Assembly (NCBI GenBank): GCA_002269645.1
Contig: NIVC01000640.1
Coordinates: forward strand, 62,001-126,000
DNA: 64,000 nucleotides
From: Macrostomum lignano
Taxonomy: Eukaryota
Reading direction: 5' to 3'
Made by a program: the position numbers and the translations under genes. Below the pieces are notes generated by a model. The model did not search any database, was not told where the DNA came from, and saw nothing but the letters and a program-made list of their open reading frames with translations. This document shows positions 1 to 64,000 of the stretch, one piece after another; the stretch's first letter is position 1; every line of letters begins with the position of its first letter.

Positions 1-882
1 CTGACTGTGTCTAATTAGGTTGCTACCTGCTTACTGACTGGGTCTAATTGGGTTGCTACCTGCTTCTGACTGGGTCTAATTGGGTTGCTACCTGCTTACT
101 GACTGTGTCTAATTGGGTTGCTACCTGCTTACTGACTGTGTCTAATTGGGTTGCTACCTGCTTACTGACTGTGTCTAATTAGGTTGCTTACTGACTGTGT
201 CTAATTGGGTTGCTACCTGCTTACTGACTGTGTCTAATTGGGTTGCTACCTGCTTACTGACTGGGTCTAATTGGGTCGCTACCTGCTTACTGACTGTGTC
301 TAATTGGGTTGCTACCTGCTTACTGACTGTGTCTAATTGGGTTGCTACCTGCTTACTGACTGTGTCTAATTGGGTTGCTACCTGCTTACTGACTGTGTCT
401 AATTAGGTTTCTTACTGACTGTGTCTAATTAGGTTGCTTACTGACTGTGTCTAATTGGGTTGCTACCTGCTTACTGACTGTGTCTAATTGGGTTGCTACC
501 TGCTTACTGACTGTGTCTAATTGGGTTGCTACCTGCTTACTGACTGTGTCTAATTGGGTTGCTACCTGCTTACTGACTGGGTCTAATTGGGTTGCTACCT
601 GCTTCTGACTGGGTCTAATTGGGTTGCTACCTGCTTACTGACTGGGTCTAATTGGGTTGCTACCTGCTTCTGACTGGTTCTAATTGGGTCGCTACCTGCT
701 TACTGACTGTGTCTAATTGGGTTGCTACCTGCTTACTGACTGAGTCTAATTGGGTTGCTACCTGCTTACTGACTGGGTCTAATTGGGTTGCTACCTGCTT
801 ACTGACTGGGTCTAATTGGGTTGCTACCTGCTTCTGACTGGGTCTAATTGGGTTGCTACCTGCTTCTGACTGGGTCTAATTC
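1..882. repeat. 33-bp minisatellite (CTGACTGTGTCTAATTGGGTTGCTACCTGCTTA)n, continues off the left edge
   Basis: Unit read directly; explains the 11-aa periodic ORFs at 197 and 652. Confidence 0.95.
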
Positions 883-1514
883 GAAAAAAGTGACAAAAAA
901 TCAATATTCGATATGAAACAATCGAAATAGCAAAAACGCTTCAGTGAAAACCGTTGTTTTGCACTGTCGAAATCGAATAAGTAAAACTGGTACCGCAGTA
1001 CCAACTGGGCTACTATATCCTTACAAAGCGCTACAAGCCCTTTCCTTGTGTGCGCTGGCCTTATAGGGGAGACCAGCTGGTCTTATGCGGGAAATCACAA
1101 GGATTTGTGCGAATGCTCATGCTCATGAGAATCCAGATTAAAGGCTGGTCATAATACTCGCTAGTCAGCGGAATTAATTCTAATTTGTGGCTAGCAGACC
1201 CGTAAAACATGGAAGCGAGGTCCGGATCATGAAAAATGTATTGAGCCTAACGGATTAGGAGTTAACTGGAGTGTGTACTTTAATATTTGATATATACTTT
1301 TGTTAATGGGTGACCACTAGAATGCACAAATCAGATAAGGAGAGCTAAAAAATATAAATTACTGATGAAGCACCATGGCCGACGAAAAATGAAGACGAGT
1401 TCAGTCGGTTGAGAAAGTAGGATGGAAAATAATGAATATTGATCTGAGGAAGCGATGGTCAGTACAGATCAGTTCTGATGGCAACAGGTCTGAGCCTCTC
1501 ACCCTCTCCTGTTT

Positions 1515-2465
1515 TCTATCTGTCCTGTGTCTGTCTCCTATCTGTCCAGTGTCTGTCTCCTATCTGTCCTGTGTCTGTCTTCTATCTGTCCTGTGTCTGT
1601 CTCCTATCTGTCCAGTGTCTGTCTCCTATCTGTCCGGTGTCTGTCTCCTATCTGTCCAGTGTCTGTCTCCTGTCTGTCCAGTGTCTGTCTCCTATCTGTC
1701 CAGTGTCTGTCTCCTATCTGTCCGGTGTCTGTCTCCTATCTGTCCAGTGTCTGTCTCCTGTCTGTCCAGTGTCTGTCTCCTATCTGTCCAGTGTCTGTCT
1801 CCTATCTGTCCAGTGTCTGTCTCCTATCTGTCCAGTGTCTGTCTCCTGTCTGTCCAGTGTCTGTCTCCTATCTGTCCAGTGTCTGTCTCCTATCTGTCCG
1901 GTGTCTGTCTCCTATCTGTCCAGTGTCTGTCTCCTGTCTGTCCAGTGTCTGTCTCCTATCTGTCCAGTGTCTGTCTCCTATCTGTCCAGTGTCTGTCTCC
2001 TATCTGTCCAGTGTCTGTCTCCTATCTGTCCAGTGTCTGTCTCCTGTCTGTCCAGTGTCTGTCTCCTATCTGTCCAGTGTCTGTCTCCTATCTGTCCAGT
2101 GTCTGTCTCCTATCTGTCCAGTGTCTGTCTCCTATCTGTCCAGTGTCTGTCTCCTGTCTGTCCAGTGTCTGTCTCCTATCTGTCCAGTGTCTGTCTCCTA
2201 TCTGTCCAGTGTCTGTCTCCTATCTGTCCAGTGTCTGTCTCCTATCTGTCCAGTGTCTGTCTCCTATCTGTCCAGTGTCTGTCTCCTATCTGTCCAGTGT
2301 CTGTCTCCTATCTGTCCAGTGTCTGTCTCCTGTCTGTCCAGTGTCTGTCTCCTATCTGTCCAGTGTCTGTCTCCTATCTGTCCAGTGTCTGTCTCCTGTC
2401 TGTCCAGTGTCTGTCTCCTATCTGTCCAGTGTCTGTCTCCTATCTGTCCAGTGTCTGTCTCCTAT
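1515..2465. repeat. 22-bp minisatellite (TGTCTGTCTCCTATCTGTCCAG)n
   Basis: About 40 near-identical units; three overlapping periodic ORFs are its translations. Confidence 0.95.
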
Positions 2466-3471
2466 CTATCTCCCACCTGTCTCCTATCCATCTCCCTCTA
2501 TATTAATCCATATCCCACCAGTCGTTACCTTCTCTCTTTCTCTACCTCCCTCTCTCTCCCCTTCTCAGCATCAGTCTCCAACTCAGTATCGGACCCACAA
2601 TCTCATCGAGGTATATCGAGGTATTTTCAGCCTCGATCAGTAAACAGTGCCCAGTGGCCGCACTTCTGATTTGCCTACTGGCTTATATTCGACTTATATT
2701 TCTTCTTCTAGAACGTTTATAGATGCCACCAAATTTATGGCTAATCGATAGCAGCTACCATGAACCTCGGCCTTTATCGCACAGTGCAGTATTTGAGCCG
2801 CCGCCTCGGTCTATTATTAGTTACCGACTGGCACTGTGACACTATCCTTATAGATATGCATTAATAATTTATATTCATATTGATATGCAAAGCTTCACTC
2901 ACCTGTTTATCCAGACCAATAAAAGGCGTTATGCTTTTTTGTTTTAATAATAAAATTAATCCTACTTGAATTAACTAAACAGCTCAGAATGGAGACTCAG
3001 AATGGTTGGCCCTAACTATTTGTAGTCACTAAGGCAGCGAGCGCCAAGCGTAGCCCTGCTGTCATTGGACAGAACCGGGACAGCAAGCTGCCAGATGCGC
3101 GCCTGCTGCTGGGCCAATGGCGCCAGGCGCGCATCTTGTACTAAGAAGGAGAAAAACAAGTTTTGGTGTGAACCGTGTGAAGCTTAAAAAATACGGCTGC
3201 TTGTTGATCTATCTGTATTTGTTGTTGGAATTTCTAATTTCCTTAGGTTGCAGAAGCTGTACTAGAAAAAGATAAATTTACCGTTCGGCTTGTAAAGTAA
3301 ACAAAAGCAATGCAGTACATGTAAGACCTCTAACTTTGGGTGCTAGTTCGTGTTTCTGATTAATTTTCCCGAATAACAGATAAAAATCGCTGGTGTGTTT
3401 TCTATCTGGCAAGGCTGCAGAGAATTTTACAGAAAATCACGGCGCGAATCTGGATGAGGGGCAGAAAAAAG

Positions 3472-4818
3472 AGTGGGGCTCAGGTCTCTATAGTTGGGGC
3501 TCAGGTCTCTATAGTTGGGGCTCAGGTCTCTATAGTTGGGGCTCAGGTCTCTATAGTTGGGGCTCAGGTCTCTATAGTTGGGGCTCAGGTCTCTATAGTT
3601 GGGGCTCAGGTCTCTATAGTTGGGGCTCAGGTCTCTATAGTTGGGGCTCAGGTCTCTATAGTTGGGGCTCAGGTCTCTATAGTTGGGGCTCAGGTCTCTA
3701 TAGTTGGGGCTCAGGTCTCTATAGTTGGGGCTTAGATCTCTATAGTTGGGGCTCAGGTCTCTATAGTTGGGGCTCAGGTCTCTATAGTTGGGGCTCAGGT
3801 CTCTATAGTTGGGGCTCAGGTCTCTATAGTTGGGGCTCAGGTCTCTATAGTTGGGGCTCAGGTCTCTATAGTTGGGGCTCAGATCTCTATAGTTGGGGCT
3901 CAGGTCTCTATAGTTGGGGCTCAGGTCTCTATAGTTGGGGCTCAGGTCTCTATAGTTGGGGCTCAGGTCTCTATAGTTGGGGCTCAGGTCTCTATAGTTG
4001 GGGCTCAGGTCTCTATAGTTGGGGCTCAGGTCTCTATAGTTGGGGCTCAGGTCTCTATAGTTGGGGCTCAGGTCTCTATAGTTGGGGCTCAGGTCTTTAT
4101 AGTTGGGGCTCAGGTCTCTATAGTTGGGGCTCAGGTCTCTATAGTTGGGGCTCAGGTCTCTATAGTTGGGGCTTAGATCTCTATAGTTGGGGCTCAGGTC
4201 TCTATAGTTGGGGCTCAGGTCTCTATAGTTGGGGCTCAGGTCTCTATAGTTGGGGCTCAGGTCTCTATAGTTGGGGCTCAGGTCTCTATAGTTGGGGCTC
4301 AGGTCTCTATAGTTGGGGCTCAGATCTCTATAGTTGGGGCTCAGGTCTCTATAGTTGGGGCTCAGGTCTCTATAGTTGGGGCTCAGGTCTCTATAGTTGG
4401 GGCTCAGGTCTCTATAGTTGGGGCTCAGGTCTCTATAGTTGGGGCTCAGGTCTCTATAGTTGGGGCTCAGGTCTCTATAGTTGGGGCTTAGGTCTCTATA
4501 GTTGGGGCTCAGGTCTCTATAGTTGGGGCTCAGGTCTCTATAGTTGGGGCTCAGGTCTCTATAGTTGGGGCTCAGGTCTCTATAGTTGGGGCTCAGGTCT
4601 CTATAGTTGGGGCTCAGGTCTCTATAGTTGGGGCTCAGGTCTCTATAGTTGGGGCTTAGATCTCTATAGTTGGGGCTTAGATCTCTATAGTTGGGGCTCA
4701 GATCTCTATAGTTGGGGCTTAGATCTCTATAGTTGGGGCTCAGGTCTCTATAGTTGAGGCTTAGATCTCTATAGTTGGGGCTTAGATCTCTATAGTTGGG
4801 GCTTAGATCTTTATAGTT
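3472..4818. repeat. 21-bp minisatellite (GGGGCTCAGGTCTCTATAGTT)n
   Basis: About 64 units; gives the 7-aa periodic ORFs on both strands. Confidence 0.97.
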
Positions 4819-5339
4819 GAAACAAAGGAAAGGGACAAAATTGAAGCTAGCGACAGAGATGGTGGAAAAAGGGCGGAGAGAGGGCGGAGAGAGGGCGGAG
4901 AGAGGGTGAAGAGGCAAGGAGAAAGAGGGAAGGAGCCCGAGAAGCGCAATTAACAGAAAGTGGAAATTGAGCAAGGCAAATGAGAGAAGTTCTTCCTGTA
5001 GAAATTTGAATGAAAGGACAGGTGAACAGATTTGTGAGCTACAGAAAGCGGATTTTTAACAATTGAATTCCTCAGTTCACTTTTAAAGAAGCCTCACGAA
5101 GATTCGCAAAGTGGACTTGACCGAGTGAAGCCGAAGTGAATTCTATTGACTGGCTTCGGAGAGAACTTAATGCTCAAACAGTTTAGCGAAATCACTGATC
5201 GCAACCAGAGTCCCGATGGTGCTATGCTTTTGCCAGCAGCCTTAAAGTCTGATGCGGCTGAAGCAGTGGACAAAAAGTGCGCCCCTTCGAGGAATGACTG
5301 TACTTTTTGCAAATTGACCTATTCAGTCAGACTAATGAC

Positions 5340-5870
5340 AGGATCAGTCATAACAGAATCAGTCATAACAGAATCAGTCATAAAAGAATCAGTCATAACA
5401 GAATCAGTCATAACAGAATCAGTCATAAAAGAATCAGTCATAACAGAATCAGTCATAAAAGAATCAGTCATAAGAGAATCAGTCATAGCAGATTCAAGTC
5501 ATAACAGAATCAGTCATAACAGAATCAGTCATAACAGAATCAGTCATAACAGAATCAGTCATAACAGAATCAGTCATAAGAGAATCAGTCATAACAGAAT
5601 CAGTCATAACAGAATCAGTCATAACAGAATCAGTCATAACAGAATCAGTCATAACAGAATCAGTCATAACAGAATCAGTCATAACAGAATCAGTCATAAC
5701 AGAATCAGTCATAACAGAATCAGTCATAACAGAATCAGTCATAACAGAATCAGTCATAACAGAATCAGTCATAACAGAATCAGTCATAACAGAATCAGTC
5801 ATAACAGAATCAGTCATAACAGAATCAGTCATAACAGAATCAGTCATAACAGAATCAGTCATAACAGAAT
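5340..5870. repeat. 15-bp minisatellite (AGAATCAGTCATAAC)n
   Basis: About 35 units read directly. Confidence 0.95.
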
Positions 5871-6597
5871 CGTCAAGATTTCGGCAGAGCAAACAGAACC
5901 AGTCATAACGAAACCAGTCATAAGATTCATAGCTAGGTACTGTTCTCATAACACTATTTAGCCCAGAACAGAAATACCACGTGTTGTCAGTCCCTGTCTC
6001 CAATATTATCCCACATTGGAGCAGATATTCTTTCGAAACCCCCCTCCCCCAAATTCGAAGCCGCTGATCGATGGCCGGCCATTCGCCAGCCGGACACCTG
6101 GCAGATCCTCTATTCGTCTCAGTTTTCCAATCCCAAAGAAACGAAGAGCACAGTGAAAAGGAGCATTTCAAGGTCTCGCCTACCCCGAGAAGCAGAAAGC
6201 ATCTCAGTGCCAAATACTGTTATGAAGGGAAGAGGGGAGGAGAGAAGAAGGCATACGAGAGATGCAGCTCGTCGTAAACAGCCTGCTCAAATATCTGCAA
6301 GGGTGCTCACGAGGTCCTTTGTGTGTGTTTTGCACCAGCCACCCAGCCTGACGCCTACCAGACTCTGCCGATGTTGTCTCCAACGCACCTTTGCATTGAC
6401 ACTGGCAGCCTGTTATTTGCAGTGTTTGAGAATTTCTTTTGTACTCGCGCAGCCTGCTTGGGCTTGGGCGGCCCCAGAGGAAGAATTGTCTTCCCCAGGT
6501 GACAGCCGGGGGGCACGGGAGGCTGTCAATAAGCGGGGAATATTTTCTGCAAGCGGCTCAGTGAACGCGCTCCCGGTGATGACCTAATAAGGCAATC

Positions 6598-6968
6598 TCA
6601 CTGCGATGCTTGGCAGAGCGGGATTGGCGTCTCCATCAGCCACCCTTTCAAGAAGGTGTTGATAAAATATTCCGCGGAATAGAGGCAGAGAAGCACCTGG
6701 CCTGTGACTAAAGTAAAATCGATCACCTCTCTGTGTGTGTTTTCAAGCTCCTTGTTGCTGCAGCTGGTACTTGAGGAATTCTGTTTATCAGCTTTCAAAA
6801 GCTGTCAGATGTTAGCTATCGATCAGGCCAAGCATCTTCAATCAATACTTGGAGTATTTAGTTACTTACCTGTGTCTGCCAGTTCTCCAGACACGGGTGC
6901 TGCCACCAACACATTTCTATTTTTAGAAGAAAACTTGAAAACACTGTCAACATAAAAGAGAACGTCTT
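6598..6968 (-). CDS. Putative internal exons (6968-6870 and 6801-6598) of an unidentified, possibly membrane, protein
   Basis: Minus strand shows a tttcag acceptor, a 99-nt exon, a perfect GTAAGT donor, a 68-nt intron ending GCTAACATCTGACAG, and phase-0 continuity: KTFSFMLTVFSSFLLKIEMCWWQHPCLENWQTQ|LLKADKQ...VIDFTLVTGQVLLCLYSAEYFINTFLKGW. Neighbouring exons could not be resolved. Confidence 0.4.
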
Positions 6969-7086
6969 CTGAAAGAATTGCTAAAAAAGATTTTTGGAAC
7001 TACGAAAACAATGTCTTTTGCAAATAGAACTTTCAAACACTACAGGCCTTCGTGTCCTGCTCATCACCTGAGGACCATCTTTAGAA

Positions 7087-8148
7087 TCCTGTCTGACTCT
7101 CTCTAGAGTAGTCTCTGACTCTCTCCAGAATCCTGACTCTCTCCAGAATCCTGTCTGACTCTCTCTAGAGTAGTCTCTGACTCTCTCCAGAATCCTGACT
7201 CTCTCCAGAATCCTGTCTGACTCTCTCTAGAGTAGTCTCTGACTCTCTCTAGAGTAGTCTCTGACTCTCTCCAGAATCCTGACTCTCTCCAGAATCCTGT
7301 CTGACTCTCCAGAATCCTGACTCTCTCCAGAATCCTGTCTGACTCTCTCTAGAGTAGTCTCTGACTCTCTCTAGAGTAGTCTCTGACTCTCTCCAGAATC
7401 CTGACTCTCTCCAGAATCCTGTCTGACTCTCCAGAATCCTGACTCTCTCCAGAATCCTGTCTGACTCTCCAGAATCCTGACTCTCTCCAGAATCCTGTCT
7501 GACTCTCCAGAATCCTGACTCTCTCCAGAATCCTGTCTGACTCTCTCCAGAACCCTGTCTCACTCTCTCCAGAATCCTGTCTCACTCTCTCCAGAATCCT
7601 GTCTGACTCTCTGCAGAATCCTGACTCTCTCCAGAATCCTGACTGACTCTCCAGAATCCTGTCTGACTCTCTTCAGAATCCTGTCTGACTCTCTCCAGAA
7701 TCCTGACTCTCTCCAGAATCCTGTCTGACTCTCTCCAGAACCCTGTCTCACTCTCTCCAGAATCCTGTCTGACTCTCTCCAGAATCCTGTCTGACTCTCT
7801 CCAGAATCCTGTCTGACTCTCTCCAGAATCCTGTCTGACTCTCTCCAGAATCCTGTCTGACTCTCTTCAGAATCCTGTCTGACTCTCTCCAGAATCCTGT
7901 CTGACTCTCTCCAGAATCCTGTCTGACTCTCTCCAGAATCCTGTCTGACTCTCTCCAGAATCCTGTCTGACTCTCTTCAGTAGTCTCTGGCTCTTTCTAG
8001 AATCCTGACTCTCTCCAGAATCCTGTCTGACTCTCTTCAGAATCCTGTCTGACTCTCTTCAGAATCCTGTCTGACTCTCTCCAGAATCCTGACTCTCTCC
8101 AGAATCCTGTCTGACTCTCTCCAGAACCCTGTCTCACTCTCTCCCTGA
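7087..8148. repeat. Composite 18/22-bp minisatellite (CCAGAATCCTGTCTGACTCTCT and variants)
   Basis: Direct reading; interleaved variants with and without TAGAGTAG. Confidence 0.93.
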
Positions 8149-8654
8149 CTCTACTCAAAATCATCCTCCTCTTTTTTGTTTTTATTTGCGTTTTTCAAAT
8201 GTTAGATACCGAAATGAAAAAAGTATATTATAAAGCATTTTTATTGCTAGAAAAGATACACTCATATCAGCATCTGTTCTACTAGCAGTAGGATTTTAGT
8301 AAATTTATAACAAACAATTTTCACTGAAAAGCAAACTCAATTTAATGAAACGCTCTCAGCCACGCAAAAAACGGTTAGCAATGCTTGGTACTCAGTAGAA
8401 GGGCTTTGACATTCAATTTATTGATACAGGCATTTAAACATTACCACATATTATAATTTCACATTGTTAATTTTGATACTTATAACAATTTTACAAATCC
8501 CTTAACCACACTGACAGATTCTGTGAGAGTCTGCTGTGCCACATAAAAAATAAATTCATGACGGCAATTAGGGTCGTGAGTACGAGCTGAGCAAGCAAAT
8601 GACAAGGGTTCTTTATAACACAGAAACAGGGAGAGAAGATTATCGAAAACAAGG

Positions 8655-10030
8655 GGGAGAGAGGACCATCAGGAACAGGGGAGAGAGGACCATGAGGAAC
8701 AGAGGAGAGAGGATCATGAGGATCATCAGGAACAGGAGAGAGGATCATCAGGAACAGAGGAGAGAGGATCATCAGGAACAGGGGAGAGAGGATCATCAGG
8801 AACAGGGGAGAGAGGATCATCAGGAACAGGGGAGAGAAGATCATCAGGAACAGGGGAGGGAGGATCATCAGGAACAGGGGAGAGAGGACCAGGAACAGAG
8901 GAGAGAGGACCATCAGGAACAGAGGAGAGAGGATCATCAGGAACAGGGGAGAGAGGATCATCAGGAACAGGAGAGAGGACCATCAGGAACAGAGGAGAGA
9001 GGATTATCAGGAACAGGGGAGAGAGGATCATCAGGAACAGGGGAGAGAGGATCATCAGGAACAGGGGAGAGAGGACCAGGAACAGAGGAGAGAGGACCAG
9101 GAACAGAGGAGAGAGGATCATCAGGAACAGGGGAGAGAGGACCAGGAACAGAGGAGAGAGGACCATCAGGAACAGAGGAGAGAGGACCATCAGGAACAGA
9201 GGAGAGAGGATCATCAGGAACAGGGGAGAGAGGATCATCAGGAACAGGGAGAGAGGATCATCAGGAACAGGGGAGAGAGGACCAGGAACAGAGGAGAGAG
9301 GACCATCAGGAACAGAGGAGAGAGGATCATCAGGAACAGAGGAGAGAGGATCATCAGGAACAGAGGAGAGAGGACCATCAGGAACAGAGGAGAGAGGATC
9401 ATCAGGAACAGAGGAGAGAGGATCATCAGGAACAGGGGAGAGAGGATCATCAGGAACAGGGGAGAGAGGATCATCAGGAACAGGGGAGAGAGGATCATCA
9501 GGAACAGGGGAGAGAAGATCATCAGGAACAGGGGAGAGAGGATCATCAGGAACAGGGGAGAGAGGACAGGAACAGAGGAGAGAGGATCATCAGGAACAGG
9601 GGAGAGAGGATCATCAGGAACAGAGGAGAGAGGATCATCAGGAACAGGGAGAGAGGATCATCAGGAACAGGGAGAGAGGATCATCAGGAACAGGGGAGAG
9701 AGGATCATCAGGAACAGAGGAGAGAGGATCATCAGGAACAGGGGAGAGAGGATCATCAGGAACAGGGGAGAGGATCATCAGGAACAGGAGAGAGAGGATC
9801 ATCAGGAACAGGAGAGAGAGGATCATCAGGAACAGGGGAGAGAGGATCATCAGGAACAGGGAGAGAGGATCATCAGGAACAGAGGAGAGAGGATCATCAG
9901 GAACAGGGGAGAGAGGATCATCAGGAACAGGGGAGAGGATCATCAGGAACAGGAGAGAGAGGATCATCAGGAACAGGAGAGAGAGGATCATCAGGAACAG
10001 GAGAGAGAGGATCATCAGGAACAGGGGAGA
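8655..10030. repeat. About 24-bp purine-rich minisatellite (CAGGAACAGGGGAGAGAGGATCAT)n
   Basis: Direct reading; frame switches in the 8599..10047 ORF follow unit indels. Confidence 0.95.
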
Positions 10031-10519
10031 GAATTATCACGAGCTAAAAGTGCACAAACTTCACAAGATAGATACGCCAGTCCAGATGTGCGCACACTAA
10101 GCATTCGCACTTCAAGATGCATGGAACAGGTGCTCTAGACTTGGCTTAAATGCTCAGTGCCGGCATTAGAATTGAAAAATTCAACGCAAATTCTAATCAT
10201 CTAGCAGACTAAAAAAGTGCAAACTATAAGCAGGATCTACAAGTTGATTAGTCACATACAAATTAGAGGGTATTGATTTTTATAGAATTCAGTGGTTGCC
10301 TGTCGTCACAAACTTCATTAATAATTTCTATTAGTAAATTGGTACAATTAAAAAGTACACCGCAAACCAAGCATGCAGATATTTACAGGCCCCTGTGTAT
10401 ATTAATAACTGAAATATTTGTAAGCAGCAATTCGAAAACTTTAAGATACGGAAACAGCCACAGCAAAGATAGAAAAAATACACGTGGCTCACTTTGTTAG
10501 AAAACATTTTAAACAGAAA

Positions 10520-10890
10520 GGGGAGGACAGGGGTAGAGAGGGAGGGAACAGGGGCAGAGAGGGAGGGAACAGGGCAGACAGGGGCAGAGAGGGAGGGAAC
10601 AGGGCAGACAGGGGCAGAGAGGGAGGGAACAGGGGCAGAGAGGGAGGGAACAGGGACAGAGAGGGAGGGAACAGGGCAGACAGGGGCAGAGAGGGAGGGA
10701 ACAGGGGCAGAGAGGGGCAGAGAGGGAAGGAACAGGGGTAGACAGGGGCAGAGAGGGAGGGACAGGGGGTAGAGAGGGAGGGAATAGGGGCAGAGAGGGA
10801 GGGACAGGGGGCAAAGAGGGAGGGGGCAGGGGGTAGAGAGGGAGGGACAGGGGGCAAAGAGGGAGGGGACAGGGGGTAGGGAGGGAGGAA
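10520..10890. repeat. About 21-bp G/A-rich minisatellite (GGGAGGGAACAGGGGCAGAGA)n
   Basis: Direct reading. Confidence 0.9.
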
Positions 10891-11036
10891 AACAGTGGGA
10901 TGACTGTAGAGGGCACAGTTGTATTGGGCGAGATTTAAAGAAAACAATACATGCAGGAGTCACAGGCGCTTTGCTTGCACAGAAGAAGCAGCTGACTCAG
11001 CTCAATGCCAGTCAGGACAGGCAGCTGCAGTCCGGG

Positions 11037-14000
11037 TTAGAACACGCATCTGACTGCGGCAGCCACAGCAGCGCTGACTGCAAGGATAGCAGACGACCTG
11101 CAGTTGGCAGTCCCGATGGCTCCGTTGCCGCGGTTGACCCGGCCGACGCTGGCCCCGTATTCGTTTGTCTGGCCGGTTTCGTATCGACTCGATGACGAAG
11201 CGACTTCGCCGCCGCCCGGCGAAGCGACGGCTGGGGACAGCTCAACGTAGCTGCAGGTGTCGGGCAGCAGGAGCGAGTAGTATCTGGTTACTAGGCGGAT
11301 GCTGGAGCTGGGGCACAGATGTCGGTCGTTGATTAGAAGACGCTCAACGCATTCGACTACTTTTCGTCGGTCTCTGCGGGAAAAGGGAGCGTGTTGACAT
11401 CCAATTACCTGCAGTGCTAATTACCTGCAGTGCTAATTACCTGCAGTGCTAATTACCTGCAGTGCTAATTACCTGCAGTGCTAATTACCTGCAGTGCTAA
11501 TTACCTGCAGTGCTAATTACCTGCAGTGCTAATTACCTGCAGTGCTAATTACCTGCAGTGCTAATTACCTGCAGTGCTAATTACCTGCAGTGCTAATTAC
11601 CTGCAGTGCTAATTACCTGCAGTGCTAATTACCTGCAGTGCTAATTACCTGCAGTGCTAATTACCTGCAGTGCTAATTACCTGCAGTGCTAATTACCTGC
11701 AGTGCTAATTACCTGCAGTGCTAATTACCTGCAGTGCTAATTACCTGTTGTGCTAATTACCTGCAGTGCTAATTACCTGCAGTGCTAATTACCTGCAGCT
11801 CCAATTACCTGCGGTGCTAATTACCTGTTGTGCCAATTACCTGTTGTGCTAATTACCTGCAGTTCCAATTACCTGCAGTGCCAACTAGCTACCTGCAGAG
11901 ACAATTAGCTACCTGCAGAGACAATTAGCTACCTGTAGAGACAATTAGCTACCTGCAGAGACAATTAGCCAACTGCAGAGACAATTAACTACCTGTAGAG
12001 ACAATTAGCTACCTGCAGAGACAATTAGCTACCTACGGAGATAATTAGCTACCTTTAGAGACAATTAGCTACCTGTAGAGACAATTAGCTACCCGCAGAG
12101 ACAATTAGCTATCTGCAGAGACAATTAGCTACCTGTAGAGACAATTAGCTACCTGTAGAGACAATTAGCTACCTGCAGAGACAATTAGCTACCTGCAGAG
12201 ACAATTAGCTACCTGCAGAGACAATTAGCTACCTGTAGAGACAATTAACTACCTGCAGAGACAATTAGCTACCTGCATAGACAATTAGCTACCTGCAGAG
12301 ATAATTAGCTACTTGCAGAGACAATTAGCTACCTGTAAATACAATTAGCTACCTGTAGAGACAATTAGCTACCTGCAGAGACAATTAGCTACCTGCAGAG
12401 ACAATTAGCTACTTGCAGAGACAATTAGCTACCTGTAGAGACAATTAGCTACCTGTAGAGACAATTAGCTACTTGCAGAGACAATTAGCTACCTGCAGAG
12501 ACAATTAGCTACCTGTAGAGACAATTAGCTACCTGTAGAGACAATTAGCTACCTGCAGAGACAATTAGCTACCTGCAGAGACAATTAGCTACCTGCAGAG
12601 ACAATTAGCTACCTGTAGAGACAGTAGCCAACCAAGCAAAACAGGCAACTGTCACAGCGGACAATCGTGCTCAGTCAATTCTCGCGCAAAAACCGATACC
12701 AATACTCATTTTGTTCTACTAGAAGTAGGTAACTTAAAAAAAATAGTGAAGTTTTTTGCGTTTAGAGTTTTAACTGTATAAGTTTCATTTTAATATGAGC
12801 TGGATTGATAAAAAATGAGAATTTTTGACTGGATATTTTCGTCCGTTCTATAAAATAGTTTACCAGACTATTAGTGATAGAATAATTTGTAGTGAAATTT
12901 GGCTCTCTGCAACTCTCTGATCAAATGGTTGGGCATCGATTTCGACTTGGCCAAACGACTTGCTTCATCATCATTGCTGAGAGATAAAAAATAGCCGGGA
13001 CAGCCTATCTGGAGCTTTGCCCAGCCGAAATGACCTGCCCCAATGCCCCCTGAATCGGGTGAGATCGGTCAAGCGAGTCGAGTCCGAGACTTCTCCCGAG
13101 CACAGTCGGCATGAGGTCGTTTTCTTCCTCAGAAAGAAAGAACTTCCCCCCTAGGCAATCCTGCCCAGTTTCCTGTGGCAGTGAAATCTCATTTCCGACT
13201 GCTCCGGCTTTGCTCATCCTTGAGTCCGTTGTCGCAACTGCTGCGGCTGAGGTCAGAATTTTCGCGAGCAGCAGAATTTAAATTGATGGAAGCAGCGGCT
13301 TAAGTTTTACTGTCGTGTCTCAGGCTTATTAGGTAATTTGTACGCGAGCTTCACGAGGCTGTGGTTTGGTTGAGGCTGTGGTTGAGACTGTGGTTGAGAC
13401 TGTGGATGAGGCTGTGGTTGAGGCTGTGGTTGAGGCTGTGGTTGAGACTGTGGTTGAGGCTGTGGTTGAGGCTGTGGTTTAGGCTGTGGTTGAGGCTGTG
13501 GTTGAGGCTGTGGATGAGGCTGTGGTTGAGGCTGTGGTTGAGGCTGTGGTTGAGGCTGTGGTTGAGGCTGTGGTTGAGACTGTGGTTGAGACTGTGGTTG
13601 AGACTGTGGTTGAGGCTGTGGTTGAGACTGTGGATGAGGCTGTGGTTGAGGCTGTGGTTGAGGCTGTGGTTGAGACTGTGGTTGAGGCTGTGGTTGAGGC
13701 TGTGGTTGAGGCTGTGGTTGAGGCTGTGGTTGAGGCTGTGGATGAGGCTGTGGTTGAGGCTGTGGTTGAGGCTGTGGTTGAGGCTGTGGTTGAGGCTGTG
13801 GTTGAGACTGTGGTTGAGACTGTGGTTGAGACTGTGGTTGAGGCTGTGGTTGAGACTGTGGTTGAGGCTGTGGATGAGGGTTTGGTGTGGTTGAGACTGC
13901 AGTGTGGTTGAGGCTGCGGTGTAATTGAAGATGTGGTGTAATTGAAGCTGTGGTGTAATTGAAGCTGTGGTGTAATTGAAGCTGTGGTTGAGGCTGAGGC

Positions 14001-14712
14001 CGCAGAGAGCATGTGGGCACTCACGAGCAGAGCTTCTGCTTGATCTTGCGCTCCATGAAGAGCAGCATGGCGGCCTTGTCGGTGCGAATTCCCAGCGTGT
14101 CCTCCGACTGGTCATTAAGCGCGCTCTCGATATCCCTGTTGGCCGTTTTGATGGTGCTAGAGAATGAGTGCAGCCTGGCGCACGCCTTGGCCTCCTCTTG
14201 AAACTTTTCGAGGCAGCCGATGCTCTCTCCGAACACTGGCACAGGTATTTAAGTAGGTGCGAGCTGGTTGCATTCGTATGAAACATCATGAAAGTGTGCG
14301 GAAACATGAAATACTAACAAATAACTCACACTGAATGTTGCCCTCCTGACAGATGAAATCAGCCGCTCGTTCGTATCTTTTATAGTCCAGCACAGTTTGA
14401 ATGGTGAGAAAGTCCATCTTTTCCGCGCATCTCTGGTTGATCAAGTCGTGCAGGCACTTCAACAGTTTCACATGGCTTCGCAGTCTAAAAAAGATTTTTT
14501 AGTAGAAATAATGACAGTTTACATTGTACTTGCATAAATAATGTCCTGTTAGCCGCACCTGCACATGTCTTTCAGGCTAAAAGTCAGATTCCAGCCAAAA
14601 TTGTAGGAATTATCGAATAGATTAGCTCCTTGGTAGCGGCGGCTGCACTCGCTCCAGTAGCTGCCGATTTCGCACGATGCTGCACTGGTTGGGACCATAA
14701 AAGAAAGGCAGC
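11037..14712 (-). CDS. Cys-rich alpha-helical protein, probably secreted/GPI-anchored (5'-partial model: exons 14712-14559, 14484-14330, 14235-14025, 11373-11037)
   Basis: All three introns are GT-AG and phase-matched (2,1,2). Joined protein of about 285 aa: CLSFMVPTSAASCEIGSYWSECSRRY...DMC|RLRSHVKLLKCLHDLINQRC...FICQEGNIQ|LFGESIGCLEKFQEEAKAC...KQKLC|SDRRKVVECVERLLINDRHLC...PDTC...GAIGTANCRSSAILAVSAAVAAAVRCVF*. The C-terminus is small-residue plus hydrophobic, like a GPI signal. Cys spacing is reminiscent of DUF19-type domains (inference). The signal-peptide exon was not located. Confidence 0.75.
11400..12625. repeat. Intronic two-part satellite: 16-bp (TAATTACCTGCAGTGC)n at 11400-11880 grading into 20-bp (ACAATTAGCTACCTGCAGAG)n at 11881-12625
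   Basis: Direct reading; about 30 plus 37 units. Confidence 0.96.
13357..13995. repeat. 12-bp (GAGGCTGTGGTT)n array ending in a few 17-bp units
   Basis: Direct reading; lies in the last intron of the 11037-14712 gene. Confidence 0.95.
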
Positions 14713-14819
14713 CTGAAAGTTATGGGCTATTGTTGTAAGATTGGACTAGTTTTTTGTTAAGAAGTAACGGACTGTTTAAGCCTAAAAGCATCTGCTCTTT
14801 CCCTGACCCTACTCGCTCA

Positions 14820-15210
14820 CTGATTGGCTACCCATCGAGTGGGGAAACCCACTGAGCTAATTGGCTGGAGCTTGAATGCTGCAACCCTATCTGCCCGCAA
14901 TGTATTTTCGTTTCCTGCTCGCTCGCTAATTGGCTGGAGCTTAAATACTGTAACCCTAACTGCTCGCAATATATTTTCGTCCCCTGCTCGCTCGCTGATT
15001 GGCTAGAGCTTGAATGCTGCAACCCTAACAGCTCGCAATGTATTTTCGTCCCCTGCTCGCTCGCTGATTGGCTGGAGCTTGAATGCTGCAACCCTAACTG
15101 CTCGCAATGTGTTTACATCCCCTGCTCGCTCGCTGATTGGCTGGAGCTTGGATGCTGCAACCTCAACTGCTCGCAATATATTTTCGCCCCCTGCTCGCTC
15201 GCAGATTGGT
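14820..15210. repeat. 69-bp minisatellite, about 5 diverged copies
   Basis: 23-aa periodicity (NAATLTARNVFSSPARSLIGWSL) in the ORF track. Confidence 0.88.
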
Positions 15211-16009
15211 TCGAGTTTGAATATTGCAGTACATATTATTTTTTTTCTAATAATAATAAGCTGCATAAATTCACTACTTTTAATATTCTGGCAATGAATT
15301 ACTTGCTATAATTGGCCAAGGCAGTACGGAATAAATAGAAAAAGGATACTATATCCAGCCCCAATTCACTGACTCTGATAAATAATTCTCCCCAGAATTT
15401 TATTAACTAAACAGCCGATGCAAATTTCAATTCTTTTGCTTCTACGCTCGTAGAGATGCGCCGGCAAGAGTCAGCAGGAAAGAGTGCGAATTTTGGTGAA
15501 TAGAAAATTACGCGCTTAGCGGGGCAGAGATAAGCTCCACCGCCACTCAGCAGCTCTGCCTCTCTCTGTCACGCCCAACTGTAAGGTATGTCAGAGGGGG
15601 ATACGGGGAATAAGGGGAGCTGTCACGGAGTTTAGCAGGAGGCCAAGAGGGCCAAATGGGTGCAGAGAGGCGGCAGGGCCCGTGTCACCCTGCGACTAAT
15701 TAATACTTCCTGCAGCGAGGTCGCCCGCGCAGCTTGCGCTCCCGCCTCTGCCTCTGCCTGTGTCGAAGTCGCCTTGTTCTGCCGACTAAGCCCGCCTCTT
15801 TAAACTAAATAGAAGTACGAAGCGATCTTAAAATTTCTAGTTGTAGTCAGATTAAACAGTGAAGGCAAAGTTCACCTTGAGAACATGCTTTTCTGGCTTA
15901 TTAAAGTCAACGATGAATAATGATAGATAAGTGAGAGATCCACTGCCAGCCAGGGTTCAAACAATTGCACTGACTGAGCACACAAAGGAGAGGTCGTTAT
16001 ATGGTTGAG

Positions 16010-17218
16010 GCTATAGTGTGGTTGAGGCTGTTGTGTGGTTGAGGCTGTGGTGTGGTTGAGGCTGTGGTGTGGTTGAGGCTGTGGTGTGGTTGAGGCTGTT
16101 GTGTGGTTGAGGCTGTTGTGTGGTTGAGGCTGTGGTGTGGTTGATGCTGTGGTGTGGTTGAGGCTGTGGTGTGGTTGAGGCTGTGGTGTGGTTGAGGCTG
16201 TGGTGTGGTTGAGGCTGTGGTGTGGTTGAGGCTGTTGTGTGGTTGAGGCTGTGGTGTGGTTGAGGCTGTGGTGTGGTTGAGGCTGTGGTGTGGTTGAGGC
16301 TGTTGTGTGGTTGAGGCTGTGGTGTGGTTGATGCTGTGGTGTGATTGAGGCTGTAGTGTGGTTGAGGCTGTGGTGTGGTTGAGGCTGTGGTGTGGTTGAG
16401 GCTGTGGTGTGGTTGAGGCTGTGGTGTGGTTGAGGCTGTGGTGTGATTGAGGCTGTGGTGTGGTTGAGGCTGTGGTGTGGTTGAGGCTGTGGTGTGGTTG
16501 AGGCTGTGGTGTGGTTGATGCTGTGGTGTGATTGAGGCTGTGGTGTGGTTGAGGCTGTGGTGTGGTTGAGGCTGTGGTGTGGTTGAGGCTGTGGTGTGGT
16601 TGAGGCTGTGGTGTGGTTGAGGCTGTGGTGTGGTTGAGGCTGTTGTGTGGTTGAGGCTGTGGTGTGGTTGAGGCTGTGGTGTGGTTGAGGCTGTTGTGTG
16701 GTTGAGGCTGTGGTGTGGTTGAGGCTGTTGTGTGGTTGAGGCTGTTGTGTGGTTGAGGCTGTGGTGTGGTTGAGGCCGTGGTGTGATTGAGGCTGTGGTG
16801 TGGTTGAGGCTGTGGTTGAGGCTGTTGTTTAGGCTGTGGTTGAGGCTGTGGATGAGGCTGTGGATGAGACTGTGGTTGAGGCTGTGGTTGAGGCTGTGGT
16901 TGAGGCTGTGGTTGAGGCTGTGGTTGAGGCTGTGGTTGAGGCTGTGGTTGAGGCTGTGGTTGAGGCTGTGGTTGAGGCTGTGGTTGAGGCTGTGGTTGAG
17001 GCTGTGGTTGAGGCTGTGGTTGAGGCTGTGGTTGAGGCTGTTGTTGAGGCTGTGGTTGAGGCTGTGGTTGAGGCTGTGGTTGAGGCTGTGGTTGAGGCTG
17101 TGGTTGAGGCTGTGGTTGAGGCTGTGGTTGAGGCTGTGGTTGAGGCTGTGGTTGAGGCTGTGGTTGAGGCTGTGGTTGAGGCTGTGGTTGAGGCTGTGGT
17201 TGAGGCTGTGGTTGAGGC
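16010..17218. repeat. 17-bp (GAGGCTGTGGTGTGGTT)n at 16010-16800 followed by 12-bp (GAGGCTGTGGTT)n at 16800-17218
   Basis: Direct reading; same family as 13357-13995. Confidence 0.96.
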
Positions 17219-17819
17219 CCAGTGAACAAATGACAGGCATAGGGTATCTGGGAGGACTGATCGACAGACTAGCCACGGAATGACTGTACAATTACTGTTC
17301 TACCATTGTACTAATACTTTCAGTTTTAAAGAAAATAATTTCAGAACAGGTAAAAGCTTTACAGCTAGGAGGCTTTATTAGGAGCCGGGGCTGGCGGAAG
17401 CAGCAATCAGGACAAACATGTTGCAATAGTTTTAGTTAAAAATTCAACAGCTTCTTGTAACTTCGCTTGTAGGCGACGTTTAAGCAGAGAAATTTCGATG
17501 CAGGCGTTCCAGCTTCCCTAATTCTTGCCGCACAGCAATAGCGGAGAGATTAAAGCTGATTCCCTCCAAGCAATGCAGGAGCGCAAAGTCCCGGATTTGG
17601 GCGGCTTCCACCGTCGCCTCTGCATGCGGGACAAAAACTGTCAGACAGGAAACTGACAGACAGGCTCTGTTCCCCTTATCAATCTGCTGCCATCTGGCGG
17701 CCCCCGCCTGTTTTATTTAAATCAAAATTGCTGACTGCTTCACTGTGCTGACTCTATCTAGTGGAATGTGTCAGTTTGATGTCATCTTTTGTCATCAGTG
17801 TCTTTGACACCGCCTGTCA

Positions 17820-18450
17820 TGTCTTCTCTACCCTCTGCCATCACCTACCTTGCCTTCTCTACTCCTTCTGCTATCATCTACCCTGCCTTCTCTACCCCTC
17901 TGCCATCATCTACCCTACCTTATCTACCCCTTCTGCCATCATCTACCTTGACTTCTCTACCCCTCTGCCATCATCTACCTTGCCTTCTCTACTCATTCTG
18001 CTATCACCTACCCTGCCTTCTCTACCCCTTCTGCCATGATCTACCCTGCCTTCTCTACCCCTCTGTCATCATCTACCCTGCCTTCTCTACCCCTCCGCCT
18101 CCATCTACCCTGCCTTCTCTACCCCTCTGCCATCATCTACCCTGCCTTCTCTACCCCTCTGCCATCATCTACCCTGCCTTCTCTACCCCTCCGCCTCCAT
18201 CTACCCTGCCTTCTCTACCCCTCTGCCATCATCTACCCTGCCTTCTCTACCCCTCCGCCTCCATCTACCCTGCCTTCTCTACCCCTCTGCCATAATCTAT
18301 CTTGCCTTCTCTACCCTCCGCCTCCATCTACATTTTCTCTACCCCTCTAGCCATCAGCTACCCATACCTTCTCTACCCCTATAGCCATCAGCTACCCATA
18401 CCTTCTCTACCCCTATAGCCATCAGCTACCCATGCCTTCTCTACCTCTCC
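17820..18450. repeat. About 32-bp minisatellite (CTACCCTGCCTTCTCTACCCCTCTGCCATCAT)n
   Basis: Direct reading. Confidence 0.9.
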
Positions 18451-20364
18451 CATCTTTCCCAATAAATCTGGTTTGCCCCTCTTCCTCTAATCTCTGACTT
18501 CCTCTCCTATTCTCTCATTGAGTCTCGCCCTCGATATCCCAAAATCGGACTCCACTTCTCCATCCAATCCCTCCCAAAAAGTGACCCCGCAGCGCAGCCC
18601 TCCTCCTCATTCCCCAGTCTCCTAAGCTGTCGCCGCATCAAATTGAGTTTCTGTTCGCGCGATCTCGGCGGCTCCCTCCCCAAACAGCAGCAGCAGCTTC
18701 TTAATTGGTGACTAACCCCCTGCACCGGCGCCCTCAGGACTAATTCCTTGGGGGCTTGTCTGGTCCTGAGTTCCCCATCTGCGACAAGTGGTCTCAAAGC
18801 GTCCTCTTGCTGCAACTCTTAATTCCCAGCAGCTGCCTCTGCCGTCCCCACTTTTCCCATCTCTCTCTCTCCTAGTTCCCACCCTCTCTTGCGGATCCCC
18901 AACCCATTGGGAGCTAAATGAGGCGATGAAGTTTAATTGACCAGGGCCGGCTGAAGTCTGGGCAACCCCCCTCCCCCTCCTTGGGCCCCACTACTCCTCC
19001 TCGGGCTCATTTTGTTTTTATGGCCAGAGCGGAAAAGAATCGATTTAACTTTTTGAACAGAAATCCGAGCGGTTGAAGCAGACAGACAGGCCAGGGCTGA
19101 AAAAGTTGCGAAATAGAATGAAAAAATCTGCTTTCCACTGCAGAAGCTTCTAAACCGAAACTGCCTGCTCAACAAGGGATAAAATCCCACTGCAGAGATA
19201 AGGGCACAGCGCGACGGGAAAAACACAGAGAAAAGCGAGCGTGCAAGATAAGATGGAACGAGAAGGAGGCGCTGCTTTTAAAAGCGACCAGGCCCAAGTC
19301 AGGCAAAGTCAAGGCCGGAGCAAAGGAATGATACTGTGAAAAGTTAAAGAGGAGGGGCCTCTTTGTATGACGCGACGCGTGCAGCGCCGCTCTCCAATTC
19401 TGAAAGCCACTCTCCGCCTTTAAAAAGCCAGGGAGATGGGGGGAGGTTTTTCTTGCTGCATTTCTTCTTCTGCTGGCTCCTATAGAAAAGTACCGCGGCC
19501 TTCCTCCTCCGAAATCCGATCCCAGCCTGGCGGGCTCGGAGTGATGGAGCTCCCAGCCTCCCGGGTGGCGATAAAAAGCAGTTGGGGGGATCGGGATGGG
19601 GTGAAACACTGACGACTGAAAGCAGATCAGCGGCCCTCATTAGCACTTAGCTGCCACCACCGTTTTTCTTCCTCTTGCTCCTATTCTGGGCTTGCGTCTC
19701 AGCTTTCTCCGGCTCGACAACGACCTGAGACAGCTGACTGGGGCGGAGGGAGAATTCAAGAAGAAGAAGGACTGGGACACTGGATGGCCAGAGCACTTTC
19801 AAATCCGATTCTCAATACAAAGCTGGCGCACGCCAGTCGGAAACATGTCCAATAGAATTTCACAGTCCATCGCTCACAGCTTGAGGACAAGGCGGCAGAT
19901 CTCGTCTCTGATGCTCTCTATCTCATTTCTGTCGCAGCTCCATCGGACCGCATTGATCAGCTTGCAATTCCTTTTGTGTAGCAGGCAGAAGTTCAGACGG
20001 GGTTGGGATTAGTTCTTTGATTTCCGTTCATGTCCCCTCGAAAATCGAAATCGAAAACGTTTCGAGCGTCTTGGAACTTTGCAGCAACTATGCGCTTGTT
20101 GTGTTCTTGTCGGGTGTTCGAGAGCTCTGATGAAATCCGGCTGACGGTTTCCTGGAAAATTCCGATCAGCGCGCACGCACAAGGCTGGCGGAGGTTTGAC
20201 ACAACTTCGCTTTCGGCAGGGACTATTGGGGCGGGTATGTTATTAACCTCAAATGCTTGGTTTTAAATGCCAGAGGCTTCAGCTCAAACATTTGTCTTTC
20301 TCTCGTCTCTGCAGATATCGGCTCTTTCTGTTCAATGCAATTCTCTCGCTTTTTCTTGCTCTCT

Positions 20365-21010
20365 CCTTCAGTATCTCACTGTGTCTCTTTCAGTGTCTCG
20401 CCCTCTACCTCTCTTAATATCTCACCCTGTCTCTCTCCGTATCCCACCCTGTCTCTCTCCGTATCTCACCCTGCCTCTCTCAATACCTTACTCTGTCTCT
20501 CTTAGTATCTCATCATGTCTCTCTCAGTATCTCACCCTGTCTCTCTCAGAGTATTTCAGCCTGTCTCTCTCAGTATCTCACCTTGCCTCTCTCTCAGTAT
20601 CTCACCCTGTCTCTCTCTCAGTACCTCACCCTGTCTCTCTCAGAGCATCTCAGCCTGTCTCTCAGTATCCCACCTCTTCTCTCTCAGTATCTCACCTTGC
20701 CTCGTCTCTCTCAGTATCTCACCCTGTCTCTCTCTTAGTATCTCACCTTGCCTCGTCTCTCTCAGTATCTCACCCTGTCTCTCTTTTAGTATCTCACCTT
20801 GCCTCGTCTCTCTCAGTATCTCACCCTGTCTCTCTCTCTTAGTATCTCACCTTGCCTCTCTCTCAGTATCTCACCCTGTCTCTCTCTCAGTATCTCACCC
20901 TGTCTCTCTCAGAGTATCTCAACCTGTCTCTCTCAGTATCTCACATTGCCTCTCTCTCAGTATCTCAGCCTCTTTCAATATCTTACCGTGCATCTCTCAG
21001 TATCTCACCA
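20365..21010. repeat. Degenerate 22-24-bp pyrimidine-rich minisatellite (CTCTCTCAGTATCTCACCCTGT)n
   Basis: Direct reading. Confidence 0.88.
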
Positions 21011-21879
21011 TGTCTCTCTCAGTATGTTTTTGCGCCATTTCTCAACCTCTGCATATCCGCGTCTCTTCTATAGTCTCAACCAGTCTCTCAACCCCACTCT
21101 TGTGATCATCTTCAGATGGTTTAAGATGCTAGATAATTTTAATTAGGTTAACTTTAATAACCTAAATAAAGAAAGTTATAGTTGAAACATTCGCGGTTTC
21201 ACCTGGCACAGGAACTGCCAACTGCAGAAGCCATTACACCTGAGTAGAACTCACTGCTCAGGTGTGAGTAAGCGAGTGACGAGTTGGGCGATCGAGTGCT
21301 AGCGACAGCCAAGTCTGAGAAGCGACAGACTCGGTGAAAGTAACCTAGCTCCTATTTGCGATCTAGCTTTAAGCCAAGGCAGGCTGGGAGAGTTTCGGCC
21401 AAGGAAACTCAGGAAAATCAATCTCGCGGTTGAGCAGTCCTACTCCGCCTCCTCCTTCACTGCGATGTACCCCCCCCCCGCGACGCCCTTGACAAGCCGG
21501 TCAGTTAACAAGCTGTGACAGGTGGCCGCTTGAGTCCTTGAAGCCGGACTGCTGGGGCTGGGCGGGCTGGATCTGTTTAAGCCTGCATGGCTTTTGCTGT
21601 CTCAACGGAGGCGCCGGGCGCGAGGCTTCCGGGAGTCGCCGTTAATCAAGTTAATCACCGGGCCTTGGCCGGTGCCTGGCCGATCTCACTATGCAAATTC
21701 TGGGCAGCTCTGCACTGGATTGAGAGGCCGGAGTAAATGGAGGGGAGTGGCGAGGGGGCTGGAGGTGACGAATTCTGGAGTGCTTGCGCATTCTGTAGGG
21801 GCTGAGCTAGTTTATCAGGCTGGCAGGCCAGCAATGATGTAAAAAGGCTGCTTGCCTATTGAGAGGTGAGCGCTGGGTC

Positions 21880-22790
21880 ACACTGTTAGGTCAAGTCTGG
21901 GTCAATTTACTTCAAATCTAGGTCATCTGGGTCACCTGGGTCACAGCGCTTCAACTCTGGGTCACCTGAGAATATTGATTCTATTCTGGGTCATCTAGGT
22001 CAGCTATATCACAGTGCTTCAAATCTGGGTCATCTGGGTCACCTGGGTCACAGCGCTTCAACTCTGGGTCACCTGAGAATATTGCTTCAATTCTGGGTCA
22101 TCTAGGTCAGCTATATCACAGTGCTTCAAATCTGGGTCACCTGGGTCACCTGGATCACAGCGCTTCAACTCTGGGTCACCTGTGAATATTGCTTCCATTC
22201 TGGGTCATCTATGTCAGCTATATCACAGTGCTTCAAATCGGGGTCACCTGGGTCACCTGGATCACAGCGCTTCAACTCTGGGTCACCTGTGATTATTGCT
22301 TCCATTCTGGGTCATCTAGGTCAGCTATATCACAGTGCTTCAAATCGGGGTCACCTGGGTCACCTGGATCACAGCGCTTCAACTCTGGGTCACCTGTGAT
22401 TATTGCTTCCATTCTGGGTCATCTAGGTCAGCTATATCACAGTGCTTCAAATCTGGGTCACCTGGGTTACATTTCTTCAAACCTGGGTAACAGTGCTTCA
22501 AAATAATGGGTCATCTGGGTCACCTGGGTCACATTGCTTTCAAATCTGGGTCACCTGGGTCAAATTTATATTTCTTCAAATAAGGGTCACCTGGGTCATC
22601 TGGGTCACAGTGCTTCAAATCTGGGTCATCTGGGTCATCTGGGTCACAGTGCTTCAAATCTGGGTCATCTGGGTCATCTGGGTCACAGTGCTTCAAATCT
22701 GGGTCATCTGGGTCATCTGGGTCACAGTGCTTCAAATCTGGGTCATCTGGATCATCTGGGTCACAGTGCTTCAAATCTGGGTCACAGAAC
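21880..22790. repeat. Higher-order satellite built on CTGGGTCA(C/T) 9-mers: about 107-bp units then 39-bp units
   Basis: TTCTGGGTCATCTA(G/T)GTCAG recurs about every 107 bp from 21984 to 22413; later (CTGGGTCAT)2CTGGGTCACAGTGCTTCAAAT units. Confidence 0.88.
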
Positions 22791-23444
22791 TTTTAACTAT
22801 GGGTCGCACTGCAAGTTCAAGTCTGAGTACATATGGGTCACAGTAATTTAAAAGTGGGTCACGCTGTTTTCATTCTGGGTCATAGTGCTTGAAAGTGGTT
22901 CTCAGTAAAATGCATATCAGCAGATAGTAAGGCCTGTTTGCTGCTGGCAGGGCAAGCACACAGTAATTTAAGAACCCGACAGACAGGAGAAGAAGCGGGC
23001 AGGCAGGCAGATAAATAATCTTCTGCAAGCACACCTGTTTTTGTGTGAGAACCCCCATCCCACTCAGGCTCTCGGAAAAGGCGCAGTTTTCTTGTGGGAG
23101 CACAATTAGGGTATCGCATTCCGCCCCTCTCTCTCTGCCCGCATGGAACTTCCCGATCTTCGGGCCAGTAAGTGGAAGAGAGAGAGGGTAATTGGATAAA
23201 AATTAAGGAAATTGGGGAGAGAGAGAAAGAGGACATGGGAACCGCCTCATCCCTGAGGCAAGAGGATGGCGGAGAGGACCTCAGCCTCTCTGAGCAGACT
23301 GGAAACGGTTCTGCACCCTCTGGTGCTCTCTGCACACTTTTGTGCTGAACGCTGAGCACTTTGTTGGCTGCTCACTGATTGTGTGCCTGATTATTCAGCC
23401 GGCTGCTCAATGTCGAAACTTTTCTAATCCCCATCCTGATAGAT

Positions 23445-23870
23445 CGGGGAATTCTAATCCTAATCCAAATATCCCGGGGAGTTCTAATCCTAATCTAGAT
23501 AGTCTGGGGAATTCTAATCCTAATTCAAATATCCCGGGGAGTTCTAATCCTAATCTAGATAGTCTGGGGAATTCTAATCCTAATCCAAATATCCCGGGGA
23601 GTTCCAATCCTAATCCAGATAGCCCGAGGAATTCTAATCCTAATCCAGATAGCCCGGGAGTTCTAATCCTAATTCAAATAAGCCTGGGAAATTCTAATCC
23701 TAATCCAAATATCCCGGGGAGTTCTAATCCTAATCCAGATAGCCCGGGGAGTTCTAATCCTAATCCAGATAGCCCGGGGAGTTCTAATCCTAATCCATAT
23801 AGCCTGGAAAATTCTAATCCTAATCCAGATAGCCCGGGGAATTCTAATCCCTACCTTGATAGCACCTGGG
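23445..23870. repeat. 30-bp minisatellite (GGGAATTCTAATCCTAATCCAGATAGCCCG)n
   Basis: Direct reading; 10-aa periodic ORF. Confidence 0.92.
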
Positions 23871-24319
23871 GAGTTATAATCTTATCTAATCTCGCACAGC
23901 GCTTCAAACCCAAAAGAGTCTATAACTGCTACAAGTAGCTGCTCAAAGAAAATTACACTCAGAATTTTAAACAAATATTCTGTGATGTCTGCCGACGCAA
24001 TTGCAGTTTTCATTGTGAAGTTGCACAGCTTACAACAGAATTAATTGTCTTGCCTGAGGGTGGATTGATTCTGAGCTGCAACAGGCTGAGAGCAGTGCCA
24101 GCCATTTTTAATTAAATTCTGCCCAAGGATAAAAGGCTGTTAGAGAAACAGGTTATTTTCAAAATTTGTATAATGTAAAAAATATTTTCCTTAATGATCA
24201 GATTTTTTAACTTCGATATTGTAGGACTTGATGCTTCAAATTATCTGCGATTAGCAAAAACCTTCGCTGCAAGTTGAAAAGCTAATTGGAATAGAAAAAA
24301 ATTTGAATCAAACTGGAGA

Positions 24320-24990
24320 CATTCTAAGAATCCTAAATTTTAGCTAACTGATTATAAGAATCCTAATCTTAGATTACTGATTATAAGAATCCTAATTTTA
24401 GCTTACTGTTTCTAAGAATCCTAATCTTAGCGCACTGTTTCTAAGAATCCTAAATTTTAGCTCACTGATTATATGAATCCTAATTTTAGCTTACTGTTTC
24501 TAAGAATCCTAATCTCAGCGCACTGTTTCTAAGAATCCTAATCTCAGCGCACTGTTTCTAAGAATCCTAATATTTAGCTCACTGATTATAAGAATCCTAA
24601 TTTTAGCTCACTGATTCTAAGAATCCTAATCTTAGCTTACTGTTTCTAAGAATCGTAACTCTCTGTTTCTAAGAATATGAATCTTAGCTCATTGTTTCTA
24701 AGAATCCCAATCTTAGCTCATGATTCTAAGAATTCCAATCCGGACCCACTAACCCAATGAATCCAAATCCTGACCCAGTGACCCAAAGAACCCTGATCTT
24801 GACCCACTGATTCTAAGAACCCTAATCGTGACCCACTGACCTTCAGAATTCTAATCTTGACCCACTGACCCGCGGAATTCTAATCTTGACTCATTGACCC
24901 TCGGAATTCTAATCTTGACCTACTGACCCCAAGAAGTTTACATCTAACCCATTGACCCCGTTAGAGCTCTAGTGTTGACCCACTGACAAT
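24320..24990. repeat. Degenerate 29-30-bp minisatellites (CTAAGAATCCTAATCTTAGCTCACTGTTT, then GACCCACTGACC...AATTCTAATCTT)
   Basis: Direct reading. Confidence 0.85.
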
Positions 24991-25539
24991 ACTTTAGCAG
25001 TAGCTTTAATCTTTTTCAGTACCCACTCAAAGACGTGTTGCACAAATCTCTTCAGTGTATGCTATCCCTGTTACGTTAAACTTTGCTTTGAAAAAGCAGA
25101 ATGACTTAAATGCCCCCGTTGCCGTCTCCCTGCTGCTGGCAGTTGGAAATCGCAAAACCGTATTTTTATTCTCTCTCCTCATTCTCTCACCTGGGCCGGC
25201 CGTGACTGCGCACAGCAATAAACTCCCAGAGTTTGCCAGCTTTCATTGCCAGAGCCCGGAACTGGCGCCCACAGGCTAAACTGCATCCACCCCCCCACAA
25301 CTAAATGCGGTATTTTGAAAAGCCCGAAAACAGCCATCGATCCTCGAGGAATTCGCCGGCTTACCGCCGCCGCTGCTGCAACAGCCCTGCATGATTCTCT
25401 CCCCTGTCTTTATTCACTGATATCTGCAAGCGACCGAGGCTTGTTTCAAACTGTTAGCCTAGAATGGCTTTCATTTATGAGCTCTTTTATCAACACTCTG
25501 CTAATTCGCTATTTATGGACTTCATTTGTATGTGAACTC

Positions 25540-26432
25540 CTGTCTTTCACTCTCTCAGTCTTTCACTCTCTCAGTCTTTCACTCTCTCAGTCTTTCACTC
25601 TCTCAGTCTTTCACTCTCCCAGCCTTTCACTCTCTCAGTCTTTCACTCTCCCAGACTTTCACTCTCCCAGTCTTTCACTCTCTCAGTCTTTCCTTCTCTC
25701 AGTCTTTCACTCTCTCAGTCTTTCACTCTCCCAGTCTTTCACTCTCTCAGTCTTTCACTCTCTCAGTCTTTCACTCTCCCAGTCTTTCCTTCTCTCAGTC
25801 TTTCACTTTCTCAGTCTTTCACTCTCCTAGTCTTTCACTCTCCCAGTCTTTCACTCTCCCAGTCTTTCACTCTCCCAGTCTTTCCTTCTCTCAGTCTTTC
25901 AATCTCTCAGTCTTTCACTCTCCCAGTCTTTCACTCTCCCAGTCTTTCACTCTCCCAGTCTTTCACTCTCCCAGTCTTTCACTCTCTCAGTTTTTCACTC
26001 ACCCAGTCTTTCACTCTCCCAGTCTTTCACTCTCCCAGTCTTTCACTCTCCCAGTTTTTCACTCTCCCAGTCTTTCACTCTCCCAGCCTTTCACTCTCCC
26101 AGTCTTTCACTCTCCCAGTTTTTCACTCTCCCAGTCTTTCACTCTCCCAGCCTTTCACTCTCTCAGTCTTTCACTCTCCCAGCCTTTCACTCTCCTAGTC
26201 TTTCACTCTCCCAGCCTTTCACTCTCCCAGTCTTTCACTCTCCCAGTTTTTCACTCTCCCAGTCTTTCACTCTCCCAGCCTTTCACTCTCCCAGTCTTTC
26301 ACTCTCCCAGTTTTTCACTCCCCCAGTCTTTCACTCTCCCAGCCTTTCACTCTCCCAGTCTTTCACTCTCTCAGTCTTTCACTCTCTCAGTCTTTCACTC
26401 TCCCAGTCTTTCACTCTCTCAGTCTTTCACTC
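25540..26432. repeat. 16-bp minisatellite (ACTCTCCCAGTCTTTC)n
   Basis: About 55 units. Confidence 0.95.
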
Positions 26433-27254
26433 CTCTTCACATTAATACCCAAGCTGTAAGTCTAGTGGAAGCCATTTTATCATTTATTAGTATATTAACT
26501 CAATAAAAATGTTTTGTTATGTCAAAGTCACACTGAAACCGCTGCCCGCAGTCATTCCATCAAGTATTTTACAACGCGAATTCATTAATTCTACTTTGTG
26601 TATTTCCAACTGCAGACTGCTTAAAAAGCTCTGACAGAGCTGTCTAAATATGATGAGCCATCATTGATTTTTGCCTGCACCATAACCATTTTCCCCCGCC
26701 AAGAGTCAGCGATTCCGTTACTTCCGTGGTTATTTTGTCGCTGAAAAAAACATGAACACTGAAAAAAAAATTTTTTTACTAAAACTATTTGATAGAGGCT
26801 GGGGCTGGGGTGCTTTTGAAATGGCCTCATCACCCATGCTGCAGCGTTGGCAACTAGCTTTTTCGATGGTGGACCGAACGGACCCGATCTTGTACTAAGT
26901 GGTGTCGGGAGGGGTGCGGCGAAAGCAAGAACTCTTTTTTTCCAGGAAACACTGGCAAAAAGTGGAGAAAAACGCTGAATAACAAAGCAGCTTAGCTTTT
27001 GCGCGAATTCCCTTCCTTATCAAGCATCATAAATTATTCAATCCTTATTAAAACTTTAAAAACAAAGTTTTATGTTGAATAGGATCTTTCTAATTAGAAA
27101 TCTATTAAGAAGTAGCTAATGGTATAAGTTTTGGCAACTTATTCATCAGCTTTGGAATGAAGCAGAGATTTTTAAAATCAGTTTGCTGCAAACGAGGCTT
27201 GTGTGAGACGCCGCTGTCAAAAGCGCACCTGTTGTACCGGTATTTCGGGGCAAA

Positions 27255-27478
27255 ACTATCATAAGCGCGCACTATCGTAAGCGCGCACTATCATAAGCGC
27301 GCACTATCGTAAGCGCGCACTATCATAAGCGCGCACTATCGTAAGCGCGCACTATCATAAGCGCGCACTATCGTAAGCGCGCACTATCATAAGCGCGCAC
27401 TATCGTAAGCGCGCACTATCATAAGCGCGCACTATCATAAGCGCGCACTATCGTAAGCGCGCACTATCATAAGCGCGC
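27255..27478. repeat. 16-bp minisatellite (ACTATC[A/G]TAAGCGCGC)n
   Basis: About 14 units, mostly alternating A/G variants. Confidence 0.95.
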
Positions 27479-27604
27479 AACCCAGCCCACTGTAATGGTG
27501 CCAGTGGTGTCAACCATGCCAATCAAGCACTGATAGCTTTCATCTTTCATCTTTTGGTAGCCAGCGCTACAAGTCTCTGGGTGTCTTGGGGGTTAGGGTT
27601 ACTT

Positions 27605-27900
27605 ATGAGTCATAGCACCCAATGCTGAATCCTAGCACCCACTGATGAGTCATATAGCGCACACTGATGATTAATAGCGCACACTGATGAGTCATAGCGC
27701 ACACTGATGAGTCATAGCGCACACTGATGAGTCATAGCGCACACTGATGAGTCATAGCGCACACTGATGAGTCATAGCGCACATTGATGAGTCATAGCGC
27801 ACACTGATGAGTCATAGCGCACACTGATGAGTCATAGCACCCACTGATGAGTCATATAGCGCACACTGATGAGTCACAGCGCACACTGAGAGTCATAGAG
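27605..27900. repeat. 20-bp minisatellite (ACTGATGAGTCATAGCGCAC)n
   Basis: About 13 units, most containing the palindromic ATGAGTCAT. Confidence 0.93.
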
Positions 27901-28449
27901 CACACTAATAAAAGCAACACAAAGCCAAGTCTCTCACCAACAGCCAGCAGCAAAAGCAGCGGCGGCGGCAGCGGTGGCGGCATCGGCGGCGTCGGCAGCG
28001 GTGGCAGCGGAAGCCGTCGATTTTGCAGACTTGGCTGCATGGCTAGGTTTGCAGAAGACAAGCCTGATAAATAATAGGTCTTTGAAGTCAAAGAGGAGCA
28101 CACAGAGAATGGAAGCTGGCAGCTAGCTAGGCCTGAAATGTCGGCACGGGTTGTTGGGATTCGGGTCATGACTGATTCACGGTGCCGCCCAGACAGTGGC
28201 TGGGTATGGATTCAACCGCCAGCTTGGGGGGGGGGGGGCTCCGGTGGACAAAGACGTTTGGACTGCGGGAAGATGGGACCTCGTGATCCAGCAGGCCCGG
28301 CATCGGAATCTGGGGCTTTTGAAGGGCGGCACACGCAAAATGACGATAAGCTTTGCATTCCTTTCTGAACTGCGATGACTGCTTGCGGAAATGGAAAATG
28401 ATGAATGAGCTTCTGTTTATTGTGCTGTTGGTGATAATTGAGATTGGTG

Positions 28450-28515
28450 ACGATGGTAACGATGATGATGATGATGATGATGATGATGGTGATGGTGATG
28501 ATGATCCTGATGATA

Positions 28516-28556
<41 letters not shown>

Positions 28557-28581
28557 CATGATCATGATGATCATGATGGTG

Positions 28582-28613
<32 letters not shown>

Positions 28614-28659
28614 GATGACAATGATGATGATGATGGTGATGATGATGATGATGATGATC

Positions 28660-28691
<32 letters not shown>

Positions 28692-29360
28692 AATGATGAT
28701 GATGATGCTGATGATGATGAAGATTATGGTGATGATGATGATGCTGATGATGGTGATGATGATGATGGAGACGATTGAGATAGCGGTGACGATGACGGTG
28801 ATGATAATGGCGATGCCGGTGATGATGGCGATGCCGGTGATGATGATGCCGGTGATGATAATGGCGATGCCGGTGATGATGATGCCGGTGATGATAATGG
28901 TGATGCCGGTAATGGCGATGCCGGTGATGATGATGCCGGTGTTGATAATGGCGATGCCGGTGATGATGATGCCGGTGATGATGATGCCGGTCATGATGAT
29001 GCCGGTGATGATGATGCCGGTGATGATGATGCCGGTGATGATAATGGCGATGCCGGTGATGATGATCCCGGTGATGATGATGCCGGTGATGATGATCCCG
29101 GTGATGATGATGCCGGTGATGATGATGCCGGTGATGATGATGCCGGTGATGATGATGCCGGTGATGATGATGCCGGTGATGATGATGCCGGTGTTGATAA
29201 TGGCGATGCCGGTGATGATGATGCCGGTGATGATGATGCCGGTGATGATAATGGTGATGCCGGTGATGATGATGCCGGTGATGATAATGGCGATGCCGGT
29301 GATAATGATGCTGGTGATGATGATGCCGGTGATGATAATGGTGATGCCGGTGATGATGAA
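28450..29360. repeat. (GAT)n microsatellite grading into a 15-bp (GATGATGATGCCGGT)n array
   Basis: Direct reading; source of the poly-D, poly-M and poly-I ORFs. Confidence 0.95.
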
Positions 29361-30194
29361 GCCGCTGATTATAATGAAGACAGTAAATGCGACACGATCA
29401 TGGAGAATAATGATATTAACCGTACCAACGCAGCTGCAATCATCAAGACATAAACTGAGTAGAACTGACAAGCGCAGCCAATGTGAATGACAGGCAGGAC
29501 AGTAGTGGGCCTACAAAAGGTGGGAGGCCATAAAGAGAAGGGCCCAATTCACGCTGGGGGGTCTGAGCTGAGGGATAAACAATGCAGAGCCGCCGTCTGC
29601 TTCCCGACGCCAGCATCCCGAGCTCCCGAAAAGCTCCCTCCCCTCTTCAAGCCCAGTAGAGGGGCTAAAGTGCAGCCTGCTATTCTGTCATTCCTGCCGC
29701 TCTGTGTTTTGACCGGAAGGACAGAGAGACGGGAGAGAGAGACGCGGAGGGTCCTAGGTTCGCTTCAACCCCCCCCCCAAGCGGCGAGGTTGTTTATGCT
29801 GCTGCAGCACTACAATGTGCCCCCCTAGAGCGGTAAATACTTGTCAAGAGCTTACAATTCGAAGGACAGCCCGCCCCGCCCACACGCACATCTCCGCATT
29901 TCGCGAGCTCCAGTTTCCATTGCGCCCCCCCCCAGCCTCCTATATTCTACCTTTCACGCCGAATATCCCATTTCCAGGTGTCGAAGAGGCAGACAATAAC
30001 TGAGCGAGGATTAGCCGCGATGGGGGATGCTCTATTTCTGATAAATTGCATTTTGAATCGATTATCAGGGATTTTCGTGTCGGTAGGAATTTGATACATT
30101 GGCAGCTGGGACTTGAGTTAATCTGATTGGGGATGCATTGAGCTGTTGATTTGAGCTGCGCTTGCTGGGATTAAGAATTTCGACACCGACGATT

Positions 30195-30420
30195 AACGAT
30201 GAAATCATGGTGATGATACCGATGATGATGCTGATGATGAAGACAATGATGGTGATGATGATGGTGATGATGCCGATGATGATGCTGATGATGAAGACAA
30301 TGATGGTGATGATGATGGTGATGATGCCGATGATGATGCCGATGATGATGCCGATGATGATGCCGATGATGATGCCGATGATGATGGTGATGATGATTAA
30401 GATGAAGATGATGATGATGC

Positions 30421-30493
<73 letters not shown>

Positions 30494-30807
30494 AGTGATG
30501 ATGATGATGATGATAGTGATGATGATGATGATAGTGATGATGATAGTGATGATGATGATACCGATGATGATGCTGATGATGAAGACAATGATGGTGATGA
30601 TGATGGTGATGATGCCGATGATGATGCCGATGATGATGCCGATGATGATGCCGATGATGATGGTGATGATGATTAAGATGAAGATGATGATGATGCTGAT
30701 GATGATGATGATGATGATGCTGATGATGATGGTAATGATGATGATGATGATAATGATGATGATGATAATGATGATGATGATGAAAGTGATGATGATGGTG
30801 GTGATAG

Positions 30808-30901
<94 letters not shown>

Positions 30902-31010
30902 AGTGATAATGATGGTGGTGATAGTGATGATGATGATGATAGTGATGATGATGATGATAGTGATGATGATAGTGATGATGATGATGGTGATGATGGTGAT
31001 GATAACGATA
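30195..31010. repeat. Degenerate (GAT)n microsatellite with an internal block duplication
   Basis: Block GATGATACCGATGATGATGCTGATGATGAAGACAATG... occurs at about 30213 and again at about 30555. Confidence 0.93.
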
Positions 31011-31604
31011 GCGGCTGGCTCTAATGCTAATGCAATATATTGGCTCGTATTAACTCATATTCAGTGCAAAGCTTTTAAAAAGCTAGACACAGACCGCAGT
31101 TCCACTAGTTATAAACAAACCAGGTTTCCAGGCGCACTAACCACCCAGTCAGTTGGATTCGAACCCCCAAACCCCTTGAGGCGCTCGGGTAGGTCATCAA
31201 TTAATTCTCGGCAACAACCGAGCGATGTGACTCGAAATAAAATGTCATCTCGGACAAAGGCTTGGAGAGCCACAGTTGTTGAGCTCGCAGAACGGAAGCA
31301 TTCGCTGTCGAGCGCTAATGAGATGCCTCTCGGCAATGAGGGAATCCCCAGACTCCTTGATGCGGTGATGAAATTTGCTTTCACCTGCTTTTTATAGGGG
31401 ACTTGAGGCGGCCCCTGGCTTTGGCGGAATCTCAACCTACTACGAGCGCACGAGCCAGGATTCTTGTCTGTCAGCAGTTTCTGCTCGGAAGTATGAGCTG
31501 TCAATTAAAGTCGTATTTGAGAAAGTTTTGAGTAAACAGCATTGAAAACAGCTTGGAGTATAAGGAGATGTTATAGCAAAACTTAGTCTTTAATGAGCCC
31601 TTTC

Positions 31605-31730
31605 ACTTGGTGATGATGATGATGTTGGTCATGATGGTGATGGTGATAATTGAGATGGGTGACGATGGTAACGATGATGATGGTGATGATGGTGATGATG
31701 GTGATAATTGAGATGGGTGACGATGGTAAC

Positions 31731-31779
<49 letters not shown>

Positions 31780-31992
31780 ATGATGATGATGGTGATGGTG
31801 ATGATGATGGGTGATGGTGATAATGATGATGATGATGATGATGGTGATGGTGATAATTGAGATGGGTGACGATGGTAACGATGATGATGATGATGATGGT
31901 GATGGTGATAATTGAGATGGGTGACGATGGTAACGGTGATGATGGTGATGATGGTGATGATGGTGATAATTGAGATGGGTGACGATGGTAAC

Positions 31993-32041
<49 letters not shown>

Positions 32042-32125
32042 ATGATGATGATGGTGATGGTGATGATGATGGGTGATGGTGATAATGATGAAGATAGTGA
32101 TAGTGATTATGATGATGATGATGAT
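31605..32125. repeat. (GAT)n microsatellite with recurrent GGTGATAATTGAGATGGGTGACGATGGTAAC cores
   Basis: Direct reading; five core copies. Confidence 0.92.
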
Positions 32126-33499
32126 GACCGCTCGGAACATTGACATTGACACCTCAAAAGATTTCAAATTCTGTTGGAGAAACAAATTTCAGCCAGCTGT
32201 TTTTGATTGCCCGAAGAAGCAGATTGCATGAAGACTTATGAGTCGAAGCTGGAAAAGGCTCAGCTGCATTATTAACCTGGCTTCCAAATCGTGTTTTTTT
32301 AATTCTATTAAATGCAAAGAAAGCCGCATTCGAACATGTAAAAGTGTAGTAAAGCGACAAATCAATTTCGCTCGAAGAACTTCGCTCAAAGTGGATGCTG
32401 GGACGGACGTGGGTTTGGGCGGAAGCCTTTCATCCTCCATCACTCCTGTCGTGTTTTCATGGCCGGCAACCCTGATCGAGTTGAAGCGAGCGGGCGCGGC
32501 TGCTGCCCCTTCATGATGTGTGCATAGCGAGAGTCAACTCTGGGTCAATATGGAAGACGATGGGGGGAGGGAAGAAAACGAGAGATGAAGAAGGGGAGAA
32601 AAGGACTTGAGGCGGAGGATGAGACCAGAAGCATGTTTGGGGGAGGGGAAAGTTTTGAGGCTGCTCGCTCAGTGGCGGCTTGGGAGAGGGGGAGCAGGAG
32701 AACCCCCAAAAAATCCCCTCAACGATTTATGGCGGCACCGGACACGATTATGACATGTTAATGAAGTTGGCCGCACTCCCGCGGTCCGTCTAAGTCCCCC
32801 CCCCGGATCCTCTGCTATCCCCAGCCCAGGCTATATAGTGCTCAAGGCTGAAGCTAAACTGGGGCCAGCTCAGGGGAGCCCTCCACTTCATTACCAGCTC
32901 CAATGGGACTTTGGGGGTGCAGGGAGCTGAGCGCAGTGCACCAGCCTTACCCCCGGCCTGCTGTCTGTCTGTCTGGTTGCCAACCGCCCCCCCCCTGTGT
33001 TTTCATCTGAAGAAAATATCTGCAGGATTTCTGCGCTACAATATCCTTGCCAGAGATTTCTTGCATGCTTGCATAGCCAGGCAGGCTGGGCTATAAGTAT
33101 CGAGTTGGGCCAAGCCACAAACAGACGGGACGTGAAGTCTGAATACAATGATTTCACTGTACAGGACAGATTTGTGCCTTTGGCGTATACAAGCTCAGGT
33201 AGCAGCATAAGAAATGAGCTGTCTGGGCCTTGTCAGATTGCTAATTTATTAGATTATATAGCTGTGGCTAGGATGGGAACTACATTGACAGATATTGGAG
33301 TACAGCGGGTGCTTGACCTGTTTATCTCATAAAATTACGTTTTTATCTATCTCCGATATGTATCGAAAATAATTTTACACATTACATTGAAAATCGCAAC
33401 AAACTCTGACTTTTTTTCGATTTTTCAGTTTAGTTAGGGCACTTAGACTTGTCCCTTTGGCATACTGGGAGCTTGCTGCTGTCACTTGCAGCGGAGAGG

Positions 33500-33830
33500 A
33501 GATAGAGGAGAGGGGGGGGGAAGAAAGGAGAGACAGGAGGGGAAAGAAGTGAGATGAGAGGAAAGAGGGGGAGTGAGGGGAAAGGACAGAGGGAAGAGGG
33601 GGGAGGAGAGAGAAGAGAGGAGAGAGGAGAGAGGAGAGAGGAGAGAGGAGAGAGGAGAGAGGAGAGAGGAGAGAGGAGAGAGGAGAGAAGGGAGAGGGGG
33701 GAGAGAGGAAAGAGAGGAGATAGGAGAGACGAGAGATGGGATGAAAAAGGAGGAGAGAGAGGAGAGGGAAAGAGAAGACAGGAGAGAGGAGAGAGAGGCA
33801 GGCAGGCAGGCGGCAGGTAGGCAGGCAGAC
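33500..33830. repeat. (GAGAG)n purine-rich low-complexity tract
   Basis: Direct reading. Confidence 0.9.
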
Positions 33831-34767
33831 AGGAGGGCTTTTTAGACTTGAAATTGGATTAAAAAAGTAGAGAAGATAAGAGAGAGAGAGAAAGCAGGCC
33901 AGGAGCCAGCGGTCAGATGTTGAGCGGATATCAAGTGCGGGGGAGACAAGGCGGATGGATATCGGCTTATAGTGAAGCGGCCGGCAGGATTCCGTGGTGG
34001 TCATGCCAGAGACTGCATGCAATTGGCAAAAACAGCAAAACTGGCCGGATCGCTGGAATTCGGGAGGGGGTGGGCAAGCACGCCTCCCGCCTACTACACT
34101 ATGGCCGCTGCTGCAGGATGTTTGTGCTGCTGCGGTGCAGCATTGGGGTGGGCAGATTAAAAAATCCCACCAACCCACCCCCCCTCGCATGCCCCGCTCA
34201 GATTGGAAAAGATCCATCGCTCGTAATTGCCAGGGAAATAATAAGTGGCCAGGCTGGGGGGGGCCAGGTTCCAGGCGGCCGGGCGAATTAAATCTTCATC
34301 CCTTCTCCTCGGCCAGCCTGGCAGCCCGGATACGAATCCCTAAGGCTGATCCCGCACCTACTGCAGTCCTCGCCCCTTCACTTGATCCCCTTCACTTCGC
34401 AGCTGGGAGAAAATGGCGGCTGCCCAACCCAAGCGGCGGTGGGTGGATTAAGAAGAGAACAAGGATAGATAGAGAATGCTGCAGTACGTGTGCTCTTGAG
34501 AAACAGATATATGGCCCCAGCTGACCCAGGGTCGGCTCTATAAAAAAAACTGGTTCACAACTGCAGTCGTACACAGAGGTCAAAGTTATCGAACAAAGAG
34601 TAGCCGAGCTAACATAGGGAGCCAATATATAATAAGATAGCTAAAGCTGAAACCAAAATCCCAAATCCTCGGATTCCTACTGTTCGACCATATAGACAAA
34701 AGTCTGCAACTGGAACTGAATTGCATGGTACTCTTTGGTTATCGGATCAATAATGAAACATATAAAG

Positions 34768-34830
34768 CAGGGGTTGGCCAACTCCGGCCCGCGAAGCCTC
34801 TCTATCCGGCCCTCGGTCCTTTGAAACTTC
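34768..34830 (+). mobile_element. Possible solitary left end of a hAT (Charlie-like) DNA transposon
   Basis: CAGGGGTTGGCCAACTCCGGCCCGCG resembles the CAGGGGTxGGCAAACTxCGGCCCGCG termini of hAT-Charlie elements; no matching right end or TSD found. Confidence 0.3.
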
Positions 34831-36814
34831 TCCATGGCAATCCGGCCTGCTCAAGGTTTGTGTCTCTGCTCAGCTCTACTCTCTCTAATCTCCTCTCTCC
34901 CGAAAAGGTTGCCTGGAGGTTTTGACTTTTAAACAAAAATATATGTCCTATCGAAGGCCGTTTATATGGGTGAACTTTTTTCGGCGAGGTTTCTGCCATA
35001 GACTCGAGCAATAGTAATTAAGTATACTATATCCTGTATGTGCTAAGTCAGTTAACGGATATCCAAATCTGAGAGCCTACAGAACAAGACAGGTTGGGCC
35101 AGAAACAAAACGCAAATTTGCCGTTTATCCTGGAATCAGCGACCTAGAATACAATATTCAATACATTTATTCATAACATTCCATTTCCTCTAGTTAAGTG
35201 CATAACAATAAATAATCGGTGATTGAAACTGTTCACGCAATTCAGTTACCTGTTGAAGTGAAGACATTGCTTCAGATAGACGATTATTGACAATTTCTGT
35301 GTAATGAAGTTAGCGCAATTCGATTTGTTCGGTTTTGTGAGTGCTGCTGCTGGCTGGATGATGAAGTTTCGCTCGATTGCCGTCCTTGAGTTTGCCAACT
35401 GACAGACCAACTGTTTTATTGCTAATTTCTGCCCTGCAGGCAAAGTTCCACGTTTAGCGACCCCGGGGGAGCAGTTAAAGGATTCTAATAAAGCGATGAC
35501 CTGCTCAGCCGTCTCCTATTGGCTGACAGGTTCGCTTTGCTGCCGGCCAATCAGAAGCGCCGCTGCTGAATTCATTTATCTATAAGCACCAATTCGTTTA
35601 AAAGTGAGCTATTAAACATGGGGGCATTGGGACATATCTCTGACAAGGTTTGAAAAAAAGAATGAAAATTGTTACGCGTATGCAGTCCTTTGACAGACGG
35701 CCACTAAAGACTGAAGGTGATGACTTGACAGTGGCGCCAGAGTCACAGGCGTTGATGGCTTGCCATCATTCTCTTCCATTGTGTCCTCGATTTCGGTCAA
35801 AGAATCATTTTCTCCATGCTGCATGCTTGCCAATTAGAATGCAGCTTCTTTCTCTAGCTACATCTTGAATACGAATAAATACGACGTCATAGTGGAAATC
35901 CCCCCCCCCCCAGGTTCCGTTCCGCTTGGCAGCCGAGAGGTGCTGGCTAGGCAGAGTATTGACCAGAGCTCGGCCAACAGACCCATTTACTGTATGAAGC
36001 TCAGGCACTCGATAAATACGGACTACAACACACACAGAGAGAAAATGCAGACAGCCCGGGATGACGCGGCGGCAGATGCTGCGGTCCCAGGCTAGGGCGG
36101 GACTGAGTAGACTCAGTAGAGGATGGGATCAAGGGACTCGAGTGGTAGAGCTAATTCTGTCGCCTTGGTGAGAAAATGAATGCGAAGACAAGCTTATGGC
36201 ACAAACATTAGAGATCAGAGAGCACTGCTGACTCAAACGCGGAGGGGCGGGATGGCATTCGATTTGAATGGGGAAAATAGCATGCAGCTTTACATTATCC
36301 CAAACTGCGTACAGCTGGGATTTGAGTGCCTCTCAACACTACAGTCAGCAGACGACAGCCACCTTCGAAAACAACTCGAAGGCTTAAAGGAATCTGCGAG
36401 GAAGCCGGAGTAAGGGCGAGAAAAAGTTGGCGGGCTTTCCCGATTAAAACAGCAAGGCAGCGCGGGCTGAGCAAACCGAGTGTTGAATAATTGATTGATT
36501 TGCCAGAGTCGGAGCGTGTTTCGATGGGATCAATAATACATATTATATTATAAAGTTAAGCGCTGCAACCTCCACGCCGAGGTGAGGAAGGCAAAACACT
36601 GCAGAGAATGATTGGCGGCAATTTTGGCCGCTCGCGGATCCCGTCGTCCAGGGATGGAAAAATATCCCTTCCAACTTTCTCGTACTCGAGACGCCTGGCT
36701 TAATTGGATGCTTATGGGAGCTGTAGGAAAAGCAGTTGAGTAGCACCATTGTGTGACATCGTCCCACAGCACACGGTTGGGCTACCCAAAAATCTACATG
36801 TAAGAAGCTCAGAT

Positions 36815-37330
36815 TCCATGACTATCTCTCAGATCCCAAGTCCATCACTCAGATCCCAAGCCCATCTCTCAGATCCCAAGTCCATCTCTCAGATCCCAAG
36901 ACCATCTCTCAGATCCGATCACCATCTCTCAGATCCCAAGTCCATCTCTCAGATCCCAAGACAATCTCTCAGATCCCACGACCATCTCTCAGATCCCAAG
37001 TCCATCACTCAGATCCCAAGACCATTTCTCAGATCCGATGATAATCTCTCAGATCCCAAGACCATCTCTCAGATCCCAAGACCATCTCTCAGATCCTATG
37101 ACCATCTCTCAGATCCGATGATCATCTCTCAGATCCCAAGTTCATCTCTCAGATCCGATGACCATTTCTTAGATTACAAGTCCATTTCTCAGATCCCAAG
37201 ACAATCTCTCAGATCCCAAGGCAATATTTCAGATCATAAGGTCATCTCACAGACCCTAGGATATTCTCACCGATACCAAAATAGATCCTAGATTTCAAGA
37301 CAATCGTAAAGATCTTGAGAGACCACCCTT
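36815..37330. repeat. 20-bp degenerate minisatellite (CTCTCAGATCCCAAGTCCAT)n
   Basis: Direct reading. Confidence 0.9.
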
Positions 37331-37767
37331 CCCAGATCTTAAAGTTCATTACTCAGATCGAAGCACGCTTTCAGATTCGTATAGCATATTAAGAGAGCTC
37401 AAGTCAGGTGCTCAGGAAACTGCGACTTTAAGGCAGGAAGAGACTTCGTCACGATCCGGCCTGAAGCACCGAGTGCAGTACTAAATTAATTTCCCTGCAA
37501 GGCTGCAGAGACGCCTTGCTCTTAGATTTCACCGTTGCCGAACACCAGGTGAAATCGTGCGTGATCCGCGCTGGTAAATTCAAGAAAAAGCCAGTGAAAG
37601 CCAGGCTACGCGCAGTTAGTTTGGGCGGCAGGCAGCAAGACTACTTTTTAAGGTTAGTAGTCGGTCAAATTCTAGTCAGCATCCTGGATTGAAAAATGCA
37701 CAATCTATTCGACTGCAACCTGCTGTGACATTCGAAGTCAACACGAGTATTCGAAGCCAAAGCTAAG

Positions 37768-38115
37768 CAACTGAGGATCTGGGGGTGACGGCATAGCAAC
37801 TGAGGATCTGGGGGTGACGGCATAGCAACTGAGGATCTGGGGGTGACGGCATAGCAACTGAGGATCTGGGGGTGACGGCATAACAACTGAGGATCGGGGG
37901 TGACGCATAGCAACTGAGGATCTGGGGGTGACGGCATAGCCGCATAGCAAATGAGCATTTGGGGGTGACGGCATAGCAACTGAGGATCTGGGGGTGACGG
38001 CATAGCAACTGAGGATCTGGGGGTGACGGCACAGCAACTGAGGATCTGGGGGGGGGACGGCACAGTAACTGAGGATCTGGGAGGGGCCTGACGGCACAGC
38101 AACTGAGGATCTGAG
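37768..38115. repeat. 29-bp minisatellite (GCATAGCAACTGAGGATCTGGGGGTGACG)n
   Basis: Direct reading. Confidence 0.92.
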
Positions 38116-38812
38116 ATCGCCGGCAAGGTTTGGTTTATTACACACGAGTTATTTCGAATAAAAAATGCCAGCCTTACTACTCCTAAAAGTAGCAAGATGC
38201 GAAAAATCCAACAGTTTAAGCGTAAAGTTTACTATTCGAAAGTGATGCAAGAAAAAAGCAACATAAAAGACTATCAAAAATGTTTTGTAATAAGAAAGTC
38301 GTTTTAAATGTTCTTTTATACGATTCTGTACGTTTTTTATTTACTGAAATATTTTGCAATGGCGAATCTTAGTTAACTGCTAGATCGATATTGAAAAAAA
38401 ACGAATTCATGGCCCTAATATGCTACTCTTCGAGTACTTAACAAGTAATATAAGAAATTCCAAAGCTTTGAATATAAATATTTTGTAATTTTTAGACGGC
38501 GCCTTAATCCTCTGAACTGGTAAAGCTATTTTTTAAAAACTATAAATCTTTGCATAATATAATAGTGCCATATTTCAAGGCTTATTCACTACCTGTCTGC
38601 GTACCAGATCGAATTCATTATTGCTATTTTAACTAGAACACGGAAGGCAAAGCGTGGATGGAGCGAATTCGCAGACGAACAACTGATGGCAGAGAAACAG
38701 AACAATATTATCTACTCAATATGGACCAGCTTTTAAATTCAGAGCATCAACCATATATCATTAGGTCCAATAGGTGACACCAGCCAGACAGACTGTGGCT
38801 TAGCCTAATTCC

Positions 38813-41800
38813 CTAGCTGAGAGCCGACACGGCCTTCTTAGCCGCGTCCTCAAGGTTATCGGCGCTTAATATTGGCAGTCCGGAGTCCGCCAGCAGCCGC
38901 TTGGCCTCTTCAACGTTGGTGCCTTCAAGGCGGACAACCAGCGGCACGCGAAGGCTGATCTTCTTGGCCGCCTCGGTGATGCCCTTGGCGATGGTGGCGC
39001 AGTTCACGATGCCGCCGAATATGTTCACCAGGATGCAGCGCACCTGCGGGACGGTGGGTTGCTTAGACTTATGAAGACTAACCGTCAGGGTATAGGGAGA
39101 CAGACACCTGTGCACAGCTACAGCCTACAGGACCACAGGTACACAGCAGCCTACACTGAGAGACCTGTGCACAGGTACAGGTACACAGCAGCCTACACTG
39201 AGACACCTGTGCACAGCTACAGGTACACAGCAGCCTACACTGAGACACCTGTGCACAGCTACAGGTACACAGCAGCCTACATTGAGACACCTGTGCACAG
39301 CTACAGGTACACAGCAGCCTGAGACACCTGTGCACAGCTACAGGTACACAGCAGCCTGAGAAACCTGTGCACAGCTACAGGTACACAGCAGCCTGAGACA
39401 CCTGTGCACAGCTACAGGTACACAGCAGCCTGAGAAACCTGTGCACAGCTACAGGTACACAGCAGCCTGAGACACCTGTGCACAGCTACAGGTACACAGC
39501 AGCCTGAGATGCACCTGTGCACAGCTACAGGTACACAGCAGCCTACACTGAGACACCTGTGCACAGCTACAGGTACACAGCAGCCTGAGACACCTGTGCA
39601 CAGCTACAGGTACACAGCAGCCTACACTGAGACACCTGTGTACAGCTACAGGTACACAGCAGCCTACACTGAGACACCTGTGTACTTAACTACAGGTACC
39701 CTGACACAACGGTAGAGATAAACCCAAAACAAGAATGTCTCAATGGTTCACCTGCTGGTCAGACGTGAGGATGCGGAACGCGTGGTAAACCTGCTTCTCA
39801 GTGACTCCGCCGCCAACGTCAAGAAAGTTGGCTGGTCGGCCGCCGCACAGCTGCACAATGTCCATAGTGGCCATGGCCAGGCCAGCGCCGTTCACGAGGC
39901 AGCCAATGTTGCCGTCCATGCCGATGTAGTTCAAATTGTGCTGGCTGGCGTCCACCTCGCGCGGGTCGGACTCGGCGTGATCGTCCAGCTCGAAGATCGA
40001 CTTCTGACGGAAGCTGGCGTTGTCGTCGAAGTTCAGCTTGGCGTCGAAGCAGACAACGCGACCGTCTGGCGTCTCGCCGAACGGGTTAATCTCCACCTGG
40101 CGGCGGGAGTGTCGGAGTGGAAGGGTCAGAAAATGTCAGAATAGAGGAACAAGTATCAGGGAAATCGCTGTGTCAGCACCATAGGGACCCCAAGTCAGCA
40201 CCAGGGGGAGTCTCAGTGTCAGCACCAGGGAATTCCTAGCGTCAGAACCAGGGGAATCCGTGTGTCAGCACCAGGAGAAATCTCAGTGTCAGCTCCTGGG
40301 GAAATCCCAGTGCAAGCACCAAGGAAAATCCATGTCAGCAACGGAAATTTCCGGTGGCAGCACCTAGGGAAATCCCAGTGTCAGCAACAGGGGAATCCCA
40401 GTATCAGCACCAGGAGAATCCCAGTTTTGGCGTAAGGGAAATCCCAGTGTCAGCACCAGGAAAATTTCAGTGTCGGTGTAAGGAAATCCCAGTGTCAGCA
40501 CCAGGGGAATCCGTGTGTCAGCACCAGGGGAATCCGTGTGTCAGCACCAGGGGAATCCGTGTGTCAGCACCAGGAGAAATCTGTGTCAGCTCCTGGGGAA
40601 ATCCCAGTGCAAGCACCCACCAAGGAAAATCCATGTCAGCAACGGAAATTTCCGGTGTCAGCACCTAGGGAAATCCCAGTGTCAGCAACAGGGGAATCCC
40701 AGTGTCAGCACCAGGGGAATCCCAGTGTCGTCGTAAGGAAAATCCCAGTGTCAGCACCAGGAGGAGAACTCAAAATCATGTCCTGGACTATGCATGGCCA
40801 GTTCGAATCTTATTTTTAAGACACATTTTGTATTTTAAAAGCTCGAACTAGAGGTCTTGTTAACTCAAGAAAATAGTTGGTTGTGTACATAGTGCCCAAA
40901 AATGATTAGTTAAGTAAGCACAGTACCTGTATTGAACACATTTTCATTGATCTTTTTATTAGGGCATTTTCCTAATATTTAAACTATTAGTAGAGCATCA
41001 AATAACAGCTTAGCATAACTATGGCAAGTATTTTAATTGTATTCGTATAATTTATCGATTTGTCAGGTTTTGCCCTGGATATTACGCTATTGAATTTGAT
41101 CGAGTCACCCTTCAAGGCAACCGCCGTGAGCGACACACATTGAGAGGCTTAAAAGTGCAAAACAAACGCATTTAAACGCACCTGCGTACAGTCGACGGCC
41201 TGAAACAGGCTGTAGAGTTTCAGAATCTGTTCGGCGGCTTCCGCGCGACGCGGCCCAGAGAATCCCAGACAGTCGGCCATGCGATCAGCCTGCTCCCTAG
41301 TCAGGCCCTTGTTGATGTCCACAACCTCTTTGAAAATGGCGTCCGGACTTTTCGCGGCCACCTCTTCGATGTCCATGCCGCCCTGGGGACTGCCGACAAC
41401 TACTGGGCCGCCGGACTCGCGGTCCATGAGGATGGCCAGGTAGGTCTCCCGGCTGATGTCCAGCGCTTCGGCTACCATCACCTGGTGATTGCGGTGGCAA
41501 TCATTAGCTCTGACCAAAATTAACCGTTAGGTAAGCAGTCAATAATCTCAGTTTTATCTTAAAGTGTCAGGAGACTAATTTCCGTCCATCGACTAAGTGA
41601 AACATAGTAAAAACTCTCGCATCAGAGGAGGAAAGGGCGGATTGACATCAGGCATCAAAGGAGGGAAAGGGCGGATTGACATCAGGCATCAAAGGAGGGA
41701 AAGGGCGGATTGACATCAGGCATCAAAGGAGGGAAAGGGCAGATTGACATCAGGCATCAAAGGAGGGAAAGGGCGGATTGACATCAGGCATCAAAGGAGG

Positions 41801-42812
41801 GAAAGGGCGGATTGACATCAGGCATCAAAGGAGGGAAAGGGCGGATTGACATCAGGCATCAAAGGAGGGAAAGGGCAGATTGACATCAGGCATCAAAGGA
41901 GGAAAAGGGCGGATTGACATCAGGCATCAAAGGAGGGAAAGGGCGGATTGACATCAGGCATCAAAGGAGGGAAAGGGCAGATTGACATCAGGCATCAAAG
42001 GAGGGAAAGGGCAGATTGACATCAGGCATCAAAGGAGGAAAAGGGCGGATTGACATCAGGCATCAAAGGAGGGAAAGGGCGGATTGACATCAGGCATCAA
42101 AGGAGGGAAAGGGCAGATTGACATCAGGCATCAAAGGAGGGAAAGGGCGGATTGACATCAGGCATCAAAGGAGGGAAAGGGCGGATTGACATCAGGCATC
42201 AAAGGAGGAAAAGGGCGGATTGACATCAGGCATCAAAGGAGAAAAAGGGCGGATTGACATCAGGCATCAAAGGAGGAAAGGGCGGATTGACATCAGGCAT
42301 CAAAGGAGGAAAGGGCGGATTGACATCGGACATTAAAGAAGGGAAAGTGCTTTCAAGCCTTAAAACCGAAGGGTCGAGGAATAAGAGTTAGACGTAAACC
42401 ATAGTACGACAAATAACTGAGCGGTTACCTTGGACACCATGACGCCTTCCTTTCCAGTCTGCTTAGTAACCAGCTTGTGCCCAAGCATGCTCTGAACCAG
42501 GCCAGCCACCTTAGCTGGCTCCTTAGTGAGATGGACACCGCCTTTGAATCCGGTGTCAAAGACGCCTTTGCCCCGGCCGCCGGCCAATATCTGAGCTTTA
42601 ATAACGTACTCGGCCGGTTTGAACGAGTCGGCCAATTTACTAGCTGACTGTGCATTGTCGGCAACTACAAAGCTTTGCACATTCACTCCGTAATCTTGCA
42701 TCAGCTTCTTGCTCTGATATTCTTGCAGGTTCAACCAGCGCCGGCAGCAGCGGAACAGACCGCTGGCAGAGGCCGCCGATTGTCGGCGAGATGAAAGGCT
42801 TCGAGTAAGCAT
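38813..42812 (-). CDS. SUCLG2: Succinate--CoA ligase [GDP-forming] beta subunit, mitochondrial; exons 42812-42429, 41481-41182, 40096-39752, 39043-38813 (419 aa)
   Basis: Mitochondrial-type leader then [67 protein letters not shown] and [14 protein letters not shown]. These match the GDP-specific paralogue. All introns are GT-AG, phase 0. Confidence 0.96.
39100..39690. repeat. 37/42-bp minisatellite in SUCLG2 intron 3 (GAGACACCTGTGCACAGCTACAGGTACACAGCAGCCT[ACACT])
   Basis: Direct reading. Confidence 0.93.
40160..40765. repeat. Degenerate about 23-bp minisatellite in SUCLG2 intron 2 (CAGTGTCAGCACCAGGGGAATCC)
   Basis: Direct reading. Confidence 0.85.
41625..42345. repeat. 34-bp minisatellite in SUCLG2 intron 1 (GGAGGGAAAGGGCGGATTGACATCAGGCATCAAA)n
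   Basis: About 21 near-identical units. Confidence 0.96.
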
Positions 42813-43227
42813 GGCGGTGCCTTGGTTTTGTTTATTTGTTAGTTAAACTGCAAATTATCAGCCGGGCGGCGCGCTTTGATGTTTACTTGTTTACTTTGAC
42901 AATAAAACACAAATAGATATCTATATAACCAGCTGATCAAATTTCTATGCATTAATAACATTCTACAGTCACATGTATCATATCAAATCAGGAATTAGAC
43001 ACGTACGACTGTGTATTAAATGGAAGCCTTAAAAATATTAAGGAAACTATGTGTGCTTTATTGTTTGACTGTGGCAGTAGCGGATATAAGATCGGCGAAA
43101 TATTTCAATGATTGTAATCCAATTTACTCACTTATAAAATGCATCGCATTTAAACGCGTAACAAATCCTATTGTAGAAAACTCGCATTTACTAATCCGTA
43201 GAATGAGACTTAACATTATAAGGGACT

Positions 43228-43545
43228 CTGATTCTGAATGATGGGATTCTGATTCTGAATGATGGGATTCTGATTCTGAATGATGGGATTCTGATTCTGA
43301 ATGATGGGATTCTGATTCTGATCTGAATGATGGGATTCTGATTCTGATCTGAATGATGGGATTCTGATTCTGATCTGAATGATGGGATTCTGATTCTGAT
43401 CTGAATGATGGGATTCTGATTCTGATCTGAATGATGGGATTCTGATTCTGATCTGAATGATGGGATTCTGATTCTGATCTGAATGATGGGATTCTGATTC
43501 TGATCTGAATGATGGGATTCTGATTCTGATCTGAATGATGGGATT
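43228..43545. repeat. 20/26-bp minisatellite (GAATGATGGGATTCTGATTCT[GATCT])n
   Basis: Direct reading. Confidence 0.93.
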
Positions 43546-43614
43546 CCCGTAATTGGCTATGAAAATGTAAGGTGTCTCGATTCTAAAGTTATACATGGGC
43601 GCTCGATACAGAAT

Positions 43615-44613
43615 TCAGCCAATAGTCACGGAACCACTAAGCAAGTCTTTCACAAGCACCAAATTCAGGCCGGACAGAACGTGAACGCCAACCGGAAAAG
43701 TTACGCCGCTAGGAATCAGCCGGAGCTCCTGGCCAGCTGGCAGAGGCCTGGTTGGCGGCCAGACCGGCACCACATAAGTCCAATTAAGCAGCCAAACGAA
43801 GGCATTTTTAATAAAGTCGTCCAGAATCTGCTGGCCGGCGCCGCCGCGCAATGCCGGATATTTTGATGCCGGCGGCGGCTGAAGCACGTTCCGCAGACTG
43901 GACTGCGTCAGCTCGTTGCAATGTACAAGTTTCTGGCCGAGATGGCACACCGGCCGCAGATGGCAGCTCCGGATGTTCTCGAAGCTGCACTGGCACTGCC
44001 GTTTGCGGAATACTTTAGGGGCGCGAGGATTCAATCGGAAGCCGACAATTTTGTCGCTATAGTCGAATCGGACGCATTTGCCGCCCCAGCCAGACTGGGC
44101 AGTGACAGTGTCAAAGTTCACCAGGGAAGGGTTCTCCGAGGACCGGCTGGTGTCAATAAGCATGCCGCGACAGGCGGCCACCTCGGTCAGCTGGCTAGAT
44201 GAAAGGCGGGCGACGCCGCGGGCTATCTGATCAACGCATTCGGCCGACACTGGGAACGGCAAGCCGGGATCGGCGAGGCTCCGGCCAGCGGCGATTCGGT
44301 TGCTAAGCGCCGCAATGTACTCGATTTCGAATTTGTTACGCCAATGTACGCCTAGCAGGCCGAAATCTGAGACTAGAAATTTTAGCAGAGCTTTGAGCAC
44401 GTTGTGCCGGCCGCGGTGACGAGTGGCTCGAGCGTCCGACAGCTGCAACGGACGCTGCTGACGAGCTGGATGAGCCGAGGATGATGACAGGGGGGTAGGC
44501 CATTGTGACAGGCTGCGGCGGCAGCAGCAGGCGGTGACAGACCGCAGCGAGTTGAAGCTGATGCAACTGGGATACTGCTGAGGGATGGCAGACATTGTTC
44601 GATTATAATTCAA
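43615..44613 (-). CDS. Intronless hypothetical protein, 332 aa (or 326 aa from the second Met)
   Basis: 999-nt open frame in non-repetitive GC-rich DNA bounded by AT-rich flanks, with a minus-strand AATAAA at 43057-43062. No family recognised. Confidence 0.6.
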   Translation of the reverse strand: MNYNRTMSAIPQQYPSCISFNSLRSVTACCCRRSLSQWPTPLSSSSAHPARQQRPLQLSDARATRHRGRHNVLKALLKFLVSDFGLLGVHWRNKFEIEYIAALSNRIAAGRSLADPGLPFPVSAECVDQIARGVARLSSSQLTEVAACRGMLIDTSRSSENPSLVNFDTVTAQSGWGGKCVRFDYSDKIVGFRLNPRAPKVFRKRQCQCSFENIRSCHLRPVCHLGQKLVHCNELTQSSLRNVLQPPPASKYPALRGGAGQQILDDFIKNAFVWLLNWTYVVPVWPPTRPLPAGQELRLIPSGVTFPVGVHVLSGLNLVLVKDLLSGSVTIG

Positions 44614-46109
44614 ATTACTCGTAAATGCATATCTGAGGATGGGGTTTGATATCTTCGAAATTTAAACTCCCAAAAAGCAGCTTTTTTCATAGCTACAAAA
44701 CTTAATATCTCTGAAACTTTATATTTCCACTAGGGTTAGGGGGTTGCGAGGGCGGGGGCGTGCATGGCCCAGTGGTCTAGCGCGGCGCTCTGAATACTGC
44801 ACAAAAATTTTTTTTCCAGGCACCTCAGGGCTATCAAAAGGCACATTACATGATTGGACCCACAAAACCTATACCACACCACCAGGTCATTTGCCCTAGA
44901 GAGGGCCGGGAGGGCTGGCTATAGCCCAATGTCGAGGGTTCTATTTTGCAGCTGCACCTGGCCCCGGCATGCAGCCTAGCAGACATAAGCTGTGGCTGGC
45001 AGGCAAGACAGACGCCAGGGTAGACTTCACCACTGCCCTCAATGAGGAGAAAGTTTTGCGCTCATTTTATGTCAATCCCTGTGTGTTCTGCCACACTGGC
45101 CAGCAGTTGTGTACGCTGCTAGACTTTGCGCTCAATTGGGGCAGCACTTGGCATTTTGAAAAAAAACTTTGGAGTTAATAATAAGTTGCCTTCAATTAAT
45201 TGGCTTTATAAAATTAATAAAACCCCTACTACAACTTGAAATTTGGTAATAGTAATTAAGATTTAAAGAGAAAGTTTAACCTAGTTTACAATTTATTTTG
45301 AATAGAATTTATATTGTAAATTGAATAGAGAAAAAATTAATATGCAACTTAGAGCCATTTTCTTTTTTGTCTGGTTAAAGTGTTAACACAAGTGTTTATT
45401 TGTTTAGTGATGAATATTTTGAATTTTTAAGACCTTTTCTTGGATCCAGATTAATTTTTTATTATAGCCATCTCATTAATGTAAGCAAAGCTCATAGAAT
45501 CATGAGTATAAGATTAGACCTATACTTGCTTTAAAATATTTTTCTCATTAGTCATGTTATTGTTAGCAAAAAAATTAAGTTAAAAACTGATCAGTTATAA
45601 AACATAGGCCCTACTCTGGTATAATAACATAATCAAAATTTGAGTAAGAATCTTTAAAGTCCTAAATATTCACTATAAAATTGATATAATTAGTATTACC
45701 AATTAATAATGTTGGCTATTATTATTGTTACAGTGATTATATAAATAGCAGGATGGTTATTTTTATGGTTACACCTAATACTTAAAAAAATACTATCTAA
45801 ATAAAGTGACAAACTTGCTATGCAAATACTAGGCCTATGATGGTTAAATTTACATTGTAATTTAATTGAAATTTCTTCCACATGACCATAAAAATAGCCA
45901 TTTTGCTTCCTAGGATTTTTATAGTAACCATAAAAATAACAATTTTGTTATTTATACGATTACATTAAGTAAAGACCATAGGCCTAGATAGTATCTTATG
46001 GAATAACCGTAAAAATAACAATTTTGTACTAAGGCCAAGGTCTTAATTGCCTAATAGTTTAGAATAGGCCTATTTAACTTACATACTCTTGTTAGGCCTA
46101 TATTATGAT

Positions 46110-46528
46110 GGCAGTTATTATTTGTCCAGTGACCAGACAAATAGCTTTTTTGCTATTTGTCCAGTTAAACTGCTAACACAAGTATCTGTTTGTTTTGTGT
46201 TTGTTATGTGATTCTAGATTTTTAAGACCTTTTCTTGTATACTGATTAATATTTTCTTGTATACTAGTGTAAGCAAAGCAGTGTATTCAATTTGGCATAA
46301 TTTGGTGTATAAGACACACACTACCACTAGTATAATAACATAATAATCAAGATACAAGTAAGAAGTCTTTGAAGTCTAGGAATATTTACCCTTGTAGTTT
46401 CTATGAAATAGATTTTTTAGCATTATTAATTTAACCAGACAAATAACAAAATGTCTATTTGTCCAGTTTTAACCGGATGAATAGGAAAGCATGGTCATTA
46501 TCCAGTAACCGGACAAATAACAACTGCC
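46110..46528. mobile_element. 419-bp Mutator-type MITE
   Basis: Left TIR GGCAGTTATTATTTGTCCAGT versus right TIR (reverse complement) GGCAGTTGTTATTTGTCCGGT; perfect 9-bp TSD TATTATGAT at 46101-46109 and 46529-46537. Confidence 0.9.
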
Positions 46529-46601
46529 TATTATGATTGCTATACATGATTAATATATTAATAATATCATGTCATGAACTCTACTAGGCCTAGTTATTAG
46601 G

Positions 46602-49271
46602 GGTGCTGGTCATTTCGTCAACTGCTAGTTCGTCAACTGGGTTGACGAATTGACTAACATTTTAAGGTGGTCTCACTTGCAGTTGACGAAATGACCAAGG
46701 TTTTAGATTGGTTCATTAGTCAGTTGACGAAATGACCTGAGAATGTTAGTTACTTCGTCTACAGTTTGCAAATGTCATAACATGTACATCAACTAACGCA
46801 TGTCATATCCCCTTATTACCTTTGTTATTATCGGGTATTATTCCAGAAACTCCCAGATTTTCCGGAACGTTCTTTATTAATTTGTATACATATACAGCAA
46901 GCATGCCGCTACAAAGGCAAGATCGATCTTTCACGCTTTCCACCTTCTTCTTCGACTACTTCTGAATTCACCACAAAAAGAACCACCGATGAACCAACTG
47001 ACTTCTCTCAATCCATCTTCGCACCCACCCCCAAACTGACAACGTGCCCTGTCTAGCTGTAACTTGAACCAGGGCCCCTTGCGCTGACACCTGTTCTCTC
47101 AATCCATCTTCGCACCCACCCCCCAAACTGACAACGTGCCCTGTCTAGCTGTAACTTGAACCAGCGCCCCTTGCGTTGACACCTGTTCTCTCAATCTATC
47201 CTCGCACCCCCCCAAGCTGTCAATGTGCACCCTGTCTCTTTTACTTGAACCAGCGCCCCTCGCGTTGACACCTGTTCTCTCTCAATCCATCTTCGCACCC
47301 ACTCCCCCCCCCAAGCTGTCAATGTGCGCCCTAGCTCGTGCGCCCTATCTTGGTCTTGGTTTCAATCAAAACGTGGGTGTGGTGTCGGAGGGGAGGGGTA
47401 GGCAGGTAGGCAGTTCTTGTGAGGTGCGAATTGGCACCAGGTCTTATCCCCAACTATCATGTCTCAACAACCCCACCAGCCAAACCAATCCAAAATACTT
47501 TAAACCTGACACTGCAACCTCCTCAAACACTATATAATGGAGTAGGGTTTCAGGAGGGCCACTCAATTTTTACATCTTTGGATGGAGACTGATAAGTGTA
47601 TTCAGTGCTCAGAGACTGTGCGGCCACGTCAACAGGCCATACAGTGCGATTCATGCCAAAAGTGGCAACATCGAACTTGTGGGACTAGAATCTCACAAGC
47701 AGAGTACAGGCAGCTTATGCGGCAGGACGTGTTTGCATGGTCGTGTGCCACTTGTCAGGCAAGACCAGCGGTGGAGCCTGCGGCGGAGGCAGAAGACGCA
47801 GCAGGTCGATCTACTGGCCGAAATGTATGCTGCCGAAGCAGGTGAGAAATTCTATATTTAATAACATATGCTATAACATATCTTTTCTAATAAGACAGGC
47901 TAATTACAATAAAATAATTGACAACAATTTTAAATAAATATTATAGACATTATGGTTAGTACCCTGGGAACTGCTCTTAAAAAAATTAAAAAAGCACGTT
48001 TCTTCCTCACAGGGCCCTTCCAAGAGCCGGTCCGTCTCACTGAAGTCTCGATGGAAGGTCTGGAGCCTCAGGTGCTCCCAGAAATCGATGAGGCCAACGA
48101 TCTAGAGGAATTCGTCATTGTTCGCAATGGCACCAAGAAGCAAAAGCCGTCACTTATTCACCGCATTGGAGCTCGAGAATATGTATTGGGGCTGAACGTC
48201 GAAAAGAAAAACAGTCGCTATTGGCGCTGCACCCAACGCAATTCCAGGTTGAAGTGCCCGGCTTCTGCCATTGAAGACAGTCAGGGCAACGTTCGAAGCG
48301 GCCAAGCGGCTCACATCTGCGAACCACGAGTGCGTGAGGGAATGAAGCGCCGATTGGTCGCCGAGATCAAGGAGGACGCGAAGCGGCACTGCTTCAGATC
48401 GGCTGCAGCAATTGTGGAGGCGAAGTTGCTGGAGACCGGGCACATTGGCCCAATCAATCAGCTGGTGCGCATCGCCAATCGGTCTCGTGAGGTTGGGCGC
48501 CCGCAGCCTCCAGTCGACCTCCAGTTTGCACTGGCCTTGGATCATCTGCCTCCGAATTTTCTCCGCAGCGATGTCCGAGTCAAAGGCTCAGGTAAGCGTC
48601 ATCTGCTTCTTTACACATCCAACCAGATCGAGTTGCTTGTCTCCCGCAGATTGTGGTTTCTGGACGGCACCTTCGATGTCGTTCATGCCCCCTTCAAACA
48701 GCTGTACTCGGTGCACTGCTACATCCGACAGGGAACGACAATCAAGCAGGTTTCTCTGGCTTTCGCACTAATGTCAGGTAAGTCGGTAAATGACTACACT
48801 GCTGTCTTCTCTGCACTGAAACAGGGACTGGGCAACTCGACGCCGGAGGTCTGTGTCATGGACTTCGAAGCTGCGGCATGGCAGGCTTTACGGTCTGTGT
48901 TTCCGGCTGCAAGGTTCCAGGGCTCTCTACGGAGTCCACGAAGTCAGTGTGTACTGCCAGTCAATACGTACCAACAACGAGGTCGAGGGCTGGCACCGGA
49001 GACTCAAGCAGCGGGCCGAGAGAGTGCAGTTGACACTCTACCCACTCCTGCACCTGCTGCACATGGAGGCCAAGCTTGTGCCAGTGCATGCCGCGCTGGT
49101 GAACCAGGGTGCTCAGGAGCGCCAGCACAGAGCACGGTACGAGCGTCTGCAGACGAGTGTGGAGCGGTACTGGGCGCAGTACCGCACTGGTGAGTTGTCA
49201 ATCCGTGCATTCCTGCTCCGGTGCTCGCGCCTCGGCCACGTTCCCCAGTTTGCGTACAGACAGCGGCAACA

Positions 49272-49304
<33 letters not shown>

Positions 49305-49729
49305 CTAGTACCTAAAGTGTATATAGGTATTAGTGTATACAGTGTAGAAGTGGATAAGTGTACTGTACACTCTGCGCATATCTTCAGCTTTATATTTGAT
49401 TGTGACCTTTGTGGTGGCCTTTGTGATCTTTGTGATTTTGTGCAATGCATTTTCCTTTTTTTACCATACAAACTGCATCTTTGTGGCAGTAACTCCGCCA
49501 TTGTCTGGTCCCAAGCCCAGAATGAGAAAGGAGGAGGGCTGCATGCGGGGCGTGTATTATTGGCAGTTGACGAAGTGACCAAAAGTTGACATCGTCCCAT
49601 TGAACAGTTGACGAAATAACCAAGCTTTGAAAGTATCCTATTGGTTGGTTGACGAAACGACCAATATGGGGAACGGGTTGACGATGTGTCCAGTTGACGA
49701 AATGGCAGTTGACGAAATGACTCGGATCC
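46602..49729 (+). mobile_element. Mutator-like (MULE) DNA transposon, 3128 bp
   Basis: Both ends start GG and share GTCATTTCGTCAACTG; many subterminal GTTGACGAA motifs; 9-bp TSD GTTATTAGG at 46593-46601 and 49730-49738; internal transposase and four 91-bp repeats at 47005-47340. Confidence 0.95.
47582..49308 (+). pseudogene. PHD finger + FLYWCH + MULE (DDE) transposase, internally deleted and frameshifted
   Basis: Exon at 47582 is a C4HC3 PHD (CIQC...CDSCQKWQHRTC...WSCATC). The exon from 48013 has FLYWCH-like YWRCTQRNSRLKCPA...HIC, then LDGTF and MDFEAAAWQAL...FPAARFQG. The expected CxFH segment is absent and RTNNEVEGWH resumes in another frame, ending in poly-Q and TAG at 49308. Confidence 0.88.
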
Positions 49730-50675
49730 GTTATTAGGGCCTAATATTATATTGGGTTGAGTTGGACCATTATTTGGGACATGGACTTCAATCAAGTTAA
49801 GTATTCAAACAAAAATTCGATTGCCCCTTTACAGTCTGAGCGGTCATTAAACATGGTAAATATTGGATATGGCCGACTTGGCCGTATAATTTATACCCCA
49901 ATAGAAATTATTAAAATCCGCTTTACCCTTCAGGCGTTAGGGCCTAGCCCTAGGGAGCACGATCTTGAAGTTCAACTAGAGGCGGCGCGGCGCGGCCTAA
50001 CCGAAGAACCTTATTGATTCGAAGTGTGAAAGCAAGTTAGCAGACGCAAGTGCGACAATTTAAAAAAATTGGAACTGAAAACTTAAAAAACTTATTTTTG
50101 GTACGTTTCTTTTTGGTATGTTTTTTAAAATATAGTTTTATTTTAGACGTAAGTTTGCTATAATCGAAAAGGGTATATATACAAAATTCTTTTTTTCTAC
50201 GAAAAGTACCTCTGTCAACTTGGGGCTCTGCGGGTTTTAACAGCTTGTAATAACAATGTAAACGAATTTGTCAAAATCTATGGTAGGCCTAAGGACAAGG
50301 TAAACCGACTTCGTCAAAAGAGTTGACTCAGAGTCAAGAGAGTTCATTGACTTTTTTTCGTTCACATTCAAGATTCAATCAAGTTTACATGTTCAATTCA
50401 ACTATGCTTATAGTCAGATTGATATAAACTTTGCTTTTAAGTAAATATATAATATGTTAGGCAAATTTCTTGTCATTTTAAGTGCAAAGTGCCCACGAAG
50501 GCTTCATTTAAAAGTTCAGACATGCTTAAAAATGCGTAGCTGATATTTATGACTCAAAGACAAAACTCAAAAGAAGTCAATGACAATGTCATACATATTT
50601 GTAATGTATCTTTATATCTATTTTAAAAGTACTCATATTTTGTACTTATTTCACATTGTGCATTATTTGTATTTG

Positions 50676-51448
50676 GGCAATCCTGAAGATTCCCGCGTTT
50701 AATTATTTTACGGAATTTTACTAGCACATGCTGGTTGATCACTGGCAGCAGGGTGTTGGCTGAACAGTCTGGCACAGGAACAAGAACGCATTGACGAGTG
50801 CCTCTCTCCACCATGCCCAGCACCCAGTGGCCTTCACGGTACTGCCCCTGGTGGTACTTGCGATACATGAATTTGGACTCATCAATCTCAACATCCACTC
50901 CGGGCCCACCAAGCTGTGTTGGGTGGTCGATGAGGTACTGGGCACAGATGTCACAGATGTAATTGAACCAATCAATCACGGAGTATTCGCTGGCTCATGT
51001 CTCTTCAACCACAGTGGACAGGCAGCTGTTCGTTGACCAGAAGTAGATCATGTCGATCAACTGAACAAGTGACAGGTGACTGCCTTGGAAGAAAGAGCCA
51101 CACCGAATCGACTGATGTCGGCGGCAAGTCTTGCAGCTCCAGCAGACACCATCCACATAGTCTCGACCAGCCCGCCTTTGGAATGACATAGGCGTGTTGG
51201 GGCAGTGCTCACAGTCCATGCTGTTTTGCAGCAGCCCATACTTGGCCAGCCACTGGATGCCTGTCTCATCAGTTAGAGCCGTCAATTCACGATGGTTGAT
51301 GTTAAGTTCAGCTAGTTCAATAGTTGGTCTAACTTCTTAAGGATCCACGATTGTCTGGGGTGCTGGAGGTCACCCTGCCATAATTCCGTGGCTGAAATAT
51401 GCATAAAAATGCATAAAATAATTAAATGCGGGAATCTTCAGGATTGCC
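50676..51448 (-). mobile_element. Merlin / IS1595(ISXO2)-like DNA transposon deletion derivative, 773 bp
   Basis: About 35-bp TIRs GGCAATCCTGAAGATTCCCGC(G/A)TTTAATTATTTTA; 8-bp TSD TGTATTTG at 50668-50675 and 51449-51456. Transposase fragment has a CxxC...WxCxxC zinc ribbon, SIRCGSFF and GGPGVDVEIDESKF...WVLGMVER, with in-frame stops and truncation before the second catalytic Asp. Confidence 0.93.
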
Positions 51449-52904
51449 TGTATTTGTATTCTATTTATATTTTACTGTACTTTTTACTGTATTTATTTTT
51501 ATTTATGTTTATTTTGTTGGACAGTTTAAAATGAAGCTTGTTTTAATGACTAATAATTAAATAATATAAATATGAATCATCAATTTTTTGTAAGAGTTTG
51601 CCGCTCTGATTTGGCACTTTCAGCTGAGAGTTCAAACATGGCTCATGACAAATGACAAAAAATGACAAAATGGCAAATGACAAATTAATTAACCAAGTTT
51701 GTCTAATCACTTTGTCATCTACCAATAAGCTATAAGAAAATTTGGGTCAATCTGTCATCTAAGATAACAAAGTGGCAAATGACAAAATGTTTAAGAACTA
51801 CGAGCTATATTTATTAAGGCCTTTGATATTTCAGTGTAGACATATATACATCAAGTGCATTTTTGTCAAAAAAACATTGATTCTAATCATTTGCAATGTC
51901 AATTAAAAGCAAGGGCATATGAAAGCTTTTGATTAAAATTTAACTGAAAATATTTTTAGTAGAATAAGATTTTTTTCTCAATTTAAAATTTAAAGAATTT
52001 ATATAGTATAGAGTAAGCACAATATTATGTGTGACATATGTTGTTGCTGCTAAGATTGTCATAAATGCATAGAAGTTTATTTTCTATTCAAAAGATATTA
52101 TAAAGTTTGGAAAATTCTGTTCAAATTTAAAGCAGAATTATAACACTAAACTTTTGTGTGTATGTTGTTTTTGGGGTTTGGGATTAGGGGTTTTTGACTT
52201 CTTGCTTTAGGTCTAATTCAACCATTTAAGCTGAAAACTTTTACATCAAAAGAAGGCTTACAAATGTGTAAAAGAATAGCTAAAATATATGTGTACATAC
52301 TCTGCATTGAGCATCTTTGTTAAAAAGAACACTTATTTGTTCAAAGTGTCTGTCTGAATATTTATTAACAAATCACTACATTTGATATTCCCTATTGAAT
52401 TTTTTTAGAATATAGCAATTTGCTAAGATTTACAAATATATCAATTATGTCACATTTAGCTATCTCTTAGTTCAGAATATTTGCTTGGCTTCAATGGTCA
52501 TGTTTATCTATATAAGGACCTTCTTATCTTATTTTTTGTTATGGGCTTTTAGGCTACTATGCCACATGACTATTCTTTTTGTTGCACTGTGCCATATTGC
52601 CAAAAAGTCTAACAAGTGTAGCAATTAGCTGACAAGGCCTACAAACATTTCCAATAGTACATTTTCCAATAAGGTTAATATATTAATAATCATAGCCTTC
52701 AACAGTTTAAATGGTCTTTTAAAGCTAAAACTTGCAATGAAAGTGCCCTTGGTTATTTTTAGAGCTGTGCTATAAACCTAACCAAATTTATTTTACATTT
52801 TTTGTATCTATAGCTAGTTGAATTAATTTTTTTATCATTTTAACAAAATATTAATCTACTCACTTTTGATAAAAAAAACCTTTCTCTTTTACAGTCTTTG
52901 CACA

Positions 52905-55130
52905 ATGAATTTTCTACGCAACCTTGGCAAAAAGTTATCCGAGGTGTCAGAAGACATCAATCAAAATCTGAGCCAACTCAAAGTGAAAGCTAGCGCCTCA
53001 TTTGACAGTTCGCTCAAACACAATGCTGATGACAAGTGAGTGAAGTTTTGCTTATTTTATTAGCTTGAATATCAGGCAGCACTGCTCATCCCTGATTGAG
53101 ATTTCTAATATTTCCCAGGCAAGATCCCCAGCATCTGCGCGCCCAATCCGCTGGCTGCCTGCTGCCTGGCGCTGACCTGCTGGCCGCCTACCAGCGCCAC
53201 TGGTCGGAGATTCACCGCGGCAGCGACGAAGTCGGCCGCTCCGTTGATCGAGTCGGCCGCCTGGCCGCCGTGGTGTCCGGCCGAGCGCGTTCCCGCGCCG
53301 CCGCCTGGACGGCCCTGCAGCGCGAGGCCTGCGACCTGCCGCGAACCCTGGCCAGTCTGGAGTGCATCGGAGCCCTGCTAGACAGCTTGGAGCAGAGCTG
53401 CCGCGAGGTTGAGCATGAACTGGCGCTGCTGGAGAATCAGGTAAGGTTGCAGTTACTCACTTACTGACGAGCGGCTCTACAGCATTGTAATTCAAAACAG
53501 AATCGTTCCAAATTATCACTTAAAAATCTATATCGGATCACCCGAATTGGCACCTTGTCACTAAAAATCACTCCAAAGATGTCACACATGAATCAGTCCT
53601 AACTTGTCCCTCAAGAATCGCCTCAAAACTTGTCACTCAAGAATCGCCTCAAAACTTGTCACTCAAGAATCGCCTTAAAACTTGTCACTCGAGAATCGCC
53701 TCAAAACTTGTCACTCAAGAATCACTCCAAACTTGTCACTCAAGAATCGCCTCAAAACTTGTCACTCGAGGATCGCCTCAAAACTTGTCACTCGAGGATC
53801 GCCTCAAAACTTGTCACTCGAGAATCGCCTCAAAACTTGTCACTCAAGAATCGCCCCAAAACTTGTCACTCAAGAATTGCCTCAAAACTTGTCACTCAAG
53901 AATCGCCTCAAAACTTGTCACTCAAGAATCACTCCAAACTTGTCACTCCAGAATCACTCCAAACTTGTCACTCGAGAATCACTTCAAACTTGTCACTCGA
54001 GAATCACTTCAAACTTGTCACTCCAAAGTTGTCATTGTCACTCAAGAATCACCGCACTTAATTATCCCAGAATCTGCCACTTGATAAAAATTATTATAAA
54101 CATTTGCATAAACATAAACGCATTACAAACATTGGAGTTCATGCATCAATCAATCAATTAGAATGAACACTTTGCCGTCATTCAGGCCGAGTGGGTGCAG
54201 CTGCGCCGGGACCAGCACGCTCACAACTACCAGCTGTTGGAGCACAGTAGGCGCCGATCAGAGGAGCTGGAACGGCGCCGGGTGCAGATGGCCCAGCGCC
54301 ACGCCGGCCGGGTCAGAGCGTTGGAACAGTCTCGACAGGCCGCCCTGTTGGAAAGGCAGCGCGCTTTTGAACAGGTGATAATAAATAATAATACTGTAAT
54401 AATTTATTACGCCTGCCCTAATGGAGCCACATGTGCAACCGACAGCTCAGCCGCAGCTATTGCACGGCGCATCTGAAGGCTGCGTACGGCTGTTCAGTCC
54501 AAGGACTGGGGGTTCGCCGCACACACACCCTAACTTTACAGCTGGGTGAACTGCAGCAATGCAGAGTTAAGTGTCTTGCTTAAGGACACAGATTGTTCCA
54601 AGTAGGATTGGGAATCGAACCCCCGACCTTTCCGTCGAGAGTTCTACTAGAATAAAACCCCTGGCTATAAGCTAAATATAATTAGGCTTAAGGCTTCACT
54701 TGGCATTCGTTCGCTGTGTCTTCACCGAACCCTTCTCCATCCAATTTCTCAGGAGTTCCAGCGGGACATGCAGTTCTTCAAGGAGCACGGCCACACTGAG
54801 CGGGCGCCGAGCGTCAGCAGCAGCGGCGGTGGCGGCGGAGGCGGAGCCGGCAGCGTCGGTAGCGGCGGCGGCGGTCAGGATACCCCGGCTTCTCTGGCCG
54901 ACGCCGCCGATCTGCTGCCGCCGCCGCCGCTGGACGACGCCGCCGAGGCGTTGGACAAATTTCTTGAAGCGAACGACGATGACGAAGATGTCGGCGAAGA
55001 TCCTGACGATGTTGACGCCGATGCGGCTGTCGAACTCGACGACGAAGAGGATGATGACGATGACGTCAGATCGCCGGTGTTTCCTGCCGCCGACGCCGAC
55101 GACTCATCTCAGGCAGCGCCTCAGGAGTGA
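52905..55130 (+). CDS. DTNBP1: Dysbindin (BLOC-1 subunit 8); exons 52905-53035, 53119-53440, 54186-54374, 54753-55130 (339 aa)
   Basis: Phase-consistent GT-AG introns (2,0,0). GADLLAAYQRHWSEIH, LPRTLASLECI and LLERQRAFEQ|EFQRDMQFFKEHG parallel the human dysbindin GLELLSRYEDTWAALH and [23 protein letters not shown]; acidic C-terminal tail. Confidence 0.88.
53605..54050. repeat. 25-26-bp minisatellite in dysbindin intron 2 (TCACTCAAGAATCGCCTCAAAACTTG)n
   Basis: Direct reading. Confidence 0.93.
54480..54650 (-). mobile_element. 5'-truncated tRNA-derived CORE-type SINE in dysbindin intron 3
   Basis: Minus strand has a B box GGTTCGATTCCC followed by GTGTCCTTAAGCAAGACACTTAAC, which resembles the CORE/MIR GTGACCTTGGGCAAGTCACTT, then CAGTTCACCCAGCTGTAAA. 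Confidence 0.7.
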
Positions 55131-55249
55131 CAGCTTGGACTCGCGATGGAGTTGGGTTTGAATCTGTTAGACAATTTTAACCGTCTGCCGGCTGTGTGGA
55201 GTGGCTTGTCATCAATTTTATAGTGTCTTACTGCCTTGTTTACATAAAG

Positions 55250-55972
55250 CCCCAATTAGGAATCCTACAGTCCCAATTAGGAATCCTACAGTCCCAATTA
55301 GGAATCCTACAGCCCCAATTAGGAACCCTACAGTCTCAATTAGGAACCCTACAGTCCCAATTAGGAATGCTACAGTCCCAATTAGGAATCCTACAGTCCC
55401 AATTAGGAATCCTACAGTCCCAATTAGGAATCCTACAGTCCCAATTAGGAATCCTACAGTCCCAATTAGGAACCCTACAGTCCCAATTAGGAATGCTACA
55501 GTCCCAATTAGGAATCCTACAGTCCCAATTAGGAATGCTACAGTCCCAATTAGGAATCCTACAGTCCCAATTAGGAATGCTACAGTCCCAATTAGGAATC
55601 CTACAGTCCCAATTAGGAATCCTACAGTCCCAATTAGGAATCCTACAGTCCCAATTAGGAATCCTACAGTCCCAATTAGGAACCCTACAGTCCCAATTAG
55701 GAATCCTACAGTCCCAATTAGGAATCCTACAGTCCCAATTAGGAATCCTACAGTCCCAATTAGGAACCCTACAGTCCCAATTAGGAACCCTACAGTCCCA
55801 ATTAGGAACCCTACAGTCCCAATTAGGAATCCTACAGTCCCAATTAGGAACCCTACAGTCCCAATTAGGAATCCTACAGTCCCAATTAGGAATCCTACAG
55901 TCCCAATTAGGAATCCTACAGTCCCAATTAGGAATCCTACAGTCCCAATTAGGAACCCTACAGTCCCAATTA
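55250..55972. repeat. 21-bp minisatellite (CCCAATTAGGAATCCTACAGT)n downstream of the dysbindin stop
   Basis: About 34 units. Confidence 0.96.
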
Positions 55973-56475
55973 GCGTCTTCCATCAGTTTTTCAGATCTGT
56001 GTCAGTAAGAAGAATTTCTTACTCATTCTCAACATCAAATGAGACTGCGACCCAGTTGCTTTCGCATTCAATTGTTGCTAGGAACTTGATTTATTACAAT
56101 GCTGTGAATTGCATGGATTTCAGCCGCACAGAGTACAGTAATATTTAATTCTACTTCAGTATTTCAAATGTACATACTTGTTTTGCGTTGCGGTCATTTA
56201 CAATCCGAGACAATAAAAATTATGTTTAATCATATTTCTTTATTGCCAAATAAATTCCAAAATAAGATGATTACATTATCAAACATTCTCCATTGATTGA
56301 CAGCTAAGTTAAGCAAACTGGAATTTAAATGCATTGCGGTCTTTTAATCGACATCTGGACTTGGAAGAAAAATTTTGCTGATGCACCTACTGTAAGTATT
56401 GCAATGATCATTGTTAGTAACAAGGCATAACAAGTTAAAGTTGTGATTTTACACTGACGGTCCATCCTCTTCAAG

Positions 56476-56745
56476 GGCTGCCGTAACCCAGTGGTCTAGC
56501 GCGGCGCTCTGATGTGCCAGCGGCCCAGGCTCGATATCAAGTGCCGTCACATTGCTTTGGAGCTAAATTGGAATATCGGCTTGGAAGGGCCAAACCCCAA
56601 GGCACGGTGAAGTGTACATGCCTAACGATATATAAAGTCAGGACCGCTGTACACTCCTGTGAGTGTGTGCCTGTGTGTATGACTGCGTACGTATCCACGC
56701 GCTTGTGTGCCTGCTCAGGGGAGTCGGCGGAATGGGCAGAAATGG
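56476..56745 (+). mobile_element. tRNA-head SINE-like element; partial copies at 57150-57260, 57728-57870 and head only at 44768-44795
   Basis: A-box-like CAGTGGTCTAGCG and B-box-like GGCTCGATATC. The body CCCCAAGGCAC(G/A)GTGAAGTGTACATGCCTAACGAT...CTCAGGGGAGTCGGC is repeated at 57730, and a 26-nt head is identical at 44768. Confidence 0.6.
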
Positions 56746-57885
56746 CTTAAAGTGCGCAATGGTTTAAACACAGCCCCTGCCTCTACGAGCGAAATAGGAA
56801 TTCTCTTCTATTGGTTATAATAATAAATCCCTTATAGCATGTAAAATTCAATTAGTGTACTTCTTATACTACTTATTCTTATTCTGTCAATAGTAGCCTA
56901 CTGAGAATATCTACTATATACCAGTTAATTAACTAGTGTAACTAGTCAACTTGAGCACTGGAATACAGCCCGAAGTTCGAGCGCTGCTCCGAGTCGAACC
57001 GGCTGCAAAGGGTCAGAGCAGCTCACTGGCAGACGCGGCTGACTCTCGCGCTTCACGATCCTTGATTCGATTCTGCGCGCCGACATACTCACTTTTATGG
57101 CTTGTGGGCGAAAACTGGCCAATGGGTTGCCGTGCGATTCACAGCCACGAGGGCCAACCCACCCCAAGGCGCAGAGAGTGCACATGCCTGACGATTGGAA
57201 AGTCATGGCCGCTGTGCACCCTTTGTGAGCGCGTGTGTATGATTGTGCGTATTGACGATCAGATCAGCCAGTGTCCTTACATCTGCTGTTAATTTACTCG
57301 TAGAATTTATTTTTCAAATGGCGCAATGCTTTGATGTGTTTGGTGAATTCAATACGTGTTAAATAAAGTGAACACTTTCTGTAATGATTGCTTGTGTTTG
57401 ATGTTCGCTGCAACGGGCACTGGGATGATAAGGGGGATAATATTGTATAGCCGTGCGAGCTGCATGCAGTCTCTCGGTCTAACTGGGTTACAGGATCTGG
57501 TAGCGCAGCTGCTCGACTGCTAATTTTCGATTATTATTCCAAGAAAGAAAATGCAATAAAATTGCTGCGATGCTAAACATTCGCGAAGGGTGCGCTTATG
57601 AATATTTAATTTTTTTCATTTCAATATTTACATTTTCCGTATTCATTAGAGGCAGTGTATTATAGTTTGAGCTAGAATGCTACTACGAGTAGTAGGGACA
57701 TTTTGGAATCTCGGCGCCCTTGAAGGTCAACCCCCAAGGCACAGTGAAGTGTACATGCCTAACGATTAATAAAGTTAATCGCTGTACACTCCTGTGTGAG
57801 TGTGTGCCTGTGCGTATAACTGCGTACGTATCCGCGCGCTTGTATGCCTGCTCAGGGGAGTCGGCTCTAACTGGATTCCACTGAA

Positions 57886-58412
57886 ATCTAGATTGCTGTG
57901 TCATATTATTGCAATTGATTTCTGCACAGTCTAGATTGCTGTGTCATATTATTGCAATTGATTGCTGCGCAGTCTAGATTGCTGTGTCATATTATTGCAA
58001 TTGATTGCTGCGCAGTCTAGATTGCTGTGTCATATTATTGCAATTGATTGCTGCGCAGTCTAGATTGCTGTGTCATATTATTGCAATTGATTGCTGCGCA
58101 GTCTAGATTGCTGTGTCATATTATTGCAATTGATTGCTGCGCAGTCTAGATTGCTGTGTCATATTATTGCAATTGATTGCTGCGCAGTCTAGATTGCTGT
58201 GTCATATTATTGCAATTGATTGCTGCGCAGTCTAGATTGCTGTGTCATATTATTGCAATTGATTGCTGCGCAGTCTAGATTGCTGTGTCATATTATTGCA
58301 ATTGATTGCTGCGCAGTCTAGATTGCTGTGTCATATTATTGCAATTGATTTCTGCGCAGTCTAGATTGCTGTGTCATATTATTGCAATTGATTGCTGCGC
58401 AGTCTAGATTGC
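57886..58412. repeat. 43-bp minisatellite (TCTAGATTGCTGTGTCATATTATTGCAATTGATTGCTGCGCAG)n
   Basis: About 12 nearly identical units, no spacers. Confidence 0.96.
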
Positions 58413-58878
58413 TGCAGAGTTTCCATCACGGGGGGCGGCGGGAAAGAGCAGCGGCCAGCCAACATGTACACCAGCTGTGTGGTAAACTGAGAGAAACGAG
58501 GAGATTCGCAGCAGTCATCCGAGCCAGTGCACACAGACAGGCCCCATGGAGTGCCTGACTGCCTGGCAACTGTGCCAGTCTGCAGCACTATGATGCCTCC
58601 CGGCAGCGGCAAACAAATATTTGAGTCGCCACGCCTATTCTGGGCACTGCTGTAGCCGCACCCATGTACAAACACACACACACACACAATAAGCACTGCT
58701 ACGAGAGAAAGGAAAGCTTCATTAATTTTAAATCGCGCTGGTCTGCAGTGGATGGTCCTGAGTGCCTCATTTTTTCTCCAGCTCTATATATATTATATAT
58801 ATAAAATCTGCTGCACTTGCCACAAGATGGAGACTTGGCTGCTTTACAAGCAGCCCTGAGAACCCATTGCGGCATTTC

Positions 58879-59017
<139 letters not shown>

Positions 59018-60189
59018 CTCTAACACCGCGGCCAACAATTATGGCCACCCCCTGTTGTCGGTAATTTGTCAATCTTTGGTTAGCGGCAAGAAAACAGAGA
59101 CCCAATGTAATTTGGCAGAAGTTTTTTTTACAGCTTTACAAGAAAGTACGCTCGTAATCAACTGGCTAAGGTATGCGAAATAGCTAGCTTTAATTAGATT
59201 GCTAACACCCTTTAAGGTGTAACACGCCACCTTCGCCAAAATATTCTTCAAGCTATCATTAATAATAACTGCAGCCATTCAGCAATTGCTCAGACTTGAA
59301 ATTGCTTTCTCTTGCCTTTCTCTGTGTTTGCTAAAAATAAGCAACACCTGGATGAGACTTGAAACATTATTTGGCTATAGAAGCGCGCGGTTGAGCAGCT
59401 GGAAACCATGCAGAATGCTTCATCTGGCGCGTGCAGCGATGCTGACAGGCCAGAGGGGCAGACAAAGCTTTAGAGATGCACACAGAGCATTTGGGAGTTG
59501 GGAAATTGTCTCGCTCTTATGCGTCACACGCAGAAATAGGTGCCTAGCTTTCCATTAGTGCATGCAAATTTCAACCGACTGGATCCCTGTTGATGTAACT
59601 GGAAGTTAACTCACTTTGGGATTGACTATAGTTTGAAGTGGATCTGTTTCAAAAAAGGTTCGATTTTATTCACTCTAGTACCTATACGCGCTAGCCGTGG
59701 CCAGTCCTACTGTCTCAAGCATTTCAACTCACGATTGGACGAGTCGCGTTGCACGCAATACCGTGACTGCGACAGCAAGTGAACCGCGTCTGCCATGGCG
59801 AAGGTGAAACCTGCAGCTTCCATCATCGTTTAGCTGGAAACTGGCAGGCAGTCAGTCTAGCCAGAGCCATCAGTGCCAATTCCGCTATCTTTCTCGGTCA
59901 ATATTTATCACTTTAGGCAAAAGCATTTCAACAGCTGAACAGTGGAAAGCAAAAACTTGTTTACACTTCGCTTGGTGACGCCCTGAAGCGGTGCAGCGTC
60001 TGGTTGGAGAGCTCCGATTTAACAGTTTGAAGTCACAAAACTGTGAAAGAAAGAAACGCGCTTTCAAACTAAAATCTATCAATCAATTAGTGAGTTGTGA
60101 GCCTCTTAAACTGTGAAGATATGAAGAGAGAAACTGAGTCCAGTGATCCTGGGAGCAATATTTCTTTGACACGCAAATTAAATCAGGTG

Positions 60190-60600
60190 CTTCTGAGGTA
60201 CTTTTTAGCGGAGAAGCACCTGAGGTACATTTTTAGCGGAGAAGCACCTGAGGTACAGCTGTAGCTGAGAAGCACCTGAGGTACATCTGTAGCGGAGAAG
60301 CACCTGAGGTACATCTGTAGCGGAGAAGCACCTGAGGTACATCTGTAGCGGAGAAGCACCTGAGGTACATCTGTAGTGGAGAAGCACCTGAGGTACATCT
60401 GTAGCGGAGAAGCACCTGAGGTACATCTGTAGCGGAGAAGCACCTGAGGTACATCTGTAGCGGAGAAGCACCTGAGGTACATCTGTAGCGGAGAAGCACC
60501 TGAGGTACATCTGTAGCGGAGAAGCACCTGAGGTACATCTGTAGCGGAGAAGCACCTGAGGTACATCTGTAGCGGAGAAGCACCTGAGGTACATCTGTAC
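60190..60600. repeat. 28-bp minisatellite (AGCACCTGAGGTACATCTGTAGCGGAGA)n
   Basis: About 14 units. Confidence 0.95.
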
Positions 60601-62127
60601 CGAAGAAGCCTCGCTTTATCACCCTATAACTTGGACGCGATAAAATAATACGGTATACTCGTATTTGCATCAGGTGCAGCAGAGTCCCAAACTGCAGGGT
60701 TAGCTGCACCGGCTGCAGTATTGACCAAAAATCCCTCAACTTTTATAAGGGAAACGGGGACACAGTGAGGATATTGTAAAAAGGTGTAATCGTCGAGAGT
60801 GAGAGTTAATGCTGCTGCTGAGTCGATTTCTGCTCCAATTCCCAAACCCATGCGGTCCCCTCCCTTGTGGGACAGTCGATAAAGCGGAGTTCTTCCCCTG
60901 TCTGTCTCCCTGCTCCCACCGTGGGAGGTGCACTGCTGAGTCCGTGTAGCATTCAGGGGGGGGGGGAATTGTATCTGTCATTGGGCGCCAAGTAGTGTGT
61001 GAATAAAACTGCGCCACGCAGTGAGAAATTTGAGCCTCCGATACGCTTGCATTCCCTACGCCTTAAATACAGTGTCTATAATGCCGCTGTGCCGGCCTTA
61101 AAAACTTTCAATTCCAGTACCTGGGGCGGCCAACTCTCTGCAAACCTATGTCTGCGATCCCTTCCCTCTGTCTTCCCCTTCGCATGGATCAAATAGCCCG
61201 CATCTGTTATCAGAATGAAGCACGCCAGGGCTGAAACACTCCGAAAGTGGAATTGGAAGATCTTAACTGACACACCTTGTTAAGTGGGGTGTTTAGGGTG
61301 CTCAAGCAATTGTTGAGGAGTTGATATTATCGAGATTAAAGAATAGTGGGCAGCGGAAGTGGCTAGGGGAGGATTGGGATCGATAAAAGGTGCAGAAAGG
61401 AGAGTGAGTTGTTGATAAGCGAGACAATCTCCCATAAGATGGCCAAAAAGAGGCACAGAAAGTCGGAAAGGATTTAAAATCATTTTCCAGAGCATAAAAT
61501 ATTTCAGAATCACTTAGGGACCCGCTGCATCAAAGTGCATTGGAGTGGGAAATGGTGCAATGGGGCAGCTGGCTTACTCCAAATTTGGCAGGCAAATGTG
61601 TTGTAAAGTGGGGACAGTGTGCGTCAGTAAGCAGACTGTGCAGGGCCTCAGGGACCCCCAGAGGTAGTTGCATAATTGATAGCGGTTAGTGCTTTACAAA
61701 GCTTGTATGGCCGGCAATGAACAGTAGATATACTTCACTCTTCTAATGCCCATCCCCCCTCTCTCTCAGCGTTTTCGCACGCGCAGGTGAGGTTGTACGC
61801 TCGTATACAAGTGTGGGAGCAGATGCCCAGCTGTTGGTCAGGCCATCTCCAGCCAGTCAGTCATTTTAGTCTTCAAAATTGATGATTGAGGGCCGGGAGC
61901 GGGCACGCCAAACTGATAAACAAAATGAGGACTGTGGAGAGGGGATTTGAGGCGGTCGGCCCAGCTCTGCGCCCTCCGATGCCAGCCAATGGGAATCAGT
62001 GGCCGGGCAGCTAGCAGTTGTCGGATCAGTCAAATTTCTATAAAAATGCGCTCCCGTCAACCTCTAAGCGACAGTCTGGCGGCTTTGCGGCTATGGGAAC
62101 TTAGACTGCAGGCCTCGGCTCTGAGAG

Positions 62128-64000
62128 ATGCACTGTGCGAGGGCCTCCGCACTGCTGCTGCTTCTGGCCGCTGCTCTGCTCTGCGGGAGGATCAGCGGCC
62201 TGGACGACTGCCGGCGGCTCTGTCCGGCCGCCTGTCCGGTCTGCAGCTTCCGCTACGCATTCGCCCAGCACCATCTGGAGCTCGACTGCGCTTTTGCTGC
62301 CGACGCTGGCGCCCTGACACCTCTGACGAACTGCCTGGCTGGCGGCGACCTCAATGTGCTGATCATCCGCCGGGTGCGCTCGGCTGTCCGGCTGCTCAGC
62401 AAGCTGTCCGGCCTGCCGCGCCTCATCTACCTCAACTTGAGCCGCAACGACGTCACAGGCCTGCCAGCCGGCGCCTTCGCCGGATTCGCCGAGCTGCGCG
62501 ACCTCGTCCTCGACGCCAACAGAATCGACAGCCTCGCCGACGGGTCGCTGGCGGCGCCTCGGCTGCGCCGGCTCAGCTTGGCGCGCAACCGGCTGGCCAA
62601 CATCTCGGCGGCGGCGTTTGGCAGCGCCGCCAATCAGCTGACGCGGATTGACCTCAGCCACAACCTGCTGGACGAGCTGACGGACTGGCCTCTGCTGCTG
62701 GCTGAGCGGGCCGGACACCGGCCGGGCGTCAGGCGGAGCCTGCGGCTGCTGCTCGACCACAACCGGGTGCGCCAGTTCACGGCTGAGCGGCGGTGGCCGG
62801 CCTATATGCTGGGCCGTCTGGCGGATGCTGGGCTCAACATCAGCCTGGTTGGCAACGGCATCCGCCACCTCGGCGTCCTGCTCAGCGGCTGGCACCTGCT
62901 CGACAATCAGCCGCCGGCTCGGGCAGAAAACTGGCGACCGCTGATCAGCAGCCTGGCCGGAAATCCCCTGCACTGCGACTGCGAAGACTTCCGGCTTCTC
63001 TATCCCGACGGCGGGCGCACCTCCCCGCTGGCCGCACTGCTGGAAAGCTCAGCCGCGCTGCCCGAATGCGCCGAGCCCGCCGAGTTGCGCGGCCGTCGTC
63101 CACTGGTTGGCGCCAAGTTCCGGCCCGGCCTGGCGCCCGCGGAGCTCGTCTGCCAGCGCCAGCCCTGCCTTGACTCGGCCGCCGGGCGCTGCCGCTGCAC
63201 CGAAGAGCCGTGGCGCCGGGCGCTGTCGGTTGACTGTCGCGGAGTGACGCTGGACCGACTGCCGCACTGGCGGGAGCTGCCGCCCCTCCCGGCTAGCGGC
63301 GGCTACGCCTACCGGTTCAACTTCAGCGGCGGCCGACTGGCCAACCGCGGCCTGCCCGGCATGCCGAAGGTCTTCCGCGAGGCCGTCAGTCTCGACCTGA
63401 GCGGCACCGGACTCGAGGATCTGCCGGCCCGCTACCTGGCCAAGCTGCAGAGCCTGGAAGAGCTCATGCTGCATCACAATCTGCTCACCCGGCTTGACCC
63501 GGAACTAGCCAGGACGTCTTTTCCTCGGCTTCGCCGGCTCCGCCTGGACAGAAACCCCTGGCACTGCGGCTGCAACTCCAGCTGGCTGCCCGGCTGGCTG
63601 CGCGCCCTGCGCCACACGCTACTGGCGCCTGACGATGTGCGCTGCGCCGAGCCGCCGCGCCTGCGCGACCGATCGCTGCTGTCGCTGAGCTCCGCCGTCC
63701 TGTGCGACCTACCGGAGCCGCGGCCGGCAAACCGGGGCTACGACCGGCTGGCCCTCAGCTCGTCCGCCATCAGCGCCGCCCTGGCCCTGGCTACCATGGC
63801 CCTCTTGGCCGCCTTCTGCGGCCGGGTCAGCCTGTTCGCCAGCTGCGGCCTGCACCCCTTCGACAGGGACGAGTGCGCCGGCGAAGCCAAATCCTGCGAC
63901 GCGTTTATCATGTTCCACCCGGACGATGCGGACTGGGTAGCCGCCGTGCTAGTAGAGAAGCTGCGCCGCCGGCCGCGGCCCTACGCCCTGTGCACCCACG
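62128..64000 (+). CDS. Toll-like receptor, multiple-cysteine-cluster (protostome Toll) type, intronless so far, 3'-partial
   Basis: Hand translation gives 624 codons with no stop: signal peptide MHCARASALLLLLAAALLCG, LRRs (LIYLNLSRNDV, LRDLVLDANRI, LRRLSLARNRL, LTRIDLSHNLL), LRRCT NPLHCDC at 62962, LRRNT CQRQPC...CRC...VDC, further LRRs, second LRRCT NPWHCGC at 63553, TM helix at about 63751-63840, HPFDRDEC and TIR box 1 DAFIMF at 63898. Confidence 0.94.
   Translation, partial: MHCARASALLLLLAAALLCGRISGLDDCRRLCPAACPVCSFRYAFAQHHLELDCAFAADAGALTPLTNCLAGGDLNVLIIRRVRSAVRLLSKLSGLPRLIYLNLSRNDVTGLPAGAFAGFAELRDLVLDANRIDSLADGSLAAPRLRRLSLARNRLANISAAAFGSAANQLTRIDLSHNLLDELTDWPLLLAERAGHRPGVRRSLRLLLDHNRVRQFTAERRWPAYMLGRLADAGLNISLVGNGIRHLGVLLSGWHLLDNQPPARAENWRPLISSLAGNPLHCDCEDFRLLYPDGGRTSPLAALLESSAALPECAEPAELRGRRPLVGAKFRPGLAPAELVCQRQPCLDSAAGRCRCTEEPWRRALSVDCRGVTLDRLPHWRELPPLPASGGYAYRFNFSGGRLANRGLPGMPKVFREAVSLDLSGTGLEDLPARYLAKLQSLEELMLHHNLLTRLDPELARTSFPRLRRLRLDRNPWHCGCNSSWLPGWLRALRHTLLAPDDVRCAEPPRLRDRSLLSLSSAVLCDLPEPRPANRGYDRLALSSSAISAALALATMALLAAFCGRVSLFASCGLHPFDRDECAGEAKSCDAFIMFHPDDADWVAAVLVEKLRRRPRPYALCTH

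What the first reader, a model, noticed from the sequence alone, without database searches (positions are those of the whole stretch)
62128..64000. Full-architecture Toll receptor (LRR-TM-TIR) missed by the ORF track, in what looks like a flatworm genome
Seen: one uninterrupted frame carries a signal peptide, LRRs, an internal LRRCT/LRRNT cysteine cluster, more LRRs, a second LRRCT, a TM helix and the start of a TIR domain. The N-terminal LRR block is short (about 6 repeats, versus about 15 in Drosophila Toll). Established: this two-cluster layout is the mccTLR type. As I recall, comparative surveys report canonical TLRs as absent from Platyhelminthes, with LRR and TIR domains on separate proteins. 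Inference: the satellite-stuffed introns and GC-rich exons resemble Macrostomum lignano. If so, TLR loss happened within flatworms rather than at their base.
Basis: partly seen in the sequence, partly recalled or inferred. Interest (0 to 1): 0.8.

Follow-up and report, generated by a model that had tools for sequence, protein, structure and literature searches.

The report
Unannotated Toll-like receptor gene in Macrostomum
The flatworm Macrostomum lignano, reported in published surveys to have no Toll-like receptors, carries an intact but unannotated single-exon gene for a complete one (leucine-rich repeats, membrane helix, TIR domain), so the loss of this immune receptor family probably happened inside the flatworms and not at their origin.

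Summary
The window is 100% identical to Macrostomum lignano contig NIVC01000640.1 of assembly GCA_002269645.1. The frame that opens at 62128 continues 758 bases past the window end as one 876-codon exon. It encodes a signal peptide, LRRNT, about 8 LRRs, LRRCT, LRRNT, about 4 LRRs, LRRCT, a TM helix, a complete TIR with boxes 1-3, and a 140-aa tail.

Pfam TIR passes its gathering cut-off. The TIR matches solved TLR2/TLR15 and MyD88 TIRs. The protein aligns colinearly, aa 5-778, with Arenicola marina "TLR13". It shares a juxtamembrane HPFDRDEC motif with annelid short multiple-cysteine-cluster TLRs.

A second copy on another contig, about 98% identical with the same neighbour gene, keeps the frame open for all 558 visible codons (dN/dS 0.24). 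This rules out a contaminant or a chimeric join.

No gene is annotated at either locus, and no near-identical protein exists among 5.8 billion database proteins. Three papers state that flatworms lack TLRs, and one names M. lignano explicitly.

Expression and signalling are untested. This is a new member of a well-known receptor family in an unexpected phylum, not a new kind of system.

The parts
62039..62046 (+). TATAAAAA box 82 bp upstream of the ATG; candidate core promoter
   Evidence: Read directly from the sequence. It is identical in the second genomic copy, and the 260 bp upstream differ at only 4 positions. Function is not tested.
62128..64000 (+). First 624 codons of the 876-codon single-exon TLR coding sequence; the stop codon lies 758 bases beyond the window end (L003:19233-21863 = NIVC01000640.1:124128-126758)
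   Evidence: Translation. Extension on L003. GC by codon position is 0.71/0.55/0.84.
62128..62199 (+). Signal peptide, aa 1-24 (MHCARASALLLLLAAALLCGRISG)
   Evidence: Hydropathy peak of 1.98 at aa 7-25. No dedicated signal-peptide predictor was available.
62209..62289 (+). N-terminal cysteine cap (LRRNT), C28, C32, C36, C39, C54
   Evidence: Cys positions. Aligns with the CPxxC...C cap of Arenicola TLR13.
62350..62967 (+). First LRR block, about 8 repeats (aa 75-280)
   Evidence: Pfam LRR_8/LRR_4/LRR_1. LxxLxLxxN segments. AF2 pLDDT above 90 for aa 100-180.
62968..63153 (+). Internal LRRCT (GNPLHCDCEDF...C314...C342)
   Evidence: Motif and Cys spacing. Aligns to the LRRCT of the Paralvinella and Arenicola TLRs. 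Not called by Pfam.
63166..63237 (+). Internal LRRNT (C347, C355, C357, C370)
   Evidence: Cys pattern. Aligns to CPxGCRC...C of the annelid TLRs.
63307..63561 (+). Second LRR block, about 4 repeats (aa 394-478)
   Evidence: Pfam LRR_8 stretches. pLDDT 84-94.
63562..63705 (+). Membrane-proximal LRRCT (NPWHCGCNSSW...C506...C526)
   Evidence: Pfam LRRCT scores 21.9 bits against a cut-off of 20 on the window fragment and 19.2 bits on the full protein.
63748..63837 (+). Transmembrane helix (aa 541-570)
   Evidence: Highest hydropathy in the protein, 2.07 at aa 547-565. AF2 helix at 544-564.
63850..63906 (+). Juxtamembrane signature LHPFDRDECAGEAKSCDAF
   Evidence: Shared with 70 of the 150 best library hits, including the three named annelid TLRs. 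Absent from the vertebrate, nematode and cnidarian TLRs examined.
63895..63999 (+). Start of the TIR domain (box 1 DAFIMF, helix A, start of box 2 LCTH); the domain continues to aa 735 beyond the window
   Evidence: Pfam TIR PF01582 scores 24.5 bits against a cut-off of 21.3 on the full protein. PDB TLR15/TLR2 TIR E 3.5e-8, MyD88 3e-5, and IL-1RAcP aligned over aa 26-143 of the 149-aa domain. Boxes 1-3 are aligned.

Best explanation
This is a genuine, intact gene of Macrostomum lignano that encodes a canonical type-I Toll-like receptor of the multiple-cysteine-cluster (P-type) kind. Both public annotations of the species missed it.

Shown:
- The complete LRR-TM-TIR architecture lies in one exon.
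- The gene sits in the host genome in two duplicated copies.
- Sequence change between the copies follows the pattern of purifying selection.
- The protein is related to spiralian short mcc TLRs.

Inferred from the family:
- The two-lobed LRR ectodomain binds a ligand, either a microbial pattern directly or a processed Spaetzle-like cytokine as in Drosophila Toll.
- Ligand-driven dimerisation brings the two TIR domains together.
- The BB loop (LCTHDRTRLPG, with the Pro-Gly kept) and box 3 (FW) recruit a TIR adaptor such as MyD88.
- The signal then passes to the TRAF6/TAK1/p38 and NF-kB modules that are documented in other free-living flatworms.
- An immune role and a developmental role are equally open.
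For: - Species and locus: (100% identity to NIVC01000640.1).
- Full ORF of 876 aa ending in a stop.
- Domains.
- TIR similarity to solved TLR and MyD88 TIRs, with boxes 1-3 present.
- Colinear end-to-end alignment with annelid TLRs: E 1e-55 and 4e-53.
- Search of 1.84 billion representatives: 259 hits at E<=1e-10, with LRR-TM-TIR proteins at the top.
- Named relatives from Paralvinella, Arenicola, Helobdella and Dendronephthya.
- Shared juxtamembrane motif.
- Predicted ectodomain best matches the Drosophila Toll and C. elegans TOL-1 ectodomains.
- Second copy with the same synteny and an open frame over 558 codons. It has 8 synonymous and 5 non-synonymous differences and no indel. dN/dS is 0.24, binomial p 0.011.
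- The 1.9 kb upstream of that copy has 2.5% mismatches plus 16 gapped bases.
- GC3 of 0.85 resembles the neighbouring host gene.
- A conserved TATA box and an in-frame stop lie just upstream of the ATG.
Against: - No gene model exists at either locus in the transcript-derived GenBank annotation.
- No near-identical protein appeared among 5.8 billion sequences, which include UniProt M. lignano entries and Logan assemblies of public sequencing runs. There is therefore no sign of expression so far.
- The GenBank set did discard transcripts that overlap repeats, so this absence is weak evidence.
- The TIR is divergent. Pfam TIR is only 3 bits above its cut-off and matches just profile positions 11-82. 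TIR_2 is below its cut-off.
- The selection test rests on 13 substitutions and covers only the first 558 codons, so it does not reach the TIR.
- The 140-aa tail has weak codon periodicity.
- Presence of MyD88 and other pathway parts in M. lignano was not checked.
Confidence: 0.72

Rival explanations
1. The ORF is a silent relic. It would be a TLR gene that is no longer transcribed and has not yet had time to accumulate disabling mutations. Both copies would look intact only because the duplication is recent.
For: No annotated transcript at either copy and no matching protein from any source. The copies differ by only 0.8% in the ORF, so 13 substitutions give limited power. The TIR is weakly scoring.
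Against: The protein differs from every relative by about 70-75%, yet it keeps all cysteine caps, the TM helix, the juxtamembrane motif and TIR boxes 1-3. That pattern needs long-term constraint in the Macrostomum lineage. Between the copies there are no indels in 1674 bp, against 16 gapped bases in the adjacent 1.9 kb, and non-synonymous changes are depleted. GC3 is 0.85.
Confidence: 0.2
2. The segment is not flatworm DNA. It would be a contaminant, a chimeric join in the assembly, or a recent horizontal acquisition from an annelid or mollusc.
For: The nearest named relatives are annelid TLRs. The ORF is far more GC-rich (70%) than the surrounding DNA (about 46-49%).
Against: Two independent long contigs (498 kb and 358 kb) carry the same order: SUCLG2, the neighbour gene, then the TLR. 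Host exons are equally GC-rich, with the neighbour CDS at GC3 0.73. Identity to the closest relatives is only 25-32%, which does not fit a recent transfer or contamination. The same host satellites flank the gene on both contigs.
Confidence: 0.02
3. The gene is real and expressed, but it acts as a developmental or neuronal adhesion/guidance receptor, as several insect Tolls and C. elegans TOL-1 do. On this reading flatworms would still lack TLR-based pathogen sensing.
For: The structural and sequence neighbours include Drosophila Toll and TOL-1. PMC8609888 reports developmental expression of protostome TLRs. The gene is single-copy apart from the genome duplication, with no expansion visible in this locus.
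Against: Nothing in the sequence discriminates between the two roles. The closest family (annelid and mollusc-like short mcc TLRs) is usually discussed as immune, which is my own knowledge and not tested here.
Confidence: 0.3

Closest known systems
Short multiple-cysteine-cluster TLRs of annelids (Arenicola marina 'Toll-like receptor 13' UCK81512.1, Paralvinella palmiformis KAK2163172.1, Helobdella robusta XP_009010198.1) and unnamed marine-invertebrate relatives
   Same: - The order of parts is the same: SP, LRRNT, about 8 LRRs, LRRCT, LRRNT, about 4 LRRs, LRRCT, TM, TIR.
- The alignment is colinear over aa 5-778.
- Both carry the juxtamembrane H-P-F-D-x-D-E-C-x-G-E motif.
- Size is similar, 650-770 aa before the tail.
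   Different: - Identity is only 25-32%.
- The composition is extremely Ala/Arg/Leu/Pro-rich because the coding DNA is 70% GC.
- The TIR scores lower against these proteins (20-26 bits) than against Toll-like proteins of about 1000 aa.
- There is an extra 140-aa low-complexity C-terminal tail.
Drosophila Toll / insect Toll family and C. elegans TOL-1 (P-type TLRs)
   Same: Both have a two-block ectodomain with an internal LRRCT-LRRNT junction. These are the best Foldseek matches (4lxr, 8suf). The Aedes Toll5A ectodomain is the second-best PDB sequence hit. TIR boxes 1-3 are present.
   Different: The ectodomain is about 515 aa, against about 800 in Toll, with far fewer N-terminal LRRs. The HPFDRDEC motif is absent from the Toll-like hits of about 1000 aa. 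TM-scores are low, about 0.2.
Vertebrate TLRs (single-cysteine-cluster type), e.g. TLR2/TLR15, TLR3, TLR13
   Same: LRR-TM-TIR topology. The TIR is most similar among solved structures to TLR15/TLR2 (E 3.5e-8).
   Different: Vertebrate TLRs have one LRRCT only and 19-27 LRRs in a single horseshoe. Here there are two cysteine-capped blocks.
Flatworm 'TLR-like' proteins (TIR-only and LRR-only proteins of Schmidtea mediterranea)
   Same: Same phylum, and the same domain types.
   Different: In planarians no protein joins LRR and TIR (PMC7958881). Here both are on one polypeptide with a TM helix between them.

Membership tests
Toll-like receptor (definition used in PMC8609888: TIR + TM + at least one LRR) | At least one extracellular leucine-rich repeat | tested here: met
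   Pfam LRR_8 E 7e-25, LRR_4 E 3e-18, and LRR_1 at 28.5 bits against a cut-off of 20.6.
Toll-like receptor | Single transmembrane segment between the LRR region and the TIR, with an N-terminal signal peptide (type I topology) | tested here: met
   There are only two hydrophobic peaks, at aa 1-25 and aa 542-570. AF2 places a helix at 544-564. No SignalP or TMHMM was available, so topology is inferred from hydropathy.
Toll-like receptor | Cytoplasmic TIR domain | tested here: met
   PF01582 scores 24.5 bits against a gathering cut-off of 21.3, a partial match to profile positions 11-82. phmmer against PDB TIRs: TLR15/2 3.5e-8, MyD88 3e-5, and IL-1RAcP over nearly the whole domain. Box 1 DAFIMF, box 2 LCTHDRTRLPG and box 3 GFW are aligned.
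Toll-like receptor | Ligand-dependent signalling through a TIR adaptor | not testable with these tools
   Needs expression, interaction and reporter assays.
Multiple-cysteine-cluster (P-type) TLR | Two or more LRRCT modules, usually with an internal LRRNT | tested here: met
   The membrane-proximal LRRCT is called by Pfam (21.9 bits against a cut-off of 20 on the fragment; 19.2 bits on the full protein). The internal LRRCT and LRRNT are identified by Cys pattern and by alignment to the same modules of annelid TLRs, not by Pfam.
Spiralian short mcc TLR group (working name; not a curated family) | Juxtamembrane H-P-F-D-x-D-E-C-x-G-E motif followed by box 1, and an overall length of 650-770 aa | tested here: met
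   LHPFDRDECAGEAKSCDAF at aa 575-593. The motif occurs in 70 of the 150 best hits, including Paralvinella, Arenicola and Helobdella. It is absent from the vertebrate, nematode and cnidarian TLRs and from the Toll-like proteins of about 1000 aa.
TLR clade alpha / beta / gamma of PMC8609888 | Position in a maximum-likelihood tree of LRR-TM-TIR | not tested
   No tree was built, because no ML program or reference data set was at hand. The ectodomain points to annelid short mcc TLRs. The TIR alone scores best with cnidarian and Toll-like proteins. The clade is left open.

The most novel reading that the evidence does not exclude
This is the first canonical TLR of the phylum Platyhelminthes, and it is functional. 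TLRs were therefore still present in the last common ancestor of Rhabditophora and were lost later, within the flatworms, after Macrostomorpha branched off. That overturns the published inference of an early, phylum-wide loss. It also gives a genetically tractable flatworm, with transgenesis and RNAi, in which Toll signalling, stem cells and regeneration can be studied together.
Probability: 0.6. Interest if true: 0.65.

Novelty: new member of a known kind. Interest (0 to 1): 0.6.

Why it matters
Two comparative surveys and one review treat flatworms as the textbook case of a phylum that lost TLRs. One survey uses M. lignano itself, as an early-branching lineage, to place the loss at the base of the phylum (PMC8609888). 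Another links the loss to parasitism (PMC10279657).

An intact LRR-TM-TIR gene in the free-living M. lignano changes both inferences:
- The loss would be later and lineage-specific.
- The earlier result becomes an artefact of searching predicted proteomes only.

It also cautions that 'absence' calls in repeat-rich, GC-heterogeneous genomes depend on annotation.

M. lignano has transgenesis and RNAi. The role of a TLR in a regenerating animal with pluripotent stem cells therefore becomes directly testable.

Tried and rejected
1. The first translation, from 62129, was out of frame. It was corrected to 62128.

2. A word-indexed search with the TLR fragment gave only weak hits to GC-rich bird and turtle TLRs and LRR proteins, driven by composition. 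This was useful only as proof that the protein is not in the databases.

I reached the contigs instead through the annotated proteins P0024, P0144 and P0145.

4. The first contig reached, NIVC01001827.1, turned out to be the other copy. It stopped at codon 559 because its satellites are longer.

5. The representative search and structure prediction refuse sequence beyond the window. The TIR could therefore not be folded or used as a library query. I used aa 275-624 and aa 1-624 instead.

6. The two best hits with the TIR alone (P0154 and P0217, 79 bits) looked like close relatives. They are gene models that fuse two tandem Toll genes, so the score is doubled.

7. The sigma-70 promoter and terminator scan is irrelevant for a eukaryote and found nothing.

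8. Pfam gave no family for the 'dysbindin' neighbour or for the 319-aa gene next to SUCLG2.

9. Foldseek TM-scores are low, about 0.2, because the model is a multi-domain chain of moderate confidence. Only the ranking was used.

10. The third SUCLG2 copy (P0147, on a 148-kb contig) was not followed. The TLR would lie beyond the 10-kb flank limit.
Full report
**What is in the window.** From the ATG at 62128 the plus strand stays open to the last base of the window, 624 codons. An in-frame TGA lies two codons upstream of the ATG. The mechanical ORF list omits this frame only because it runs off the end. The stretch is 67-72% GC, against 45-50% for most of the window. GC by codon position is 0.71/0.55/0.84, the signature of coding sequence in a GC3-rich genome.

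**Domains in the window part.** Pfam finds LRR_8 (E 4e-24), LRR_4, LRR_1 and an LRRCT at aa 504-522. Reading the protein directly gives the following:
- A hydrophobic signal peptide at aa 1-24.
- A cysteine cap, C28-C54.
- About eight LRRs.
- The LRRCT pattern GNPLHCDC...C314...C342.
- Immediately after it, an LRRNT pattern: C347, C355, C357, C370.
- About four more LRRs.
- A second LRRCT: NPWHCGC...C506...C526.
- The strongest hydrophobic segment of the protein, aa 542-570.
- The motif CDAFIMFHPDDADW...LCTH, which is the start of a TIR domain.

The only correction is that the N-terminal block has about eight repeats, not six.

**Which organism.** Four exons on the minus strand (about 42.8 kb to 38.8 kb) encode a GDP-forming succinate-CoA ligase beta subunit. 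It is 100% identical to Macrostomum lignano BOX15_Mlig015029g2, and the next best hits are molluscs at 73%. Through annotated neighbours I fetched the genomic contigs. Locus L003, from NIVC01000640.1 (498,525 bp; assembly GCA_002269645.1, Mlig_3_7), is 100% identical to window 42896-64000 and extends 1,130 bases further.

**Completing the gene.**
- On L003 the frame continues to a stop codon. The ORF is L003:19233-21863, or NIVC01000640.1:124128-126758, 876 codons with no interruption.
- On the full protein Pfam TIR (PF01582) scores 24.5 bits against a gathering cut-off of 21.3. The match is partial. TIR_2 is below its cut-off.
- Against PDB sequences the cytoplasmic domain matches the TIRs of TLR15/TLR2 (E 3.5e-8) and MyD88 (3e-5). 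It aligns with IL-1RAcP over residues 26-143 of its 149 residues.
- A MAFFT alignment with bird, turtle, lamprey and nematode TLRs shows box 1 (DAFIMF), box 2 with the BB-loop Pro-Gly (LCTHDRTRLPG) and box 3 (GFWRELF).
- A 140-aa low-complexity tail follows. Its codon periodicity is weaker, so its coding status is less certain.
- GC drops to 0.54 right after the stop.
- A TATAAAAA box lies 82 bp upstream of the ATG.

**Is it really part of the flatworm genome?** A second contig, NIVC01001827.1 (358,641 bp), carries the same order: SUCLG2, a 303/304-aa gene, then the ORF. Identity is about 96-98%, with different satellite lengths and without a 3.1-kb transposon present in the window.

This fits the known duplicated chromosomes of the sequenced DV1 line, which has 180 Mb of blocks at least 95% identical (PMC5730564). 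Two independent long contigs with the same arrangement rule out a contaminant or a chimeric join. Identity of only 25-32% to the nearest relatives rules out a recent transfer.

**Constraint.**
- The second copy is visible for 558 codons and is open throughout.
- It differs at 13 positions, 8 synonymous and 5 non-synonymous, with no indel.
- dS is 0.0175, dN is 0.0041 and dN/dS is 0.24. The deficit of non-synonymous changes has a binomial p of 0.011.
- The adjacent 1.9 kb of non-coding DNA has 2.5% mismatches and 16 gapped bases.
- The 260 bp upstream, including the TATA box, differ at only four positions.
- The numbers are small and do not cover the TIR.
- Long-term constraint is also implied by the retention of every cysteine cap, the TM helix and the TIR boxes in a protein that has diverged by about 70% from all relatives.

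**Relatives.**
- The word-indexed search of 5.8 billion proteins found nothing close. The best hit had 35% identity over 17% of the query, and none came from M. lignano. That database holds both the GenBank and the UniProt M. lignano proteins, so neither annotation contains this gene.
- An exhaustive phmmer search of 1.84 billion representatives with aa 275-624 gave 2,148 hits at E<=1e-3 and 259 at E<=1e-10. The best was E 9e-47 at 31% identity.
- The top hits are 530-890-aa LRR-TM-TIR proteins.
- Those that carry names are from Paralvinella palmiformis, Arenicola marina ('Toll-like receptor 13'), Helobdella robusta and the octocoral Dendronephthya gigantea ('protein toll-like').
- The full protein aligns colinearly with Arenicola TLR13 from aa 5 to aa 778 (E 4e-53) and with the Paralvinella protein (E 1e-55).
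- A juxtamembrane signature, H-P-F-D-R-D-E-C-x-G-E followed by box 1, is shared by the flatworm protein and 70 of the 150 best hits, including the three annelids. It is absent from the vertebrate, nematode and cnidarian TLRs and from the Toll-like proteins of about 1000 aa that I examined.
- The TIR on its own scores best against the Toll-like and cnidarian proteins of about 1000 aa (42-48 bits). Two apparent outliers at 79 bits are gene models that fuse two Tolls. I leave the assignment to clade alpha, beta or gamma open.
- An AlphaFold model of aa 1-624 has mean pLDDT 71. The LRR blocks are above 90 and a TM helix lies at 544-564.
- The model's best PDB matches are the Drosophila Toll ectodomain, the C. 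elegans TOL-1 ectodomain and TLR7/8/9. TM-scores are low.

**What the literature says.**
- PMC8609888 (Orus-Alcalde et al. 2021) lists M. lignano with 0 TLRs. It argues that this early-branching species reinforces a loss 'during early platyhelminth evolution'.
- Its method was hmmsearch of a TIR profile against predicted proteins, using the 2015 genome for this species. An unannotated gene is invisible to that method.
- PMC10279657 (Saco et al. [quoted passage not shown]
- PMC7958881 and PMC6043800 say that flatworms have only TIR-only and LRR-only proteins.
- Five further full-text searches found no report of a Macrostomum or other flatworm TLR.
- Subscription-only papers are not in the library, so priority cannot be excluded.

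**Why the gene was missed.** The GenBank annotation of Mlig_3_7 consists of transcript-derived 'core genes', from which transcripts that overlap repeat annotations were removed. No gene is called in the 10 kb downstream of the neighbour gene on either contig. Either the gene is expressed at a level too low to be assembled, or its transcript was filtered out. The tools here hold no RNA-seq data, so expression is the main open point.

**Verdict.** The best explanation is a live, unannotated P-type TLR of M. lignano (confidence about 0.7). The main rival is a silent relic (about 0.2). An artefact is very unlikely.

The receptor itself is ordinary and belongs to a well-known family. The interest lies in where it occurs. 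It contradicts an explicit published absence, moves the inferred TLR loss from the base of the flatworms to a point within them, and is easy to test in a tractable model.

Noticed in passing
window 47934-49190 (+), within the 46602-49730 segment: A 419-aa ORF with MULE transposase (E 1e-8) and FLYWCH zinc-finger matches. The roughly 3.1-kb segment around it is absent from the homeologous contig NIVC01001827.1, so this is a transposon insertion polymorphic between the duplicated copies.
   Followed up: partly
window 50626-51336 (-): Two adjacent open stretches. The first has a weak ISXO2-like (IS1595-type DDE) transposase match (20 bits, below the cut-off). It is probably a decayed transposon between SUCLG2 and the next gene.
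   Followed up: partly
My GT-AG model gives 339 aa, while the GenBank models give 304 aa (BOX15_Mlig033275g1) and 303 aa. Pfam finds no family for it. Its introns hold a 26-bp satellite (53601-54023) and a tRNA-like/SINE-like stretch near 54480-54650 that ARAGORN does not call.
   Followed up: partly
window 38816-42800 (-): A GDP-forming succinate-CoA ligase beta subunit in only four exons. Three near-identical copies are annotated in the assembly, on contigs of 498, 358 and 148 kb. This suggests the region is present three times in the DV1 line.
   Followed up: partly
window 43615-44574 (-) (= L003:720-1679): An annotated 319-aa single-exon gene with no Pfam match, conserved on both contigs. 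Its function is unknown.
   Followed up: no
window 1-18000 and 55251-60609: Very dense tandem satellites. Examples are the 21-bp unit at 55251-55973, the 43-bp unit at 57887-58414, the 28-bp unit at 60193-60609 and a (CT)66 run at 58881-59012. Many long arrays in the first 18 kb create spurious ORFs of 300-540 aa in several frames. Array lengths differ between the two homeologous contigs.
   Followed up: partly
L004 (GCA_013357705.1 JABGOM010000345.1:54832-64698) and protein P0217: Two database gene models of about 2,100 aa are fusions of two tandem Toll-type receptors. Such merged models double the domain scores and can mislead rankings.
   Followed up: partly
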